Positions 1-64,000 of a stretch of DNA of 64,000 nt are shown one piece after another. Source of the DNA: Bacilli bacterium (lineage in GTDB: Bacteria; Bacillota_I; Bacilli_A; RF39; UBA660). Under the pieces are notes generated by a model. The model ran no database searches and had not been told where the DNA came from. It was given only the letters and a program-made list of their open reading frames with translations. Made by a program: the position numbers and the translations under genes. The stretch covers positions 17,096-81,095 of the forward strand of contig JAAWGF010000002.1 in assembly GCA_022795155.1 (NCBI GenBank). Direction: 5' to 3'. Numbering within the stretch: position 1 is the first letter of the stretch; every line of letters begins with the position of its first letter.

Positions 1-73
1 CTAAGTTAAACATTTTTTCCCCTTACTATAACTAATTTTAAAAGTTATATTTTTAACTTATTTTCTTAGTGTT

Positions 74-880
74 TTAGATTTTTAATGACTTCTCCTGTTT
101 AATCGAATATAGCTCTTCATATGATGGAAATGCATCTGGATTTGTATAAAGACTTGTTGATCTAAAATTAAAATATGTGTGTGGACTGGAGCATCCATAG
201 TAAATTGATTTATCTCTGTATACTTGTATATTACCATTTATTACCCATTCTGGTATATTGTTAAAACTTGCTAAATAGTGATATTCCGAATTCATTTCTT
301 CATCACGATACTTTTCTATATTATTGATATTTGTGTATGAAATTTCTTGATTCGAATAAGTTTTAAATATTGGTACTGATACTTCTTTAGGACGAATATT
401 ACAAGATCTGCTTTTATAAATAAAATTCCAAACCTCATCAAAATTCTCTGGGACAACTGTTGACAAAAAATAATTTTGTTTATCAAAAGCATTTGGATTT
501 CCAATTTCAGCATACTCTATATTATATTTAACAAGAGTATTGAATAGTTTAATCATTTCATCAATTCTAGTAATATCAAATTGCTCATCATTAAATAAAT
601 GTTTAAGATATGAACAATACTCTCCATTAGGTAATATTTTATCGAAATAAAGCAATATCTCAATACCTTTAAATTTTTCTCTATCACGAAAATTTGATAG
701 GCAACGAAGATGTCTAAAAGCTCTATCGCTAATATCTCTTTTTTGATTACAAAAAAATACAATTTCTTTCTCAAGAGCAAGCATAGATTCATATATTTCT
801 TCTTTACTACACCCAAAATCAAACATACTTTTTATAACTTCCAAATATATTTTAAATTGCCTTATACTTTTTTTCTTCAC
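74..880 (-). CDS. hypothetical protein (268 aa)
   Basis: Long uninterrupted ORF in very AT-rich DNA. No family motif recognised by eye. A further minus-strand ATG at 11-13 suggests the operon continues off the left edge. Confidence 0.45.
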   Translation of the reverse strand: MKKKSIRQFKIYLEVIKSMFDFGCSKEEIYESMLALEKEIVFFCNQKRDISDRAFRHLRCLSNFRDREKFKGIEILLYFDKILPNGEYCSYLKHLFNDEQFDITRIDEMIKLFNTLVKYNIEYAEIGNPNAFDKQNYFLSTVVPENFDEVWNFIYKSRSCNIRPKEVSVPIFKTYSNQEISYTNINNIEKYRDEEMNSEYHYLASFNNIPEWVINGNIQVYRDKSIYYGCSSPHTYFNFRSTSLYTNPDAFPSYEELYSIKQEKSLKI

Positions 881-1000
881 CTAATACAATCATATATATC
901 CTCCCAAACTAAATTTTAATAATGCCTATTATATCACTTTTTTATTAAAAAAGCAAGGAAACAAAATCTGATTCCTTGATATTATAATTTCAATTTTTAG

Positions 1001-1039
1001 AAAAGAAAAGCATACTATTCATCGTTAAATGAATAGTAT
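1001..1039 (-). terminator. intrinsic terminator after the coaB operon
   Basis: 11-bp stem (1012-1022 / 1029-1039) with a 6-nt loop. On the minus strand it is followed by the U-rich tract GCUUUUCUUUU. It sits just downstream of the stop at 1070. Confidence 0.6.
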
Positions 1040-1069
1040 ACTATAAATTATTATTATTTAAAAGTTTTT

Positions 1070-1836
1070 TTAAAACAAAATTTTGTGTAATGTCTTTGCT
1101 ATTTCATCTTTAGTTTCTGTTCGATATTCAACCCCATTCTCCCCTACAAAATAGGCAATATGTTTACCATCACCAATTTTTGATAAGTCATTGGCTATTA
1201 TGTATTCAGCATTATTTTTTTCTCTTAATTTAGTAGCAACTTTAATTAATTCTTCTTCTGAAACCCCATCAAGTAATTTAAATCCAATTAACTCTGTCAA
1301 AGGAGATATTTTTTTATCTCACCTATAACTTTAGGAGTAAGATCTAATTTAAACATTAAGTCTGGCTCATATGATGAAATTTTATGGTCATCACTAACGG
1401 TAACACTAGGTTCGCGTAATATTTTTAAAATACCTTCTCTTAATTCATCTAAAGAAACACGATTGTTATATGCATATTGCGCTAATTCACTTGCTAACAT
1501 GCTTGCTGTAATACTATATTTTCCTTTATAATCTCCAACAGCGGCACTATGAACAACTGCATCTATCTTTTCTGATGTTAAAATATTCTTAAGAGCATTT
1601 AATAAATCATCCGTTGATTCTACGGTAACATACTTTATTTTAGGTGATTCTACCAATGGTTTCCTCGTCAATTTTGTTGATAAATAATAAAGATTATTTA
1701 TATTTTTTTCTTCATTTTCTATAAAATGTGTAGCAATCGTTGCACCTAAAGCACCCGTTGACATATTTGTAATTTTCATAACAGCATCAAGCCTTTCATT
1801 CGTTGGACCGGCTGTAATAATAATATTTTTTTTCAT
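1070..1836 (-). pseudogene. coaB: phosphopantothenate-cysteine ligase (CoaB type) split by a frameshift in a homopolymer
   Basis: The 179-aa ORF (MKKNIIITAGPTNERLD...MSTGALG...TPKVIGEIKK) and the 76-aa ORF (LIGFKLL...IIANDL...) together cover a full streptococcal-type CoaB. The frames meet at the T7 run 1309-1315 (A7 on the coding strand). One extra A gives a continuous ...GEIKKISPLTELIGFKLL... reading. Confidence 0.7.
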
Positions 1837-2684
1837 TTTTTTAAAACCTTCTTTCTTATCATTCCAACCTCAATATTTTTAGGATTATTCATATAACTAT
1901 CACTTCGACCAAATCGCGAAAAATTATTTATAAATTCACCATAAAAATATTCAGATTCGTTTCCTAATCTAAGTATTGATGAAACATAATCATCCATCAA
2001 TATTCCTTCTTTTAAAAGCCACTCTTTTTCATGTCCCTGAATTGGGCCATAAATATAACTTTTGCCATTACCATAATCTTTCCCTTGATATGTTGAAACA
2101 CAATTTACCATAAATGTATAAATATCTTCTCGGTGATTATGAATAACTCTACTTTCATCTAAGAATACTCGAGGATTATTATTAGAACAAATGCATATAA
2201 TTCCAAACAAATCATCGACACTTCTAACGATGTAATGAGCATTTTGATAATACTCCATACAATTAAGAATTATTAATTTTTTATCATTAAAATAAAATGT
2301 ATGCTCATCCAGTTTGTTTTTCATAAATTCTTCAACTGTACCATTCCGTATATTTCTTATCATTGGTTCTGAACCACTTACATTATATTTAGGAATACAA
2401 TATTGTTTTCCATCTTTATAAACAATTGTAATATTTATTCCTTGATTATATATGCTACCGGCAATGACTAATCTTCCGTTCGATAACTCATTATAATAAT
2501 CATCATTAGCTCTTATGTAACACATTTCGGGAAATATAATAATATCTGGATTTTTGATTTTAATAATTTCTTTGACACATTCCATATCTTTTTTTAATGC
2601 TTCGGTTTCAATTAAGAATTCATTCTTATAATCACAATCTAACTGCACATTTAATTGAAAGCCCAAAATTTTTAAATAATCCAC
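1833..2684 (-). CDS. carbon-nitrogen hydrolase (nitrilase superfamily) family protein
   Basis: A Glu-Lys-Cys triad context is recognisable: IIFPEM, CIPKYN, ILNCMEYY. The likely start is GTG 2684, 6 nt after AGGAGGT; the track ORF extends to 2741 without an SD. The stop overlaps the coaB start as ATGA at 1833-1836. Confidence 0.6.
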   Translation of the reverse strand: MDYLKILGFQLNVQLDCDYKNEFLIETEALKKDMECVKEIIKIKNPDIIIFPEMCYIRANDDYYNELSNGRLVIAGSIYNQGINITIVYKDGKQYCIPKYNVSGSEPMIRNIRNGTVEEFMKNKLDEHTFYFNDKKLIILNCMEYYQNAHYIVRSVDDLFGIICICSNNNPRVFLDESRVIHNHREDIYTFMVNCVSTYQGKDYGNGKSYIYGPIQGHEKEWLLKEGILMDDYVSSILRLGNESEYFYGEFINNFSRFGRSDSYMNNPKNIEVGMIRKKVLKK

Positions 2685-2710
2685 TTTTTTACCTCCTTCT
2701 AATTGTATTT

Positions 2711-2751
2711 TATAACAAATAATAATATAATTAAAATACATATTTGTTATA
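2711..2751. promoter_or_regulatory. inverted repeat, candidate LysR-type operator in a divergent promoter region
   Basis: Perfect 11-bp arms TATAACAAATA (2711-2721) and TATTTGTTATA (2741-2751) are separated by 19 bp. The repeat lies between the nitrilase-like gene start (2684) and the LysR start (2771). Confidence 0.35.
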
Positions 2752-2770
2752 CTATATATAAGGAGGACTT

Positions 2771-3673
2771 ATGAATATAGATTTAAATCTTTATTATATT
2801 TTTCATACTGTAGCTAAATTGGGAAGTATAACTAAAGCTTCCGAAGAACTATTTGTATCGCAACCTGCTATCACGCAATCAATTAAAACATTAGAAAGTC
2901 TAATAGGAGCAACTCTATTTATTAGGACTAAAAAAGGGGTAATTTTAACTGAAGAAGCTAAAGTTTTATATAATTATATAGATGAGGGTCTTACATTTAT
3001 AAAAAATGGTGAAGCTAAATTTCAAGAACTAATGAATCTACAAGATGGAACATTAAAAATAGGTGCTAGTACTACAGTAACTCAACATGTTCTTTTGCCA
3101 TATCTTGAAAAATTTACTAATCTTTATCCCAATATAAATGTTTCTATTACCAACCATTTGACATCTGAATTAATAACGCTCCTTAGAAATGGCACAGTTG
3201 ATATATTAATTCTTAATCTCCCAACTGAAGAATATTTTGATTTAGAAATAAATCCATTTATGGAAGTACATGATATCTTTGCCGTTAGTAACAAACTAAA
3301 AAAATTATTAGAGAAAGAACATAGCTTAACCGATCTTTTAAAAAATGACTTTATTTTTCAAAAAAGTCCCTCTAATACGCGCACTTTTTTAAATAACTTT
3401 CTATCTTCTAAAAATATGGTTATCGAACCTAAATATGAAGTAGTTAGTTTTAATTTAGTTAAAGATATGACCAAAATAGGTCTTGGGATTGGATATCTTA
3501 CAAAAGAATTTATTGAATCAGAAATAAAAAATAAAGAATTATTTCCAATTAAAATAAAACCTAGTATTCCACCACGACAAATAGGTTTAGTAACTATTAA
3601 AAAAAATATTCCTTCTTTCGCTGCTCGTTCATTTATTAATCTAATTTTAAACAAAAAAAAAGATATTCACTAA
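2771..3673 (+). CDS. LysR-family transcriptional regulator
   Basis: N-terminal winged HTH (GSITKASEELFVSQPAITQSIKTLE), ~300 aa, with a substrate-binding-domain-like C-terminus. AGGAGG lies 4 nt upstream of the ATG. It is divergent from the nitrilase-coaB operon. Confidence 0.85.
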   Translation: MNIDLNLYYIFHTVAKLGSITKASEELFVSQPAITQSIKTLESLIGATLFIRTKKGVILTEEAKVLYNYIDEGLTFIKNGEAKFQELMNLQDGTLKIGASTTVTQHVLLPYLEKFTNLYPNINVSITNHLTSELITLLRNGTVDILILNLPTEEYFDLEINPFMEVHDIFAVSNKLKKLLEKEHSLTDLLKNDFIFQKSPSNTRTFLNNFLSSKNMVIEPKYEVVSFNLVKDMTKIGLGIGYLTKEFIESEIKNKELFPIKIKPSIPPRQIGLVTIKKNIPSFAARSFINLILNKKKDIH

Positions 3674-3737
3674 TATAATCTTTAGTAAATATCTCATATT
3701 AAAAAATATATAAGTCAAAAACTAGCAATTAGTATTT

Positions 3738-5168
3738 TTACATTTTTTTAGAATCTTGTAAGTTATTATTTTTTATTTTGTCAATAAAAGCAAGTTTTTC
3801 TTCAATTTTGGTGTCTTTACTCTCAATTAGATAATTTGAAACCTTCTGTAATAGTTGCTCAAATAATTCAGTAAATGTTAATTTTTGATTTAATAATACT
3901 TGCATTTTTTTATTTAAAGACATTCCAAATTGATAATATTGATATTGTTGATAATCTACATTACCCAAGATTTCTTTTGGTGATTTTTCCTTTTTGTTTT
4001 GGCATTTTTTAATTTTTTCTTTACTGTTTTTTATATTTTCAATTATTTGGTCCTTAAATCTTTCTAAAGTGAATAACTCTAATTCTGATAAGAGTTCATT
4101 TTGTAAATTTTTAGATTGACTTGCGATATATTCTTTTTCTTCATTAATAATTTCTAAATATTTTTTCTTCAATAAATCAGGATTTTGTAATAGTATCATA
4201 TTTTCCTTTAAAAATTCATTGTTCCGATTTTGACTTTCTAAAATATTTTTTCTATCTGATTCAAGTTCAAGGAAAACTATTTCATCCCAAGCACATAGTC
4301 TTTTTGAACATCGATTCAAGCTTTTATCTACAGATTTACTAAATATTTCCTCTGTATTTTCAGAATTACAGGAAGCTACGATAATAGTTACTAGTGAAAA
4401 TATATCAGAAAAATGATTTCTACTTTCAGAAGTATTAGAAATATATTTAAAAATTTCTGGAAAAATATAGGGATGATTATATTGATCAGCTTTATTCCAA
4501 GCATTACACATCTCTTTTGGAATAACCATCATTAATAATGTATATGTAAGATAATAAATATGATATAAATTTTCTGGACATATAAGTAAATCATTTTCGG
4601 AGTAATTTATAAGATTAGAATGATACTCTGCTTCACCTTCGTTGAGCATATTTAACATGTCTTTTGGAAAAGGAAATTCGCTTGGATAAGCAAATACTTG
4701 ATTTACATGTTGCAATTCATGCTGCAATGTATACTCTAATTCTTTTCTATTAACTAATTCAATTTTTGCTCCACCCCGATTTACTCCATAAGCAGACAAA
4801 TAATAATCGCCATTTGGATCTAAAAAATAATTTTCTCCTTTTTTTGATAATCTATTCTCTACTTTATCGATAATATTCGCGGGGATTTTTTTTATGTGAC
4901 TATATAATATACATTTAGGGTTATTTATTATCTCTAAAAAATCAATTATTTTTAAACTTTCTGTTTGTCTTAATTTTTCAAAAGAATTTTTTATATAATC
5001 ATCTAAACTGAAATTGTCCAAAATATTGGAGTTGGCATCATAGAAATTGAAAAAATAAAGTAACCACCCAATTAAAGTATTGGCAGTTATATCATCATTC
5101 CAATTTTTTTCTTGCATAATTTGGTTTAATTTTTTAAGATATATTAATAAATTAGTATAATTCGGCAT
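3738..5168 (-). CDS. putative zinc metallopeptidase (HEXXH) with a long C-terminal coiled-coil-like region
   Basis: Motif LQHELQHV is followed ~25 aa later by NEGEAEYH (gluzincin-like third ligand). The C-terminal ~180 aa is K/E/N/Q-rich and heptad-like. No family was assigned. Confidence 0.45.
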   Translation of the reverse strand: MPNYTNLLIYLKKLNQIMQEKNWNDDITANTLIGWLLYFFNFYDANSNILDNFSLDDYIKNSFEKLRQTESLKIIDFLEIINNPKCILYSHIKKIPANIIDKVENRLSKKGENYFLDPNGDYYLSAYGVNRGGAKIELVNRKELEYTLQHELQHVNQVFAYPSEFPFPKDMLNMLNEGEAEYHSNLINYSENDLLICPENLYHIYYLTYTLLMMVIPKEMCNAWNKADQYNHPYIFPEIFKYISNTSESRNHFSDIFSLVTIIVASCNSENTEEIFSKSVDKSLNRCSKRLCAWDEIVFLELESDRKNILESQNRNNEFLKENMILLQNPDLLKKKYLEIINEEKEYIASQSKNLQNELLSELELFTLERFKDQIIENIKNSKEKIKKCQNKKEKSPKEILGNVDYQQYQYYQFGMSLNKKMQVLLNQKLTFTELFEQLLQKVSNYLIESKDTKIEEKLAFIDKIKNNNLQDSKKM

Positions 5169-5358
5169 TTATATCATCTCGCATTGCTTTATACAATTCA
5201 AAATCAATATTTTTGACTTGTTCCAATTTTTCAATTTTTTCTTCTTTAGAATTAAAGATATTTTTATTTAAAAGTATATTCCATCTATCAATAATTTCAT
5301 AAACTAAATCTTCATTTTGACAAATTTCAAGATATTTTAATTTACAATTCTCTGGCAT
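5152..5358 (-). CDS. small hypothetical protein (68 aa), 17-nt overlap with the downstream HEXXH gene
   Basis: The ORF is immediately upstream of 3738-5168, on the same strand and overlapping it, which suggests translational coupling. Confidence 0.4.
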   Translation of the reverse strand: MPENCKLKYLEICQNEDLVYEIIDRWNILLNKNIFNSKEEKIEKLEQVKNIDFELYKAMRDDINAELY

Positions 5359-5528
5359 ATTTTTACACCCCTTATAAATTAATTATACCATATAAAATAG
5401 GATAATATCATATTTAAATTTATTAATTTATGAATTACAAAAATAAAGGTTATGATAACATACTTATTAAAAAAAGCAATTATTTTACACACTATCAATT
5501 AATTCTTTTATTTAGGCGTTGTTTTTAT

Positions 5529-5556
5529 AAAAAAAGAATTTCCTATTAAGAAATTC
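5529..5556 (-). terminator. intrinsic terminator after the PH-domain gene
   Basis: 7-bp stem GAATTTC / GAAATTC (5536-5542, 5550-5556), followed on the minus strand by U7 (plus-strand A-run 5529-5535). Confidence 0.5.
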
Positions 5557-5579
5557 ATAATTTTACAAATATATTTGAA

Positions 5580-6053
5580 TTAATTTTCTTCTAATTTAAA
5601 GTGAATATCGTCATTTATCAATTTTTTTATATCTTGTTTAGTTGGTTCTTGATTACTAATTATACGATTAATACACGTATAAAGAATTCTAAGACGAACT
5701 TTATCATCTGGAGCGACATTTATAAATTTTAATTTAATAGGATATCCACAATCTAATAATAAATTTAGTAAAGCACTACTCTTTTCAAATATTATTGAAA
5801 TTGTTGAAATTGATTTATAAGGGATTGTATACATTTGTTTTTTTATTTTAAATTTACTAACACTATCAAACAGTATAATTTTATTATCTGTAAAAACGCC
5901 ATGATCTCTAGACGTTTTATATGCTACTAATATTTTTTCATCATCTAAAACATAATGCCTAATATAACCTGGTAATTCTGATTTATTAATGACATTAGAA
6001 AAATTGAATTTTTTTGTTATCTCTTTATATTTTACATAAAACACTTCTACCAC
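5580..6053 (-). CDS. bacterial PH-domain protein (YokE/DUF1696-like)
   Basis: The pattern ...ILVAYKTSRDHGVFTDNKIILFD...KKQMYTIPYKSISTISI... is typical of bacterial PH domains. The start is uncertain: GTG 6053 sits inside an AGGTGG, so GTG 6044 is a plausible alternative. Confidence 0.55.
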   Translation of the reverse strand: MVEVFYVKYKEITKKFNFSNVINKSELPGYIRHYVLDDEKILVAYKTSRDHGVFTDNKIILFDSVSKFKIKKQMYTIPYKSISTISIIFEKSSALLNLLLDCGYPIKLKFINVAPDDKVRLRILYTCINRIISNQEPTKQDIKKLINDDIHFKLEEN

Positions 6054-6131
6054 CTAAATTAATTATAACATAATTAATTAAATTATAAAATTAAATGTAT
6101 TTTTATTTGTTATTTTCTATGATAAAATTTA

Positions 6132-6160
6132 TTGACATTATAATATTTCTGTGTTATTGT
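6132..6160 (+). promoter_or_regulatory. sigma-A-like promoter for the 6203 gene
   Basis: TTGACA (6132-6137), 17-bp spacer, then an extended -10 TGtTATTGT (6152-6160). Confidence 0.4.
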
Positions 6161-6202
6161 AATTTAATATTTTTTCATATATTTATAAGGAGGGAAATCT
6201 TT

Positions 6203-7450
6203 ATGAAAGAAATTAATTATATGAATAAAACTTTTTTAAAAAAATTAGCAAAAAAAACACTTAAAATTACTAAGAATACATTAATAGGTATTGCCACTAT
6301 ATCTACAGTTGGAGTGGGTGGATATTCGGCATATATTCATAATTCTTTAAGTAAAATTGAAATAGATCAAAGTAAAGTTAAAAAGATTGTTGAAACATAT
6401 GATGATGAGATTACATTTGTTTGCTTAAATGACTCACAAGCTATCAATATAAATCCCTGTTTTTGGGAACCAAATGCAGTAGAATATATTGAAAATGCTT
6501 TTATAAAACAAGGCGCTAATGTTAAATTTATTAATTCCTCATCTTTGAAGTTTAATAAAACTAATCATATTGATAAGATTTTAGATAATAATTTAAGTTA
6601 TGAAGAAATTAAAAACTTAAATTTATTAGGAGCTAAAGCAGCTTTTAGTAAAATTTCTTCTGACTTTCATATTCCAATTGATTGTGGATTTATAGGCTCC
6701 GTTTTTGTTGATCCTGTTAAAGATGGTGACGAATCACTTTATATTTCTTCAACAATACAAAATAGTAATAACCCAATTATTTTATATACTTGTGGCGCTA
6801 ACGATTTAATGCGAGCTCTTAATAATAATCCTTTATCAATAAAGAAATATGATAAAGATGGAAATATTGCTGATAATTATTTATATAGCGTTTATAAAGC
6901 AAATCAAAATTCAACTTTAGATAATATTATAAATGATGTAGAAAATAATTTTAAAAACATTTATGCTTTAAATCCTTCTTGTCAAATATATGCTTTATCT
7001 CTTTATCTTCCTAACAATGTTTCTGGTGAAGACATGCAACCATTTGTAAAAATAATAAACGAGTACAATAAAAGATTTAAAGAGTTATGTGATGATTACA
7101 ATGTTCATTATATTTCAACTTCTGATTTAGCTGAGGTATATATGGAAACAGCTAATTTTCATATTAATGAGCAAGGGCATAAAATTTTAGCTAATCTTTT
7201 AATTAATGAAATTGCTAAAAATAACTTGAGCCTAATAGAAAACAATTGTCAAAAGAATTCAATTATTCAAAGTAAAGGATTAAGTGGGTTTGCATGCAGT
7301 TTAAACGATGAAATTGATTTGGTCCCATGTGAAGATTATAACGAATTAAATGCTGAATATTTATATGAAGTTCAAAAAACTATTAAAGGCGAATTTGCAG
7401 AAGAAAGAGATTTATCTAATAAAGCAAAAGAATTGACAAAAAAATATTAA
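6203..7450 (+). CDS. membrane-anchored SGNH/GDSL-like hydrolase family protein
   Basis: Start moved to ATG 6203 (AAGGAGGG upstream); the track ORF from 6095 has no SD. It has an N-terminal TM segment (LIGIATISTVGVGGYSAYI). SGNH-like blocks are present: LNDSQ, YTCGANDL, FHINEQGH. Confidence 0.5.
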   Translation: MKEINYMNKTFLKKLAKKTLKITKNTLIGIATISTVGVGGYSAYIHNSLSKIEIDQSKVKKIVETYDDEITFVCLNDSQAININPCFWEPNAVEYIENAFIKQGANVKFINSSSLKFNKTNHIDKILDNNLSYEEIKNLNLLGAKAAFSKISSDFHIPIDCGFIGSVFVDPVKDGDESLYISSTIQNSNNPIILYTCGANDLMRALNNNPLSIKKYDKDGNIADNYLYSVYKANQNSTLDNIINDVENNFKNIYALNPSCQIYALSLYLPNNVSGEDMQPFVKIINEYNKRFKELCDDYNVHYISTSDLAEVYMETANFHINEQGHKILANLLINEIAKNNLSLIENNCQKNSIIQSKGLSGFACSLNDEIDLVPCEDYNELNAEYLYEVQKTIKGEFAEERDLSNKAKELTKKY

Positions 7451-7457
7451 TACTATC

Positions 7458-7494
7458 AAAAAATATAGACTTTTTGTTTAAGCCTATATTTTTT
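7458..7494. terminator. bidirectional hairpin between convergent genes
   Basis: 11-bp arms AAAAAATATAG (7458-7468) / CTATATTTTTT (7484-7494), with A/T runs on both sides. Confidence 0.45.
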
Positions 7495-7846
7495 ATCTAT
7501 TATTATCAATAAATGCATCCAATTCGCCATTTTTAAAATAAATTGTTTCCTCATATTTTTCTTGATTTCTCACAGGTAAGAAAATAGATAATTGGACTAA
7601 ATTATTTCCACATTTTGAGCATCGATATTTCTTTATTCCACAAGCATATATTCCTATTGGTATATCTTTTTTACTAGAAACTTTTACTAAATTTTTTTTA
7701 TAGTATTCAGCGTTTTCATGTGAAACATAATGACCTACCGACATTGGTAGCATAAATAATTGCTTGTAATTTTCGGTCATCGCTATTTGACAAGAACTGC
7801 ACCAATCACTATGAAAAAGTGCCTTTATTTTTTTTATTATCCCCAT
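7493..7846 (-). CDS. zinc-ribbon-like small protein (117 aa)
   Basis: Two CxxC pairs are present (CSSC near the N-terminus, CSKC near residue 76). Its ATG directly abuts the upstream stop (TAAATG at 7844-7849). Confidence 0.45.
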   Translation of the reverse strand: MGIIKKIKALFHSDWCSSCQIAMTENYKQLFMLPMSVGHYVSHENAEYYKKNLVKVSSKKDIPIGIYACGIKKYRCSKCGNNLVQLSIFLPVRNQEKYEETIYFKNGELDAFIDNNR

Positions 7847-8431
7847 TTACTTATCGTTTTGGCGAGCGGTTTCTAATACATTAACCATTTTATCAGCTTT
7901 AGAAATACCTGTTAAAATATAATCACTATTCATTTTAAAACGTTGATTAGATTTAAATGTATAAACGCGTACTTTTACATCATCGATTGTAAATAAGAAA
8001 CTTACGCAACTACTTCCTTCCATAAAGCCAACTCCGCCTTTTCCATCATCAACCCAAGCTTTACCAATTCTTTTAGCAGAAATAATATAACTCTCGGTTG
8101 GATTCCAAAAAAATTGAAGTCCGATTTTTCCAGCATTTACATCAACAATTACTTCAGCTCCATCGCCATAAAATGTGTTATTTTGAACTAATCCTTGTTC
8201 TTTAAACATATTTTCTAATCTCTTTTTATTTTTTTTAAAGATAATTTTTCCTCCAAAAATCCACCAAATGATTGATATAAAAGGTGAACCTAATAATAGA
8301 ATAACACACATAGTACCTTCTCTGAAGAAATTATAGCTTATTAAATAACAAATTGTAATCAAAATTACAGGTATAAATATATACCCTAATAAATATAATA
8401 AATTAATTTTTTTGATTTTCTTATTTTCCAT
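7847..8431 (-). CDS. two-TM membrane protein with a soluble C-terminal domain (194 aa)
   Basis: Start moved to ATG 8431 (AAAGGAG 7 nt upstream). Two hydrophobic helices are followed by a beta-rich-looking ~120-aa domain. No family was assigned. Confidence 0.45.
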   Translation of the reverse strand: MENKKIKKINLLYLLGYIFIPVILITICYLISYNFFREGTMCVILLLGSPFISIIWWIFGGKIIFKKNKKRLENMFKEQGLVQNNTFYGDGAEVIVDVNAGKIGLQFFWNPTESYIISAKRIGKAWVDDGKGGVGFMEGSSCVSFLFTIDDVKVRVYTFKSNQRFKMNSDYILTGISKADKMVNVLETARQNDK

Positions 8432-8457
8432 TCTAACACTCCTTTTAAATTTAAAAA

Positions 8458-9123
8458 TTAATCCCATTCATTTTTTGTTTTTTCTTTAGGATGAATAAAA
8501 TAAGGAAATATACCCATTTTTGAACCTAGCATATGGAGAAGAATAAAACAAATAATAATACTTATTATTCTCGTTATAATAATTGGTATTTCAACATAAT
8601 CATCTAGATTTTGTTTTCCCCCACGACCTAACATGTCAATATAGAAATCATATCTACTTAATTTTTTAGAATGTTCTATTTGTTCTAAAAAATAAGTGTC
8701 TTGGTTTAAATCATCATATACTATTTTACCGACAGGCATTATAGAATCACCATCATAAATACTTTCACCTGTTTTTTGAACAGCTTCCATATTAATTAAG
8801 GCAGCAATCCTTTCTCCTGATGGAAGCGTTAAAGCATACATATAATAGTTGTTGTGATATCCAGCACCCTCATTCATATATTTAATACCTTTTGTTACAA
8901 CTGTAAATTTTTCGTTATTTAGTAAATCTTCTATATTTTGGGCTCTTAAAATATCTTCACTAGCTATACCACCTATATCATTTTCTTCAACCTCATGTTG
9001 TTTTACATATGAATCATATTTCTTAGTATATATTTCTTGAACAATCTTGGTTGGGATAGAACTCAATAAAAAACTTATAAATAGACAAAGCCATATATCA
9101 AATCGTAATCTACGATAAAACAC
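8458..9123 (-). CDS. membrane protein with N- and C-terminal TM helices flanking a ~150-aa domain (221 aa)
   Basis: GTG start with GAGGAG 8 nt upstream. Hydrophobic segments lie at both ends. It sits directly downstream of mscL with no terminator between them. Confidence 0.45.
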   Translation of the reverse strand: MFYRRLRFDIWLCLFISFLLSSIPTKIVQEIYTKKYDSYVKQHEVEENDIGGIASEDILRAQNIEDLLNNEKFTVVTKGIKYMNEGAGYHNNYYMYALTLPSGERIAALINMEAVQKTGESIYDGDSIMPVGKIVYDDLNQDTYFLEQIEHSKKLSRYDFYIDMLGRGGKQNLDDYVEIPIIITRIISIIICFILLHMLGSKMGIFPYFIHPKEKTKNEWD

Positions 9124-9175
9124 AATTAATTCTCCTCATATATAAAATATTTTAATAATAATACAATTATGCATC

Positions 9176-9592
9176 TTATTTATTTTTTAATAAATCACGA
9201 ATTTCTTCCAATAATAACACTTCATCACTTTTTTTGCATGGTTCTTCCAACTTTTCTTCTTTATGTTTAAATTTTTCAAATATTTTAATCATCAAAAATA
9301 TACAGAAAGCAATAATTAAGAAATCAACTATTGATTGAATAAATGACCCATACGCAATATTTGCATCATTTATTTTGATACTCAAGCTATTGAAATTTAA
9401 TCCGCCTAATATTGTCCCAATTAGTGGCATAAGTATATCATTTACAAGGCTTGTAACTATTTTCCCAAAAGCGCCTCCTATAATAACTCCAACTGCCATA
9501 TCAACAACATTTCCTCTAGAAATAAATTTTTTAAATTCATTAACTCCTTTAGTAAGATTTTTGGTTATTTTTATATTCTTTTTCTTTGACAT
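9176..9592 (-). CDS. mscL: large-conductance mechanosensitive channel
   Basis: FKKFISRGNVVDMAVGVIIGGAFGKIVTSLVNDILMPLIG is the hallmark MscL N-terminus/TM1. Typical ~138-aa size. Confidence 0.9.
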   Translation of the reverse strand: MSKKKNIKITKNLTKGVNEFKKFISRGNVVDMAVGVIIGGAFGKIVTSLVNDILMPLIGTILGGLNFNSLSIKINDANIAYGSFIQSIVDFLIIAFCIFLMIKIFEKFKHKEEKLEEPCKKSDEVLLLEEIRDLLKNK

Positions 9593-9625
9593 TATGATTA
9601 CTCCTTTTCAATTAGTTATACAAAA

Positions 9626-9651
9626 GGAAATATACCTTTTTGCATATTTCC
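9626..9651 (-). terminator. weak hairpin after noc/parB
   Basis: GGAAATAT / ATATTTCC 8-bp stem with a 10-nt loop, followed on the minus strand by UUUUGU. Confidence 0.35.
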
Positions 9652-9659
9652 ATTTAATT

Positions 9660-11480
9660 TTATTTTTCATCGTTCTTTTGAATCTTAAATATTACTTGAT
9701 ACATATCTTCAAAATCATATTCTTCACATTCAATTGCGAATCCATATTTTTCAATAGTGTCAGAGCAATTTCTAATAGTATTAATTACTGTTCGTAAATC
9801 AACTTTAGATTCAATAACGCTTTCAACGTTTCTCTCTTCCATAATCTCTTCTTTCCTAACTGATTCTGCAAGAATATTATCTGCTGGATAATTAATAACT
9901 TTTGGTGTATCTTCTATTTCTTCAATATTATCTTGGAAATCATAAGTATCATTTAATGTATCAATATCACCTTTATCTATTATTGGATTTGATACAGGCT
10001 CTTCTTTTATTTCTTCTAATTTACTATTATTAAATGAAAATTCATTTTGATTATTTGTTTGTTCTGTAATATTGTTTTCTATTGATTCTGTCTCTAAAAA
10101 TTGATTTAATGAATTATTACTTTCAACAAGAGGGGTAAAATTAAATGTTTCTTCGTCAGAAATTTCTTTTTTATTATCATCTGTTATATCTTCGTCATCT
10201 TCTGGTGTTAACATGGTAAAGAATTTATTTTGTTGAATGGGCTCTTCTTCTACATTATTAGTATCAAATTGATTAAAATCTTTAATACTGTTATTTTCCA
10301 AACCATTTTCAGACATCAATAGATTATCAATATCTGCTAAAGGTCTTTCAACGTAAATATCTTGAGCATTTTTTTCAATATCATCAACATCTACAAATCC
10401 TGGATTGATATTATTAATATTTGGCAAATTATCAATCATATCATTAATTTCTTTTAATTCCTTTTCATTGTTTGAAATTGGACTTGCTTGAATAGGTTCC
10501 TCTTCTATTTCCTCAACAATAGGACTAGTTGGTATATCAAAGTTTCCAAAACTTTTCATTTCTGAATTGTCATCACTACTCTCAAAATTTTCTGCTTCTA
10601 AATTATCTATGATTGGTACTTGAAGTGGTACCTCACTAATTTCTTCAACTGGTACTACTTTTTGTTCCGAAATTGGTGAATCTATATTCAAAAAATCTAA
10701 TAATTCTTCATCTTTATTATTATTCTCAAATGAATTAATAACTTGATCATTTGGATTTATAAACTCGATAGCACTAGAACTTTGAATAGCTGGTTCTTCA
10801 ACTTGAACACTGTTATTCATAAAAATACTAGGGATTTCTGTTTCAAATTTAGTTTCTGTTAATCCAGTAATTTTTCCTGCTAAAATATCATTAATTAAAT
10901 CATCTGTCTTTTTAACAGTTAATCTGTCTTTTATTATCTTTTCTAAGATATCTTTTTGTTTTTGTTTACTCTCAATTTTTAATAAAGATCTAGCATGACG
11001 TTCAGATATTTTTTCATCTAATAATGCTTCTTGTACATCATCATCTAAATTTAATAGTCTTAATTTATTACTAATAGTAGATTGTGTTTTACCTAATTTT
11101 TCAGCTAATTGCTCTTGAGTTAAATAGCCCATGTCCAATATTTTTCGATAAGAAACAGCTTCTTCAATTGGTGTCAAATCTTGTCTTTGAACATTTTCAA
11201 TTAATGCCACTTCAGCACTATCTTTATCATTTAAATCAGAGATTATAGCTGGAATTGTCCTTTTTCCTGCTAAAAGACTTGCTTTATATCTTCTTTCTCC
11301 AGCAATTATCTCATATTTATCACCTAATCTCCTAACAAGAATCGGTTGAATAACACCATGCTCTTTTATTGATTCTGCTAATTCTGTAATTGCTTGTTCA
11401 TGAAATTTAAATCTTGGTTGAAATCTATTTGGTAAAACATCATCTAATTCTAAATCTACTACTATTTTTTCGTGGTTCAT
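9660..11480 (-). CDS. noc: ParB-family protein, Noc-like, with a ~350-aa acidic insertion between the DNA-binding and C-terminal domains
   Basis: - ParB N-domain motifs PNRFQPR and IIAGERRYKAS are present.
- The HTH LTQEQLAEKLGKTQSTISNKLRLLNL...ISERHARSLL and the C-terminus RTVINTIRN...EEYDFEDMYQVIFKIQK resemble B. subtilis Noc as I recall it.
- Start set to ATG 11480 (GGAAGGAGA 6 nt upstream); the track start TTG 11546 has no SD.
- It lies next to rsmG, as noc does in Bacillus. Confidence 0.85.
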   Translation of the reverse strand: MNHEKIVVDLELDDVLPNRFQPRFKFHEQAITELAESIKEHGVIQPILVRRLGDKYEIIAGERRYKASLLAGKRTIPAIISDLNDKDSAEVALIENVQRQDLTPIEEAVSYRKILDMGYLTQEQLAEKLGKTQSTISNKLRLLNLDDDVQEALLDEKISERHARSLLKIESKQKQKDILEKIIKDRLTVKKTDDLINDILAGKITGLTETKFETEIPSIFMNNSVQVEEPAIQSSSAIEFINPNDQVINSFENNNKDEELLDFLNIDSPISEQKVVPVEEISEVPLQVPIIDNLEAENFESSDDNSEMKSFGNFDIPTSPIVEEIEEEPIQASPISNNEKELKEINDMIDNLPNINNINPGFVDVDDIEKNAQDIYVERPLADIDNLLMSENGLENNSIKDFNQFDTNNVEEEPIQQNKFFTMLTPEDDEDITDDNKKEISDEETFNFTPLVESNNSLNQFLETESIENNITEQTNNQNEFSFNNSKLEEIKEEPVSNPIIDKGDIDTLNDTYDFQDNIEEIEDTPKVINYPADNILAESVRKEEIMEERNVESVIESKVDLRTVINTIRNCSDTIEKYGFAIECEEYDFEDMYQVIFKIQKNDEK

Positions 11481-11578
11481 ATGTACTCTCCTTCCACTAC
11501 TATTTTTTCTATTTATAATCATACTATATTTTGGGAAATATTTCAATTCTTTTTTGAATATTTTAAAAAAAAGGGAAA

Positions 11579-11604
11579 AGAAACAAAGATTTAACTTTAT
11601 TTCT
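11579..11604 (-). terminator. intrinsic terminator after the DUF4234 gene
   Basis: 10-bp stem (one G-U pair) at 11579-11588 / 11595-11604. On the minus strand it is followed by UUUUCCCUUUUUUUU. Confidence 0.5.
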
Positions 11605-11838
11605 TTAGATGGTTGCTATTTTATTAAGTTCATTTTGGATTAAACAGTAGTTAACTATTCCTAAGCCTGTTATTGTTAAAATCAAATATATAACAGAATA
11701 ATTATTACTTTGAATACCACTTTTTAGTTTTGCTTCATACATGACTTTTCCTATTTTATAATTCCAGTAAATATAATAAATGCCAAATGTAACAATGGAT
11801 AAAATAACACAAACTGCAATATTTTTTTCTTTAATCAT
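11605..11838 (-). CDS. small membrane protein, DUF4234-like
   Basis: FGIYYIYWNYK is typical of DUF4234, and there are two TM helices. Start moved to ATG 11838 (GGAGG 8 nt upstream). Confidence 0.55.
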   Translation of the reverse strand: MIKEKNIAVCVILSIVTFGIYYIYWNYKIGKVMYEAKLKSGIQSNNYSVIYLILTITGLGIVNYCLIQNELNKIATI

Positions 11839-11913
11839 CAAACTAACCTCCATTCTCTTTTTTATTTTTTCATATTTTAAAAAGAAAAGGGGGGTTACAA
11901 CCTTAAATTTTAA

Positions 11914-12618
11914 TTAAAGAGGTTTCTTTTTTATTTGTGAATATGGGCGAGGATATTTTTTTGAGGTTGCTTTTAATTTTTTAAATTTTAGTATTGTTCT
12001 CGTACTATTTTCAGATGGCAATAAAAATTCTAGTTTATCAACCAACTCGCAATTTAATTCCTTTTTTGCATAATCAATTTCCAATATTTCCCGGGAAATA
12101 TTAGCTTTTAAAGGTATAAAATATTTCCCAGATTTGACTAATGGTAGACAATATTCTAATAAAATATTTAAAGAAGCAACAGCTCTAGCAGTGACAACAT
12201 CATACTTTTCTCTTGATTTTCTACCAAAATCTTCAATTCTAGTATGTAAAGTATCAATGCCAACTAGATTTAACTCTTTTATAACAGCATTTAAAAAATC
12301 AATTCTTTTATTTAATGAATCCACTAAAGTAACATTAATTTTGGGAAATAATATTTTGATAACTAAACCAGGGAAACCAGCACCTGCCCCAACATCACAT
12401 AAATTTTCAACTGTATTTAAATCAATGATTTTATTTATTGTTAAACTATCATAAAAATGTTTTAAATAAACTTGTTCTTTTTCTGTAATCCCTGTTAAAT
12501 TGATTTTTTCATTATATTCTATTAACAATTCATAATACTTTTCCAATTGTTTTAATTGACTTACGTTTATATTAATATTTATTTTTTTTAAATTTTCAAT
12601 AAAATCATTTATGTTCAT
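11914..12618 (-). CDS. rsmG: 16S rRNA (guanine527-N7)-methyltransferase
   Basis: SAM motif DVGAGAGFPGLVIKI, ~234 aa. It lies immediately downstream of mnmG with a 14-nt overlap. Confidence 0.9.
   Translation of the reverse strand: MNINDFIENLKKINININVSQLKQLEKYYELLIEYNEKINLTGITEKEQVYLKHFYDSLTINKIIDLNTVENLCDVGAGAGFPGLVIKILFPKINVTLVDSLNKRIDFLNAVIKELNLVGIDTLHTRIEDFGRKSREKYDVVTARAVASLNILLEYCLPLVKSGKYFIPLKANISREILEIDYAKKELNCELVDKLEFLLPSENSTRTILKFKKLKATSKKYPRPYSQIKKKPL
12086..12099. promoter_or_regulatory. Noc-binding-site (NBS) consensus palindrome
   Basis: Exact ATTTCCCGGGAAAT, embedded in the 20-bp perfect palindrome AATATTTCCCGGGAAATATT (12083-12102) inside rsmG. Confidence 0.6.
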
Positions 12619-14479
12619 AATTATATTCCTTCTTTAAATAAATCATCAATATTGATATGTCTGCAGGATTAACACCACTAATTCTTAATGCTTGTCCAAT
12701 TGAAACAGGTCGAATATCTTTTAATTTTTGTTTTGCTTCACTCGCTAAATTATGAATTTTATCATAATCAATATCAGGTGGAATTTTTTTATTTTCCAAA
12801 TCGAGCATTTTTTGAGCTTCTCGATTAGCTTTTTCGATATAGCCTGCATATTTAATATTAATTTCAACTTGTGATAGTATATCTTGATTAGAACTTAAAT
12901 AAATAAATTTTTTGATGTGATTTATTGTAATTTCTGGTCTTTTTAATAAATCATATAAAGTTATACCATCTTTAATTGGTGTTGAACCTATTTCAATTAA
13001 ATATTTATTTACTTCTTCTTTAGGTGTTATTTTATTATTTTTTAATGTCTCATTTATTCTTTCTATATCTTTTTCTTTATCCAATAATTTCTGATATCTT
13101 TTCTCATCAATTAGACCAACATTATAACCTAATCTTCTTAATCGTAAATCAGCATTATCATGACGAAGTAATAAGCGATATTCAGCACGTGAAGTTAATA
13201 AACGATATGGATCCCTTACACCTTTGGTAATTAAATCGTCAATTAATACTCCTATATAAGCTTCATTTCTTTTTAAAATTAGTGGTTCTTTATCTTCTAA
13301 TTTTAATGAAGCATTAATACCCGCAATTAAACCCTGGCAAGCAGCTTCTTCATATCCACTAGTTCCATTTATTTGTCCAGCCGTATATAGATTTTCAATA
13401 ATTTTTGTTTCTAATGATGGCTTTAATTGTAACGAATCAATCGCATCATATTCAATCGCATAAGCATATTTTAATATTTTGGCATTTTCTAAGCCCGGAA
13501 GACTATGAACCATTTTTTCTTGAACATCATGTGGCATACTTGTTGAAAAACCTTGAATATAGATATCATCATAATATAAACTTTCCGGTTCTAAAAATAA
13601 TTGATGTCTTTCTTTGTCGGAAAAACGAACAATTTTATCTTCAATTGATGGGCAATATCTAGGTCCGACACCAGTTATATCATTTAGTCCACCATACATA
13701 CTAGATTTATTTAGATTTTCTCTAATAATTTTATGAGTTTCAGGTGTTGTATAAATTAAATGGCATGGTACTTGGGATTCAATTTTATATAAAGGGCCAG
13801 TATCAAAACTAAATGTATGATATGTATTATCACCATACTCAACTTTGGTTTTAGAAAAATCAATCGAATTTTTATCTATTCTTTGTGGTGTCCCTGTTTT
13901 TAAACGAATTATTCTAAATCCTAATTCTTTTAAATTATCACTTAAATGATTACTTGGCTTTTCACCATGTGGTCCTTCTCTTCTTCTTGTATCTCCTACC
14001 ATGATATCAGCTTTTAAATATGTCCCAGTTGTTAAGATAACAGCACTACTATAAATACACTCTTTATTTTCTAAAATGACTCCTTTTATTTTATTATCCT
14101 CAACTACTAAATCTTCAACTAAAGCTTCTTTTATTTCTAAATTATCTTGTTTATTTAAAGTTTCACGCATATTTTTTGGATAAGTTATTTTATCAGCTTG
14201 ACAACGAAGAGCTTGGACAGCTGGTCCTTTAGCGTTATTTAACATCTTTATTTGAATATGTGATTTATCAGCATTAATACCCATTTCTCCACCTAAGGCA
14301 TCAATCTCTCTTACGACAATACCTTTAGCAGAACCACCTACTGATGGATTACAAGGCATATCAGCAATATTATTTATATTTCCTGTTATTAATAGGGTTT
14401 TATGTCCTTTTCTAGCACACGCTAAAGAAGCTTCACATCCAGCATGACCTCCACCTACTACAATTACTTCGTAATTCAT
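12605..14479 (-). CDS. mnmG: tRNA uridine 5-carboxymethylaminomethyl modification enzyme
   Basis: FAD motif VIVVGGGHAGCEA and GidA-family conservation throughout. Start set to ATG 14479 (GAAGGTG 6 nt upstream). Confidence 0.95.
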   Translation of the reverse strand: MNYEVIVVGGGHAGCEASLACARKGHKTLLITGNINNIADMPCNPSVGGSAKGIVVREIDALGGEMGINADKSHIQIKMLNNAKGPAVQALRCQADKITYPKNMRETLNKQDNLEIKEALVEDLVVEDNKIKGVILENKECIYSSAVILTTGTYLKADIMVGDTRRREGPHGEKPSNHLSDNLKELGFRIIRLKTGTPQRIDKNSIDFSKTKVEYGDNTYHTFSFDTGPLYKIESQVPCHLIYTTPETHKIIRENLNKSSMYGGLNDITGVGPRYCPSIEDKIVRFSDKERHQLFLEPESLYYDDIYIQGFSTSMPHDVQEKMVHSLPGLENAKILKYAYAIEYDAIDSLQLKPSLETKIIENLYTAGQINGTSGYEEAACQGLIAGINASLKLEDKEPLILKRNEAYIGVLIDDLITKGVRDPYRLLTSRAEYRLLLRHDNADLRLRRLGYNVGLIDEKRYQKLLDKEKDIERINETLKNNKITPKEEVNKYLIEIGSTPIKDGITLYDLLKRPEITINHIKKFIYLSSNQDILSQVEINIKYAGYIEKANREAQKMLDLENKKIPPDIDYDKIHNLASEAKQKLKDIRPVSIGQALRISGVNPADISILMIYLKKEYNYEHK

Positions 14480-14601
14480 ACAATACACCTTCTTATTTAC
14501 TTTTTTATTATACTATTTTAGAAAAGAAAAAGAAACATAATTGTTTCTAATTACTAATTTTTAATACTTTTTTAAAGTTTTTTTAAAAATGTTTCATTTT
14601 A

Positions 14602-14805
14602 TTATGATTCCTTATTATTATCATCATAATCATTATCTGATATTATATCATTAGATATATATTTAGATATATTAAAAGACATTATTTTAACTTGATTTTC
14701 CATAAAACTATGATCCCAAACATACCTATAATATCCAGTTCCATCTTCCATAGGTACTAATTCACCTAAAAAATTATGTCTTATTATTAATGGATTTTTA
14801 CTCAT
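14602..14805 (-). CDS. small hypothetical protein (67 aa)
   Basis: ORF between mnmE and mnmG on the same strand, followed by a short hairpin plus U-tract. Acidic C-terminal tail. No motif recognised. Confidence 0.3.
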   Translation of the reverse strand: MSKNPLIIRHNFLGELVPMEDGTGYYRYVWDHSFMENQVKIMSFNISKYISNDIISDNDYDDNNKES

Positions 14806-14868
14806 AAAAAATCTTCTCTTCTTTTTTATGTACTATTATATTCTTAATTATATTCTATGTCAATGAAT

Positions 14869-16236
14869 TTATTTTCCTAAACAGAATTGACTAAATAATT
14901 GATTAATTAATTCATCTTGATAAGTTTCACCTATTATTTCACCAAGTAATTCCCATACTTTTTTAATATCAATCTCTACCATATCAATAGGCATATTTTT
15001 TTCTATACCATTATATATACTAGTTATATTAATTAAACATTGTCTTAATATCGAAATACTTCTAGCATTTGTTAAAAAATTATAATCTTCAGTTTCAATC
15101 ATTTCTAAATTGAACATATTTTTAATTTTATTTTTTAAATTGTCAATCCCAATATTTTGATTTACACACATCATTACTATATTATCTTGATTAATTATAG
15201 AACTTAATTTTTGAATATTTAATTTATTATCTAAATCCATTTTATTTACAACAATAATATAATTTTTATCTTTAATTTTATTTAATATTTCTATATCCTC
15301 AAAATTCATTTCTTCATTATTATTTAAAATATAAATAATTAAATTAGCTTGATTTATTAGATTATAGCTTTTTTCAACACCCATTTTTTCAACAATGTCA
15401 TCTGTTTTTCGAATTCCGGCTGTATCAATTAAATTTAACAAAATTCCATCAATTAATATTTGACCTTCAACTATATCTCTTGTTGTTCCAGCAATATTCG
15501 TTACGATTGCTTTTTCTTCATCTAATAAATTATTAAGTAAACTACTTTTTCCAACATTTGGTCTTCCTATTATTACTGTTTTGATTCCTTCTTTTATAAT
15601 TTTCCCATTTTCACTATTATTCAAAATTTCTTTTATATCATTTTCTATTTCTTTTATTTTAGATAAAATAATGTCATTGGTCATTACTAAAATATCCTCA
15701 TATTCAGGATAATCAATATTTACTTCAATATTAGCTATAACTTCTAATATTTTTTTTCTTAAAATTCTTATCATATTAGAATTTTTACCTTGTATTTGAT
15801 TAATAGCAATATTTCTTGCCTTTTCACTTTTAGAATTTATTAAATCACTTATAGCCTCTGCCTCTAACAAATCAATCCGCCCATTAAAAAAAGCTCTTTT
15901 TGTAAATTCTCCTGGTTCAGCTAAACGGCAGCCATTTAATAATAATAATTCTAAAACTTTATTTGTTGTCGTTATTCCACCATGACAATTAATTTCAACA
16001 ACATCTTCGGTTGTAAATGTTTTTGGTTTACGCATAACGGATACTAATACTTCATCAATGATTTTTTCATTTTCAATAATATAACCATAATTAATAGTAT
16101 GACTATCAACTAAATTTAAATTTTTACCTTTAAAAATATTATTAACAATTTTTATTGAATCATTTCCACTAACTCTAATAATTGATATAGCCCCAATACC
16201 TAAAGATGTTGAAATAGCCGCAATTGTATCATTCAT
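14869..16236 (-). CDS. mnmE: tRNA modification GTPase
   Basis: G1 motif GRPNVGKSSLLN, DTAGIR, NKMD, and the C-terminal CLGK signature. Confidence 0.95.
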   Translation of the reverse strand: MNDTIAAISTSLGIGAISIIRVSGNDSIKIVNNIFKGKNLNLVDSHTINYGYIIENEKIIDEVLVSVMRKPKTFTTEDVVEINCHGGITTTNKVLELLLLNGCRLAEPGEFTKRAFFNGRIDLLEAEAISDLINSKSEKARNIAINQIQGKNSNMIRILRKKILEVIANIEVNIDYPEYEDILVMTNDIILSKIKEIENDIKEILNNSENGKIIKEGIKTVIIGRPNVGKSSLLNNLLDEEKAIVTNIAGTTRDIVEGQILIDGILLNLIDTAGIRKTDDIVEKMGVEKSYNLINQANLIIYILNNNEEMNFEDIEILNKIKDKNYIIVVNKMDLDNKLNIQKLSSIINQDNIVMMCVNQNIGIDNLKNKIKNMFNLEMIETEDYNFLTNARSISILRQCLINITSIYNGIEKNMPIDMVEIDIKKVWELLGEIIGETYQDELINQLFSQFCLGK

Positions 16237-16245
16237 TAATTCACC

Positions 16246-16761
16246 TTAATTTGATTTATTTCTTTTATATATTCCAATATATCTCGGTAAATTTTTTACA
16301 TTTTTAAATATTTCCATTGAAACGTACTTATCAACACAAGTAATAACCCAACCTTCTCTACACATTGGAGGTTTTATATTTAGTGGAAACATATGTTTTT
16401 TTATTATATCTTCTACTCTTTTATTCATTAAATTAGGAAAATAAACTTTCGAATTTTTTAAAGCTTCACCAGCATGGGCAAATCCATGTTTTTTAAAAAA
16501 AGGGCGTGAATCCTTGACCTCTTGCCATGGTTTATAATAAAAATCATGTAATAATCCACCGATAGCAGCACTCTTATAATCTAAATGAAAACGTTTAGCA
16601 ATTCGATATGATAAAATGGAAACTGCTAAACTATGATCATATACTGTCCTATTTCCATGATGACGAAATTCTTTTCTTCTTAAAAATTCAGGATTTTCTA
16701 AAATATCTTTTACAATTGAATAATATTCTGTATCTTTTTTTAAATATCTATCTATTTTCAT
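16246..16761 (-). CDS. HD-domain phosphohydrolase
   Basis: H...HD pattern (YDHSLAV, GGLLHDFY), 171 aa. It lies between jag and mnmE. Confidence 0.65.
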   Translation of the reverse strand: MKIDRYLKKDTEYYSIVKDILENPEFLRRKEFRHHGNRTVYDHSLAVSILSYRIAKRFHLDYKSAAIGGLLHDFYYKPWQEVKDSRPFFKKHGFAHAGEALKNSKVYFPNLMNKRVEDIIKKHMFPLNIKPPMCREGWVITCVDKYVSMEIFKNVKNLPRYIGIYKRNKSN

Positions 16762-16844
16762 AATTAGCCTTCTTCCTTTATTATTCTATATTATATTAAT
16801 AAATTAGTCAATTTATTTACCTAAAAAAAGAAAATTAATTTACA

Positions 16845-17459
16845 TTAATCTTCTTTATATTTAATGATTATATATCTATTTGGTTCCTCGCCTATACTTT
16901 CTGTTATTAATTTATTATATTTGCTTACATAATTATGAACTATCATTCTTTCATAAGAATTCATTGGATCTAATTTAGCATCTATTTTAGTTTTTAACAC
17001 TTCATCTATTATTTTTTTTATTTCGTGTTCTAAATTATTTATTTTTTTAGCTTTATAATTTGATGCATCAACATTAATACTAACAACATTATTAGTTATT
17101 CGTTTAATTATTGTTCTTATAATCGTTTGAATAGCATCTAAATTTTTACCATCTTTACCAATTAATATAGCATTATTATCTGATACTAACATGACATTAT
17201 AAATATTATTCTCTTCTTTAATTTCACAATTAATTTGAATACTCATATATTTTTCTAAATTTTTAAAAAATTCTTTAATATAATTTTTTAAATCATCTTT
17301 TTTTATTATTTGCGCTATTACTTTTTTCCCTTTAAACAAACCGCCTTTTTCTTCGATTTTTGTAATAATTATTTGCTCTTTTTTTAGATTTAATTCATTT
17401 TCTATTTTTTCAATTATTTCTTCAATATTTTTTCCTTCATACTCTAATTTTTCACACAT
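16845..17459 (-). CDS. jag: Jag/KhpB RNA-binding protein (KH + R3H)
   Basis: KH-like LIGKDGKNLDAIQ and R3H-like MNSYERMIVHNYV. It overlaps the yidC stop, the conserved yidC-jag arrangement. Confidence 0.85.
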   Translation of the reverse strand: MCEKLEYEGKNIEEIIEKIENELNLKKEQIIITKIEEKGGLFKGKKVIAQIIKKDDLKNYIKEFFKNLEKYMSIQINCEIKEENNIYNVMLVSDNNAILIGKDGKNLDAIQTIIRTIIKRITNNVVSINVDASNYKAKKINNLEHEIKKIIDEVLKTKIDAKLDPMNSYERMIVHNYVSKYNKLITESIGEEPNRYIIIKYKED

Positions 17460-18376
17460 TTATTTTTACCTCTCTTTACAAGCAAATTTTGAATAATTGT
17501 AAATGTACTATTGGCAATCCAATATAATTCAATACCAGCTGACATTGTAATTGAAGCAATTCCTATAAATATTATTGAAAAATTACTCATCATCTTCATT
17601 TGTTTTTCAGCTTCTGGAGCCATTGTTGCATTACTATTTAATTTAAATGAGAAATAAGTAGCTAAGGTAACAAGAACAATTAATATAATATAATAATAAT
17701 GACCATTTTGCATACCTATTATTGGGCTGGTTCCTAATTGTAATCCTAAAAAATCTTCTTCAAAAATAGCAGGCAATCTATTCATTGCTTCAAAAAATGC
17801 AAAAAACAATGGAATTTGAATAATTGAGAAAATACAACCAGTCATTGGATTAATCTCATACTTTTTATAAATCATTAACATTTCTTGACTCTTACGCATC
17901 ATATCATCTTGGCTAGTTTTATTAGCATATTTTTTTTCTAAATTTTGTAATTCAGGTTGAGCCTTTTTCATATTTTCTGATTGCATAGCAGCTTTTCTTG
18001 TTATAGGATATAGTATTAATCTTATTAATAAGGTTATTATAATAATTGATAATCCATAATTTTTTACTAATTGTCCTAATTTTATAATTACTATAGCAAG
18101 GGGTTTTACAAATATTGTTGTCCATATGCCATCATATTTTGTATTATTAAAACTCAAATTTTCACATGATGGCAATTCACTTAAATCAAAATTATATTTT
18201 TCATAAGTAGATATAGTTTCTTCTGCTTCAGGTTTACATAGTATATTAGATGCTAAATTTTGGCCTGTCAATTCATTTTTAACAACTTTTTTATCATCTT
18301 TTAAATATTTAGTACATCCTGTTAAACTAAATACTATCATTGTTAATAATATTATTTTTTTCAAATTTTTTCGCAC
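17444..18376 (-). CDS. yidC: membrane protein insertase YidC/SpoIIIJ (lipoprotein form)
   Basis: Lipobox SLTGC, and the conserved YidC core (LLIRLILYPIT, INPMTGC, ELYWI.NS). GTG start with AAGGAG 7 nt upstream. Confidence 0.9.
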   Translation of the reverse strand: MRKNLKKIILLTMIVFSLTGCTKYLKDDKKVVKNELTGQNLASNILCKPEAEETISTYEKYNFDLSELPSCENLSFNNTKYDGIWTTIFVKPLAIVIIKLGQLVKNYGLSIIIITLLIRLILYPITRKAAMQSENMKKAQPELQNLEKKYANKTSQDDMMRKSQEMLMIYKKYEINPMTGCIFSIIQIPLFFAFFEAMNRLPAIFEEDFLGLQLGTSPIIGMQNGHYYYIILIVLVTLATYFSFKLNSNATMAPEAEKQMKMMSNFSIIFIGIASITMSAGIELYWIANSTFTIIQNLLVKRGKNKCVKN

Positions 18377-18713
18377 ATTTATTCTCCTTTATTATATTAA
18401 ATTTTTTTAAAATATCATTTAATGAATTGGATATTTCAATAAAATTTAAATCAAAAATTCCCTTCCTTACCATTATAATACAATTAAAGTTATTTTCATA
18501 GCTATTTTGGTCAAGAATATTTTTTAATTGTCGTTTTATTTTATTTCTTATAACAGCTTTTCCAATTTTTTTACTAACAGAAAAACCAAATTTATATTTT
18601 TCTTGCTCTTTTTTTTCTAAAAATATAATAAATGCCTTTGTTTTATAAGGTTTTATATTTTTTATAATTCTATTATATTCATCATTACTTTTTATTATAT
18701 TTATTTTCTTCAT
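18327..18713 (-). CDS. rnpA: ribonuclease P protein component
   Basis: FGFSVSKKIGKAVIRNKIKRQLK is the RnpA RNR-type motif. Start set to ATG 18713. It lies downstream of rpmH. Confidence 0.85.
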   Translation of the reverse strand: MKKINIIKSNDEYNRIIKNIKPYKTKAFIIFLEKKEQEKYKFGFSVSKKIGKAVIRNKIKRQLKNILDQNSYENNFNCIIMVRKGIFDLNFIEISNSLNDILKKFNIIKENKCAKKFEKNNIINNDSI

Positions 18714-18734
18714 GACATCCCTCTTATAGTAAAA

Positions 18735-18756
18735 AACCACTAATTTTATAGTGGTT
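18735..18756 (-). terminator. hairpin between rpmH and rnpA
   Basis: AACCAC / GTGGTT stem with a 10-nt loop, followed on the minus strand by U6. It may act as a partial terminator or attenuator. Confidence 0.4.
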
Positions 18757-18760
18757 AATT

Positions 18761-18883
18761 TTAATGTGATAAAACTTTACGACCTTTTCTTCTTCTAGAA
18801 TTAATTATTTTAGTCTTCATTCGTGCTAAAAAACCTTGTTTCTTACTTCTTTTACGATTATTTGGTTGATATGTTCTTTTCAT
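18761..18883 (-). CDS. rpmH: 50S ribosomal protein L34
   Basis: Not in the ORF track (40 aa). It translates to [47 protein letters not shown] lies upstream. It holds the canonical position facing dnaA. Confidence 0.9.
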
Positions 18884-19181
18884 TCTCTACACCTCCTGAT
18901 TATAAAAATTTTTTCGTTGCTTTATAAATTATATATATTTATTCATTATTTGTCAATTATTTTTTTGTTTAAACATAAAATGTTCAAAACTTTTAAACAA
19001 TTTATAATTATTGTCAATAAATTTTAAACATATATGTTCAAAAAATGATTTAATTAAAGATAATTTCTATTATTGTTGTGCAAAAAATGTAATTTTTTAT
19101 TTTTTTATGTTCAAAACTATTTATTTTTTTATTTAAATAGTTTAAAATAAGTTAATAAGTTGGGAATAGAGGTGCAAAAGT
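18884..19181. other. oriC, upstream (rpmH-dnaA) part with repeated 9-mer boxes
   Basis: AT-rich 298-bp gap. TGTTCAAAA occurs at 18981-18989, 19035-19043 and 19108-19116, and TGTGCAAAA at 19077-19085, all in the same orientation. TGTGGATTT at 19181-19189 overlaps the dnaA GTG. Confidence 0.65.
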
Positions 19182-20528
19182 GTGGATTTAAAAAATATTT
19201 GGGAAGAAGCTTTAAAAAAATTCAAAGATAATTTGTCATCAATTGTTTTTGATACATGGTTTTCAGAAACAGAATTATTAGAATTAAATAATAATATAGC
19301 AAAAATAAAGGTTCCAACACATGTTCATAAAAAATATTTAAAAGAAAATTATAACGATTTAGTTTGTGAAATATTTAATGAGATAGCTGGGTCTAATTTT
19401 CAATTTGAATATTATACTGAAGAAGAAATTGACGAAAATATAAAAATTAATACCGATGAAGTAGGGGTCCCAGCATTTAATTTTAATTCTAATTTAAATC
19501 CTCAATATACATTTGATAATTTTATTGTTGGAAAATCTAATAAATTTGCTCGTCTTTCAGCTTTAGCGGTTGCCGAAAAGCCAGGCATAATGTATAACCC
19601 TTTATTTTTATATGGAAATAGTGGTTTAGGTAAAACACATTTAATGCACGCGATTGGAAATTATATTGTTCAAAATAGTAAAAAAAAGGTGTTATATATT
19701 ACAAGTGATGATTTTATTAATGATTTTGTTGATTTACATAGGAAAAATGACGGTAATAATATTGATGATGTTCAAAACTTTAAGAAAAAATATCGCGATA
19801 TTGATGTATTAATGATTGATGATATTCAATATTTACAAGTTGCAGATAAATCACAGGAAGCTTTTTTTCATACTTTCAATGAATTATATGCTAATAACAA
19901 ACAGATTATTATTTCTTCTGATCGATCACCTGATGATTTAAAAAGATTAGAAGATCGTTTGAAAACAAGATTTAATTGGGGACTTACAGCGGATATTCTT
20001 CCACCAGATTTTGAACTTAGAATGCAAATAATAAATAAAAAAATTGAAAGTAATTTTATGCAAGAAGAATTTCCAGAAGATGTAAAAGAATATATAGCTA
20101 GTAATTGTTCTTCAGATATTAGAAAATTAGAAGGAGCTATTACAAGGATTACAGCATATGCAGCTACTATGAATGAAAAAGATATAAATTTAGATTTAGC
20201 GATTGAGGCCTTAAAAGACTTTTTCTCTAAGACTGTTATTTCAAAAAATAAGATTGAACAAGTTCAACAAATAGTAGCACAAAATTATAATATTTCATTA
20301 GAAGATTTAAAAAGTAAAAAGAGGGTAGTAACAATTGCGCTTCCTAGACAAATTGCTATGTATATTTGTAGAGTTGTTTTAGAAGAATCATTACCTAAGA
20401 TTGGAATTGAATTTGGAGGTAAAAATCATACTACTGTTATGCATTCCGTTGATAAAATAAAAAAAGAAATTAGTAAAAGAAAAGATTTTGAAGATGAAAT
20501 AAAAAAATTAATTGGACAAATTCAATAG
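19182..20528 (+). CDS. dnaA: chromosomal replication initiator protein DnaA
   Basis: AAA+ Walker A GNSGLGKTHLMHA, box VII/sensor motifs, and the C-terminal DNA-binding helix (GGKNHTTVMHS). GTG start with GAGGTG 7 nt upstream. Confidence 0.97.
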   Translation: MDLKNIWEEALKKFKDNLSSIVFDTWFSETELLELNNNIAKIKVPTHVHKKYLKENYNDLVCEIFNEIAGSNFQFEYYTEEEIDENIKINTDEVGVPAFNFNSNLNPQYTFDNFIVGKSNKFARLSALAVAEKPGIMYNPLFLYGNSGLGKTHLMHAIGNYIVQNSKKKVLYITSDDFINDFVDLHRKNDGNNIDDVQNFKKKYRDIDVLMIDDIQYLQVADKSQEAFFHTFNELYANNKQIIISSDRSPDDLKRLEDRLKTRFNWGLTADILPPDFELRMQIINKKIESNFMQEEFPEDVKEYIASNCSSDIRKLEGAITRITAYAATMNEKDINLDLAIEALKDFFSKTVISKNKIEQVQQIVAQNYNISLEDLKSKKRVVTIALPRQIAMYICRVVLEESLPKIGIEFGGKNHTTVMHSVDKIKKEISKRKDFEDEIKKLIGQIQ

Positions 20529-20646
20529 TTTTGAACACAAAAAAATTTTAATATTTGTTTATATGCAATGCTTATTTATTTTTTCCACATTTTGAACATT
20601 AATAATATTAATAATTATAAAAAAATAATATATAAAGGAGGATTTT
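20529..20646. other. oriC, downstream (dnaA-dnaN) part: boxes plus an AT-rich trinucleotide tract
   Basis: TTTTGAACA at 20529-20537. Abutting pair TTTTCCACA (20581-20589) and TTTTGAACA (20590-20598). Then TAA TAA TAT TAA TAA TTA TAA at 20600-20620. Confidence 0.6.
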
Positions 20647-21768
20647 ATGAAATTAAAAATTAAAAAAAATATTCTTATGGAAAATCTAAACTATGTGATA
20701 AAGGGAATTTCTAGTAAAAATTTGATACCAATATTAAATTGTATTAAATTTGATTTAACTAAGGAAGGTTTATATATGATGAGTACTGATAATGAAATTG
20801 CTATTAAAACTTTCATTAGTAAAAATGAGATAGAAGAGATAATTGAAGAAGGAGAAATTGTTGTATCTGGAAAGTATATATATGAGATAATAAAAAAATT
20901 GCCTAACACTATTGTAAACATTGAAGAATTGGTAGATTCAAAATTATATATATATACTGAAAATACTTCATGTAATTTTAATTGTAATAATGTTAATGAT
21001 TTTCCTGATTTAGATTTAGAAAATAGTTTAAGTCCTGTTTTAATTAGTAAAAAGTTATTCAAAACAATTATAAATCAAACGATATTTGCGACATCTAATC
21101 AAGAATCAAGACCTGTATTAACAGGAATAAATATAAAAATAAATGATGATATATTAGAGTGTACAGCAACCGACTCTTATCGATTATCAAAAAAAATAGT
21201 AAAATTGTCTAATAAGATTGATGATAATATTAATATTTTAATACCTACTAGAAATTTAAATGAATTAGTTAAGTTATTTAGTGACGAAGAAGATAATGTA
21301 GAATTACATATTTTTAGTAATAAAATTATTTTCAAATTTGGTAATATTGTATTTATGTCACGACTTATTAATGGAACATATCCTGATACTTCTAAATTAA
21401 TTCCTACTAGTTTTGAATTAAAAATTAAAGTTAATTTAGATGATTTTTATTCTTCATTAGATAGAGCGTCATTATTAACTAATGAAGATGATAAAAATAC
21501 AATTAGGTTAGAGAGTTTTGAAGATAAAATTAAAATTTATTCTAATATTCCTGAAATAGGGAATGTTGAGGAAACGATAATGGCTTCAAAAAATAATTCT
21601 GAAAATATAAAAATCGCCTTTAGTTCAAAATATATGATGGAAGCTCTAAAAGCTATTGATGGAAATGAAATTGAAATTAAATTTAATGGTGAAGTAAAAC
21701 CAATTGTTATAACTGAAGTAGAAAATGAGAATTTAATAGAATTGATTTTGCCGATTAGAACATATTAA
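20647..21768 (+). CDS. dnaN: DNA polymerase III beta sliding clamp
   Basis: 373 aa with the three-domain clamp length. Conserved RPVLTGI and ATDSYRLS motifs. It lies immediately after dnaA. Confidence 0.95.
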   Translation: MKLKIKKNILMENLNYVIKGISSKNLIPILNCIKFDLTKEGLYMMSTDNEIAIKTFISKNEIEEIIEEGEIVVSGKYIYEIIKKLPNTIVNIEELVDSKLYIYTENTSCNFNCNNVNDFPDLDLENSLSPVLISKKLFKTIINQTIFATSNQESRPVLTGINIKINDDILECTATDSYRLSKKIVKLSNKIDDNINILIPTRNLNELVKLFSDEEDNVELHIFSNKIIFKFGNIVFMSRLINGTYPDTSKLIPTSFELKIKVNLDDFYSSLDRASLLTNEDDKNTIRLESFEDKIKIYSNIPEIGNVEETIMASKNNSENIKIAFSSKYMMEALKAIDGNEIEIKFNGEVKPIVITEVENENLIELILPIRTY

Positions 21769-21778
21769 GAAGAGAAAT

Positions 21779-21809
21779 AGAAGAAAAATAATAAATTTCT
21801 TCTTTTTTT
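21779..21809 (+). terminator. intrinsic terminator after dnaN
   Basis: AGAAGAAA / TTTCTTCT 8-bp stem (21779-21786, 21796-21803), followed by a T-run to 21809. Confidence 0.6.
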
Positions 21810-21901
21810 GACAAAAAATGATTAAATTCGACATAAAATTTTGATATAAAAAAGGAAATTTGATATTTTTTATTGAAAAATATCTATAGGAGGTGATAAT
21901 T

Positions 21902-22351
21902 TTGTTTGATACTTATGAAATTACAAAAAATACATTAGCAATTATTCCAATTGATGCGAAGAGGAGTGAGGTGATTGAAGATAATGACACGTTTATAATT
22001 AACAAGTGTTCCACAAAAATTGTTGATGATAGCTGCAAATTTTTTGGAAGTTCATTGGATGGTCGTCAGGAAGGAACAAAAAATTTAATAGGTGTTAATT
22101 ATAAAGCTCCAATTATAGTAGAAGAAACAAATGATGTAATTTTTTTTCCAACAAATTCTCCAAGAATAGTTGACTGTACATGGATATCATTAAATAATTT
22201 AGAAAATTATAAAAAAAATAATAATAAAACACAAGTTTTATTTAAAAATGGAAAAACAATTGATATAAGTATTTCTTATGGCTCATTAGAAAATCAAGTT
22301 TTACGATCAACAAGATTAGAATCAATTTTAAGAAAAAGAAAAAATATATAA
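21902..22351 (+). CDS. comK: competence transcription factor ComK family
   Basis: It aligns by eye with B. subtilis ComK blocks: DDSCKFFGSSLDGRQEGT, KAPIIV, IFFPTNSP, CTWIS, FKNGKTIDISISYGSLENQVLRS. The likely TTG start at 21902 is 8 nt after AGGAGG. Confidence 0.8.
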   Translation: MFDTYEITKNTLAIIPIDAKRSEVIEDNDTFIINKCSTKIVDDSCKFFGSSLDGRQEGTKNLIGVNYKAPIIVEETNDVIFFPTNSPRIVDCTWISLNNLENYKKNNNKTQVLFKNGKTIDISISYGSLENQVLRSTRLESILRKRKNI

Positions 22352-22492
22352 TTTTATCAAAAAATAAGCAAATATTGTTTATTTTTTTGTTTTTTGACCA
22401 AATAGTGTGTTATAATAGTATGTGTGTATAGGAGTATTTATTTTATCTAAAAGCTTTTTTAGAGGCTTAAAATTGAAAAAAAGGTGTTATTA

Positions 22493-25544
<3,052 letters not shown>

Positions 25545-25553
25545 GAGGTAAAC

Positions 25554-27998
25554 ATGGATAGAGTAGAACATAATAATATAGATAAAGAAGTCAAAAAATC
25601 TTTTATGGAATATGCCATGAGTGTCATAGTTGCTCGTGCTTTGCCTGATGTTCGAGATGGTTTGAAACCTGTTCATAGACGAATTGTTTATTCAATGTTA
25701 GAATCTGGATATACACCAGATAAGCAACATCGTAAATGCGCAAGAATTGTCGGAGATGTAATGGGAAAATATCATCCACATGGTGATTCTAGTATTTATG
25801 AAGCTATGGTTAGAATGGCTCAAGATTTTAGTTATAGATATATGTTAGTGGATGGACATGGGAATTTTGGCAATATGGATGGTGATGGCGCAGCTGCAAT
25901 GCGTTATACGGAAGCAAGAATGTCTAAAATCAGTATGGAATTAGTCCGCGATATTAATAAAGATACAGTTGATTTTGACCCTAACTTTGATGAAACAGAA
26001 AAAGAACCACACGTTTTACCTAGTAGATTTCCTAATATTTTAGTTAATGGAACAATGGGAATTGCGGTAGGTATGGCTACTAATATACCTCCGCATAATC
26101 TAGGTGAGGTAATTGATGGTTGTATCGCTTATATCGATAATAAAGAGATAACATCACTGGAATTAATGGAATATATTAAAGGTCCAGATTTTTCAACTGG
26201 CGGAATTATTTTAGGAAATAGTGGTATAAGAAAAGCTTATGAAACAGGTCGCGGTACAATAACAATTAGATGTCGAGCTGAAATTGATGAAGAACATGGT
26301 AAGTCTAGAATTGTTATTACTGAAGTTCCTTATGGTCTTAATACTTTAGAATTAAAAAATAGAATAGCTGAATTAGTACGTGATAAAGTTTTAGATGGAA
26401 TAGCTGATTATCATGAAGAAACAGGGGTTTCTCAAGGTGTTAAAATAGTTGTAACTTTAAAAAGAGAAGCGAATCCAAATGTTGTCTTAAATAATTTATA
26501 TAAACATACGCAATTACAAACGACATTTGGAATTAATTTCTTAATGTTAGACCAAGGCGTACCAAAGACGCTTAATATGCGAGAGATTATTGAAAAGTAT
26601 ATTGAATTCCAAAAAGAAGTTATAATAAGGAGAACAAAATTTGATTTAAAGAAGGCTGAGGCCCGTGCACATATTTTAAACGGATATAAAATTGCTTTAG
26701 ATCATTTAGATGATGTTATTAAAATAATTCGTGAGAGTAAGAGTGATGTGGACGCTAAAGAAAAATTAATTGCAAGTTATCAATTTACAGAAATTCAAGC
26801 TGACGCGATTCTTGAATTAAAATTAAGAAGGTTAACAGCACTAGAAAGGGATAAAATTGATAATGAATTAAAAGAGATATTGGCTTTAATTGAAGAATAT
26901 AATTCAATATTAGGTAGCGAAGAGCGAATATATGGTGTTATCAAACAAGAATTGCTTGAGATAAAACAAAAATATAGTGATGAAAGAAGAACTAACATAG
27001 ACATGTCAGCTATTGATTATATTGAAGATGAATCATTGATTCCAATTGAGGATATTATTGTTACTTTAACTAATAAAGGATATATTAAGAGAATAAATAG
27101 TGAGACATATCGTTCACAAAATCGTGGTGGTGTAGGAATAAAAGGTATGGCAACAAATGAAGAAGATTTTGTTGAGCAAATGATTTCTTTAACAACACAT
27201 GATTATTTAATGTTCTTTACAAATAAAGGGAAAGTATATCGTATGAAAGGATATGAAATCCCATTATTTAGTCGTCAATCAAAAGGATTACCTATTATCA
27301 ATTTATTACAAATAGAGAAAGAAGAATATGTAAAAGCGATATTGAAAGTATCAAAAGACGATAGTGCTAAATATTTGATATTCTGCACTTTAAATGGAAT
27401 AGTGAAGAAAACAGAATTATCTGAATTTGAAAATATTAGAAATTCTGGTAAAATAGCTATTAGTTTAAGAGATAATGATCAATTATTAGCGGTTAAATTG
27501 GCGGATTCTGAAAACGAAATATTAATTGCTTCTTCTAATGGTAGAATGATTAGATTTAATGAAAATGAATTACGTTCTATGGGTAGAACTGCTTCAGGGG
27601 TTAAAGGTATCGATGTTAATAATGGACTTTGTGTTGGATGTGAAGTGGCACATATTGGTGAGGAAGTATTAGTAGTAACAGAAAATGGTTATGGAAAGCG
27701 AACTAATATTGAAGAGTACCGTATGACACATCGTGGTAGCAAAGGTGTAAAAGCATTAAATATTACAGAAAAAAATGGAAATATAGTTGCATTTAAAGCG
27801 GTAAAAGAAGATAAGGATTTAATGATTATAACTAATAATGGTGTAATTATTCGATTACCTTTAGAACAAATTTCAAAATCTGGCCGTGTAGCCCAAGGTG
27901 TAAAATTAATTAATTTAAAAGATGAACAAAAAGTATCTAATATAGCTATTGTTGAAAAAGAAGAAAATATTATTGAAGAACAATCTAATGAAGAATAA
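25554..27998 (+). CDS. gyrA: DNA gyrase subunit A
   Basis: [24 protein letters not shown], the [17 protein letters not shown], the active-site region [10 protein letters not shown], and C-terminal beta-pinwheel repeats. Confidence 0.97.
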
Positions 27999-28014
27999 TG
28001 TTTCACGTGAAACA
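27999..28014. promoter_or_regulatory. parS site 1 (also a likely gyrA terminator hairpin)
   Basis: Exact TGTTTCACGTGAAACA within the 32-bp perfect palindrome 27991-28022. It overlaps the gyrA stop (27996-27998) and is followed by TTTTTAT. Confidence 0.8.
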
Positions 28015-28230
28015 TTATTCTTTTTATAATAAAACATGCAAATAAAACATAAAATATTTTTAATAAAATTAAACAGTTCACAATTAAATTTCTAATATTC
28101 AACATGAAACATCAATAAAAATATAAGTTGTATTTTTGGATTATTAATATAGATAACTATAATAGTATTTATTGGAAATGAAATATTATTTTTATATTAC
28201 CCTATTTTAAAAACTACAATTCAATAACAA

Positions 28231-28246
28231 TGTTTCACGTGAAACA
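28231..28246. promoter_or_regulatory. parS site 2
   Basis: Exact TGTTTCACGTGAAACA within the 32-bp perfect palindrome 28223-28254. It lies in non-coding DNA. Confidence 0.8.
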
Positions 28247-28394
28247 TTGTTATTTTTAACCAATAAGTTTATTTCAAAAATATTAGTATATATATTATTT
28301 ATTTTTTTATAAAACTATATATAATGATATTTGAATAATTGAAATTTTAGTTAATATATATTGCTTTTTTAGTATATTTATTTCTAAATTACTA

Positions 28395-28410
28395 TGTTTC
28401 ACGTGAAACA
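28395..28410. promoter_or_regulatory. parS site 3
   Basis: Exact TGTTTCACGTGAAACA (18-bp palindrome 28394-28411) in non-coding DNA. Confidence 0.8.
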
Positions 28411-28443
28411 TTAAACTAAAATAATATAAAAATGTTATTTATA

Positions 28444-28472
28444 TTGATTTATAAGAATAAATATTATATATT
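28444..28472 (+). promoter_or_regulatory. sigma-A-like promoter of the SRP RNA
   Basis: TTGATT (28444-28449), 17-bp spacer, TATATT (28467-28472). The first G of the predicted RNA helix follows 7 nt later, at 28479. Confidence 0.5.
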
Positions 28473-28478
28473 ATTAAA

Positions 28479-28552
28479 GGTACAACATTTATAAACGAAT
28501 CAGGTCAGAATAGGAATATAGCAGCCTTAAGTTTCCCTAAGTGTGTGTACCT
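28479..28552 (+). ncRNA. ffs: small (4.5S-type) signal recognition particle RNA
   Basis: - CAGGTCAGAATAGGAATATAGCAGCC matches the universal domain IV core CAGGUCAG-N4-GGAA-N4-GCAGCC with identical spacing and a GGAA tetraloop.
- The ends pair (GGTACA 28479-28484 with TGTACC 28546-28551) and are followed by T7.
- It neighbours tadA/dnaX, like B. subtilis scr.
- The ends are approximate. Confidence 0.78.
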
Positions 28553-28568
28553 TTTTTTAGGTGATAAT

Positions 28569-29024
28569 ATGAATGATGATATGATATATATGGATTTAGC
28601 ATTAAAAGAAGCAAAGAAATCATTGAAATTCGATGATGTTCCAATTGGTGCAATTGTGGTGAAAAACAATAGAATCATCTCAAAAGCACATAATATGAAG
28701 GAAAGATTATCAATATCTACAAGGCATGCTGAAATGATAGCTATTGAAAAAGCATGTAAAAAACTAAATAGTTGGTATCTTAGTGATTGTACATTATATG
28801 TGACTGTTGAACCATGTTTGATGTGTTGCGGTGCAATTATACAATCTAGAATAAAAAGAGTTGTATATGCTACTAAAAATGAAAAATTTGGGTATGTTGA
28901 AAGTATAGAAAAAATATTTCAAAATAAAAAAAACAATCATTCTGTTTTAGTAGAGAAAGGTGTATATGAAAAAGAAGCAAAAGAATTGATTCAAAAATTT
29001 TTTCAAAAAAAGCGTAATAATTAG
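28569..29024 (+). CDS. tadA: tRNA-specific adenosine deaminase
   Basis: Deaminase zinc motifs RHAEMIAI and EPCLMCCGAI. Start set to ATG 28569 (AGGTGA upstream); the track start at 28545 would lie inside the SRP RNA. Confidence 0.9.
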   Translation: MNDDMIYMDLALKEAKKSLKFDDVPIGAIVVKNNRIISKAHNMKERLSISTRHAEMIAIEKACKKLNSWYLSDCTLYVTVEPCLMCCGAIIQSRIKRVVYATKNEKFGYVESIEKIFQNKKNNHSVLVEKGVYEKEAKELIQKFFQKKRNN

Positions 29025-29035
29025 GAGGTAATATT

Positions 29036-30682
29036 ATGTATCAAGCTTTATATAGAAAATATCGACCAAAAAATTTTGACGAAGTGATAGGACAAGAGGT
29101 TATTGTTAAAACTTTAAAAAATACTATAGAAAAAAACAAAATAAGTCATGCATATTTGTTTACTGGTCCAAGAGGTACAGGAAAAACTAGTGCTGCCAAA
29201 ATCTTTGCTAAAACTATTAATTGTCAACAATTAATTAATAATATACCGTGTGAGAATTGTGATTGTTGCAAACAATTTAATAATCAACAAAATATCGATA
29301 TAATTGAAATCGATGCAGCTTCCAACAATGGTGTTGATGAAATAAGAGAATTAAAGAATAAAGTTAATTTAGTTCCATCTATAAGTAAATATAAGGTTTA
29401 TATTATAGATGAGGTTCATATGCTTAGTACAAGTGCTTTTAATGCTTTATTAAAAACATTGGAAGAGCCTCCTAGTCATGTAATTTTTATTTTGGCCACA
29501 ACCGATCCACATAAAGTTTTACCAACTATTTTATCTAGATGCCAAAGATTCGATTTTAAAAAAGTTAGTGAAAATAAAATATATGAGAGATTAAAATATA
29601 TATCTGAACAAGAAAATATAGAGATTGAACAATCGGCTTTAAAAGAAATTTCTAGATTAGCTAATGGTGGCCTTAGGGATGCCTTAAGTATATTAGATCA
29701 AGTAATAGCGTATTCTGATTCAAAAATAACTGAAGATGAAGTTCATGAAGTAAACGGCACGATAACTCAAGAACATTTGAAGCAAATTGTTTTATCTTTA
29801 ACAAATAATTCTTTATTAGAAATCTTTTCTATAATAGACAATTATGATAATAATGGTAAGAATTTTCTGAAATTAACAGAAGAATTGATTCTGTTTTATA
29901 AGAATATTTTATTGATAAAAAAAATCCCTAATTATTTAGAAAATAACAATTTATATAAAGATTTTGTTGATTTGTATGAAGAAGAAAAATTATTACAAAT
30001 TTTAAATGAACTAAATAGTACGTTAAATAATATTAAAAACAACAATAATTCTAGATTAGTATTTGAATTAACTATTATTAAGATATTAAATATTAATAAA
30101 AATGAATTAAACCCAATAAATAGTGATAATAGAGTAGAAAATAAGAATATCCTTATAAAGGAAGATATAAAAAAAACAGAAAAAAAAGATGACTTAAATA
30201 TAGATACAAATCAAGAAGCAAAATTAAAAGAATTACAAGATATTAGAATAAATAATACATTATCTAAATTAAATAAAAAGGAAATTATTAATTTTCGAGA
30301 AAAATGTAAAGGTTTAAATACAAAACTTTTAGATCCTGATTGTGGCGAATTTGTTTCAATGATACTTGATGGGGAGTTGAAAGCAGCGAGTGATGAATAT
30401 CTAGTTTTTGTATTTAAGACACAAAATATTACAAAAATATTTAATTTATCTATAGTTAAAATAGAAAAATTTTTAAATAGTGAGTTTAATACTAATTATA
30501 AAATAATAGGTGTTGAACAACAACAATGGAATTTGATTAAAGAAGAATTTAATAATAAAACAAAAAAATTTGAATATAAAGAAGAAAAAATTGATTTATT
30601 AGAAATATTTCCAAATAATGAAAATAAAAATTTAGATTCAAGTATTGATTCTATGTTTAAAAATATAGTAGAATATAATTAG
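29036..30682 (+). CDS. dnaX: DNA polymerase III subunits gamma/tau
   Basis: FDEVIGQE, Walker A GPRGTGKTS, zinc module CENCDCC, DEVHMLS, SRCQRFDF. Confidence 0.95.
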   Translation: MYQALYRKYRPKNFDEVIGQEVIVKTLKNTIEKNKISHAYLFTGPRGTGKTSAAKIFAKTINCQQLINNIPCENCDCCKQFNNQQNIDIIEIDAASNNGVDEIRELKNKVNLVPSISKYKVYIIDEVHMLSTSAFNALLKTLEEPPSHVIFILATTDPHKVLPTILSRCQRFDFKKVSENKIYERLKYISEQENIEIEQSALKEISRLANGGLRDALSILDQVIAYSDSKITEDEVHEVNGTITQEHLKQIVLSLTNNSLLEIFSIIDNYDNNGKNFLKLTEELILFYKNILLIKKIPNYLENNNLYKDFVDLYEEEKLLQILNELNSTLNNIKNNNNSRLVFELTIIKILNINKNELNPINSDNRVENKNILIKEDIKKTEKKDDLNIDTNQEAKLKELQDIRINNTLSKLNKKEIINFREKCKGLNTKLLDPDCGEFVSMILDGELKAASDEYLVFVFKTQNITKIFNLSIVKIEKFLNSEFNTNYKIIGVEQQQWNLIKEEFNNKTKKFEYKEEKIDLLEIFPNNENKNLDSSIDSMFKNIVEYN

Positions 30683-30697
30683 AAAGAAGGAATAATA

Positions 30698-30994
30698 ATG
30701 AATATACAAGCAATGATGAAACAGGCTCAAAAAATGCAAAAAGATATGTTATCAGCTAAAGATGAAATTGATAAGATGATATTTGAAGGAAAATCTTCAT
30801 TTGTAAGTGTTCAAGTTAATGGGAAAAAAGAATTAATAAATATTAAAATTGAAAATGAAAGCTTTGATAAAGATGATATAGAAATGTTGCAAGATATGAT
30901 TGTGGTAGCCATTAATGAAGCTATGAAAAAAGTTGATGAAGAAACAGAACAGAAAATGGGTAAATTTACTCAAGGAATGCCAGGGCTATTTTAA
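30698..30994 (+). CDS. ybaB: nucleoid-associated protein YbaB/EbfC
   Basis: MMKQAQKMQKDM start, ~98 aa, in the conserved dnaX-ybaB-recR position. Confidence 0.9.
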   Translation: MNIQAMMKQAQKMQKDMLSAKDEIDKMIFEGKSSFVSVQVNGKKELINIKIENESFDKDDIEMLQDMIVVAINEAMKKVDEETEQKMGKFTQGMPGLF

Positions 30995-30996
30995 TT

Positions 30997-31599
30997 ATGT
31001 ATCCACAAACAATAAAAAATTTGATTGAGTGTTTTAAAAAACTATCTGGAATAGGTGAAAAAACAGCTGAAAGATTATCTCTTTCGGTTTTAAATTTAGA
31101 TGATGAAGTTGTTAAAGTTTTTGAACAATCATTAAAAGATATAAAAACTAAAATACATCATTGTAAAATATGTAATAATCTATCTGAAGATGAATTGTGT
31201 ACAATATGTTCTGATAGTTTGCGTGATAAGAAAACAATTTGTGTTGTAGAAAATATTAAGAATATAATAGCAATTGAAAAAACTAACTGTTATCATGGTG
31301 TTTATCATGTTTTAAATGGTTTGATTTCTCCTTTAGAAGGGCGAACAGCTGATGATATAAATTTAGGCTCTTTATTTAATAGAGTTGAAAATGATGATAT
31401 AAACGAAATCATTCTAGCTATTACATCTAGTGTAGAGGGTGAAACAACAGCACTATATATATCAAAGAAATTAGATAATAAAAATATTAAAATATCAAAA
31501 ATTGCTCATGGAGTTCCAATTGGAGCCGATATGGAATATATAGATGGGTTAACATTAGAAATGGCTTTAGAAAACAGAAATTATTTGAATGACAAGTAA
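30997..31599 (+). CDS. recR: recombination protein RecR
   Basis: HhH (LSGIGEKTAERL), C4 zinc finger (CKICNNLSEDELCTIC), and a Toprim region. Confidence 0.95.
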   Translation: MYPQTIKNLIECFKKLSGIGEKTAERLSLSVLNLDDEVVKVFEQSLKDIKTKIHHCKICNNLSEDELCTICSDSLRDKKTICVVENIKNIIAIEKTNCYHGVYHVLNGLISPLEGRTADDINLGSLFNRVENDDINEIILAITSSVEGETTALYISKKLDNKNIKISKIAHGVPIGADMEYIDGLTLEMALENRNYLNDK

Positions 31600-31639
31600 T
31601 AATGTATAGTTTATCTCATATGATAATTTGAGGTGGACA

Positions 31640-31828
31640 ATGCTAAAAAAAATATTCAAATTTATAAAAAAAATTATTTTAAGTATTTTTGTATTGTATG
31701 GGTATAATTTAATTAGTCAATCTTTAGGGATAATTATACCTATAAACTTTTATACAGTTTTATTACTTAGTATATTAGGTATTCCAGCTTTATTTGCCTT
31801 AATTTTTATATTGGTGGTAGTTTTTTAG
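31640..31828 (+). CDS. bofA: BofA-family membrane protein (pro-sigma-K processing inhibitor-like)
   Basis: IPINFYT...LGIPALFALI resembles the BofA IPIN/LGIPG signature. Two TM helices. It holds the same post-recR position as bofA in B. subtilis. Confidence 0.6.
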   Translation: MLKKIFKFIKKIILSIFVLYGYNLISQSLGIIIPINFYTVLLLSILGIPALFALIFILVVVF

Positions 31829-31840
31829 AGAAGGTGACGT

Positions 31841-32794
31841 ATGCTTGATGATTATTTATTGGAGCAGCCTATAGCAGTAAAAACATTAAAAAATTCTATA
31901 ATAAAAAATAAATTAGCTCATGCTTACTTGTTTGAGACAAATGGTTATGATAAAATAGAAATGTTTATTTCGGCTTTTATAAAATCATTATTGTGTCCAA
32001 ACAACTTTTTTGAATCTTCTAATTGTTCAAAATGCTCTATTTGCCAAATGATTAAAGATAATTGTTATCCTGAAATAAAAATTATTAATCCTGATGGTAT
32101 GTGGATAAAAAAAGAGCAATTAGATAATTTACAACAAGAGTTTAGTAAAAAAGCAATTATAGGAAATAAAAAAATATACATTATAAACGAAGCTGAAAAA
32201 ATGAATGTATCGGCAGCTAATTCAATATTAAAATTTTTGGAAGAGCCATCACCTAATATTATAGCTATTTTGGTTACTAATAATATATATCAATTATTAG
32301 ACACAATTATTTCTCGTTGCCAAGTTATATCCTTTAGAAAAAAATCTGGTAATTATAATTCAGAATTGGAAGCAATTTCTAATTATAGTTTTCATGATAA
32401 TTTAAAAAAAGAAGAATTTGTTAATGATTCTAATAATTTAGATTTAGTTAATGCGGTAAAAAAATTTATTGATTATTATGAAGTGAATCATTTCGATACT
32501 TTGTTATATACACAAAAACTTTGGTTTAATTATTTCCCAGATAAAGAAAAAAACATTTTGGCTTATGATATAATGATATTATATTATCGTGATATTTTAA
32601 ATATAAAAATTGGTCATGAAATATTAATTTTTAAGAATAATGTGGATGAATTATTAAAAATAGCTAATAAAAATACAAATTATGATATTGTAAAAAAAGT
32701 ATCTAAAATATTAAATTGCAAACAAAAAATTAGGAATAATATTAATTTAAATTTATTAATGGATAATTTAATTATTGATTTAGAAAGCAGGTGA
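31841..32794 (+). CDS. holB: DNA polymerase III delta-prime subunit
   Basis: LAHAYLFE, a Cys-rich zinc module (CPNN...CSKCSICQ), LKFLEEP, and ISRCQVISF. Confidence 0.85.
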   Translation: MLDDYLLEQPIAVKTLKNSIIKNKLAHAYLFETNGYDKIEMFISAFIKSLLCPNNFFESSNCSKCSICQMIKDNCYPEIKIINPDGMWIKKEQLDNLQQEFSKKAIIGNKKIYIINEAEKMNVSAANSILKFLEEPSPNIIAILVTNNIYQLLDTIISRCQVISFRKKSGNYNSELEAISNYSFHDNLKKEEFVNDSNNLDLVNAVKKFIDYYEVNHFDTLLYTQKLWFNYFPDKEKNILAYDIMILYYRDILNIKIGHEILIFKNNVDELLKIANKNTNYDIVKKVSKILNCKQKIRNNINLNLLMDNLIIDLESR

Positions 32795-32798
32795 AAAA

Positions 32799-33584
32799 AT
32801 GATTAATGTGGTTGGTATAACTTTTAGAGATAATGGAAAAGTGTACTATTTTTTACCTGGTAAAATTAATTTAAAAAAGAATATAACTGTTATAGTTCAA
32901 ACAGATCGTGGATTACAATTTGGAAAAGTCGTTACAGATATAATTCAAATTGATGAAAGCAAGATGAGTTCACCATTAAAGCAGGTTGTACGTATTGCTT
33001 CTAAAAATGACTATTATAATAATTTAAAAAATATAAAAGATGCTAAAGAGGCTTTAAATAAATGTAAAGGCATTGTTGAAAAAGAAAAACTGCCTATGCA
33101 AATAATTGATGCAGAATTTACATTAGATCGTAGTCAATTAGTTTTTAAATTTATTTCTGATAATAGAATAGATTTTAGATTATTAGTAAAGCAATTGGCT
33201 AGTATTTATAAAACGCGAATTGAATTAAGACAAGTTGGAGTTCGTGATAAGGCTAAAGAAGTTGGCGGAATTGGTGTTTGTGGTTGTAAACTATGTTGTG
33301 CTAGATTTTTACATGATTTAGAATCTGTTTCAATCAATATGGCAAAAAATCAAAACATTGCCTTAAATCCCAATAAAATAAATGGTGTTTGTGGAAGACT
33401 TTTATGTTGTTTAAAGTATGAAGATGAATGTTACCGTGATTGCCGAAATTGTTTGCCAAAAATTGGGGATAAAGTTAAGACAGATAAAGGCATGGGACAA
33501 GTTATTAGTTTAGATATCTTAGAAAAATCTTATAAAGTCGATGTTGAAAATGTTGGTATAATAGAAATTAATAAAGAATGTTAA
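32799..33584 (+). CDS. ricT: PSP1-domain protein RicT/YaaT
   Basis: Strong PSP1/YaaT pattern (VVGITFRDNGKVYYF, RIELRQVG, CGRLLCCLKYE). It lies directly after holB, as in Bacillus. Confidence 0.85.
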   Translation: MINVVGITFRDNGKVYYFLPGKINLKKNITVIVQTDRGLQFGKVVTDIIQIDESKMSSPLKQVVRIASKNDYYNNLKNIKDAKEALNKCKGIVEKEKLPMQIIDAEFTLDRSQLVFKFISDNRIDFRLLVKQLASIYKTRIELRQVGVRDKAKEVGGIGVCGCKLCCARFLHDLESVSINMAKNQNIALNPNKINGVCGRLLCCLKYEDECYRDCRNCLPKIGDKVKTDKGMGQVISLDILEKSYKVDVENVGIIEINKEC

Positions 33585-33585
33585 A

Positions 33586-34305
33586 ATGGAAAAATATAAT
33601 TATTTGCTTGGATATAAAAATTTACGAGTTTATCAAGATTCTGAGATGTTTAATTTTTCAATAGATTCAATAATATTACCAAATTTTGTAACTTTAAATA
33701 AAGGTGTAAAAAAAATTTTGGATATAGGTTGTGGTAATTTACCTATATCTTTAATATTAACAACCAAGACTTCTGCCAAGATAACTGCTGTAGAAATTCA
33801 AAAAGATGTCTATGATTTAGCGCATAAAAATTTACAATTAAATAAATTAGAAGACAGAATTGAATTAATAAATGATGATATATGTAATTTATATAAAAAT
33901 ATACCAACAGAAACTTTTGATGTTATTGTTTGCAATCCTCCTTTTTTTAAAGTTTCTTCTAATTCTCATTTGAACAAAAATGATTATAAAACGATTGCTA
34001 GACATGAAATTGCTTTGAATTTAGATAATATTTTTAGTATTTCTAAAAAATTATTAAAAAATAATGGAACAATTGCTATTGTTCATCGCCCTGAACGATT
34101 GATTGAAATTATCGATACTATGCATAAATATAATATAACACCAAAAAGGATTCAATTAGTTTATCCTAAAAAAGATAAGGATGCTAATATTTTATTAATT
34201 GAAGGAACAAAGAATGGTAATTCGGGAATGAAAATTATGCCACCATTATTTGTTCACAATTCTGATGGTAGTTATACAGAAAATATAAAAAAATACTTTG
34301 AATGA
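33586..34305 (+). CDS. SAM-dependent methyltransferase, YabB/TrmN6-like
   Basis: SAM motif ILDIGCGN and the N6-adenine-type motif VCNPPFF. It holds the syntenic position of B. subtilis yabB. Confidence 0.75.
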   Translation: MEKYNYLLGYKNLRVYQDSEMFNFSIDSIILPNFVTLNKGVKKILDIGCGNLPISLILTTKTSAKITAVEIQKDVYDLAHKNLQLNKLEDRIELINDDICNLYKNIPTETFDVIVCNPPFFKVSSNSHLNKNDYKTIARHEIALNLDNIFSISKKLLKNNGTIAIVHRPERLIEIIDTMHKYNITPKRIQLVYPKKDKDANILLIEGTKNGNSGMKIMPPLFVHNSDGSYTENIKKYFE

Positions 34306-34313
34306 GGTGTAAT

Positions 34314-35153
34314 ATGTCACAAAGAAGTTATAATGGAATGGCAACATTATATTTAATTCCAACGCCTATTGGAAATATGGATGATATTACAATAAGAGCC
34401 ATAAATATAATTAATTCAGTTGAAGTAATTTTTGCTGAAGATACAAGAGTTACATCGTTATTACTTAAACATTTAAATATAAAAAAGAAACTAATTTCAA
34501 GTTTTAATTATAATGAACAATTAAATAAAGAAAAATTGTTGGAATATTTAAAAGGCGGCTTTAATGTTGGATTAGTTAGTGATAGAGGGACGCCGATTAT
34601 TAGTGATCCTGGATATGAACTAGCTAAGTGTGCAATTGAAAATAATTATAATGTTGTTGGTTTGCCTGGACCAACTGCGCTAATACCAGCTTTAATCACA
34701 TCAGGAATTAGACCATTGCCATTTTTATTTTATGGATTTTTGAATAACAAATCTACAAAAAGAAAGCAAGAATTAGAGATATTAAAGAGTGAAAAAGCTA
34801 CATTAATTTTTTATGAGGCTCCTCATCGAATTATTGATACGTTAGATGAAATGAAGAATATTTTTGGTAATCGAAATATTGCTATTTCCCGGGAAATAAG
34901 CAAAAAATTTGAGGAGGTATATAGGGGTACACTTGATACAATAACTTGTCAGTTAGTTGATATAAAAGGTGAATTTGTTATAGTGGTTGAGGGAAATAAA
35001 CAAGAGAATACCTACAATAATTTGACAATTACTGAACACGTCAATCTTTATATAAGAGAAGGTAAAGATTCTAAAGAGGCTATTAAAATAGTGGCAAAAG
35101 AACGTAATCTAAAAAAACAAGATGTATATAATGAGTACCATGGAATAAAGTAG
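34314..35153 (+). CDS. rsmI: 16S rRNA (cytidine1402-2'-O)-methyltransferase
   Basis: LYLIPTPIGN, FAEDTR, DRGTPIISDPG and YEAPHR are RsmI/tetrapyrrole-methylase-fold motifs. Start set to ATG 34314 (GAGGTG upstream). Confidence 0.9.
   Translation: MSQRSYNGMATLYLIPTPIGNMDDITIRAINIINSVEVIFAEDTRVTSLLLKHLNIKKKLISSFNYNEQLNKEKLLEYLKGGFNVGLVSDRGTPIISDPGYELAKCAIENNYNVVGLPGPTALIPALITSGIRPLPFLFYGFLNNKSTKRKQELEILKSEKATLIFYEAPHRIIDTLDEMKNIFGNRNIAISREISKKFEEVYRGTLDTITCQLVDIKGEFVIVVEGNKQENTYNNLTITEHVNLYIREGKDSKEAIKIVAKERNLKKQDVYNEYHGIK
34884..34897. promoter_or_regulatory. Noc-binding-site (NBS) consensus palindrome
   Basis: Exact ATTTCCCGGGAAAT within the 16-bp perfect palindrome TATTTCCCGGGAAATA (34883-34898), inside rsmI. 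Confidence 0.6.
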
Positions 35154-35162
35154 GTGATTATT

Positions 35163-35723
35163 TTGAAATTAATTGTTGGTTTGGGGAATCCAGGCAAGGA
35201 ATATGTTAATACTAGACATAATGTTGGGTTTATGATAATTGATAATTATTGTAGTAAAAAAAATATATTAATTAATAACGATAAATTTATGGGCTTATAT
35301 GCTCAAACTGTAATTAAAAATGAAAAAGTGATTTTTTTAAAACCTCAAAAATATATGAATTTATCAGGAGAAGTAGTTCGTGATTATGTGAACTATTTCA
35401 AGATAAATATTGATGACATTTTAGTTATAAATGATGATTTAGATATACAAGTAGGAAAATTTAAATTAAAATCTAAAGGTTCTTCAGGTGGGCATAATGG
35501 GTTAAAAAATATTGGAGAACAATTAGGAAATTATAATTTTAAAAGATTAAAAATTGGTATTTCTAATAATAAACTGATTGACACTAAAAACTATGTTTTG
35601 GGGAGATTCAGTCAAGATGAGCAGGAGACAATAAATAAACTGATCGATTTAAGTGTAAATATTATAGATGATTTTCTTACTACCAATTTTGATTTATTGA
35701 TGACAAAATATAATAATAATTGA
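35163..35723 (+). CDS. pth: peptidyl-tRNA hydrolase
   Basis: From TTG 35163 (AGGTGA 5 nt upstream) the protein begins MKLIVGLGNPGKEY. GGHNGLKN is also present. Confidence 0.92.
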   Translation: MKLIVGLGNPGKEYVNTRHNVGFMIIDNYCSKKNILINNDKFMGLYAQTVIKNEKVIFLKPQKYMNLSGEVVRDYVNYFKINIDDILVINDDLDIQVGKFKLKSKGSSGGHNGLKNIGEQLGNYNFKRLKIGISNNKLIDTKNYVLGRFSQDEQETINKLIDLSVNIIDDFLTTNFDLLMTKYNNN

Positions 35724-35763
35724 TACCATGAGGTATCTTTTTAGCGTTTGGGAGCGTGATAAT

Positions 35764-38700
35764 ATGAATTTTTTTGATAGTTTATTTTCTATTGATGATA
35801 GTAAAGTTATATTGGGGCTAAATGATGAATTAAAATCTATTTATGTTTATAATTATTTTCTAACAAATAAGACATCGATTATAGTCGTTACTAATACTTT
35901 ATACGAAGCCAATAATTTTTACAAGTCATTAATAAATTATACAAATGATGTATTGTTTTTTCCAATGGATGATTTTTTAACTAGTGAGGCATTAGCTATT
36001 TCACCAGAGTTAGAAATCACTAGATTAGAAACAATTAATAAATCATTTTCAAATAATAATAAAATAGTAATAACTAATTTAATGGGTTATTTAAGATTTT
36101 TACCATTAAAAGATAATTATCAAAAAAATATAATTAGTTTAAATAAAAACCAAGAATATAATATAAAAAAGCTAGAAAGTGATTTATATAATATTGGATA
36201 TAATACTGAAAGTTTTGTTAATAAAACTGGTGAGTATGCACCACGAGGTTTTGTTCTAGATGTTTTTCCAATAGGTTTTGAGAATCCAATTAGAATTGAG
36301 TTTTGGGGAGATACGATTGATAGTATTAAATCATTCAATATCGATACACAATTAACGAAAGAGAGTATTGATAATATCCAAATTTTACCTAATACTGAGT
36401 TTATCTCAAATACAGAGGTAGTAGAAGAGGAGCGAAAACAAAAAAATTTAATTAAATATTCAAAAGTTACAAATATAAGTAATTATTTTAATAATCCTAA
36501 ATTTGTTTATATTGATTATAATAATATAAAATTAGGTTATAAAAATTTGCTAGAAGATATTTTAAATTTTAATCAGGAGAAAAATTTACCTAATGATACT
36601 AAATATATGTTTGAATTAGAAAATTTAGATAATGAAACTAGCTTATATTTATCAAGTTTTGATGACATGCCTGCTGATAATTTAAAGGTTAAAAAGTATA
36701 TTTCTGGCAATATAGAAAGTTTTGAAATATCAATTGATAAAATTAATAATAAATTATCAAGGTTTATAAAAAATAATAAGACAATTATTATCTGTCTAAA
36801 AGATAAGTATACGGTCAATAAAGTAATGGATGAATTAAAAAATAATAATTTCATTTTTACTAATTTGGAAAATATTTATCAAAATAAAATAAACTTAGTA
36901 GTAAAAAATATTAATCATGGGTTTGAGTTTAATAATTACATAGTTATTAGTGAATCGGAATTTTTTAATAAAAAAAGTAATAATGTCTTATATAAATCAA
37001 ATTTTAAATATGGAATAAGAATTAAAGATATTACTAAATTAAATGTTGGTGATTATGTTGTCCATATTAGTTATGGGATAGGACAATATAAAGGACTTAA
37101 AACTCTAAGTAAAAATGGTTTGATGAAAGACTATTTAATGGTTGAATATGCAAACAGTGATAAGCTATATATTCCTGTTGAAAAGATAGAATTGATAACT
37201 AAATATTCGGCTAATGATGGATTAGTTCCTAAGATTAATAAATTAGGTGGGACAGAGTGGGCTAAAACAAAAGCTAGGCTTAAGAAAAAAATTGAAGATA
37301 TTACGCAAGATTTATTAAAGTTGTATGCTGAAAGAAAAAGAACTAAAGGTTTTGCATTTTTAAAAGATACAGAAGAACAAGCGATTTTTGAAGCAGCATT
37401 TCCTTTTGAAGAAACAAAAGATCAATTACGGGCTATAACTGAAATCAAAAAAGATATGGAAAGTGAAAATCCAATGGATCGGTTATTATGTGGTGATGTT
37501 GGCTTTGGTAAAACGGAGGTGGCATTTAGAGCAATTTATAAAGCCATTTTGTCGGGCAAACAAGTAGCATTTTTATGTCCAACAACAATTTTATCCAATC
37601 AACATTTTAATAATGCAGTTGACAGGTTTAAAGATACAGGGGTCAATATTGAGGTGTTAAATCGTTTTGTTTCTTCAACTAAAGTAAAAATTATTTTGGA
37701 TCGTTTAAAAAAAGGTAATGTTGATTTATTAATAGGTACACATCGAATTTTAAGTAAGGATATTATTTTTAAAAATATTGGTTTATTAGTAGTTGATGAG
37801 GAACAACGTTTTGGAGTAAAACATAAAGAAAAAATAAAAGAATATAAAAATAATATTGATGTCTTGACGCTTTCGGCAACACCAATTCCTAGAACTTTAC
37901 AAATGTCAATAGCTGGGTTACGTGGTTTAAGTTTAATTGAAACTCCTCCTGTTAATAGATATCCAGTTCAAACATATGTGTTAAGTGAGAGTAAACAGAT
38001 TATTAAGGAAGCTGTTTATAGGGAATTAGCTAGAAATGGGCAAACTTTTATTTTATATAATCATGTAGATTCAATGGAAAGCAAAAAAAGAGAATTAGAA
38101 AATATTATTCCTGATGCTAGAATTGGTATTATTCATGGTCAAATGACAAAAATTCAGATTGAAAACATTATGGCTAAATTTTTGGAATTGGAATTTGATG
38201 TTTTACTTTGCACAACTATTATTGAAACTGGAATTGATATTCCAACTGTTAATACTTTAATTATAATGGATGCTGACCACTTTGGTTTATCACAACTTTA
38301 TCAAATAAGAGGACGTGTTGGTCGTAGTGATAAGATAGCCTATTGCTATTTAATGTATAATCAAAATAAAATTTTATCGGAAATTGCAATAAAAAGATTA
38401 GATGTAATAAAGCAATTTACAGAACTTGGAAGTGGATTTAATATTGCCATGCGTGATTTATCAATTAGAGGGGCTGGTGATATTTTAGGTAGCGAGCAAG
38501 CAGGATTTATTGATGCAGTTGGAATTGAGTTATTTTTAAATATGTTGAATGAAGAGGTTAATCGATTAAATGGTAATGTACAAGAAGAATCAGATATTAA
38601 AGATATCCCTTTATTAGATGTTGAAACAGCTATTGATGATAAATATATAAGTGATAATGAAATAAAGATTTCTATTCACAAAAAAATAAATCAAATTGAT

Positions 38701-39066
38701 TCATTTGAAAGTTTAGAAGAAATTAAATTTGAACTTGAAGATCGATTTGGGAAATTATCTGAAAATATGATTATTTATATGTATGAAGAATTATTTGAGA
38801 AGATGGCAAGAAAAGTTCAAATATATAAAGTAGAACAAAGTAAGAATTTTGTTAAATTAATTTTTAATGAAGATTTTACGAATAAAATTAAAATTGAAAA
38901 TTTATTTATTGAAACAAGTAAAATATTACGTATGTTTAGATTTAGTATGCTTGGCAAAAGATTAGTAATTATTTTAGATACTGTCTATTTGGATAAACAT
39001 TTTGTATATTATTTAGTAGATTTAATGCAATTAATTATAAAAAAATATTGTAATCTATTATCTTGA
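35764..39066 (+). CDS. mfd: transcription-repair coupling factor
   Basis: CarD/RID region GDYVVHISYGIGQY, helicase motifs GDVGFGKTEVA, VDEEQRFGV and QLYQIRGRVGRS, and a TRCF C-terminal domain. Start set to ATG 35764. Confidence 0.95.
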   Translation: MNFFDSLFSIDDSKVILGLNDELKSIYVYNYFLTNKTSIIVVTNTLYEANNFYKSLINYTNDVLFFPMDDFLTSEALAISPELEITRLETINKSFSNNNKIVITNLMGYLRFLPLKDNYQKNIISLNKNQEYNIKKLESDLYNIGYNTESFVNKTGEYAPRGFVLDVFPIGFENPIRIEFWGDTIDSIKSFNIDTQLTKESIDNIQILPNTEFISNTEVVEEERKQKNLIKYSKVTNISNYFNNPKFVYIDYNNIKLGYKNLLEDILNFNQEKNLPNDTKYMFELENLDNETSLYLSSFDDMPADNLKVKKYISGNIESFEISIDKINNKLSRFIKNNKTIIICLKDKYTVNKVMDELKNNNFIFTNLENIYQNKINLVVKNINHGFEFNNYIVISESEFFNKKSNNVLYKSNFKYGIRIKDITKLNVGDYVVHISYGIGQYKGLKTLSKNGLMKDYLMVEYANSDKLYIPVEKIELITKYSANDGLVPKINKLGGTEWAKTKARLKKKIEDITQDLLKLYAERKRTKGFAFLKDTEEQAIFEAAFPFEETKDQLRAITEIKKDMESENPMDRLLCGDVGFGKTEVAFRAIYKAILSGKQVAFLCPTTILSNQHFNNAVDRFKDTGVNIEVLNRFVSSTKVKIILDRLKKGNVDLLIGTHRILSKDIIFKNIGLLVVDEEQRFGVKHKEKIKEYKNNIDVLTLSATPIPRTLQMSIAGLRGLSLIETPPVNRYPVQTYVLSESKQIIKEAVYRELARNGQTFILYNHVDSMESKKRELENIIPDARIGIIHGQMTKIQIENIMAKFLELEFDVLLCTTIIETGIDIPTVNTLIIMDADHFGLSQLYQIRGRVGRSDKIAYCYLMYNQNKILSEIAIKRLDVIKQFTELGSGFNIAMRDLSIRGAGDILGSEQAGFIDAVGIELFLNMLNEEVNRLNGNVQEESDIKDIPLLDVETAIDDKYISDNEIKISIHKKINQIDSFESLEEIKFELEDRFGKLSENMIIYMYEELFEKMARKVQIYKVEQSKNFVKLIFNEDFTNKIKIENLFIETSKILRMFRFSMLGKRLVIILDTVYLDKHFVYYLVDLMQLIIKKYCNLLS

Positions 39067-39093
39067 TTATTATAATTATATATGGTGATTGGA

Positions 39094-39473
39094 ATGTATT
39101 TAAAAAAAACAATGTCCTATTATAATGATTTAATAAAAAAATTAGATGATCAAGGATATTCTTTATGTGCTTGTGATTATGAAAGAGATTTAGATGATAA
39201 TATGGCAATATATAAAATGATAGGATATCCTAGGAAATATGATATAAGAGATGATTTTGCTTTTCAATATAATCAGGATATATTTAATATTGTCAGTAAT
39301 AGTATTAAAGAATTGTATGGAAATCCTATTAAAGAAGTAGTATTTTTGTAAGCCATCATGAGGAATTAAAGTATGAAAAGTGGATTTTAGAAAAAAGCGA
39401 AATTTATAATTATTTTTTTAATGATAAAGAAACAGGAAATAATTATACTTATCTTAAATTTTATGACAAATAA
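39094..39473 (+). pseudogene. small hypothetical gene apparently split by a 1-nt shift in a T-run
   Basis: The ORF 39094-39351 ends just after T5 (39343-39347). A second frame opens at 39333 and runs to TAA 39471-39473 (SHHEELKYEKWILEKSEIYNYFFNDKETGNNYTYLKFYDK). One extra T would fuse them into ~126 aa. This may be a sequencing artefact. Confidence 0.3.
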
Positions 39474-39481
39474 AAAATACC

Positions 39482-41125
39482 TTAGGTATTTTTTTTATGC
39501 AATTTTGCTTTTAATCTTTGCACAATGTTACTATTTCCAAATAAATCTTTAATAATTCCTAGTTTAATTATTAGAACTAAATAAATGAAAATTCCAATAA
39601 TAGTGTATACTATTGTTTGAATTAAAGCACTACTTCTTGTTAAACAATCAAGTGGATATATTTTTGATAATAGAAATAAAGAAAGTAGCATAATTAAAGA
39701 TGACAAAATTACTTTTATAATAGATATGATTGTTTTTTTATAATTTACTTTTAATTTTTTGTTAATAAAAAATAGTAAGAAAATAATTGGTATTATTTGT
39801 GTTATAAGTGTTGAAACTGATGCTCCTTGATAACCAATTCCAAAATTATTAAATAAATGCATCATAGGAATATTTAAAATGGCGTTTCCAATAAAACTAA
39901 ATAGTAATGTTAATATGGTGACTTTAGTGTAGTTTGTTGTTTGAGTTATATTTAATAAAACAGATAATAAAGAGAACGTTATTGCTTGAAAAATAAATAA
40001 TTTAAATACCTCGATGCTGATTGGGTCATAGCTATAGAAAATAATCCATACTGGTTTAGCTAGAAAAAAGAGTCCAATTGTCATAGGTATTGTAATAAAT
40101 AATAATAATTGAATTGCTTGATTAACCTTTTTATTTATTTCTTTATAATCTTTTAGAACATAATCACTAGCTAATGATGGAATTAAACTAGTTGTAATAC
40201 CTATAGAAATAGAAATAATAATCATACTCAATTTATTTCCCCAAGTAGCAATGGTAGCAAACGTTAAGTCTGCTACTGTTTGACTATATCCTAAACTTGT
40301 AAGTGTTCTAGTAATAGTGAATGTATCAACTAAATTATAGGCTGATTTTAATAAATCAATAATAATGAATGGTAGTGCATAAAGGATAATTTGTTTTATT
40401 AAATATTTTGATGTTAATTTTTTTTCTTCAATTTTTATATCTGCTTTATTTTTAAATAGTTTTTCATTTTTTTTCATTTTTAGAATGAGATATAAATAAG
40501 CTAAAATGGCACCAATTGTAGCAGCAAAAACAGAAATGGCAATGGCAACTTTTTCATCGGTTCCCATAATTTTTAAACTAATAAAGCAACCGATTAAGAT
40601 AACTGCAACTCTTATAATTTGTTCAATAATGTTAGAAATACTTGTTGGAGTCATATATTTATGTCCCTGAATATAACCTTTTGTGACACTTAATATTGGA
40701 ACAATTAAAAGAGCTGTTGAAATAATTCTAATAACTAATGTAACGTCGGCCACAGTATTTCCACCACTAGAATTATTTCCTAAAATGAAACTAGCAAGAT
40801 TAGGAGCTAATAAAATTAATATAATAAAGAAAAATATTCCTAGTCCCACAATAATATTTTTTCCTAATTTGTATATTTTTTCTTTAGTATGGTAATATTC
40901 TAAACTGTTATATTCACTCACAAGTTTACTCATTGCAATAGGAATACCACTAGTAGATAGACTTAAAAACACTGTGTATATAGAATATGCAAAACTATAT
41001 AATGCTGCTCCTTTAGAAGTTATCATTGCGTAAAAAGGGATTACATATAAAAGTCCGATTATTTTGCAAACAATAATTCCAAAAGTGGCAATAAATGATC
41101 CTTCAAAAAAGTTATTTTTTTTCAA
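39482..41125 (-). CDS. MOP-superfamily flippase (SpoVB/MurJ/YabM-like)
   Basis: ~547 aa, about 14 predicted TM helices, and a polysaccharide-biosynthesis/MurJ-like N-terminus. The likely TTG start at 41125 is 8 nt after AGGAAG. Its neighbourhood (after mfd) matches yabM/spoVB-type genes. Confidence 0.7.
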   Translation of the reverse strand: MKKNNFFEGSFIATFGIIVCKIIGLLYVIPFYAMITSKGAALYSFAYSIYTVFLSLSTSGIPIAMSKLVSEYNSLEYYHTKEKIYKLGKNIIVGLGIFFFIILILLAPNLASFILGNNSSGGNTVADVTLVIRIISTALLIVPILSVTKGYIQGHKYMTPTSISNIIEQIIRVAVILIGCFISLKIMGTDEKVAIAISVFAATIGAILAYLYLILKMKKNEKLFKNKADIKIEEKKLTSKYLIKQIILYALPFIIIDLLKSAYNLVDTFTITRTLTSLGYSQTVADLTFATIATWGNKLSMIIISISIGITTSLIPSLASDYVLKDYKEINKKVNQAIQLLLFITIPMTIGLFFLAKPVWIIFYSYDPISIEVFKLFIFQAITFSLLSVLLNITQTTNYTKVTILTLLFSFIGNAILNIPMMHLFNNFGIGYQGASVSTLITQIIPIIFLLFFINKKLKVNYKKTIISIIKVILSSLIMLLSLFLLSKIYPLDCLTRSSALIQTIVYTIIGIFIYLVLIIKLGIIKDLFGNSNIVQRLKAKLHKKNT

Positions 41126-41163
41126 TTTTATCACTTCCTAGTATATAATGATTATATCATATA

Positions 41164-41187
41164 AAAAATACACATAGGTGTATTTTT
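41164..41187. terminator. bidirectional-looking hairpin after the dapA operon
   Basis: AAAAATACAC / GTGTATTTTT 10-bp stem with a 4-nt loop. U-runs are available on either strand. Confidence 0.5.
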
Positions 41188-41283
41188 AGTTATTTTTAAA
41201 ATTATTTTATGTTATGATAACCATTTTTCATTTTGTTTTTTATTAAATACATTTATCAACTATTAAATAAAAGATAATATAAT

Positions 41284-41682
41284 TTATTTCTTACATAATT
41301 TGATTCTTTTAAAATAATCACTAAGTAAATCATCAAATTCCCCATTATTAAGTCTATCAAGAAATTCTTCATCTTGTTTTATTGCTTTTTTTATATATTC
41401 TTTCATAAATTCTTTATCAAAAGCATTAATAGATGTTAATTTTTCTAAGTATTCAAACAAACTTATAGATATTTTGTATACAGGAATTTTCCCTCTTATG
41501 TTTTTTGGAATAAATGAGGTTTGATAGGTTCTATTTATAACATAATCTTCAAACATAGAAACAACTTCATCATTAAAAAATTGATTTTGGTTTCTTATTT
41601 CTTGTATTTCTTCTACAAAAGCCCTTATTTGATAAAATTTCAAATATATAAAATTTTTTTCATTCTCATTACCTTTAACCAA
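41284..41682 (-). CDS. hypothetical protein (132 aa)
   Basis: ORF 36 nt downstream of dapA on the same strand. TTG start with no clear SD. No motif recognised. Confidence 0.35.
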   Translation of the reverse strand: MVKGNENEKNFIYLKFYQIRAFVEEIQEIRNQNQFFNDEVVSMFEDYVINRTYQTSFIPKNIRGKIPVYKISISLFEYLEKLTSINAFDKEFMKEYIKKAIKQDEEFLDRLNNGEFDDLLSDYFKRIKLCKK

Positions 41683-41718
41683 TATTAATAAATATTAATT
41701 TATTTGTTTGATTCCTTT

Positions 41719-42597
41719 TTATATATTTTTGAAATTATTTATGGCATTAGTTAAAATTTTTGTTTTATCTTTGTCTAATTCGATTAGTGGTTCTCTTATA
41801 TATCCATTGGCCATACCTAATATTTCCATAGCTTTCTTAACTGGGATTGGATTTATATCACAAAATAAAGCATTACATAATTCTATCATTTTTAGTTGCA
41901 TTTTTGTTGCTTTTTCAGCATTTCCATTTAGATAGTCCATAACCATGTTATGCATTTCTTTTGGGAAAATGTTTGCCACAACAGAGATAACACCGATTCC
42001 ACCTAATGATAAAATAGGGACTGTTTGGTCATCATTTCCTGAATATGCATCTAGTGCATTACTAGCTAAAATTTTTGCTATAGCACTTATATTTCCCGAT
42101 GCCTCTTTAATAGCGACAATATTACTATTGTTTTTCGCAATATCAATCATTGTTTCAAGAGTAATATTCATACCAGTTCTCGGCGGAACGTTATACATGA
42201 TAATTGGAATATCAACACTCTCGGCAATCTTTCCATAGTATCTTTTTAAACCATCTTGATTGGTTTTATTATAATATGGTGTTATACATAAAAGCCCATC
42301 AGCTCCGACTTTTTCAGCCTCTTTAGATAACATAACAGCTGTTTTAGTGTCATTAGAACCTGTACCAGCAATGACAGGAATTCTCCCATTAGCATATTTA
42401 ACACAAGCTTCAATACATTTTATATGTTCTTCATCACTTAATGTTGAAGATTCCCCTGTTGTTCCACAGATAATAATACTATCAGTTCCATTTTCAATTT
42501 GAAATTCAACTAAATTTTTAAGAGTTTCAAAATCAATTTCCCCGTTTTCTTTAAATGGTGTAATTAGGGCAACACCTGACCCTTTAAATATAGACAT
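41719..42597 (-). CDS. dapA: 4-hydroxy-tetrahydrodipicolinate synthase
   Basis: GVALITPF, GTTGES, PYYNK, and the Schiff-base lysine context VAIKEASG. Confidence 0.95.
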   Translation of the reverse strand: MSIFKGSGVALITPFKENGEIDFETLKNLVEFQIENGTDSIIICGTTGESSTLSDEEHIKCIEACVKYANGRIPVIAGTGSNDTKTAVMLSKEAEKVGADGLLCITPYYNKTNQDGLKRYYGKIAESVDIPIIMYNVPPRTGMNITLETMIDIAKNNSNIVAIKEASGNISAIAKILASNALDAYSGNDDQTVPILSLGGIGVISVVANIFPKEMHNMVMDYLNGNAEKATKMQLKMIELCNALFCDINPIPVKKAMEILGMANGYIREPLIELDKDKTKILTNAINNFKNI

Positions 42598-42641
42598 AAA
42601 AAAATCCTCCTTTTTCTATACTATATTTTAAAAAGAGGATT
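42598..42641 (-). terminator. L-box expression platform: terminator hairpin that contains the dapA SD
   Basis: AAUCCUCUUUUU (42641-42630) pairs with AAAAAGGAGGAUU (42615-42603). U5 and the ATG (42597) follow. Confidence 0.6.
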
Positions 42642-42670
42642 ATAAAAAAGTTATCTTAAAAAATATTAAG

Positions 42671-42828
42671 TAGCTCTCCATCTTTCGATGACAGTTATAT
42701 AGTTATTCACTATATACCCAGTAATTTAATAGCTTGAACTATTAAATCCTTCGGCAATTTTCCCTTTCTTATACAGTCATCTAATTCAAGTTATCATGTA
42801 TAATACTCTTAAAAATTGCAACCTCTAC
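42671..42828 (-). promoter_or_regulatory. lysine riboswitch (L-box) aptamer
   Basis: The minus strand reads GTAGAGGTTGCAA...GAAAGGGAAAATTGCCGAAGGA...ACTGGGTA...AACTGTCATCGAAAGATGGAGAGCTA. This matches the conserved L-box segments (AGAGG..GC, TGCCGAAG, CTGG, TGTCA, GGAGAGCT). It lies in the dapA leader. Confidence 0.85.
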
Positions 42829-43021
42829 ATAAAATATAAGTATGAATTTATATTATCAAATAAAATTAATGTTGTCAATATCAATTTTTTTAATGCTCAT
42901 TATATTATATTTAAAATTAACTTTTTTTTTCCAATTTTTGTTTTTATAATTGCTATTTAGTAAAAAATTATGATTCATGTATAAAAAAATAATTTTTGTT
43001 CAATATTAAATAGGTGATAAT

Positions 43022-43546
43022 ATGAAAAAGACAATAATGTTGATAGGTTTAATTATAGGAATATATATTTTTATTGGGTATAAATTTAGCGATATAGAAA
43101 TACCTAATGAGGCTTTGAGAATACGAATTTTAGCTAATAGCAATTCAGATTATGATCAACAGATTAAAAATAGTGTTAAAACTGAAATCCAAGATTATGT
43201 TTACGATTTACTAAAAGATACAACTGATATTGAGGAAGCGAGAAAAATTATAAATTCAAAATTAGATAATATTTCTAGTTTAACTAATATGTTTTTAAAA
43301 AAACAAAATTATAATTTACCTTATTCTGTTAATTTTGGATATAATTATTTTCCTAAGAAAGTATATAAAGGGATAACTTATGATGCTGGCTATTATGAAT
43401 CTCTTTTAATTACACTAGGTAGTGGCAATGGTGATAATTGGTGGTGTGTTTTATTTCCTCCCTTATGTTTATTAGAAGCTGAAGAATCTGTAGATGTTGA
43501 GTATACAACGTTAGTTAGTGAATTACTTAAAAGATATAAAAAATAG
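43022..43546 (+). CDS. spoIIR: stage II sporulation protein R
   Basis: N-terminal signal/TM segment, LRIRILANSNSDYDQQIKN, and the C-terminal GDNWWCVLFPPLCL. Both are SpoIIR hallmarks. Confidence 0.8.
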   Translation: MKKTIMLIGLIIGIYIFIGYKFSDIEIPNEALRIRILANSNSDYDQQIKNSVKTEIQDYVYDLLKDTTDIEEARKIINSKLDNISSLTNMFLKKQNYNLPYSVNFGYNYFPKKVYKGITYDAGYYESLLITLGSGNGDNWWCVLFPPLCLLEAEESVDVEYTTLVSELLKRYKK

Positions 43547-43592
43547 TAATAAATATTGACCTCCTAAATAAAATTTTATAGGAGGTTTTCTT

Positions 43593-44120
43593 ATGTCTTT
43601 TTTAATTGTTTTAGTAATAGCTGTTAGTCTTAGTATGGATGCCTTTTCTCTTTCTTTAGCATACGGAACGCTAGATTTATCAAAGGATAATATAAAAAAA
43701 TTATCTATAATTGTTGGTATTTATCATTTTATTATGCCATTATTAGGTTTATTTATTGGAAATGCGATTATTAAATTTTTCCCAGTTTCACCAAACTTGA
43801 TTGTAACGATTGTTTTATGTTTTATAGGTTTTCAGATGGTTATTGAAACATTTAAAAATAGTGAAGATATGAAGATAATGTCATTGCCTGAACTTTTACT
43901 TTTTGGTTTAGCTGTTAGTATTGATAGTTTTTCGGTTGGAATTGGGCTAAATGCGATAAACAATAATTTTTTATTATGTTCATTATTATTTTCTTTAAGT
44001 AGTTTTTGTTTTACATATGTTGGATTAATTCTTGGAAAAAAAGTAAATCAATTGATTGGTAAGGCTTCTACATTAATAGGTGGGATTGTTTTAATTATTA
44101 TTGGTATAATTTATATATAA
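43593..44120 (+). CDS. MntP/YtaF-family membrane protein (two DUF204 repeats)
   Basis: Repeated SMDAFS / SIDSFS motifs and six TM segments. I cannot separate a manganese efflux pump from sporulation protein YtaF by eye. Confidence 0.6.
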   Translation: MSFLIVLVIAVSLSMDAFSLSLAYGTLDLSKDNIKKLSIIVGIYHFIMPLLGLFIGNAIIKFFPVSPNLIVTIVLCFIGFQMVIETFKNSEDMKIMSLPELLLFGLAVSIDSFSVGIGLNAINNNFLLCSLLFSLSSFCFTYVGLILGKKVNQLIGKASTLIGGIVLIIIGIIYI

Positions 44121-44264
44121 AGTTTACTTTTGTTTTAAAATAATCTATAATAATATCATACAAATTATATTAATATAATTTAGCTATATTGTTTTTTAAT
44201 TGTAGCATAATTTAAAAGAAAACATTTAATATATAGAAAGACTAGTTTTAGTGTGGGGGTATGC

Positions 44265-45521
44265 ATGAAGCAGATTATTATAGATGGTAATCATATGTTG
44301 ACAGGAAGAATAGAAATAGGGGGAGCGAAAAATAGTGCGGTTGCTTTAATACCAGCAGCGTTATTATCTGATGACGTAGTGACTATAGACAATATTCCTA
44401 ATATCTCGGATATTGACGCTTTAAATGAGATATTAGAATATTTAGGAGCTAAAGTTGTGCATAATGATAAGGTTATGGTGATAGATTCTCAAAATATTAA
44501 TAATAGGGAAATTCCTGAAAATATTTCGAGTAAATTAAGAGCTTCATATTATTTTATGTCCGCTTTGTTAGGTAAATATAGACATGTCGAAATGTATTTT
44601 CCTGGCGGGTGTTCAATAGGGGCTCGTCCTATCGATCAAACTTTAAAAGCTTTTGAACAATTAGGCGCAAAAGTAATAGAGGAAGATAAAAAATATATAA
44701 TTGATGCAGAAGAACTAAGAGGTTGCACAATTTATTTAGATATGCCAAGTGTGGGGGCAACTATAAATACGATGTTGGCCTCTGTTAGGGCAATTGGTGA
44801 GACAACAATTAGGAATGCTGCAAAAGAACCAGAAATTGTTAATGTTGCAACATTTTTAAATAATATGGGGGCAAAAATTAGCGGGGCAGGAACTAGTGAG
44901 ATTAGAATTATTGGTGTTGAAAAATTAGGTAAAGGTTTTACAGAGGTTATCCCAGATCGAATTGAGGCTGGAACTTATATAATAGCTGGCGCTTTGGTAG
45001 GAAATAATTTGGAAATCGCTAATATCATTCCTGAGCATATTGAGGCATTACTTCTTAAACTACAGGAAATGGATGTTAATTATAAAATTACTGATAATAG
45101 CATAATTATATCTAAAGGCGAAAATTTAAAGCCGATAAGATTAAAAACGTTGGGATATCCAGGATTTCCAACCGATTTACAGCAACCATTAACAGCACTT
45201 TTAGTCAAATGTCATGGTACATCAACTTTGGAAGAAACTATTTATGAAAATCGGTTTAAAAATGTTGATTATTTAAATGAAATGGGTGCTAGTATCGATG
45301 TTATAAATAATCAAAAAATAAAAATAAATGGTCCATCTGAATTGACTGGGGCCGAAGTAGTTGCAACAGATTTGCGAGCAGGCGCTTGTATGGTCTTAGC
45401 CGCTTTGGCTGCAACAGGAAAAACAATTATTAGAGATGTTAATCATATTTTAAGGGGATATGAAAATATAATAGAAAAATTAACTGGTGTTGGGGCCAAA
45501 ATTTATTTAGAAGATAAATAG
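44265..45521 (+). CDS. murA: UDP-N-acetylglucosamine 1-carboxyvinyltransferase
   Basis: GGAKNSAV, the active-site Cys loop PGGCSIGARPID, and FPTDLQ. Start set to ATG 44265. Confidence 0.95.
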   Translation: MKQIIIDGNHMLTGRIEIGGAKNSAVALIPAALLSDDVVTIDNIPNISDIDALNEILEYLGAKVVHNDKVMVIDSQNINNREIPENISSKLRASYYFMSALLGKYRHVEMYFPGGCSIGARPIDQTLKAFEQLGAKVIEEDKKYIIDAEELRGCTIYLDMPSVGATINTMLASVRAIGETTIRNAAKEPEIVNVATFLNNMGAKISGAGTSEIRIIGVEKLGKGFTEVIPDRIEAGTYIIAGALVGNNLEIANIIPEHIEALLLKLQEMDVNYKITDNSIIISKGENLKPIRLKTLGYPGFPTDLQQPLTALLVKCHGTSTLEETIYENRFKNVDYLNEMGASIDVINNQKIKINGPSELTGAEVVATDLRAGACMVLAALAATGKTIIRDVNHILRGYENIIEKLTGVGAKIYLEDK

Positions 45522-45574
45522 GGTTTTAGAATAAATAAGATTAAGACCAATATAATTAAATAGGTGATAATCTT

Positions 45575-46297
45575 ATGAAACTTAAAATAGCCCTATTTTT
45601 TTCAATAGTCATTTTGTCAGTATTTTTGATATATTTGACCTTGTTAGATAAATCTATTTCTTATTTAGCTTTAGGTGATTTTTTAACAGTAGGAGTTACA
45701 GCTGAGACACAAGATAATTATAGTTTTGCAGATTATGTGTATGAATATTTAGAAGAAAAAAATGTTGTTGATGAATATATAAAAGATTTTGCCGATAATA
45801 CTTATCGAACAACTGATTTAATAAGAGATATTAAGGATAATAAGCAAATTGAGATTGATGGTAAAACACGTACTTTAAAGAATGCTTTAATAAAAGCTGA
45901 TTTACTTACTGTAACAGTTGGTACAAATGATGTTATTAGTATTATGTCGAGTGAGAATAGCAATAGTAATTTTTATGATTATTTAGATTCAATATTAGTC
46001 GATATGGAAGAGTTATTTGGTCTTTTAAGACAATATTGTAAAGAGGATATTATTGTCATCGGCTATTATAATCCTTATTTTGGAAATAAAAAGTATGAAA
46101 GTGCATTTTCTTATATGAATACGAAAGTTAATCATTTATCTCAAAAATATGGTATAAATTATGTTGATATATATGATTTATATGCTAGTAATTTAGATTT
46201 TCTCCCTGTTATAAATGATATCCATCCATCGAGTAAAGGGTATAGTTCCATTTTTGATATGGTGAAACCAGTATTAGATGATACAATTCTAAAATAG
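45575..46297 (+). CDS. SGNH-fold protein with an N-terminal TM/signal anchor; block I reads GDF instead of GDS
   Basis: Block I LALGDFLT, block III VGTNDV, block V DIHPS. The nucleophile position is Phe (TTT at 45679-45681). Confidence 0.55.
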   Translation: MKLKIALFFSIVILSVFLIYLTLLDKSISYLALGDFLTVGVTAETQDNYSFADYVYEYLEEKNVVDEYIKDFADNTYRTTDLIRDIKDNKQIEIDGKTRTLKNALIKADLLTVTVGTNDVISIMSSENSNSNFYDYLDSILVDMEELFGLLRQYCKEDIIVIGYYNPYFGNKKYESAFSYMNTKVNHLSQKYGINYVDIYDLYASNLDFLPVINDIHPSSKGYSSIFDMVKPVLDDTILK

Positions 46298-46340
46298 ATA
46301 AAGCAAAATAGTAAAACTGCAATTTTTGTGTTAACTAATA

Positions 46341-49300
46341 TTATTCTTCATCAAAAGTTAATAAATTTTTAATATCCTTTTCAGATAATTTTTCAAGTAG
46401 ATTTTGATCTCTATTTTCGCCTTCAATTAAAGTATCACTTAATATTTTTTTCTTGTTTTGTAATTCAATAATACGTTCTTCAATCGTTCCATTGCATATT
46501 AATTTTATGACCTCAACATTTTTTGTTTGACCAATACGGTGAGCCCTATCGGTTGCCTGATTTTCAACTTGTGGATTCCACCATAAGTCTAAATGGATAA
46601 CTACATCAGCACTTGTTAAATTAAGGCCGGTTCCTCCAGCTTTCAACATGATTAAGAAGACATTAGTATTGTCATTATTAAATTTATCAACTAATTCCAT
46701 TCTTTTTTTACTAGATATACTTCCATCAATAGTGTATGTAGTAATATTTTCATTATTAAATTTTTCTCTAACAATATTAAGAGCAGTTTTAAAACTTGTG
46801 AATAATAAAATTTTGTGCCCATTTTCGACAATTCTTTTTGTTAAATTGACTAATTCGTCTATTTTTATGCTTCCACCATTATAGTTGCTAAATAAAATTT
46901 TAGGATCGATACATATTTGTCTTAATTTTATTAGGAGTTGTAAAATTTTAAATCTAGCTTTTAAGAATCCTTCTGTTGCGATGATTTCGTTCATTTCTTT
47001 TTTTGTTTTATTCAGTTCTGCTAAATATAATTTTTTTTGTTCAGGATACATATCAAAATAGATATTATTTTCTTGTTTTTCTGGTAGATCTTTAGCAACA
47101 TCTATTTTTTTTCGTCTTAAAATAAATGGTGAGATTTGTAAATTTAAGTTATTTAAATTGTTAATTTCTTCATTATTAAATTCTTTTATATTATATTTAG
47201 ATTGGAATTTTAATAGGTTAGTTAGTAAGCCTGGCATTATAAAATCAAAAATACTCCATAATTCAATAATCGAATTTTCAATAGGGGTTCCTGTTAGTGC
47301 TATTTTGCATTTAGCGTTTATTAATTTAGCGGTTTTTGTAATTTGCGCAGTTGGGTTTTTAATATTTTGTGCTTCATCAATAATCATGATTTCAAAGTTT
47401 AATTTTTCATATAGTTCTTTATCTTGTCTTAATAATCCGTATGTAGTTATAACAATATTACTTTGTAGATTATTTAATATTTCTTGACGTTTATTTTTAC
47501 CTTCAGCAATAACACAGTAATTTAATTCACTAGCAAATTTACCAAATTCTTTTTCCCAGTTATAAATAAGGGAAGTTGGAGATATAATTAAAACGCGAAT
47601 ATTTGGTTTTTCATTTAAAATAGATTTAATAAAGCAAATGGTTTGTAGTGATTTCCCAAGTCCCATCTCATCAGCCAAAATTCCGCCTAAATCGCATTTA
47701 TAAATATTGTATAACCATTTCACTCCAGTTAATTGATAATCTCTTAAAGTTTTTTTATCATTTTCATTTATATATGGATTTGCATTTTTATATTGTGTAA
47801 AATTACTAATAAAATTATCAAAAAGATTGTTTGTTTGTATAATACTATATTTATTTTCTTTTAAACTATCTAAATATATAGCTCGATATTTTGGAATTGA
47901 TCCACCTAATTTTAAATTACTATAGTTAAGATCTAAATCTTCCATCAAATTTTGTAATTCCTTTAGCTCTTGATTATTTTCTATGTTTAAAATATTTCCA
48001 TTTTTTAATTTATAGTATTTTTTCTTTTCATTCAATTCTTTAAAAATATTTGATATTTCGTCTATATTAATATTTTCTATAGAAAATTTATAACTTAAAA
48101 TATTATCTTGCCCGATAGAAAATTGAGATTCTATTCTATTGTTTTTAATAATACTCGTTTCGCTTAATTTTTTAGTAGTATAGACATTATAATTTTTTGA
48201 TAATTCTATTAGACCATTCTCTAAAAAATTCCCTATATCTTGAGTAGAATCGATAAAAATTAATTGATTGTCTATTTTAAATTTTAAATGTTTTAATTCA
48301 TTAATAATATTTTGTTCATAATCACGATTTCTAATTATTTTAGTATTATCAAAGTAATTTATTTCATTATTATTGTAGTTTAATTTTATTTCACAAATAA
48401 TATTTTCATTTTTAATATCAAAATATAGATTAGTAATTGGATCTATAATTGATAATTCATTTTCAATATTTTTATCTATTTGCATAGATTCTTTAATTAT
48501 TGGATAAATGCTTTCTGTAAAAAGTGCGAGTGAATCCTTACTAAATTGAATCTCTACTATGTCATGTTTAGCAAATTGTTCAATAATTTTAGTATAATTA
48601 TTATTTAAAAGGTATACCTCTTTATCTTTTAATAGTATGTTTGGGCTAAGAAAATTAAAGTCACTATTTTCAAAATCAAATTTAAATATATAATCATTGA
48701 TTTCTTTCGTTAAATTTGTTTTAAAAGGGAATTCATCTTTGTATCCATGAAATAAACCATAACCCATTATATAATAATCTTTATTTTTTAATAGTTTTAA
48801 AAATTTTATGTGCATATTTATTGGAATATAAATTTCAGTATTATAGTAATTTGTAGCAACTGTTTTATAAAATTCACTACTTAAAAAATCGATAATTTTA
48901 CAATCCTCATCAGAAAAAAATTGCTCTTTTGGGATATAAGTAAAATTTTTCCCGAATTCTAAATTTCTGATATCCTCGCCATTATATGTTTCAAAAAAAT
49001 ATTTTGCTCTAGAGGAAGCGGAATATAATTTATCAATTCCAATTTTAAATTTAACATATAATCCAGCTCCATAGTAACTTTTTCGAAAATTAAGTTCCAA
49101 TTCTAATTGTAATTGTTGTTTATTATTTTTATTAGAGTTGATAATATCTTTAAAAATTATATCGGCAATATTTACTTTTTTTTCTTTTTTTTCTTCCAAA
49201 AAAATTTTCTGTTTTTCTTTAATTAGGCAAGCGGCGATATGTTTACATTTTTTTTCTAATTCAAATTGGGGACAAGAACAATATGTTAAAATTATATCAT

Positions 49301-49487
49301 TATTTTTGGTGGTTATATCAATATTGTATTTTTTACTAGTTCTTTCAGATATGGCGGAAAATTTGTATATTTTGCTTTTATCGGTCATATGAATTACTTT
49401 TATTAAGTCTATTTTATTATAATCATAATTTTCACCTTTTAAATAATTTTGTTTATTAACACAATTAATTATTTTTTCTTCTATCAT
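46341..49487 (-). CDS. SWIM zinc-finger SNF2-family helicase (YwqA-like)
   Basis: SWIM CSCPQF...CKHIAACL. SNF2 motifs ADEMGLGKSLQ, DEAQNIKN, LTGTPIEN. Helicase-C QATDRAHRIGQ. Start set to ATG 49487 (GGGGGG upstream). Confidence 0.85.
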   Translation of the reverse strand: MIEEKIINCVNKQNYLKGENYDYNKIDLIKVIHMTDKSKIYKFSAISERTSKKYNIDITTKNNDIILTYCSCPQFELEKKCKHIAACLIKEKQKIFLEEKKEKKVNIADIIFKDIINSNKNNKQQLQLELELNFRKSYYGAGLYVKFKIGIDKLYSASSRAKYFFETYNGEDIRNLEFGKNFTYIPKEQFFSDEDCKIIDFLSSEFYKTVATNYYNTEIYIPINMHIKFLKLLKNKDYYIMGYGLFHGYKDEFPFKTNLTKEINDYIFKFDFENSDFNFLSPNILLKDKEVYLLNNNYTKIIEQFAKHDIVEIQFSKDSLALFTESIYPIIKESMQIDKNIENELSIIDPITNLYFDIKNENIICEIKLNYNNNEINYFDNTKIIRNRDYEQNIINELKHLKFKIDNQLIFIDSTQDIGNFLENGLIELSKNYNVYTTKKLSETSIIKNNRIESQFSIGQDNILSYKFSIENINIDEISNIFKELNEKKKYYKLKNGNILNIENNQELKELQNLMEDLDLNYSNLKLGGSIPKYRAIYLDSLKENKYSIIQTNNLFDNFISNFTQYKNANPYINENDKKTLRDYQLTGVKWLYNIYKCDLGGILADEMGLGKSLQTICFIKSILNEKPNIRVLIISPTSLIYNWEKEFGKFASELNYCVIAEGKNKRQEILNNLQSNIVITTYGLLRQDKELYEKLNFEIMIIDEAQNIKNPTAQITKTAKLINAKCKIALTGTPIENSIIELWSIFDFIMPGLLTNLLKFQSKYNIKEFNNEEINNLNNLNLQISPFILRRKKIDVAKDLPEKQENNIYFDMYPEQKKLYLAELNKTKKEMNEIIATEGFLKARFKILQLLIKLRQICIDPKILFSNYNGGSIKIDELVNLTKRIVENGHKILLFTSFKTALNIVREKFNNENITTYTIDGSISSKKRMELVDKFNNDNTNVFLIMLKAGGTGLNLTSADVVIHLDLWWNPQVENQATDRAHRIGQTKNVEVIKLICNGTIEERIIELQNKKKILSDTLIEGENRDQNLLEKLSEKDIKNLLTFDEE

Positions 49488-49557
49488 ATTAATACCCCCC
49501 AAATTCTTTTTATTATATCATATTTTTTAATATAAAACATATAATAGTAAAAAGTTA

Positions 49558-49586
49558 TTGCTTTTTTTCTATTTAATTGCTATAAT
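49558..49586 (+). promoter_or_regulatory. sigma-A-like promoter of rpmE
   Basis: TTGCTT (49558-49563), 17-bp spacer, TATAAT (49581-49586). Confidence 0.5.
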
Positions 49587-49644
49587 ATAGGGGCTAAGGA
49601 ATTACTATAACTAATATTTAGTTATGGCGGAAGGAGAGAAGAAT

Positions 49645-49854
49645 ATGAAAAAAGGTATACATCCAAACTATGTAGATACACAAGTAACATGTGCTTGTGG
49701 TAATACTTTTACAGTAAAATCTAATAGAGAAAATTTACATTTGGAAGTATGTAATAAATGTCATCCATTTTTTACAGGTGAACAAGGAAAAGCATCTAAA
49801 ACCGGCGCTGTTGATAAGTTCAATCGTAAATATGGAATTAAAGATGCAGCTTAG
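49645..49854 (+). CDS. rpmE: 50S ribosomal protein L31 (Cys-containing type A)
   Basis: MKKGIHPNY..., CACG and CNKCHPFFTG zinc motifs. Start set to ATG 49645 (GGAAGGAGAG upstream). Confidence 0.92.
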   Translation: MKKGIHPNYVDTQVTCACGNTFTVKSNRENLHLEVCNKCHPFFTGEQGKASKTGAVDKFNRKYGIKDAA

Positions 49855-49881
49855 GCTGTTTTTTTCTTAAAGAGGTGAGCA

Positions 49882-50655
49882 ATGAAAATGTATAATCAAA
49901 ATAAGTTAATTGGGATTATATTAGCAGGTCTACTTTTGGTTAACTTAACAGGATGTATAAATGAATCTGAGAAGATTACCAAGAGTGTAACCGAAAGCAT
50001 TAGTAATGCGGATATTGATTCTGATTCTATGAAAAATAATGTTAACAATGCTGTAGAAAAAAATGATAATAATTCTAACAATGTTAATGAAAATCAGTCG
50101 ACTACTAATGGGCCAGATGCTAATCTTAATGAAGATGAAAATTTAAGTAAAGATGAAATTATTATTAATTATTTTAATGAAGCAACTGATGATATTAATA
50201 ATCTTTTAAGTTCTGATAATGTTACAAATGCTAAAGCTAAATGTAAGGAGTATTTTATAACGTTTGTTGATTTTATTTTCTATGATGGTAAAATAAAAGA
50301 TATTACTTTTTCTGAATTAAAGGAAAATACAAAAATGACTATTATTAAAATTGTTGAAAAGGTCGATACTTTAATTATGAAAAAATTTCCTGATTATAAG
50401 GAAACAATTAGTGAAACATCTAAAGGTTTATATGAAAAAGCTAGTGATGTTTTACATAGTGGAAAAGAGCATCTTGAGGATTATATTATTTCAAAGGTTG
50501 GTGAAGATAAATATCATCAATCATTAGAAATAATTGATGAAATAAAGGAAAAAGATAAAGAAACATGGAATAATATGAAGGATTTTGGTAGTGATGTTTA
50601 TGAGACAGGAAAAGACAAGATAAAAACATGGTATGAAAATTTTAGAAATAAATAA
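49882..50655 (+). CDS. putative lipoprotein (257 aa)
   Basis: Signal peptide with lipobox NLTGC, and an N/D/S-rich linker. No domain recognised. Confidence 0.5.
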   Translation: MKMYNQNKLIGIILAGLLLVNLTGCINESEKITKSVTESISNADIDSDSMKNNVNNAVEKNDNNSNNVNENQSTTNGPDANLNEDENLSKDEIIINYFNEATDDINNLLSSDNVTNAKAKCKEYFITFVDFIFYDGKIKDITFSELKENTKMTIIKIVEKVDTLIMKKFPDYKETISETSKGLYEKASDVLHSGKEHLEDYIISKVGEDKYHQSLEIIDEIKEKDKETWNNMKDFGSDVYETGKDKIKTWYENFRNK

Positions 50656-50831
50656 TGATATGTTTTAAATACATGATAATTCATGTATTTTTTAATGCCT
50701 AATTAATATTTAAGGTTATAATAGACAATTTATAATGTATTAATGAGAAAATTATTTTAAGGTAAAGGAGTGTGATATTTAGTTATAGACTTATTAAAAC
50801 TAGATTTTTAATATTAAGGAAAGGAGATAAA

Positions 50832-51937
50832 GTGAGAAGATTTTTTATTTTAGTTTTAATTTTTACATCGTTATTTAGCTCTTTAAATAGTGTTAAAGCA
50901 TTGGACGAAGAATATACTATTTATAATGTTGGAGATAGTGTTACTTTAGTAGATGGTACTAAGTGGCATGTTATTTCTTATAGTGGAGATGATAGTGATA
51001 GTTTAACAATATTTAGCGATTATTTCGTATTACAAGATGGAACACAGTATCAAAGTTGGGATATAGAATGGCTTAATAATCTTTTTTCGATTACTAGCGA
51101 AAATTTTGGTAAATTTGATGATGGAAGACTTTATATTAATAATACATTTTGTAGTGAACCAGTAGATGGTGAGGAATATACATATTGTAATATTTATGAA
51201 AAAGCTGATAGTACTATTACAATAGATGATAGATCTGGGACTGTTAGTGAAGATAGTTATATAAAAAAATATCTTAATGACAAATTTTTACCAAATCTAA
51301 AACTTAACCTAGTTAATAATAATGGACTAGATGATTCGATTTCAGTTAGACTAATGAACATTGATGAAATAGCAAATATAGAAGAATTAAATTTATCTTC
51401 TAGTAGTGTCAATAATATTTCCCAAAAAGATTCGCTTATATTAATAGCTAATTAAAAAACAAATTGGTTAAAAGCATATAGTAGTGATGGAAAAGCCCCC
51501 TATGTTGGTTATTATACAATGAGTCCTGCATTAGTTTCTTATGATGAAGATTATAATTCATCTATTCAATCCGAATATGTTTATGCGGTTACAGGTGATG
51601 GAGTCTATATAACAAACAATTTAGCTGGCGAATTTACTTAAATTTAAATGGAAAAGTTGGTGGCTCTACAGGTATTCGTCCTGTAGTTATCTTAAATAAG
51701 GCAAATGTTATTGGTTCTAAGGAGAATAAAATTTTAAATAATATAGATGATTCTAAACCAGTTGACAAGGATAAAACAGAGCCAGATCAAACAAAACCGA
51801 CTTTAACAAATAAAATTGAAAACCCTAAAACATTAGATTTAAATAATAATAAATACTTATTATTTAATGGAATAGGTTTTATAGGTGTTTGTGGATTAAT
51901 CTTTTCTTTAGCGTATAAAGCAAAGAAGAGTAAATAA
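50832..51937 (+). pseudogene. decayed secreted/surface-anchored protein gene (one nonsense codon plus one frameshift)
   Basis: - GTG 50832 (AAGGAG 5 nt upstream) opens a signal peptide.
- An in-frame TAA lies at 51453-51455, and the reading then continues (KTNWLKAYSSDGKAPYVGYYTMSP...) to TAA 51639.
- A 1-nt shift near 51636-51638 continues as LNLNGKVGGSTGIRPVVILNK...
- It ends in a hydrophobic segment plus KAKKSK at 51937. Confidence 0.6.
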
Positions 51938-51995
51938 TAAATTAAATTTTATATATTTTGCAAAAAATGTTGAATAAGGAGATGAATTTTAAATT

Positions 51996-52421
51996 ATGAA
52001 AAAAAGTATTATTATATTATTTTTAACATTGATAACATTGCTAATGAGTGGATGCTCTATGCCATTTGCATCTAATGAAGAAACAATTACTTGTAAAATG
52101 GATTTTATCTTCAATATGCAAGCAGATGCTACTTTTAAAGATGATAAATTAATAAAATGTGTTCTAGTACAAAAACTTGATACGAGTGATATGACAAAAG
52201 AAGAAATAGATTTAATGAAGCAATCAATGTCAAATGATACAAAAAATACAGCTGGGGTTGCAATTAAGATAGAAGAAAAAAATGGTGCTATCATTAATAC
52301 AATAATTTACGATATTGCTAAAATGACTGATGAAGAACTTGAAGAAAGGGGAATGTCAAAAAATATGACTAAAGAAGAATATGAAAAGATGGTTAAAGAA
52401 TCAGGAATGGTTTGTGATTAA
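51996..52421 (+). CDS. putative lipoprotein (141 aa)
   Basis: Signal peptide with lipobox LMSGC. Confidence 0.5.
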   Translation: MKKSIIILFLTLITLLMSGCSMPFASNEETITCKMDFIFNMQADATFKDDKLIKCVLVQKLDTSDMTKEEIDLMKQSMSNDTKNTAGVAIKIEEKNGAIINTIIYDIAKMTDEELEERGMSKNMTKEEYEKMVKESGMVCD

Positions 52422-52426
52422 TCTAT

Positions 52427-52984
52427 ATGAAGAAATTTTTGTTATGTTTATTTAGTTGTTTATTGGTGTGTAGTTGTCAATTTAATAAGACCAATGATAA
52501 AACTAATGCAAAAGATGAACAAAAAATTATAGATTATAGAAATTTAAAAACAATTGAGTTAGGTGGAATTGAAGTATCAACCATACTTGATATAGTTGGT
52601 AAAAATAATATTAGTGAATTTATTCAATCAAAGAGTAAAGATAAAATAAGAATTGTTTATGAAAAGAATAGTGTGAGTGATAAAGACTATATTAAATATA
52701 TTACTTATTTATATAATGAATGTTTTGGACATGCTAGTATTTTGGGCTCAATAAATATGAGTGACGAAATAGGTAATTATCAAGAATTTTATAAAGTAAC
52801 TCCTAAGTCCGGGGAAGTATTAGTAATAACCATAAGTGAGTCATTAAGAAATTCAATGTCCGTCTATACCATTTCTTACGAATTAATCGATTTTGATGAC
52901 GAGATATATTATACAATGTTTATTGGCGATAATGAAGGTGAGTGGAATACTAAATGTGCGAAAAATGAGGATTTTGTTTTTTAA
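52427..52984 (+). CDS. putative secreted protein or lipoprotein (185 aa)
   Basis: Hydrophobic N-terminus with an atypical lipobox-like LVCSC. It begins 5 nt after the preceding lipoprotein gene. Confidence 0.4.
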   Translation: MKKFLLCLFSCLLVCSCQFNKTNDKTNAKDEQKIIDYRNLKTIELGGIEVSTILDIVGKNNISEFIQSKSKDKIRIVYEKNSVSDKDYIKYITYLYNECFGHASILGSINMSDEIGNYQEFYKVTPKSGEVLVITISESLRNSMSVYTISYELIDFDDEIYYTMFIGDNEGEWNTKCAKNEDFVF

Positions 52985-53325
52985 ATGAAAGGTTATAAAA
53001 GAAATTAAAGTAAGTAAAATATTTTTTTAGTTAAATATAATTGAAAAATATGCTAGAATACTTTTATAAATTATTTATGTTGGGGACTAATGTTATAGTT
53101 TTTTTAAATAATTTAGATTGATAGTATTTTTAATCTTTATTATTTAGATAATGTTTTGTCAATAATATATTATAAAGATACTGCAAAAATATAATGCGGC
53201 TTTTTATATGAATTTTACAAATAATATTTACAAATTTTTACGTTACTTTTCTGCTTAATAATTTAATTATTTAATATTTATTGATAAACAATTTATTTTA
53301 GGCTAGAATAATAATAGGTGATAAT

Positions 53326-53787
53326 ATGAAAATAGGTTTTGCGTGTGATCATAGTGGATTAAAAGCAAACAATCACGGATTTATTGTTAGAGATGAGATT
53401 ATAAAATATTTAAGAAATAATAATTATGATGTTGTAGATATGGGTCCCAAAAAGTTGATACCAACTGATGATTATCCTGATTATGTAATTAAATTAGGTG
53501 AAGCTATAAGAGATAAAAAAATTGATTTTGGTATTATAATGTGTGGAACTGGTATAGGTGCTAGTATTGCTTGTAATAAAGTAAAAGGTGTAAGATGCGC
53601 ACAAGTAAATACAATGCATGAGGCCAAAATGACGAGACTTGATAATGATGCAAATGTTTTATCGATAGGAATGAATATGAGTTTAGAAAAATTACACAAA
53701 ATAATTGATACTTTTTTAAATACACCTAAGTCAGATCACGAAAGACATCGTCGTCGAATTGATAAGATAACAGCTTATGAACGTTAG
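53326..53787 (+). CDS. rpiB: ribose-5-phosphate isomerase B
   Basis: LacAB/RpiB pattern: MKIGFACDH, MCGTGIGASIACNK, ANVLSIG. Confidence 0.9.
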   Translation: MKIGFACDHSGLKANNHGFIVRDEIIKYLRNNNYDVVDMGPKKLIPTDDYPDYVIKLGEAIRDKKIDFGIIMCGTGIGASIACNKVKGVRCAQVNTMHEAKMTRLDNDANVLSIGMNMSLEKLHKIIDTFLNTPKSDHERHRRRIDKITAYER

Positions 53788-53971
53788 AACGATTTTATAT
53801 TGTGTAATTGTTCCTATAACTATTTGGGCAATGGAAAGTTTAAATATAAATCATTTGTTTAAGAAAAATCGTTATTACCAATCAAGATTAGTATATTTAC
53901 TTTTATCATTAGCAATATCATATTTAGTTGTTAATTTTTTCATGGATTTTTTTCTTAGTACTAAAATTTAA
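53777..53971 (+). CDS. DUF1146 (YwzB-like) small membrane protein
   Basis: WAMESLNINHLFKKNRYYQSRLVYLLLSLAISYLVVNFFMDF matches the DUF1146 pattern as I recall it. It overlaps the rpiB end by 11 nt. Confidence 0.5.
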   Translation: MNVRTILYCVIVPITIWAMESLNINHLFKKNRYYQSRLVYLLLSLAISYLVVNFFMDFFLSTKI

Positions 53972-53979
53972 GTGAGTGA

Positions 53980-54527
53980 GTTATTGATTTAGAAGTCAAA
54001 CAAATAAAAGATTTGATTAATGAAATATATTTTAATAAAAATCACGATTTAGATTTACAAAAAAAATTATTATCTTTACTGTCATGTTATATAGGTAAAA
54101 ATTATTATAATTTAACTATTCTATTTCGTTTAATTTTGAATTAAAAGAGGATAAAAATCTATTAGGAGAATATTTACTTGAAGATAATATAATTTTATAT
54201 TATATGAATAATTTGGCTACAATGTTTGAAAATATAAATTCTTTTTTTGAAGTTATTTTTGTTGTTAGTCATGAATTAGGCCATGCTTATAATCCGCATA
54301 TGCGAAATAATGTATATAATTTTTTAAGTAAATATGATGATTTAAATAATTTAATAAATTATCATAATATATTTTATGATATAGAATGGCTTAAAAAGAT
54401 AGTTATTTCATTAATTTATGAATCTAAGATAAATATTGATGGTACTTATAGTGAAGAGTGAATTGGAGAGCTAAAGAGAATAGTTGATGAGTATTTATTA
54501 CGAGGTGAGAATAGAAAAAATAAATAA
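53980..54527 (+). pseudogene. relic of an HEXXH metallopeptidase-like gene (no start codon, frameshift, in-frame TGA)
   Basis: - Frame A runs 53980-54144 with no start codon.
- Frame B opens at 54111 and contains VVSHELGHAYNPH.
- Frame B ends at TGA 54462-54464, then continues in-frame for 21 codons to TAA 54525-54527. Confidence 0.4.
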
Positions 54528-54624
54528 TTTTCTATTTTTTTGTATATTTAAATTTTTTTGTCACATAATAAAATGAATAATCTTTTTTCTTCATCATAGA
54601 TATAATTAGAACGATGGTGATATA

Positions 54625-55545
54625 ATGAAAAAATTAATTTTTACAACAATATTAATAATTCTAATTCCGTATATTTTTATAAGTATTTTTATTCGTGAAC
54701 CAGAAGAAATAAAATTTAAATATATGAGTAATATGACGATTAGAATTAAAAGGTCAGCTACTGGTGTTATTGATGTTGTACCAATTGAAGAATATATTGT
54801 TGGCGTGGTATCAGGTGAAGTCCCAATTAGTTTTGAAATGGATGCTTTAAAGGCCCAAGCAGTTGCAGCTCGTAGTTATGTTTTAAAGCAATTAGAGTAT
54901 AATCGTAATAATGATTATGATGTTGTTGATACAGTTATGAATCAGGTATATTTAGATAGTGATCAACTTAAAAATAGATGGGGTAATAATTATATAACAA
55001 ATTTAAATAAAGCTAAAATGGCTGTATTAGAAACTAAGGGTGAATATTTAGATTGTAATGGAAGTGTTGTAGAAGCTTTATTTTTTTCAACAAGTACTGG
55101 CTATACGGAAAATAGTGGTGAAGTTTTTCCAACGCAACAACCTTATTTAAAAAGTGTAGCTTCGACTTGGGATGCTGATGTGTCACCTGTTTTTAACGAT
55201 TATTTTTATTTTAAATTATGGGATTTTTATAGTAAATTAGGTTTACCATATTCAGATACCTTATATGTTGAGGCTATCAATACAACAAGTACTGGACGTA
55301 TTAAACAAGTAAAAATTAATGGAAAAATATTTAGTGGGGATGATGTCCAATATTTACTTGGTTTAAGGTCAACTTTTTTCTCGATAATTCAAAATGGTGA
55401 AGATATTACCGTTAATACAAAGGGATATGGTCATGGTGTTGGTATGAGCCAGTATGGTGCGCAAGGTATGGCTTTGAACGGATATAAATATGATGAGATT
55501 TTAAAATATTATTATCAAGGTGTTGAAATTAAAAAAATTTATTAA
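54625..55545 (+). CDS. spoIID: stage II sporulation protein D (SpoIID/LytB domain)
   Basis: N-terminal TM helix, EALKAQAVAARSY, FFSTSTGYTE and GYGHGVGMSQYGAQGMA. Confidence 0.85.
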   Translation: MKKLIFTTILIILIPYIFISIFIREPEEIKFKYMSNMTIRIKRSATGVIDVVPIEEYIVGVVSGEVPISFEMDALKAQAVAARSYVLKQLEYNRNNDYDVVDTVMNQVYLDSDQLKNRWGNNYITNLNKAKMAVLETKGEYLDCNGSVVEALFFSTSTGYTENSGEVFPTQQPYLKSVASTWDADVSPVFNDYFYFKLWDFYSKLGLPYSDTLYVEAINTTSTGRIKQVKINGKIFSGDDVQYLLGLRSTFFSIIQNGEDITVNTKGYGHGVGMSQYGAQGMALNGYKYDEILKYYYQGVEIKKIY

Positions 55546-55597
55546 TTTTTTGTATAATTTTTGTCATATGGTTAAGACTTAAAATAGAGGTGGAAAT

Positions 55598-56233
55598 ATG
55601 ACAAAAAGAAGATTAAAAAAACCTGTGGCTTATGTTTTATATGGATTAGTATTTGTATCAGTATTTGGCGCAATTTTTTCGATTGAATCAGCAACAAGTC
55701 CAAAACTTCAAGAGCCAGATATGGAGTATGTATCAAAAACAATAATAGAAAATAATGAACCAGTTGTAGCGATTAATAATGTCATTAAAAGACCTTATAA
55801 TAATGAAACTGTTAAAATAATTAAAGATTATTATGATTATAAGGATGAATCGGTAGAACAAGAAAATTCTATTATTTATTATGAAGATACCTATTTACAA
55901 AGTAGTGGGGTTTCTTATGGCGGCGATGTTTCATTTGAGGTTCTTAGTATATTAGATGGAACAGTTAGTTCAGTAACTGAGAATGATTTGTTAGGAAATA
56001 TTGTGGAAATTGATCATGGAAATGGAATAATTGGCTATTACCAAAGTTTAAGTGATATTGAAGTAAAAAAAGGTGATACAGTTGTTCAAGGTCAAAAGTT
56101 AGGAAAAAGTGGTTTTTCTAATATTGCTAAAGATCTAAATGATCATTTAAATTTCGAATTATCGATTAAGGGTAAATTAGTTAATCCTGAAAATTATTAT
56201 GATCGAAATATAAGTGATTTAGAGGAGCAATAG
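55598..56233 (+). CDS. spoIIQ: SpoIIQ-like membrane protein with a degenerate LytM/M23 domain
   Basis: N-terminal TM helix. LytM fold motifs IVEIDHGNG and HLNFEL (HLHFE with His replaced by Asn); the HxxxD position reads SYGGD. The order spoIID-spoIIQ-spoIIID-mreB matches other endospore formers. Confidence 0.6.
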   Translation: MTKRRLKKPVAYVLYGLVFVSVFGAIFSIESATSPKLQEPDMEYVSKTIIENNEPVVAINNVIKRPYNNETVKIIKDYYDYKDESVEQENSIIYYEDTYLQSSGVSYGGDVSFEVLSILDGTVSSVTENDLLGNIVEIDHGNGIIGYYQSLSDIEVKKGDTVVQGQKLGKSGFSNIAKDLNDHLNFELSIKGKLVNPENYYDRNISDLEEQ

Positions 56234-56291
56234 CTCTTTTTTAGGTATAAAATATACCCTTTTCTATATAATTTAGTAAAGGGGTGTAGAG

Positions 56292-56549
56292 ATGAATTCT
56301 GCTATTTCAGAAAGAGTTAAAAATGAGGCTCTTTATATTATTGATACCGAAAAAACAATAAGAGAGATTGCAGCAATATTTAAAGTTTCAAAAAGTACAG
56401 TTCATAAAGATTTACACGAAAGACTTTTATTAATAGATGAAAAATTGTTTATGCGTGTTGAGAAAATATTAAAATATCACATTGATGTTCGTCATATACG
56501 AGGTGGCGAGTCAACGCGAAATAAATACTTAGAACAAAAATATAGTTAG
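56292..56549 (+). CDS. spoIIID: stage III sporulation protein D (transcription factor)
   Basis: ~85 aa. HTH TIREIAAIFKVSKSTVHKDL, and the C-terminal basic region RHIRGGESTRNKY. Confidence 0.85.
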   Translation: MNSAISERVKNEALYIIDTEKTIREIAAIFKVSKSTVHKDLHERLLLIDEKLFMRVEKILKYHIDVRHIRGGESTRNKYLEQKYS

Positions 56550-56561
56550 AAAGGAAATATT

Positions 56562-57551
56562 ATGTTTGCAAAGGATATAGGAATAGATTTAGGAACAGCT
56601 AACGTACTAATTTATGTTAAAGGCCAAGGCATTGTCTTAAATGAGCCTAGTGTTGTAGCAATTGATTCGGAAACAAGAAAGCCACTAGCAGTTGGTAAAG
56701 AGGCCCATGAAATGTTAGGAAGAACACCAGGTCGAGTTAATGCGATAAGGCCTTTAAAAGATGGTGTAATTGCTGACTTTGAGATTACAGAAATAATGCT
56801 TAATCATTTTATTAAAAAAATTAATGGTAAAGGTTTTTGGTCAAAACCACGAATTTTAATTTGTTGTCCTTCTAATATTACACAAGTTGAAAAAAATGCG
56901 ATTAAGGAAGCAGCTGAGCGTACTGGAGCTAAAAGAGTTTTGTTGGATGATGAACCAAAAGTGGCAGCTGTCGGAGCTGGACTTGATATTTCTAAACCAA
57001 GTGGCAATATGGTTATTGACATTGGTGGTGGGACAACTGATGTTGCAATATTATCACTTGGGGGAATTGTTACAAGTGAATCAATCAAGGTAGCAGGTGA
57101 TACATTTGATTCAGATATTATGAAATATATTAAAGATAAATATAAATTATTAGTTGGTGAGAAAACAGCTCAAGAAATTAAATTGACAATTGGCAACGTG
57201 TTTCCTGAGGCTAAGGGTGATAAAATGGATGTAAGAGGAAGGGACTTAGTTACAGGGCTACCTAAAACTATTACAATATCTTCTAAAGAAATTGAAGAGG
57301 CGCTGAAAGAGAGTATTGAAGTAATTATTCATGCTGCCAAAACGGTTTTAGAAAAAACGCCACCAGAATTATCGGCCGATATAATTGATAAAGGAATAGT
57401 TTTAACGGGTGGTGGGGCTCTTCTTAAAGGTTTTGACAAATTATTGTCTCAAGAGCTTAAAGTGCCTGTATACGTTGCTGAAAGTCCACTTACTTGTGTA
57501 GCTGAAGGAACAGGAATAATGCTAGATAATCTCAACTTAGTGGCTGATTAG
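56562..57551 (+). CDS. mbl: MreB-family actin-like protein (Mbl-like by position)
   Basis: IGIDLGTANVLIY, DIGGGTTDVA, LTGGGALL. It lies immediately after spoIIID, as mbl does in B. subtilis. Confidence 0.9.
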   Translation: MFAKDIGIDLGTANVLIYVKGQGIVLNEPSVVAIDSETRKPLAVGKEAHEMLGRTPGRVNAIRPLKDGVIADFEITEIMLNHFIKKINGKGFWSKPRILICCPSNITQVEKNAIKEAAERTGAKRVLLDDEPKVAAVGAGLDISKPSGNMVIDIGGGTTDVAILSLGGIVTSESIKVAGDTFDSDIMKYIKDKYKLLVGEKTAQEIKLTIGNVFPEAKGDKMDVRGRDLVTGLPKTITISSKEIEEALKESIEVIIHAAKTVLEKTPPELSADIIDKGIVLTGGGALLKGFDKLLSQELKVPVYVAESPLTCVAEGTGIMLDNLNLVAD

Positions 57552-57562
57552 AAAAATCATTA

Positions 57563-57592
57563 AAAATCAATAAATCCTTGATTTTTTTTTTT
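57563..57592 (+). terminator. intrinsic terminator after mbl
   Basis: AAAATCAA / TTGATTTT 8-bp stem with a 7-nt loop, followed by a long T-run (to 57592). Confidence 0.6.
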
Positions 57593-57622
57593 GTACTGTC
57601 TATAATGAAGTTAGGTGGTTTT

Positions 57623-58768
57623 ATGGAAGAAGTAATTGTAAAAATAGTCATGATTGTTGTAACAACTTTTTGTTTTGTTGCAATAATAATGCCATTTATC
57701 AAGAAGTTAGCACTTCAAATAGGGGCGGTAGATATGCCGAGAACAAGGCATATTCATACTAAGCCTATGCCCAAAATGGGTGGAATCGGGATTTTTTTAG
57801 GTTTTTTATTGGGATATATGTTATTTGGTACACCTAGTGTTCAAATGAATTCAATTTTAATTGGTGGATTTATAATTATTTTAATTGGGTTAATTGACGA
57901 TATGACGGAACTCAAACCATTAATAAAATTTATAGGGCAATTGGCTTCAGCTTGTGTTATTGTTTTTTATGGTCAGTTTTTATTAAATGATGTCAGTGCT
58001 TTTGGTATTTATTTACATTTTGGCTTTTTAGCTTATCCAATTACAATATTTTTTATATTAGGATGTATCAATTGTATTAATTTAATTGATGGCTTGGATG
58101 GATTATCAAGTGGTATCAGTTCTATTTATTTTTTAACAGTTGGTATAATCGCAACCATTCAAGGACATTTTGGCCTAGATTTTCTTTTATCATTTGTAAT
58201 GTTAGGCTCAACTTTAGGATTTTTAGTTCATAATTTCCATCCAGCTAGTATTTTTGTTGGGGATTCAGGCTCAATGTTCATGGGATTCATTATTTCTGTT
58301 ATAGCTTTACTTGGATTTAAAAATGTTACAATGACGTCACTGATAATTCCGTTACTTATATTAGCAATTCCTATTTTGGATACTTTGTTTGCCATAATTC
58401 GTCGTTTATTAAAGGGCGAAAGTCCATCAAAGGCAGATAAATTTCATATTCATCATCAATTTTTAAATCGTAATTTTTCACAAACAGCAACCGTATTAAT
58501 TATATATTTTATTGATTTATTATTTGCTTTTGCGTCAATATTATATGTTTTAAAGGATAGAATGCTTGGTTATATTGTTTATGGCATTTTAATGGTTATA
58601 GTTTTAATTTTTATTTTAAAAACTAATGTTGTTTTTGATAAAGATAATAATATTATTATTGATAAAATAAAAAAGGGAAAAGAATTAAGCAGCAATAAAG
58701 AAAAAGAGCCTATAAAAAATAAAATAAGTAGTAATAAAAAGAAAGTTAATAAAAAAGAAAAAAAATAG
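57623..58768 (+). CDS. tagO: undecaprenyl-phosphate GlcNAc-1-phosphate transferase (WecA/TagO, MraY-like family)
   Basis: NCINLIDGLDGLSSG and HNFHPASIFVGDSGSMFMGF, about 10 TM helices. Start set to ATG 57623. The K-rich C-terminal tail is unusual. Confidence 0.78.
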   Translation: MEEVIVKIVMIVVTTFCFVAIIMPFIKKLALQIGAVDMPRTRHIHTKPMPKMGGIGIFLGFLLGYMLFGTPSVQMNSILIGGFIIILIGLIDDMTELKPLIKFIGQLASACVIVFYGQFLLNDVSAFGIYLHFGFLAYPITIFFILGCINCINLIDGLDGLSSGISSIYFLTVGIIATIQGHFGLDFLLSFVMLGSTLGFLVHNFHPASIFVGDSGSMFMGFIISVIALLGFKNVTMTSLIIPLLILAIPILDTLFAIIRRLLKGESPSKADKFHIHHQFLNRNFSQTATVLIIYFIDLLFAFASILYVLKDRMLGYIVYGILMVIVLIFILKTNVVFDKDNNIIIDKIKKGKELSSNKEKEPIKNKISSNKKKVNKKEKK

Positions 58769-58814
58769 TATATTTTAATAATCACTTATAATAATAATAA
58801 TAGGTGATTTTTTT

Positions 58815-59549
58815 ATGGAGATGATATATAAAGTTGATATGATAGAAGTTTTAGAGGTGATAATTAGGAGTTTATTATCGCTAGCGACTCTTTTTATAGC
58901 AACGAAAATAATTGGTAAAAAGCAAGTATCAGAATTAAGTTTATTTGATTATGTTATTGGTATCTCGATTGGTAATTTCGCGGCTGAAATATCGCTTAGC
59001 AATGATATTCAGTATGTAAATTCATTTGTTGCGGTAATGGTTTTTGGGATAATATCTTACTTAGTATCGATATGGTCTTTAAAAAGTATGCGAATGCGAA
59101 GATTTTTTTTAGGTAAACCAACTATGCTGATTCAAGATGGGCATATAATTCGTAAAAACTTGAAAAAGGTGCGAATGAATGTTAATGAGTTATTGCAACA
59201 GTGTCGTACTAATGGTAATTTTGATTTAAATGAGGTAGAGTACGCTATAATGGAATCAAACGGTCAAATTAGTATTTTACCTAAGGCAGAGAACAAACCA
59301 GTAACTCCCAAGGATACAAAGTTGAAAGTTGATAAATCATTTATGTGTGCGAATGTTATAATTGATGGGAAAATAATTATAAATAATTTACTTAATATGA
59401 ATAAAGACGAAGCTTGGTTAGAAAAGGAATTAAAGGTTAAAGGTTATAATGATTATTCTAATATATTATTGGCAACATTAGATCCAAATGAAAAATTGAC
59501 AATTTATGAAGATAATCGAGCTTTGAAAGTTAGAGATATTTTAGAATAG
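58815..59549 (+). CDS. DUF421 (YetF-like) membrane protein
   Basis: LFIATKIIGKKQVSELSLFDYVIGISIGNFAAE is typical of the YetF N-terminus. A C-terminal soluble domain is present. Confidence 0.7.
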   Translation: MEMIYKVDMIEVLEVIIRSLLSLATLFIATKIIGKKQVSELSLFDYVIGISIGNFAAEISLSNDIQYVNSFVAVMVFGIISYLVSIWSLKSMRMRRFFLGKPTMLIQDGHIIRKNLKKVRMNVNELLQQCRTNGNFDLNEVEYAIMESNGQISILPKAENKPVTPKDTKLKVDKSFMCANVIIDGKIIINNLLNMNKDEAWLEKELKVKGYNDYSNILLATLDPNEKLTIYEDNRALKVRDILE

Positions 59550-59591
59550 ACTTTTAAGTCTTTTTTTGTTATATTAATAGTAGGTGATAGT

Positions 59592-60281
59592 ATGGACGAT
59601 TATTTTGTTAGAGTATGGGTAAGTTTCATTTGGCCATTACTTACAGTGGCTATACCTGTATACGCTACTATTTTTACAGTAAATAATAGAATTAAAAATG
59701 AGAATCGCGAAAATCATAAGCCTTATTTAGCATTAAAAAAGGTTAGTGATATTGAAACAATTAATAAATATAAATATTATTTAATTTTAATAGGCAAGAA
59801 TTATTTACAATCACATGAAAATATTGATTTATCAAAATTACAATTATCAGAAAATGATAAAGATATTTCGGTTAGTCTATCAATTGAAAATATTGGCTAT
59901 GGGGTAGCAACAAATATTAAACTATATAATTTATTAACAGGGACAGCTATTGATGGAATGCAAGAAAAACAAGAAAATAAAAATCAAAAATTATTTACAA
60001 CTTTTGATATTGCGTCATCTTTTGAAAAACAGGTCGAAGCTAGAATTGTCAGTTCTATTTTAGATGTTGATGGGGTTGTTGTTGAAGATCATAATCGTAT
60101 ATTATGTGTATATAAAGATTTAAATAATAACATTTATAGTTTTATCATTAGCATTAACATTAAACAAACTGGTCACTATGATTTCTTTTCTTATCAACCA
60201 TCTAGTAAAAGTTATAAAAAATGGGTTTTAGAAAATAAGAAACAATATAAAATGATTATGAAAAATTATCGAGAGTTTTAA
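59592..60281 (+). CDS. hypothetical protein with an N-terminal TM helix (229 aa)
   Basis: ORF with a GGTGAT SD. One hydrophobic helix, then a soluble domain. No motif recognised. Confidence 0.45.
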   Translation: MDDYFVRVWVSFIWPLLTVAIPVYATIFTVNNRIKNENRENHKPYLALKKVSDIETINKYKYYLILIGKNYLQSHENIDLSKLQLSENDKDISVSLSIENIGYGVATNIKLYNLLTGTAIDGMQEKQENKNQKLFTTFDIASSFEKQVEARIVSSILDVDGVVVEDHNRILCVYKDLNNNIYSFIISINIKQTGHYDFFSYQPSSKSYKKWVLENKKQYKMIMKNYREF

Positions 60282-60326
60282 TTAAATATATTAATTACGA
60301 GGAATCGTAATTTTTTACTATAATTC

Positions 60327-60974
60327 TTAAGTTAAATCAACTTCATCCCCATTAAGTTGAAAAATACAATTATAGCCTAAATATTTGCTAGCTTTAATAG
60401 GAATTGTGATTCCTTTTTTCCATTCTGATGATAATATTTCTCTAGAAAAATTTTCATTTACAATATAGTTTATTATTATTTTATTATCTTCAACCGTTAA
60501 AGTAGTTTCTTCAATATTTAACAAGTTGTTATACCAACGATCTTGTTTTCCCAATTCTAAAACTCTATTTTTTGATATATCAATTTTATCAGCAAGTAGA
60601 AGAGCCGCACCTATGGGGCTATTAATTTCATTACCATTTGAATGGTCTTCGATTGCGTGAATTATTATATTCTTGCTTTTTTGCGATAGTGTTGTTTTAT
60701 CTAGAAAGTGTATGCACATTTGACTACTTCGATATGCATGTCCTTTTTTACCCTCTATCGCACCTATATCATGTAGTAAACCAGCAATTTTTCCTAATTC
60801 AATGACAGCATTATTAAAATTAAGTTTTGTTAATAAGTTTTCAATGGTTTTTATTACAAAGTTAGTATGATATTTTCCATGACAAGCTAGTAGGCTATTT
60901 TTATTAATCTGATTTATTGAATTAATAATGTTATTTAGTTCTTTATCATGATTAAGTAAATCATAATTGTTCAT
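60327..60974 (-). CDS. HD-domain phosphohydrolase (215 aa)
   Basis: HGKYH, GLLHDIG, HAIEDHS, LLLADKID metal-ligand pattern. Confidence 0.65.
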   Translation of the reverse strand: MNNYDLLNHDKELNNIINSINQINKNSLLACHGKYHTNFVIKTIENLLTKLNFNNAVIELGKIAGLLHDIGAIEGKKGHAYRSSQMCIHFLDKTTLSQKSKNIIIHAIEDHSNGNEINSPIGAALLLADKIDISKNRVLELGKQDRWYNNLLNIEETTLTVEDNKIIINYIVNENFSREILSSEWKKGITIPIKASKYLGYNCIFQLNGDEVDLT

Positions 60975-61070
60975 GCTTTATCCCTCCATTACCGATATTC
61001 TTATTTTATCATACTTTCTTTTTTGATTAAAGTTGTCCCTATTTGTCTGTATTAAATGAAACTTTTTAAT

Positions 61071-61094
61071 AAAAAGACTTCCAAAGTTGGAAGT
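61071..61094 (-). terminator. intrinsic terminator after the 223-aa ORF
   Basis: ACTTCC / GGAAGT stem (61077-61082, 61089-61094), followed on the minus strand by CUUUUUAUU. Confidence 0.45.
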
Positions 61095-61108
61095 TTAAAA
61101 TAGTCATA

Positions 61109-61741
61109 TTATATTTTCATAACTTTTCTTTTTTCAGTTGGTTGTTTGTTGTCAGTACCAAGATTTATTTGTCTATATTTGATAAAATCTTCAATATTTT
61201 CATTTACTAAATTTAATAACTCAATAGGTAATCCTAATTGGTTAGAAATAAATTTATCTGGTTGTTCACCGATTATAATTAAATCTTTTACTTTGCCGCC
61301 ATCATCAAAAATGGTATTGTTTTTAAATGCTTCAATGACTTCTTTTTTATATTTAAAGGCCCATTCAAAATTTAGATATTCTTCATCATCATTTTCCTCT
61401 GTATAAAATAATGTCGGTTCACCAAAATTTTTAGATAATACTTGATAAAAGTCGCTTAATGCCGCAAGTTTATGACCAACTGTTTTTTTAGAAAGTGGGT
61501 TGTTTCCAACACCTATTCTTAAAAAACCATCTTTTAAAAACTTATAGTAAAATTTTACTAGTTCTTTTTTTTCTTCTAAATATCCATTATAAGTATTAGA
61601 TGGAATGCAGTTGTATGATCCGCCCATAATCTGCGCATAAACATTCCAAGAAAAAGCAATTTTTCCTTTAATTTCATTGTTTAAAATTTGTGCTAATTCC
61701 TTGCAATCATCACCATTAGAATATAATTCATTGTAATTCAA
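61109..61741 (-). CDS. hypothetical protein (~210 aa)
   Basis: ORF with a likely TTG start at 61741, 8 nt after AAGGAGG. No motif recognised. Confidence 0.45.
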   Translation of the reverse strand: MNYNELYSNGDDCKELAQILNNEIKGKIAFSWNVYAQIMGGSYNCIPSNTYNGYLEEKKELVKFYYKFLKDGFLRIGVGNNPLSKKTVGHKLAALSDFYQVLSKNFGEPTLFYTEENDDEEYLNFEWAFKYKKEVIEAFKNNTIFDDGGKVKDLIIIGEQPDKFISNQLGLPIELLNLVNENIEDFIKYRQINLGTDNKQPTEKRKVMKI

Positions 61742-61859
61742 TTCGAAAACCTCCTTTATGTGCTTAATATTAAAACACAAAATTATAGATTTACAACAAA
61801 ATATTTACTTTTTATTATTTAATATGCTATAATATTCCAGTCAAAGAGGAAGTGTATTT

Positions 61860-63671
61860 ATGGAAATAAGAAATATTGCGATTATTGCGCATGTTGACCA
61901 TGGAAAAACAACATTGGTTGATAAATTATTACAAATGTCGGGTACTTTTAGGGCTAATGAAGAAGTTCAAGAGCGTGTTATGGATTCAAATGATATTGAA
62001 AGAGAACGTGGAATTACTATTTTGGCCAAAACAACAGCAATTGATTATAAAGGAACACGTATTAATATTTTAGATACGCCAGGTCATGCTGATTTTGGTG
62101 GTGAAGTTGAGCGTATTATGAATATGGTTGATGGTGTTTTATTAATTGTTGATGCTTATGAAGGGACAATGCCCCAAACGCGTTTTGTTTTAAAGAAAGC
62201 ATTAGAAGCAGGGGTTATTCCTATTTTAGTTGTTAATAAAATTGATAAACCAACCGCTCGTCCTAAAGAGGTTGTTGAAGAAGTATATGATTTATTTATT
62301 GAATTAGGTGCAGATATTGAACAACTAGAATTCCCAATTATTTATGCATCAGGTTTAGCTGGGACATCAAGTTTTGATCCTGATGTTACGACGCAACAAC
62401 CAACTATGGATCCAATCTTAGATACGGTTATAAAATATATTCCTGCTCCTAAGGTAAGTGATGGAACATTACAATTTCAGCCGGCTTTATTAGATTATAA
62501 TGATTTCGTTGGAAGAATTGGGATTGGGCTTATTAAAAGAGGTTCAATGAAGGTTAATTCGACCGTTTCATGTGTTCGTTTAGATGGCTCTATTAAACAA
62601 TTTAGGATTCAAAAAATGTTTGGTTTTATGGGTTTAAAACGAATTGAAATAGAGGAGGCTCATGCTGGTGATATTGTAGCCATTGCTGGGTTACCTGATA
62701 TTTCGGTTGGCGAAACAGTTTGTGAAGTAGGACGTGAAGAGGCTTTACCAATCTTACGTATTGATGAACCAACGCTACAAATGAAATTTGGGGTTAACTC
62801 TAGTCCTTTTAATGGTAAAGATGGTAAATTTTTAACAGCTCGTAAAATAGAAGAACGCTTATTTAAAGAAACCGAAAAAGATGTCAGTTTAAAAGTTGTA
62901 CCAAGTGAAAATGAGTCTTGGATAGTATCGGGTCGTGGTGAATTACATTTAGGAATACTAATTGAGAATATGCGTCGTGAAGGCTTTGAATTGCAAGTAT
63001 CTAAACCAGAAGTTATTATTAAAGAAATTGATGGAGTAAAATGTGAGCCTTTTGAGGAATTACAAATTGAATGTCCTGAAGAAAGTGTTGGAAATGTCAT
63101 TGAAAAATTAGGTGTACGTGGCGCAATTATGGAAAATATGACCAATTATAACGGTTTAGTTAGACTTTTGTATACAATTCCATCGCGTGGTTTAATTGGT
63201 TTTACAACTGATTTTATGACAATGACAAAAGGTTATGGTATTATAAATCATACATTTAAAGAATATCGTCCTTATGAGACAGTAGATATTGGTGAACGTA
63301 GTTTAGGCGTTTTAGTGTCAATGGAAAATGGTAAATCAACCGCTTATGCCCTAGGTCAATTAGAAGATCGTGGTATAATGTTTATTGAACCAGGTGAAGA
63401 TATATATGAAGGTATGATTGTTGGTGAACACACACGTGATAATGATTTGGCTGTTAACGTTGTAAAGGGAAAGAACTTAACTAATACAAGAAGTGCTGGA
63501 AAAGACCATACAGTCGTTTTAAAAAGACCACGTTTAATAACATTGGAATATGCTTTAGATTATATTAATTCTGATGAATTAGTTGAGGTTACACCAAATC
63601 ATATTAGACTTAGAAAAAAAATTCTTAATACTAATGAACGAAAGAAATTTGATAGTAGAAAAACAGCTTAG
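61860..63671 (+). CDS. typA: translational GTPase TypA/BipA
   Basis: IRNIAIIAHVDHGKTTLVD, DTPGHADFGGEVER, VVNKIDK, ~603 aa, and the BipA-specific C-terminal domain. Confidence 0.95.
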   Translation: MEIRNIAIIAHVDHGKTTLVDKLLQMSGTFRANEEVQERVMDSNDIERERGITILAKTTAIDYKGTRINILDTPGHADFGGEVERIMNMVDGVLLIVDAYEGTMPQTRFVLKKALEAGVIPILVVNKIDKPTARPKEVVEEVYDLFIELGADIEQLEFPIIYASGLAGTSSFDPDVTTQQPTMDPILDTVIKYIPAPKVSDGTLQFQPALLDYNDFVGRIGIGLIKRGSMKVNSTVSCVRLDGSIKQFRIQKMFGFMGLKRIEIEEAHAGDIVAIAGLPDISVGETVCEVGREEALPILRIDEPTLQMKFGVNSSPFNGKDGKFLTARKIEERLFKETEKDVSLKVVPSENESWIVSGRGELHLGILIENMRREGFELQVSKPEVIIKEIDGVKCEPFEELQIECPEESVGNVIEKLGVRGAIMENMTNYNGLVRLLYTIPSRGLIGFTTDFMTMTKGYGIINHTFKEYRPYETVDIGERSLGVLVSMENGKSTAYALGQLEDRGIMFIEPGEDIYEGMIVGEHTRDNDLAVNVVKGKNLTNTRSAGKDHTVVLKRPRLITLEYALDYINSDELVEVTPNHIRLRKKILNTNERKKFDSRKTA

Positions 63672-63677
63672 GTTTTT

Positions 63678-63704
63678 AAATGGAATATTACATTCCATTT
63701 TTTT
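63678..63704 (+). terminator. intrinsic terminator after typA
   Basis: AAATGGAAT / ATTCCATTT 9-bp stem with a 5-nt loop. A T-run follows. Confidence 0.65.
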
Positions 63705-63855
63705 ATTTACTTTTTATATTTTTAACGTTATAATATACATTAATAATTTATATTTTAGGAGTTTAATATGGATAAAATAAGTAGTTTAATTGAATATTTT
63801 AAAAGTTTAGTTGATTGTTTATATCATCAATACTTTTCTTTAAAAGAAAAAGAAG

Positions 63856-64000
63856 ATGGCTTTAAAATTAGTTAATAATAAAGATTTTACCGAATTGTTT
63901 TTTGATAGTGACTATATTAAAATGCTTTTAGCAAATGATTTAAGTGTCGATATTCCCGAGGTGGCGATATTAGTTGATGACATTGCTGAAATGTATGATT
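63856..64000 (+). CDS. partial ORF running off the right edge (unknown)
   Basis: From ATG 63856 it reads MALKLVNNKDFTELFFDSDYIKMLLANDLSVDIPEVAILVDDIAEMYD with no stop before the window ends. The SD is weak. Confidence 0.3.
   Translation, partial: MALKLVNNKDFTELFFDSDYIKMLLANDLSVDIPEVAILVDDIAEMYD

Follow-up and report, generated by a model that had tools for sequence, protein, structure and literature searches.

Background

In the current model, Noc has one effector, an N-terminal amphipathic helix that is freed by CTP and ties DNA bound at Noc-binding sites (NBS) to the membrane. Nucleation at the NBS, CTP-dependent clamp closure and spreading have all been shown for the Bacillus subtilis protein. 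The N-terminal membrane-targeting motif, at aa 1–10, is extremely conserved in all Noc proteins examined and is required for function (Adams et al., 2015), and the N-terminal helices of canonical Noc are held autoinhibited on the N-terminal domain (NTD) (PMC8429893). The specificity for NBS is attributed to Q173, K179, K184 and R201 (Caulobacter ParB numbering), of which the two lysines are not both needed, one of them being enough (PMC7383237).

We analysed a noc gene in a 64,000-nucleotide stretch of DNA, referred to below as the window, from an uncultured mouse-gut bacterium. Its product is very probably an NBS-binding Noc orthologue that has no membrane anchor of its own, as judged from sequence comparison, and it carries a long acidic linker between the DNA-binding domain (DBD) and the C-terminal domain (CTD).

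Gene Model and Authenticity of the Locus

The gene and its flanking signals were located as follows.

9660–11480, reverse strand: coding sequence of the noc orthologue (606 aa; stop codon at 9660–9662), from the list of open reading frames
11486–11495, reverse strand: Shine-Dalgarno sequence GGAAGGAGAG preceding ATG 11480, read directly from the sequence
9626–9651, reverse strand: terminator-like structure (hairpin, then T-run) immediately 3' of the noc stop, from a terminator scan

A preliminary description had placed the start at ATG 11480 behind a Shine-Dalgarno sequence, and this assignment held, with GGAAGGAGAG present and all homologues that were called starting at the MNHEK equivalent. 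The longest possible frame begins at TTG 11546 and would give 628 aa. Its 22 additional codons (MKYFPKYSMII...) resemble a Noc N-terminus superficially; this start was rejected because the extension is not conserved and contains in-frame stops in the relatives L081, L083 and L084, and because the DNA there is a conserved promoter.

The 606-aa product previously proposed agrees with both the reading frame and the full-length homologues, which fall into more than 110 clusters of independently assembled sequences (65–99% identity, 596–613 aa). A low-complexity-like composition and a lack of domain matches would fit a middle region that is a misassembly, a junk insertion or a neutrally drifting pseudogene region. 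Against this, the same full-length frame recurs in all those clusters, a DNA contig assembled from a separate, independent run spans 9100–12700 (3.6 kb) with 0 differences from the window, and about 20 mouse-gut runs contain 85–100% of its sampled words. Metatranscriptome contigs cover 10126–10740, so the linker-coding part is transcribed. The linker has a dN/dS below 0.35 and conserved motifs (see below), and neither tandem DNA repeats nor internal protein repeats were found in it. The gene and its long linker are real; the artefact or pseudogene reading is effectively refuted, and we regard its remaining probability as negligible.

Domain Architecture and Assignment to Noc

Domain searches and structure prediction divided the protein into four parts. 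The AlphaFold2 (AF2) values are those obtained with a 65-sequence alignment; with 15 sequences in the alignment, the N-domain was predicted poorly (mean pLDDT 54).

11187–11456, reverse strand: ParB_N, the CTP-binding N-domain, aa 9–98 (Pfam PF02195, 4.7e-31; AF2 pLDDT 83–96)
10884–11183, reverse strand: HTH_ParB, the DBD, aa 100–199 (Pfam PF17762, 1.7e-33)
9801–10865, reverse strand: acidic DBD-CTD linker, predicted disordered, aa 206–560 (~355 aa), net charge -69
9675–9800, reverse strand: Noc-type C-terminal dimerisation domain, aa 561–602, one helix and two strands (AF2 pLDDT 92–94)

The two Pfam matches bear out the earlier claim of a ParB N-domain with a helix-turn-helix over the first ~205 aa. 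ParB_N contains the CTP boxes PNRFQPR (aa 17–23), GERRYKA (61–67) and ENVQRQ (95–100), and the box residues PNRFQPR, GERR and ENxQR were invariant across 65 family members. The sole deviation in this protein is K66, and the R91A substitution at the matching position is tolerated in B. subtilis Noc (PMC4331003). With the three boxes intact, CTP binding and clamp formation are predicted. The claim that the last ~47 aa resemble the Noc C-terminus was likewise borne out: the last ~50 aa matched positions 205–255 of the Noc family model TIGR04285 (nucleoid_noc; E 4.9e-6), and the N-terminal part matched positions 2–196. As the matches end at position 196 and resume at 205, some 350 aa of the protein occupy about 8 positions of the Noc model. 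The CTD evolves under a dN/dS of 0.01–0.10.

Placement on the Noc side of the ParB family, also proposed in the preliminary description, was upheld. TIGR04285 was the best family at 295.4 bits, with matches to the NTD/DBD and the CTD, followed by the generic parB_part at 178 bits; this whole-protein score lies 20 bits below the NCBI curated cutoff of 315. The best PDB sequence matches were Noc structures (E 5e-60, versus 6e-50 for Spo0J), and the best Foldseek fold matches were also Noc; for 6y93, the structure of a Noc DBD with NBS, the TM was 0.90–0.92. When the protein was aligned with structures of Noc and Spo0J, the specificity residues came out as Q133, K139, N144 and R161 (QKNR, compared with QKKR in Noc and RxxG in ParB). 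R173 and G201, which recognise parS and are absolutely conserved in ParB, are thus replaced by Q133 and R161, while position 184 is N in this protein and K in Noc. In a residue scan of 75 family members, of which ~30 were unreadable, Q173 was present in all readable members and K179 and R201 in nearly all, the exceptions being T179 in L013 and K201 in L071.

The gene follows mnmG-rsmG and adjoins oriC, with the rsmG-noc order next to dnaA, and the mnmG-rsmG-noc synteny is kept in 75 of 80 related loci. In 28 of the 80, soj-spo0J lies directly after noc, an arrangement that the present locus does not share. The clade's own Spo0J is an ordinary protein of 292–296 aa with R-type specificity residues and an N-terminal RRALGKGLEELF. 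The occurrence of such a Spo0J directly after noc shows that the Noc and Spo0J lineages are distinct, and the earlier label of "paralogue" is therefore right in the evolutionary sense.

Noc-Binding Sites in the Window

The following sites were found in the window.

12085–12100, no strand assigned: perfect 16-bp NBS TATTTCCCGGGAAATA in rsmG (codons N-I-S-R-E-I-L), at a distance of 605 bp on the upstream side of noc
12122–12129, forward strand: NBS half-site TATTTCCC beside the full rsmG site
12343–12350, reverse strand: NBS half-site TATTTCCCAAAA in rsmG
34883–34898, no strand assigned: second perfect NBS (16 bp); another half-site lies at 34991–34998

The two perfect NBS occur in 64 kb of DNA with 25% GC, and none of 100 shuffles gave any. 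Half-sites numbered 13 against 3.6 expected, a count that 0 of 100 shuffles reached. Although G+C makes up only ~25% of the window, the rsmG site contains the GC-rich codons TCC-CGG; it is exact in four related loci (L081, L082, L090 and L091) and carries one mismatch in two others (L083 and L084). An exact NBS was found in 10 of 91 related loci.

The window also holds three perfect parS sites, 16.5–17 kb from noc, yet no canonical ParB was found in the ~78 kb examined. A second ParB or a ParA/Soj was sought by tblastn and by a motif scan that included the Walker motif, in the window and in flanks of ~10 kb on the right and ~4 kb on the left, and none was detected. These parS palindromes near oriC, the missing ParB/ParA gene and the TIGR04285 score just below the cutoff would suit a gene that is really a centromere-binding ParB (Spo0J) with an odd linker. 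We consider this very unlikely, given the presence of perfect, conserved NBS sites and the fact that relatives encode the long-linker protein and a normal 292–296-aa Spo0J side by side. The ParA-interacting LG(R/K)GL peptide, moreover, is not in the N-terminus of the noc protein (MNHEKIVVDLE), unlike that of the clade's Spo0J.

Loss of the Membrane-Targeting Helix

Residue 6 of the query aligned with residue 29 of B. subtilis Noc (7ol9), and residue 10 with residue 31 of Geobacillus thermoleovorans Noc (7nfu). About 22 N-terminal residues are therefore absent, which correspond to helix α1 (the membrane-targeting sequence) and helix α2, and the first residue of the protein corresponds to Noc residue 22–24. 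The absence of an N-terminal amphipathic helix had been noted from this one sequence; the membrane-targeting helix was absent in all 260 family members as well. In each of the 260, the P of PNRFQPR stands at position 6–26, and at position 15 or beyond in 259.

A membrane-targeting helix hidden in the linker was considered and rejected, as all amphipathic windows there had a net charge of -2 or -3 in a hydrophobic-moment scan. The same scan detected no net-positive amphipathic segment outside the folded domains. A conserved anchor partner encoded nearby was also considered, namely the DUF4234 membrane protein at 11605–11853, between rsmG and noc. This candidate was rejected: it was found in 1 of 80 GTDB loci and is missing from L081 and L082, two relatives with 68% identity, being present in the closest strains only.

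Composition and Conservation of the Linker

The linker consists of 16% E, 13.5% N, 11% I and 9% D, with 89 D+E against 20 K+R (of which R = 3). The preliminary description of a middle of ~350 aa rich in E, D, N and I stands, whereas "nearly free of K/R" was a slight overstatement (5.6%, compared with 16.6% in the N-terminal part). The recurring short motifs reported there are four EEP motifs, at aa 228, 327, 412 and 493. Searches of Pfam, NCBIfam, PDB sequences and Foldseek for a known domain gave nothing beyond the first ~200 residues apart from the Noc-type CTD. Disorder is predicted from an AF2 pLDDT below 50 across the linker except for an island at 338–389 (71–78).

The linker evolves under purifying selection (dN/dS = 0.16–0.34). 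Its composition is low-complexity-like, but the label "low-complexity" misses the motif islands and the selection on the linker. Within the genus, protein length stays at 596–613 aa down to 65% identity. A survey of linker length across the relatives revealed proteins of 313–785 aa with linkers of ~87 to 534 aa, and the linker was net acidic in every relative examined. The variant is real and no oddity of a single gene; judging from these homologues it is the state of noc throughout a large clade, all without the anchor. The clade consists of uncultured low-GC gut Bacilli and yields at least 200 clusters when grouped at 50% identity. Among 1.84 billion cluster representatives, the linker with its CTD was found in ParB-domain proteins only.

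Conserved Motifs in the Linker

Four short conserved motifs were located in the linker.

10512–10541, reverse strand: motif 1, aa 314–323, FDIPTSPIVE (family consensus [ND][IV]PxxP[IV][IV]E)
10311–10469, reverse strand: motif 2 island, aa 338–390, helix 338–350 followed by NPGFVDVDDIEKNAQDIYVERPLADIDNLL (family consensus NPGF[MV]D[IV]DKIExxAxDIxxEKPxADxDxLL)
10200–10232, reverse strand: motif 3, aa 417–427, QNKFFTMLTPE (family consensus [GN]KFF[NT][FM]L[ED][ED]E)
10131–10145, reverse strand: motif 4, aa 446–450, FNFTP, of the FxFxP type

Across 149 family members, P317 and P320 of motif 1 were present in 117 and 91, respectively. In motif 2, the counts were 106 for I368, 111 for A372, 110 for D374, 111 for I375 and 97 for L388, and this island is the sole part of the linker that reaches a pLDDT of 71–78. 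For motif 3 the counts were 138 (F420), 94 (F421) and 86 (K419), and for motif 4 they were 135 (P450) and 85 (F446). It is highly probable that selection maintains the linker as a disordered region that carries docking-type motifs. Of the roles that had been suggested for it earlier, that of a partner-docking region is the best supported, by virtue of these conserved short motifs. An effect of the linker on the size of the clamp lumen, also put forward there, is a possible consequence.

If only length and charge matter, the linker would be a sequence-independent spacer or polyanionic brush with no specific partner, in which a wider clamp lumen would pass roadblocks or hold more DNA, and a negatively charged entropic brush on the NBS-proximal DNA would exclude division proteins or neighbouring DNA. 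The universal net negative charge, the freedom of most of the sequence to vary, the tight length within the genus (596–613 aa) and the pLDDT below 50 over most of the linker agree with this. So does the outcome of the search with the motif 2 profile (an HMM of 65 segments). In ~1.5 Mb of related DNA, with 9,738 ORFs taken from 91 loci and the window, it had significant matches to Noc-family ORFs only and gave no partner. Across the family, however, linkers of ~87 to 534 aa indicate that no particular length is required, and charge and length alone do not predict residues that are kept in 60–90% of 149 members amid unalignable sequence. We judge the spacer explanation improbable.

The linker might instead act within its own molecule, as a cis DNA mimic or autoinhibitor that sits on the surfaces for DNA binding or for the CTP gate and is driven off by NBS and CTP. 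It would then sharpen specificity, limit spreading and stand in for the α1/α2 autoinhibitory contacts of canonical Noc. The strongly negative charge is compatible with this, as is the fact that the helices that are autoinhibited in canonical Noc are missing here. The motif 2 island has a pLDDT of 71–78 in a monomer prediction, as if packed on the folded part, and this moderate confidence could equally reflect docking onto the protein itself and not onto a partner. Yet several motifs spread across 250 residues exceed the need of one autoinhibitory plug, and the hydrophobic GKFF and FxFxP are unlike DNA mimicry. Such intramolecular regulation is, in our assessment, quite unlikely.

Proposed Mechanism

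The anchor has been lost and an acidic, motif-bearing linker gained, and the protein therefore probably takes a different route from textbook Noc. On balance, we lean slightly towards a CTP clamp that is loaded at NBS and whose effector arm works by motif-mediated partner docking, not by direct membrane binding. In this scheme, the dimer would nucleate at an NBS, bind CTP, close to a sliding clamp and spread, as in B. subtilis Noc. Lacking a membrane-inserting helix of their own, the clamps massed around each NBS would present a brush of long acidic tethers, on which the conserved hydrophobic and acidic motifs (NPGF..D.DKIE..A.DI..LL, GKFF, IPxxP and FxFxP) would catch a partner multivalently. 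The partner would most plausibly be a membrane-associated or division protein, in which case the linker would take over the effector role that the membrane anchor normally has in nucleoid occlusion. The docking step, taken by itself, is tentative and stands a little below an even chance. FtsZ was wanted for a comparison of its C-terminal peptide with the linker motifs; the window and the related DNA examined contain no gene for it.

Separately, the protein may repress its own promoter, for which the following elements are relevant.

11518–11546, reverse strand: promoter-like site with -35 TTGAAA, a 17-nt spacer and -10 TATGAT (promoter scan 10/12)
11533–11540, reverse strand: NBS half-site TATTTCCC at the spacer start of the noc promoter, candidate operator

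With a half-site between -35 and -10 and a full NBS upstream as the loading site, autorepression is a plausible reading of the arrangement that we would nonetheless not yet back as the likelier one. The promoter sequence is conserved in L081, L083 and L084. Of 76 related loci, 22 carry ATTTCCC half-sites in the 200 bp ahead of noc, the background being 0.027 per 200 bp, and these half-sites form arrays in the related promoters. The half-site could also be the operator of another regulator.

A broader version would extend both ideas to the whole clade, with nucleoid occlusion achieved without a membrane-binding Noc. Motifs on a tether of 100–500 residues would capture a division or membrane protein by an SlmA-like logic, and the same protein would be a KorB-like sliding autorepressor. 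In this combined form the proposal is doubtful.

Implications

The Noc family and the CTP-clamp fold were already known, and what appears to be new, as far as the sequences indicate, is an anchor-less, clade-wide form with a long acidic, motif-bearing linker. This clade breaks the current Noc model in that the NBS, the specificity residues, the CTP boxes and the dimerisation domain are kept, while the helix has been dropped and an apparently selected acidic tether gained. Noc thus either has another way to occlude or keeps a second function that does not need membrane binding, the candidates for the latter being chromosome organisation, replication control and transcriptional control. The clade can therefore be exploited as a natural collection of separation-of-function variants, as a ready peptide set for finding Noc partners, and as a test case for the effects of linker length and charge on ParB-family clamps. 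A candidate chromosomal case of clamp-based gene regulation is added by the arrays of half-sites in noc promoters.

Comparison with Known Systems

The closest system is Noc itself (YyaA; B. subtilis, Geobacillus and Staphylococcus; 7nfu, 7ng0, 7ol9 and 6y93). The present protein shares with it the NTD-DBD-CTD order, 48–53% identity over the first 200 aa, the CTP boxes, the Q173, K179 and R201-type residues and a CTD that matches the Noc model. The chromosome carries the identical 16-bp NBS, and the gene lies downstream of rsmG (gidB) near oriC. It differs from Noc in lacking α1 and α2 (~22 residues) and in having a DBD-CTD linker of ~355 acidic residues where the Noc model has ~8 positions. 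It also has N184, no soj-spo0J after the gene, and NBS half-sites in its own promoter.

The chromosomal ParB/Spo0J proteins (6sdk, 1vz0, 4umk and 6t1f) resemble it in fold, in predicted CTP-clamp architecture and in dimerisation through the CTD, with 41–47% identity over the N-terminal 200 aa. In contrast to these, it has Q and R in place of R and G, no N-terminal ParA-stimulating peptide and a far longer acidic linker.

KorB of plasmid RK2 (8qa8 and 8qa9) is a ParB-family CTP sliding clamp that turns into a promoter-bound repressor (PMC11790492). The noc protein has the same ParB-family clamp fold (Foldseek E 2e-12), and its locus likewise combines a loading site at a distance from the promoter, the full NBS in rsmG, with a related operator element, the half-site in the noc promoter. 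KorB-like repression is thus suggested by analogy, from the positions of the sites only. The identity to KorB is 27–30%, KorB operators are full palindromes, and no KorA-like locking partner is known here.

A parallel arrangement in bacterial cell-cycle proteins is offered by the FtsZ C-terminal linker with its conserved peptide and by the acidic tail of SSB, long flexible segments in which short conserved hydrophobic and acidic peptides recruit partners, and their valency is multiplied by the polymer or cluster. The linker described here has no sequence match to these tails and, unlike theirs, the noc motifs are internal to a DNA clamp, with a folded domain on either side.

Gene boundaries and neighbourhood

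The longest noc open reading frame extends on the minus strand from a TTG at 11546 to 9660. The ATG at 11480 has GGAAGGAGAG ahead of it at proper spacing, the frame 5' of it is closed by stop codons in relatives at 68% and 55% protein identity, and the upstream DNA is kept in relatives as promoter rather than coding frame. Judged by these sequence features, ATG 11480 is the functional start, and the frame and 606-aa length given in the preliminary description were retained. The elements around the gene are as follows.

11605-11853, (-): DUF4234 protein, 82 aa, two TM, inserted between rsmG and noc
11546-11518: promoter-like site upstream of noc (promoter scan; TTGAAA, 17 nt, TATGAT)
9651-9626, (-): terminator-like hairpin directly after the noc stop codon

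The promoter-like site and the hairpin together frame noc as a single-gene unit. The terminator stem GGAAATAT...ATATTTCC (9626-9651) resembles two outward-facing half-sites of the Noc-binding site (NBS), which may be coincidence. The gene order is dnaA / rpmH-rnpA-yidC-jag-HD-mnmE-mnmG-rsmG-(DUF4234)-noc-mscL, and the GC skew changes sign at ~18-20 kb, in the rnpA/rpmH-dnaA gap, which places oriC ~7-8 kb from noc. The DUF4234 insert was confined to this species and its closest strains (loci L088, L090 and L091) and was missing in L081 and L082, the 68%-identical relatives.

Sporulation-type genes (SpoIID, SpoIIID, CotJB, CotJC/Mn-catalase) and MreB were seen in the right flank (L085-L087) and at 56562-57551, suggesting that the organism is probably a walled rod and possibly spore-forming; some related records are labelled 'Tenericutes'. 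A ComK-like gene adjoins dnaN in relatives, and the window also carries a lysine riboswitch (106 bits, 42663-42835, minus strand) and a small SRP RNA (58.5 bits, 28471-28566, plus strand).

Noc identity and binding sites

NCBI names the protein merely 'ParB/RepB/Spo0J family partition protein'. In phmmer comparisons with solved structures, the Noc proteins of Geobacillus and Bacillus scored best (E 5e-60 to 6e-52), and Spo0J/ParB structures followed at 6e-50 and weaker. Four positions set the preference between the two sites, being R173, x179, x184 and G201 in ParB and Q173, K179, K184 and R201 in Noc; Q173 and R201 form the specificity switch, and one lysine at 179 or 184 is enough as the permissive residue (Jalal et al. 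2020, PMC7383237). HMMER alignments to structures gave Q133, K139, N144 and R161 as the equivalent residues, so that the product is Noc-type at both switching positions and one permissive position. The assignment to the Noc side proposed from the sequence was thus borne out on proper alignment, with N144 the exception. The clade's Spo0J, whose gene adjoins noc in more distant relatives, is of the ParB type, with the sequence GKSRSHITNMLGLLNL...SMSHAR.

The window contains two perfect copies of the 16-bp NBS TATTTCCCGGGAAATA (12085-12100 and 34883-34898), while 100 dinucleotide-preserving shuffles gave zero matches even with one mismatch allowed. The first site lies inside rsmG over the codons N-I-S-R-E-I-L, with TCC-CGG codons despite a genome of 25% GC; its counterpart matches the NBS exactly in L081, L082, L090 and L091, and at all but one position in L083 and L084. 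The half-site TATTTCCC was observed 13 times against 3.6 expected, a count reached in 0 of 100 shuffles, and clusters near the full sites. The second full site lies within ORF 34302..35153 with a half-site ~100 bp off (34991-34998), a pairing that mirrors the one in rsmG. Among the 91 loci fetched from relatives, 10 contain perfect NBS. This DNA evidence for Noc identity is independent of the protein and strong. Taken together, the specificity residues, the structure matches and the NBS sites indicate that the protein is very probably the noc orthologue, with predicted binding to NBS.

The window also holds three perfect parS sites, identical 20-bp palindromes AATGTTTCACGTGAAACATT, in a 470-bp gap from gyrA to the SRP RNA gene, ~8-9 kb from dnaA; at perfect-match stringency, zero chance matches were obtained.

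27997-28016: parS
28229-28248: parS
28393-28412: parS

No second ParB or Soj homologue was detected in the window, nor in the flanks (~10 kb past the right end and ~4 kb past the left end). The soj-spo0J pair directly follows noc in 28 of 80 related species, the closest ones not among them. It is very improbable that the noc product, with its Noc-type residues, is the ParB of the genome in disguise; the simplest expectation is a parS-specific ParB encoded elsewhere in the genome.

Anatomy and authenticity of the linker

The matched domains of the protein are as follows.

aa 9-98: ParB_N (Pfam)
aa 100-199: HTH_ParB (Pfam)
aa 7-203: TIGR04285 (nucleoid_noc), positions 2-196 (NCBIfam)
aa 552-602: TIGR04285, positions 205-255 (E 4.9e-6, segment searched alone)

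Since the TIGR04285 match is split around aa 206-560, which matched nothing in Pfam or NCBIfam, the ~350 extra residues represent an insertion at the junction of the DNA-binding and C-terminal domains. This linker contains 89 D+E and 20 K+R (3 R), a net charge of -69, in agreement with the long acidic middle first described. AlphaFold2, run on a 65-sequence family alignment, modelled aa 11-200 at pLDDT 83-97 and aa 561-600 at 92-94, with values below 50 across nearly all of the linker. The exception was aa 338-389 (pLDDT 71-78), where the model has one helix at 338-350 and two short ones, at 365-371 and 384-388. Foldseek against the PDB ranked Noc (7nfu, 7ng0, 7ol9) first, then ParB and KorB, in alignments never exceeding ~200 residues; a known folded domain was thus found in the linker by neither Pfam, NCBIfam nor Foldseek.

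Independent assemblies yielded over 110 protein clusters with the full-length architecture (65-99% identity, 596-613 aa). A mouse-gut MAG (GCA_022800535.1, contig JAAWQO010000005.1) matches the window, an 18-kb contig from one metagenome run shows no difference over 9100-12700, and ~20 mouse-gut metagenome runs contain 85-100% of the sampled words of noc. Mouse-gut metatranscriptome contigs span 10126-10740 in the linker with 0 mismatches, which indicates presence only, as DNA carry-over is possible. Against three relatives, Nei-Gojobori dN/dS came to 0.03-0.08 over the N-terminal 205 codons and 0.01-0.10 over the C-terminal domain; in the linker it was 0.16-0.34, which points to relaxed yet clearly purifying selection there. 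No tandem DNA repeats in the gene or internal repeats in the protein were found. Given the identical independent contig, the clusters and the linker dN/dS, an artefactual middle region is hardly conceivable.

Distribution and conserved linker motifs

When one genome was scanned for each GTDB species, 80 loci were obtained. They all come from uncultured gut MAGs (human, mouse, rabbit, ruminant and chicken hosts) labelled Bacilli, Tenericutes, Erysipelotrichaceae or similar, which may belong to order RF39 or a neighbour. The gene follows mnmG-rsmG in 75 of them, and the proteins measure 319-718 aa. The linker-length survey of relatives gave estimates of 87-534 aa (median 248), with acidic net charges in all examined (-9 to -69), that of the window being the most acidic. 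Searched exhaustively with HMMER (E <= 0.001), 1.84 billion cluster representatives yielded 209 proteins that match the linker plus C-terminal domain; every full-length one has the ParB-domain GERR box (374-785 aa), and no other architecture among them carries the linker. By these comparisons, the anchor-less long-linker noc is a clade trait.

Conserved motifs of the linker in a 149-sequence family alignment

Motif 1, aa 314-323: [ND][IV]PxxP[IV][IV]E; P317 in 117/149
Motif 2, aa 359-388: NPGF[MV]D[IV]DKIExxAxDIxxEKPxADxDxLL; I368 in 106, A372 in 111, D374 in 110, I375 in 111 and L388 in 97 of 149
Motif 3, aa 418-427: [GN]KFF[NT][FM]L[ED][ED]E; F420 in 138/149
Motif 4, aa 446-450: FxFxP; P450 in 135/149

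Motifs 2 and 3 are present in distant members with an adjacent soj-spo0J (L073, L075, L078) and are therefore old in the clade. They have the typical form of docking-type short linear motifs set in a disordered acidic chain. It is unlikely that a linker conserved in this manner is a pure spacer or brush, and slightly less likely still that it is a cis-acting autoinhibitor or DNA mimic. The motif-2 HMM matched no other protein among the ORFs of the window and the 91 loci, and no FtsZ gene was present in the window or the fetched related DNA.

Missing membrane anchor and proposed mechanism

The alignment with B. subtilis Noc pairs query residue 6 with its residue 29, and the one with G. thermoleovorans Noc pairs query residue 10 with residue 31. 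The ~22 residues absent here make up helices alpha1, which is the membrane-targeting sequence, and alpha2 (PMC8429893). Adams et al. predicted the amphipathic helix in all Noc homologues they examined, and NocNdelta10 was without function (PMC4331003). Among the 260 family members for which a start was called, the PNRFQPR box has its P at position 6-26 (mostly 17), leaving no room for a membrane helix in any of them; the reported absence of the anchor thus extends to the whole set. A hydrophobic-moment scan found no net-positive amphipathic window outside the folded domains, and the amphipathic windows of the linker all carry a net charge of -2 or -3.

We tentatively propose a partner-docking step, a reading that we hold at somewhat under an even chance. 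A CTP-gated clamp, as established for relatives, would load at NBS and then spread; clustered clamps would present many long acidic tethers, whose motifs could bind a partner multivalently, and Noc would then act through this binding rather than by attaching to the membrane directly. Full-text searches, on Noc with the lineage and on linkers of the ParB family, brought up no account of a Noc that lacks the anchor and has a long linker.

Promoter half-sites and comparison with known systems

The spacer of the noc promoter starts with the half-site TATTTCCC, which when extended gives 12/16 matches to the full NBS. Of 76 related loci, 22 have ATTTCCC/GGGAAAT half-sites in the 200 bp preceding noc, where a background of 0.027 per 200 bp predicts ~2 such loci; the half-sites are found in all of the closest relatives (L001-L023), with 1-4 per promoter. 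The usual form in relatives is TTGxAxTATTTCCCAAAATATAGTAT, frequently with a second direct copy 21-23 bp upstream or with inverted halves; near-perfect full NBS lie in the noc promoters of L008 and L054. The array is a candidate autoregulatory operator, from which we infer autoregulation by Noc; it is also possible that a different regulator recognising TTTCCCAAAA uses these half-sites.

A full NBS lies 280-600 bp upstream, in rsmG. This layout of a distant full site and a promoter half-site is like that of KorB of RK2, which combines distant loading, sliding and holding at promoters (PMC11790492). In contrast to the Noc of B. subtilis and Geobacillus, the protein is without helices alpha1 and alpha2.

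Follow-up and report, generated by a model that had tools for sequence, protein, structure and literature searches.

A compact cluster of parS palindromes after gyrA as the probable chromosome centromere of an uncultured gut bacterium of the Bacilli

In Bacillus subtilis, about ten parS sites, most of them intragenic, are spread across the fifth of the chromosome nearest the origin, and the place after gyrA is occupied by an rRNA operon. Elsewhere parS sites are grouped, as in the four-site cluster near oriC of Pseudomonas aeruginosa (PMC4368675) and the cluster near oriC of Caulobacter (PMC5815017), and the number of sites per species ranges from 1 to 20-23 (review PMC7333895). The sopC region of the F plasmid consists of 12 direct 43-bp repeats, each containing a 16-bp inverted repeat that is bound by SopB (PMC3177203). 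The Noc-NBS system of nucleoid occlusion (PMC7383237, PMC8429893) relies on a related site, NBS, each half-site of which departs from that of parS at no more than 2 positions.

Here, we analyzed a 64-kb stretch of DNA (the window) in which a preliminary description had pointed to a compact, dedicated, centromere-like cluster of three parS palindromes after gyrA. Re-scanning of the window returned the same three exact copies of TGTTTCACGTGAAACA at identical coordinates (Table 1), with start-to-start spacings of 232 and 164 bp and all within 412 bp, and each of them matches the universal parS consensus TGTTNCACGTGAAACA exactly, in agreement with their earlier designation as the fully symmetric form of the Firmicute site. 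Apart from these copies, nothing in the 64 kb matched TGTTTCACGTGAAACA at ≤2 mismatches; the two 3-mismatch matches (7712 and 57068) were at chance level, 5 matches were found in 0/100 shuffles (mean, 0.32), and the half-site TGTTTCAC was near chance outside the three full sites in an enrichment test. We consider it probable, at roughly 85%, that the three palindromes are parS sites of a chromosomal ParABS system and form a compact single-locus centromere ~9 kb from oriC.

Table 1. Features of the window that bear on the parS cluster
Feature	Position	Strand	Evidence or remarks
Noc-type ParB paralogue	9660..11480	-	Adjoins rsmG; PDB, Pfam, TIGR04285, specificity residues
Perfect NBS TATTTCCCGGGAAATA	12085..12100	.	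Inside rsmG, just upstream of noc
gyrA	25554..27998	+	Upstream boundary; Pfam DNA_topoisoIV and GyrA C-terminal repeats
32-bp perfect palindrome 1	27991..28022	+	Encloses site 1, followed by T-run; predicted hairpin
Non-coding gap between gyrA and SRP RNA gene	27999..28470	.	Carries the cluster
parS site 1	27999..28014	.	Perfect 16-bp palindrome; first base is the base after the gyrA stop codon
Degenerate parS-like TATTCAACATGAAACA	28096..28111	.	4 mismatches; 80% identity to reference copy
32-bp perfect palindrome 2	28223..28254	+	Encloses site 2, followed by T-run
parS site 2	28231..28246	.	Perfect 16-bp palindrome; flanks CAA...TTG fit the clade 22-bp consensus
parS site 3	28395..28410	.	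Perfect 16-bp palindrome; ends ~60 bp upstream of SRP RNA gene
Small SRP RNA (ffs)	28471..28566	+	Downstream boundary; Rfam RF00169, 58.5 bits
tadA	28569..29024		After SRP RNA; Pfam deaminase match
Second perfect NBS	34883..34898	.	Inside rsmI, ~codon 195

The locus resembles the B. subtilis Spo0J-parS system, with its Soj and SMC partners, in several respects: (i) the TGTTNCACGTGAAACA consensus is shared, including the T/C variant at position 5; (ii) the sites are origin proximal, and a separate Noc paralogue with its own NBS adjoins rsmG; and (iii) a soj-spo0J gene pair is present in relatives of the clade. It differs in that all sites seen lie in one non-coding gap, between gyrA and ffs, and in that soj-parB no longer adjoins noc in the window's lineage. 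With P. aeruginosa and Caulobacter it shares the arrangement of several identical 16-bp palindromes near oriC as what would be one centromere, with a copy number that varies by species, whereas the clusters of those bacteria stretch over distances from several kb to tens of kb, with some sites inside genes, and the three sites here are intergenic. Since grouping of parS sites near the origin is well known from bacteria other than Firmicutes, the feature is less exceptional than was initially thought, and we would describe it as a ParABS centromere of the ordinary kind whose arrangement, at a single locus, is unusually compact.

The interval that carries the cluster had been put at ~550 bp without an ORF, which is approximately right: 472 bp are truly non-coding, and the distance to tadA, which most likely starts at the ATG at 28569, is 570 bp. 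The GC content of the gap is 13 to 17%, compared with ~25 to 30% in the flanks, and we found in it neither a credible ORF nor a further Rfam match; the possibility that sites 1 and 2 are separated by an ORF or a small RNA was considered and rejected on the same grounds, promoter-like matches being likewise at chance level. The TAA stop codon of gyrA (27996-27998) is part of palindrome 1, with the 16-mer beginning at the base that follows. The same arrangement is found in a sister MAG (L001) and is kept in same-species strains (L201-L203). Both 32-bp perfect palindromes described previously were recovered, each directly followed by TTTTTA, and the palindrome of site 3 is longer than its core by 1 bp per side, giving 18 bp with the flanking A/T. 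The degenerate match TATTCAACATGAAACA is possibly a decayed fourth site, one that is not distinguishable from chance. The GC-skew minimum and the position of dnaA (19182) place oriC at ~18.7 to 20.6 kb, in accordance with the ~9-kb distance given before; matches to the DnaA box (TTATCCACA, ≤1 mismatch) were at chance level, and oriC is therefore not pinpointed by DnaA boxes.

The comparison of the interval between gyrA and tadA in relatives, which the preliminary description had proposed as a check, showed that the post-gyrA array is a clade-wide trait and not unique to the window genome. In a gyrA-centered set of 81 loci (1.48 Mb, 80 related species and the window), 334 parS sites with ≤1 mismatch were found, 227 of them perfect, all 0 to 2.3 kb after gyrA, and 73 of the 80 related species possess at least one site. 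The 61 loci that reach tadA hold 269 sites within 44.9 kb of gap sequence, and their other 10 sites are all in the gap between tadA and dnaX, the remaining sequence of these loci amounting to 1.22 Mb. Another 1.13 Mb, taken from the surroundings of noc and parB genes, contained no parS site. The clade sampling comprises 2.6 Mb of origin-proximal sequence; further parS sites may be present elsewhere in the genome of the window's species. The sites conform to a symmetric clade consensus of 18 to 22 bp, (C/T)AA-TGTTTCACGTGAAACA-TT(G/A), in whose logo the 16-bp core is invariant, and a variant common in the clade, TGTTCCACGTGAAACA, is altered at the position that the Firmicute consensus leaves as N. 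All three sites are kept in strains of the same species, and a relative whose DnaA is 90% identical to that of the window (L002) likewise has three perfect sites in gap DNA that is essentially unalignable. Sequence comparison identifies the sites as predicted protein-binding sites under selection, since the 16-mer has been kept exactly in ~70 species while the DNA of the gap turns over completely.

What does change within the clade is the number of sites and the DNA that carries them. Copy number ranges from 1 to 12 per locus, and the homologous gap (149 to 2,278 bp in 61 related loci) has a length that tracks the number of parS sites (Spearman, 0.69). The sites are often arranged in short tandem repeats at a fixed syntenic slot, with periods of 36 to 117 bp, for example, 37 to 39 bp in L007 and L024 and 84 bp in L056. 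These head-to-tail repeats of tens of base pairs, each with one 16-bp palindrome, are reminiscent of sopC. On the other hand, the array lies on a chromosome, has the parS sequence that is universal in chromosomes, and does not adjoin its par genes; and the window's three copies, being separated by unrelated DNA, form no recognizable tandem repeat, unlike sopC. Identical palindromes of 32 to 36 bp break short-read assemblies exactly at the locus between gyrA and ffs, where many contigs stop within the array, and the array sizes taken from MAGs are therefore underestimates.

The ParB-family protein encoded in the window at 9660-11480 had been put forward as a candidate parS binder, a suggestion that we have to revise. 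The protein is a Noc orthologue that, judged by its specificity residues, is a predicted NBS binder and should not bind parS. Its best PDB matches are to Noc (2e-61) ahead of Spo0J/ParB (1e-49 to 1e-51), it matches Pfam ParB_N (4.6e-31) and HTH_ParB (1.7e-33), and it contains the motif GERRYKAS (GERRxR); the match to TIGR04285, which is split in two by a linker of ~330 amino acids, scores 295 bits, below the curated cutoff of 315. Published work on specificity has shown that R173 is invariable in parS-specific variants and that NBS-specific variants combine Q173 and R201 with a permissive K at 179 or 184 (PMC7383237). Alignment to Noc structures gives Q173, K179, N184, and R201 for the window protein, and two perfect 16-bp sites matching the NBS consensus ATTTCCCGGGAAAT are present in the window (2 matches in 0/100 shuffles), for both of which reasons this Noc is not predicted to be the parS reader. 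Relatives have an NBS at the place equivalent to that of the rsmG site, and a perfect NBS is found at the same codon position of rsmI in 15 of 45 related loci. In contrast to known Noc proteins, the window's Noc has a low-complexity acidic linker, the ~330 residues mentioned above, and no evident N-terminal amphipathic helix; its start was called at MNHEK, only ~10 residues before the conserved core, and in one relative (L103) the in-frame stretch upstream of noc is broken by stop codons. Three unannotated ORFs adjoining noc (7493-9123) were also considered as the reader and rejected; their products, which match nothing in Pfam or NCBIfam, look like small membrane proteins or proteins of unknown type.

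In relatives, a second ParB paralogue of 291 to 301 amino acids is found, always directly after a ParA/Soj gene. All of these second paralogues carry R-x-x-G/S/A at the specificity positions and all Noc orthologues carry Q-K-x-R, with no intermediates. Both the array and the canonical gene pair can be assigned to the same organism in two cases: MAG RGIG6413 has soj-parB (R/I/R/G) on JAFXHG010000023.1 and a post-gyrA array, made up of five perfect parS sites, on JAFXHG010000038.1, and in UMGS1110 the locus with noc and parB (L138) overlaps the one with 3 parS sites (L031) at 99.6% identity. For the window's species, flanks obtained by exact-protein matching (14.3 kb on the left from L199, 9.7 kb on the right from L193 and L194) extended the window to 88 kb, in which there was neither a ParB/Soj gene nor, in the flanks, a further parS site. 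When the N-terminal domain of Noc was used as a tblastn query, Noc itself was the sole match in the window, and the 80 gyrA loci gave none. The slots after trxB and after ddl, where some relatives have soj-parB, hold other genes in this species, and a canonical ParB, as the cognate reader, is therefore inferred for this genome.

These observations could be explained in another way, namely, that the canonical ParB has been lost and the cluster is read by a dual-specificity Noc-type paralogue or an unrelated factor, which would make the gap a landing pad and not a ParABS centromere. Besides the lack of Soj/ParB in the 88 kb around the origin and in the syntenic slots that some relatives use for it, this would be consistent with the N in place of K at 184 of the window's Noc, with the experimental existence of dual-specificity variants on a ParB scaffold (PMC7383237), and with the sharing of one repeat unit by NBS and parS in sister lineages. 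We nevertheless give it little credence, for several reasons: (i) Q173 with R201 is the NBS-specific signature, the dual binders having mostly T or S at 201 (PMC7383237); (ii) in all relatives in which both could be seen, the Q-K-x-R Noc occurs alongside an R-x-x-G ParB that is a distinct protein; (iii) a perfect NBS is present in the window, as expected of a dedicated Noc; and (iv) because soj-parB moves around in the clade, where it is found after noc, trxB, ftsH, or ddl, its absence from a stretch of 88 kb is weak evidence for a genome of ~1.3 to 1.5 Mb (the size of two closed relatives).

The reading of the cluster as a ParABS centromere, most likely the chromosome "centromere" of an uncultured gut bacterium and conventional in its mode of action, draws on the exact core in ~70 species, its confinement to one locus in the 2.6 Mb, and the parS-type residues of the relatives' ParB, which together support the view first taken of the cluster as far as sequence analysis can. 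A canonical ParB of the Spo0J type, with R173 and G201 in its recognition helices and encoded outside the window, would nucleate as dimers on each 16- to 22-bp palindrome and, with CTP, form sliding clamps that spread into the flanking DNA; Soj/ParA would act on the partition complex, which in turn would load SMC. The packing of several sites into one AT-rich untranscribed gap would provide a high local loading rate, the number of sites in the clade may be tuned by tandem duplication and loss within the gap, and the window's Noc would read its two NBS sites and not parS. It could be argued that the sites are true ParB sites whose main role is not ParA-driven segregation but SMC loading and origin organization, or the regulation of ffs/tadA or gyrBA. 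No ParA is seen in the window, promoter-like hexamers for the SRP RNA follow ~30 bp after the end of site 3, the sites of L040 lie on both sides of ffs and abut the tadA ribosome-binding site, and ParB-only systems are known from Streptococcus pneumoniae and Staphylococcus aureus (review PMC7333895). However, a ParA/Soj gene directly precedes every parB seen in relatives, and the gap has no more promoter-like matches than chance would give (9 versus 11.3 expected). We therefore think it improbable that segregation is the lesser function here, and in any case this explanation is compatible with the ParABS reading, since SMC loading belongs to the canonical system.

The preliminary description also held that copy 1 probably doubles as the gyrA terminator. 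Palindrome 1 is predicted to fold at -16.4 kcal/mol (z = -7.25) and is followed by UUUUUAUAAU, and palindrome 2 at -15.0 kcal/mol (z = -5.6), followed by UUUUU, so that sites 1 and 2 each form a 14- to 15-bp predicted hairpin with a U-run. The stems of both are AT-rich, with only 2 G-C pairs, and a consensus terminator scan called neither of them, palindrome 1 being missed because its stem has fewer than 3 such pairs. A terminator-like design occurs in 9 of 74 first sites of relatives, compared with 7 of 260 internal sites, and it is thus plausible that palindrome 1 is an intrinsic terminator of gyrB-gyrA transcription. If so, the hairpins and U-tracts at sites 1 and 2 would probably, by terminating gyrBA, also keep RNA polymerase off the loading platform. 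Termination is at best a side role, however, because most extended palindromes in the clade (83 of 99 in a strict count) are not followed by a T-run. A primary role of the palindromes as hairpin elements of RNA or DNA, such as intrinsic terminators or a REP-like repeat, with an incidental parS identity, appears very improbable even though 30% of the clade sites have at least 4 extra palindromic base pairs and palindromes 1 and 2 diverge in their arms at two mirrored positions, so that pairing is preserved, since what is invariant in ~70 species is the 16- to 18-bp core and not the stem length or flanks, site 3 and most clade sites have neither an extended stem nor a T-run, compensatory changes in the core, tolerable for a hairpin, were not seen, and the element occurs at one locus per genome region sampled and is therefore not dispersed.

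The ParABS reading can be extended to the arrays of sister lineages, in which parS and NBS are interleaved: the repeat units of L064 (117 bp, 5.2 copies) and L056 (84 bp, 5.8 copies) each contain one parS and one NBS. One possibility, which we put forward tentatively and with clearly less confidence than the identity of the sites, is that the gap between gyrA and ffs is the chromosome's only centromere, a regional, repeat-built array that changes by tandem duplication (1 to at least 12 parS sites), and that the arrays of sister lineages are composite landing pads on which ParB partition complexes and membrane-tethering Noc complexes would sit side by side at the origin, the window having the NBS-free version. 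The composite repeats suggest that ParB and Noc are physically coupled at the origin, for which we found no description in the searchable literature; nor was a paper found that describes the post-gyrA array, and we regard the interleaving in sister lineages as the more novel lead than the window's cluster.

To conclude, the analysis locates the probable centromere and SMC-loading site of the window genome and corrects a likely mis-annotation of the nearby ParB-family gene, which is to be read as Noc. The clade as a whole represents a natural series in which a single non-coding locus of fixed position carries between 1 and at least 12 identical parS sites, with arrays that derive from recent tandem duplication. 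The reasons for the clustering of parS sites and the determinants of their number are listed as open questions (review PMC7333895), and it is on these that the copy number series of the clade bears.

In the window, the ParB-binding palindrome TGTTTCACGTGAAACA (parS) occurs exactly three times (sites 1, 2 and 3, starting at 27999, 28231 and 28395), and no further match was found in the 64 kb at up to two mismatches; at up to three mismatches, five matches were observed versus a mean of 0.32 in dinucleotide-preserving shuffles. The sites lie in the 472-bp gap between gyrA and the SRP RNA gene (ffs), which has a GC content of 13-17% and holds no credible open reading frame and no other Rfam match. 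The arms of the perfect 32-bp palindromes surrounding sites 1 and 2 differ from each other at two mirrored positions, and the palindrome of site 3 spans only 18 bp. The preliminary description, which had reported three exact copies after gyrA, two of them inside such palindromes, in an ORF-free, AT-rich gap, is confirmed on each of these points.

Features of the window and of two related loci (window positions unless a locus is named)
Feature	Position	Strand	Remark
Noc gene (ParB family)	9660-11546	-	After rsmG; gene callers' start 11480, 606 aa
Perfect NBS palindrome	12085-12100		In rsmG, just upstream of noc
ComK-family ORF	21893-22351	+	Pfam 3e-44; between dnaN and recF, within conserved dnaA-gyrA block
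gyrA	25554-27998	+	Upstream boundary of sites
Perfect 32-bp palindrome, site 1	27991-28022
Perfect 32-bp palindrome, site 2	28223-28254
Small SRP RNA	28471-28566		Downstream boundary of sites
tadA	from 28569		Next after SRP RNA
Perfect NBS palindrome	34883-34898		In rsmI, ~codon 195
dapA	41719-42597		Downstream of lysine riboswitch
Lysine riboswitch	42663-42835	-	Rfam 106 bits
spoIIR	43022-43546
spoIID	54625-55545
M23 peptidase	55598-56233
Composite tandem repeat	L064:12452-13053		117-bp unit x 5.2 copies, one parS + one NBS each
Composite tandem repeat	L056:12671-13158		84-bp unit x 5.8 copies, one parS + one NBS each

Comparison of the gyrA region (10 kb on either side) from 80 species representatives, with parS counted at up to one mismatch, yielded 334 sites in 1.48 Mb, 227 of them perfect and all located 0-2.3 kb downstream of gyrA. 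Of the sites in the 61 loci extending as far as tadA, 269 fall within 44.9 kb of gap and 10 in the other 1.22 Mb, every one of these 10 in the following gap, tadA-dnaX; another 1.13 Mb around the noc and parB genes of the clade contained no parS. At least one site is present in 73 of the 80 species, and in four of the seven site-less species the available sequence ends less than 500 bp past gyrA. Tandem-repeat arrays are common (periods of 36-39, 53, 62, 84 or 117 bp), the gap, which ranges from 149 to 2278 bp, is larger with more sites (Spearman 0.69, p = 7e-10), and the SRP RNA gene marks the end of the array in the six loci checked with Rfam. Across the clade the consensus site is symmetric and 18-22 bp long, (C/T)AA-TGTTTCACGTGAAACA-TT(G/A), with a single common core variant, T to C at position 5, which is the N of the Firmicute consensus. 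All three sites are kept among strains of the window's species (Logan contigs), and a relative whose DnaA is 90% identical (L002) also has three perfect sites, at different spacings, in a gap that is essentially unalignable with that of the window. At the level of sequence, this distribution and conservation bear the hallmark of strong selection acting on a protein-binding site at a single, dedicated locus. The clade-wide confinement to the locus after gyrA, together with conservation, supports the earlier reading of the triplet as a compact centromere; for a parS centromere cluster with its full mechanism, including a ParB that we have not seen, we estimate a probability of about 0.85.

Many short-read contigs stop within the arrays, and Logan contigs of the window's species begin exactly at the palindromes (L203-L208, at window positions 27993, 28225 and 28373); contigs L001, L002, L007, L024 and L071 from the comparative set end at parS palindromes or inside arrays. 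This locus is thus a systematic break point of MAG assemblies, which makes the array sizes minimum values. A same-species MAG contig (L202, CAPUOP010000001.1) shows a single gap opening relative to the window near the gyrA 3' end, at ~27388, where the coordinate offset implies ~19 bp; gyrA is annotated there as two fragments, probably through a misassembly.

The gene order of the window is that of a Firmicute-type origin region: the minus strand carries rnpA to mnmE, mnmG and rsmG, followed by a ParB-family gene, the plus strand carries dnaA, dnaN, (comK), recF, gyrB and gyrA, and the GC-skew minimum is at ~18-19 kb. Gut, rumen and digester samples are the source of the related GyrA sequences, which belong to uncultured "Bacilli"/"Tenericutes" MAGs (GC 23-33%); the species itself is represented in NCBI by two assemblies named "Bacilli bacterium", GCA_948714555.1 and GCA_022800535.1. 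The sporulation genes spoIIR and spoIID are present in this small, 25% GC genome, and spoIIID, cotJB and cotJC were called in L193/L194, parts that overlap or flank the window; the sporulation genes and comK of the window appear to fit the small-genome uncultured Bacilli orders of PMC10868615. Between noc and uvrB, neighbours in relatives, lie ~13 kb of poorly annotated genes (window 1-9600 and L199:1-10000), namely mscL, three unknowns, GDSL lipase, bPH, LysR, DFP-like, Fic and MarR. Behind trxB, cofD-whiA-gdpP-rplI-dnaC takes the place of the soj-parB...rpsR block found in relatives, likewise in several gut relatives.

The ParB-family protein of the window had been proposed for tests of parS binding; it is the wrong candidate, being a Noc orthologue. 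Its closest structural matches are to Noc (2e-61), ahead of Spo0J/ParB (1e-49 to 1e-51), TIGR04285 scores 295 bits and the general ParB model 178 bits, and the four specificity positions read Q/K/N/R. Q173 reads adenine 1 and R201 cytosine 6 of the Noc-binding site (NBS), both requiring a permissive K at position 179 or 184, while R173 is invariable among parS-specific variants and position 201 is mostly T or S in dual binders (Jalal et al., PMC7383237). By these rules the protein is predicted to be NBS-specific, in agreement with two perfect TATTTCCCGGGAAATA sites in the window, located within rsmG and rsmI; an NBS occupies the position equivalent to the former in related loci L095, L103, L108 and L161-170, and the latter is kept at ~codon 195 in 15 of 45 related loci. 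At 606-628 aa versus the usual ~280 aa, this Noc carries a ~330-aa low-complexity acidic linker between the DNA-binding domain and a Noc-like C-terminal domain (linkers in relatives, 100-330 aa); no N-terminal amphipathic helix is evident in it.

The candidate reader of the sites is the ParB encoded by soj-parB. After noc, the more distant half of the clade carries soj and a ParB gene (296-301 aa, R..G residues), and in the window's half (DnaA tree) soj-parB is relocated, after trxB (L103, L161), ftsH (L174, L175) or bipA-ddl (L209), always followed by DUF951, ychF, rpsF, ssb and rpsR. Across all loci the residues fall into two classes, Q-K-x-R in Noc orthologues (88 loci) and R-x-x-G/S/A in second paralogues, with no intermediates; homologue searches retrieved over 200 distinct sequences of this second kind of ParB, and all those checked are of the R..G type. 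Both partners can be placed in single genomes: MAG RGIG6413 has soj-parB (R/I/R/G) on JAFXHG010000023.1 and gyrA followed by five perfect parS and one NBS on JAFXHG010000038.1, and in UMGS1110 a contig with noc and parB (L138) overlaps one with three parS sites (L031) at 99.6% identity. No Soj, second ParB paralogue or further parS was found in 88 kb of the window's species (-14.3 to +73.7 kb). We infer that this species encodes ParB from two observations: its perfect sites have been kept, and the gene occurs throughout the clade.

Site 1 can form a 15-bp hairpin (-16.4 kcal/mol) and site 2 a 14-bp hairpin (-15.0 kcal/mol); a U-run follows in both cases, and site 3 has no such structure. At least four extra palindromic base pairs occur in 30% of clade sites versus ~1% expected from base composition; in about half of the species no more than 20 bp separate the first site from the gyrA stop codon, and terminator-like tails follow 9 of 74 first sites versus 7 of 260 others. 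The suggestion that copy 1 doubles as the gyrA terminator is plausible, given its hairpin, U-run and the first-site enrichment, but unproven; a consensus terminator scan called neither of the AT-rich stems of sites 1 and 2. Extended palindromes with terminator-like tails could plausibly have an opportunistic second role in termination, insulating the platform from gyrBA transcription, and the remaining ones may reflect (i) wider symmetric contacts or (ii) template-switch "perfecting" of palindromes.

Origin-proximal parS is standard. Species carry from 1 to ~23 parS sites, whose clustering is recognised and unexplained (PMC7333895), and clusters have been described in P. aeruginosa (PMC4368675) and Caulobacter (PMC5815017), among others. 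The tandem arrays of the relatives resemble sopC of plasmid F, each of whose 12 repeats (43 bp) contains a 16-bp inverted repeat (PMC3177203). The literature searched, with incomplete coverage, gave no description of parS arrays in these uncultured Bacilli or of parS/NBS composite repeats. The window cluster is a known kind of element in a compact layout unusual for Firmicutes: robust, conserved and tidy, yet mechanistically conventional.

NBS are absent from the window's own gap. Across the sister half of the clade they too are concentrated in the gyrA-ffs gap (38 in 44.9 kb of gaps versus 45 in 1.22 Mb elsewhere, ~23-fold denser), and one locus (L040) has sites on both sides of the SRP RNA gene. 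The composite arrays, which lie outside the window in the gyrA-ffs gaps of L064 and L056, are the more novel lead; together these features suggest that ParB and Noc complexes may be co-assembled on one origin-proximal platform in the sister lineages.
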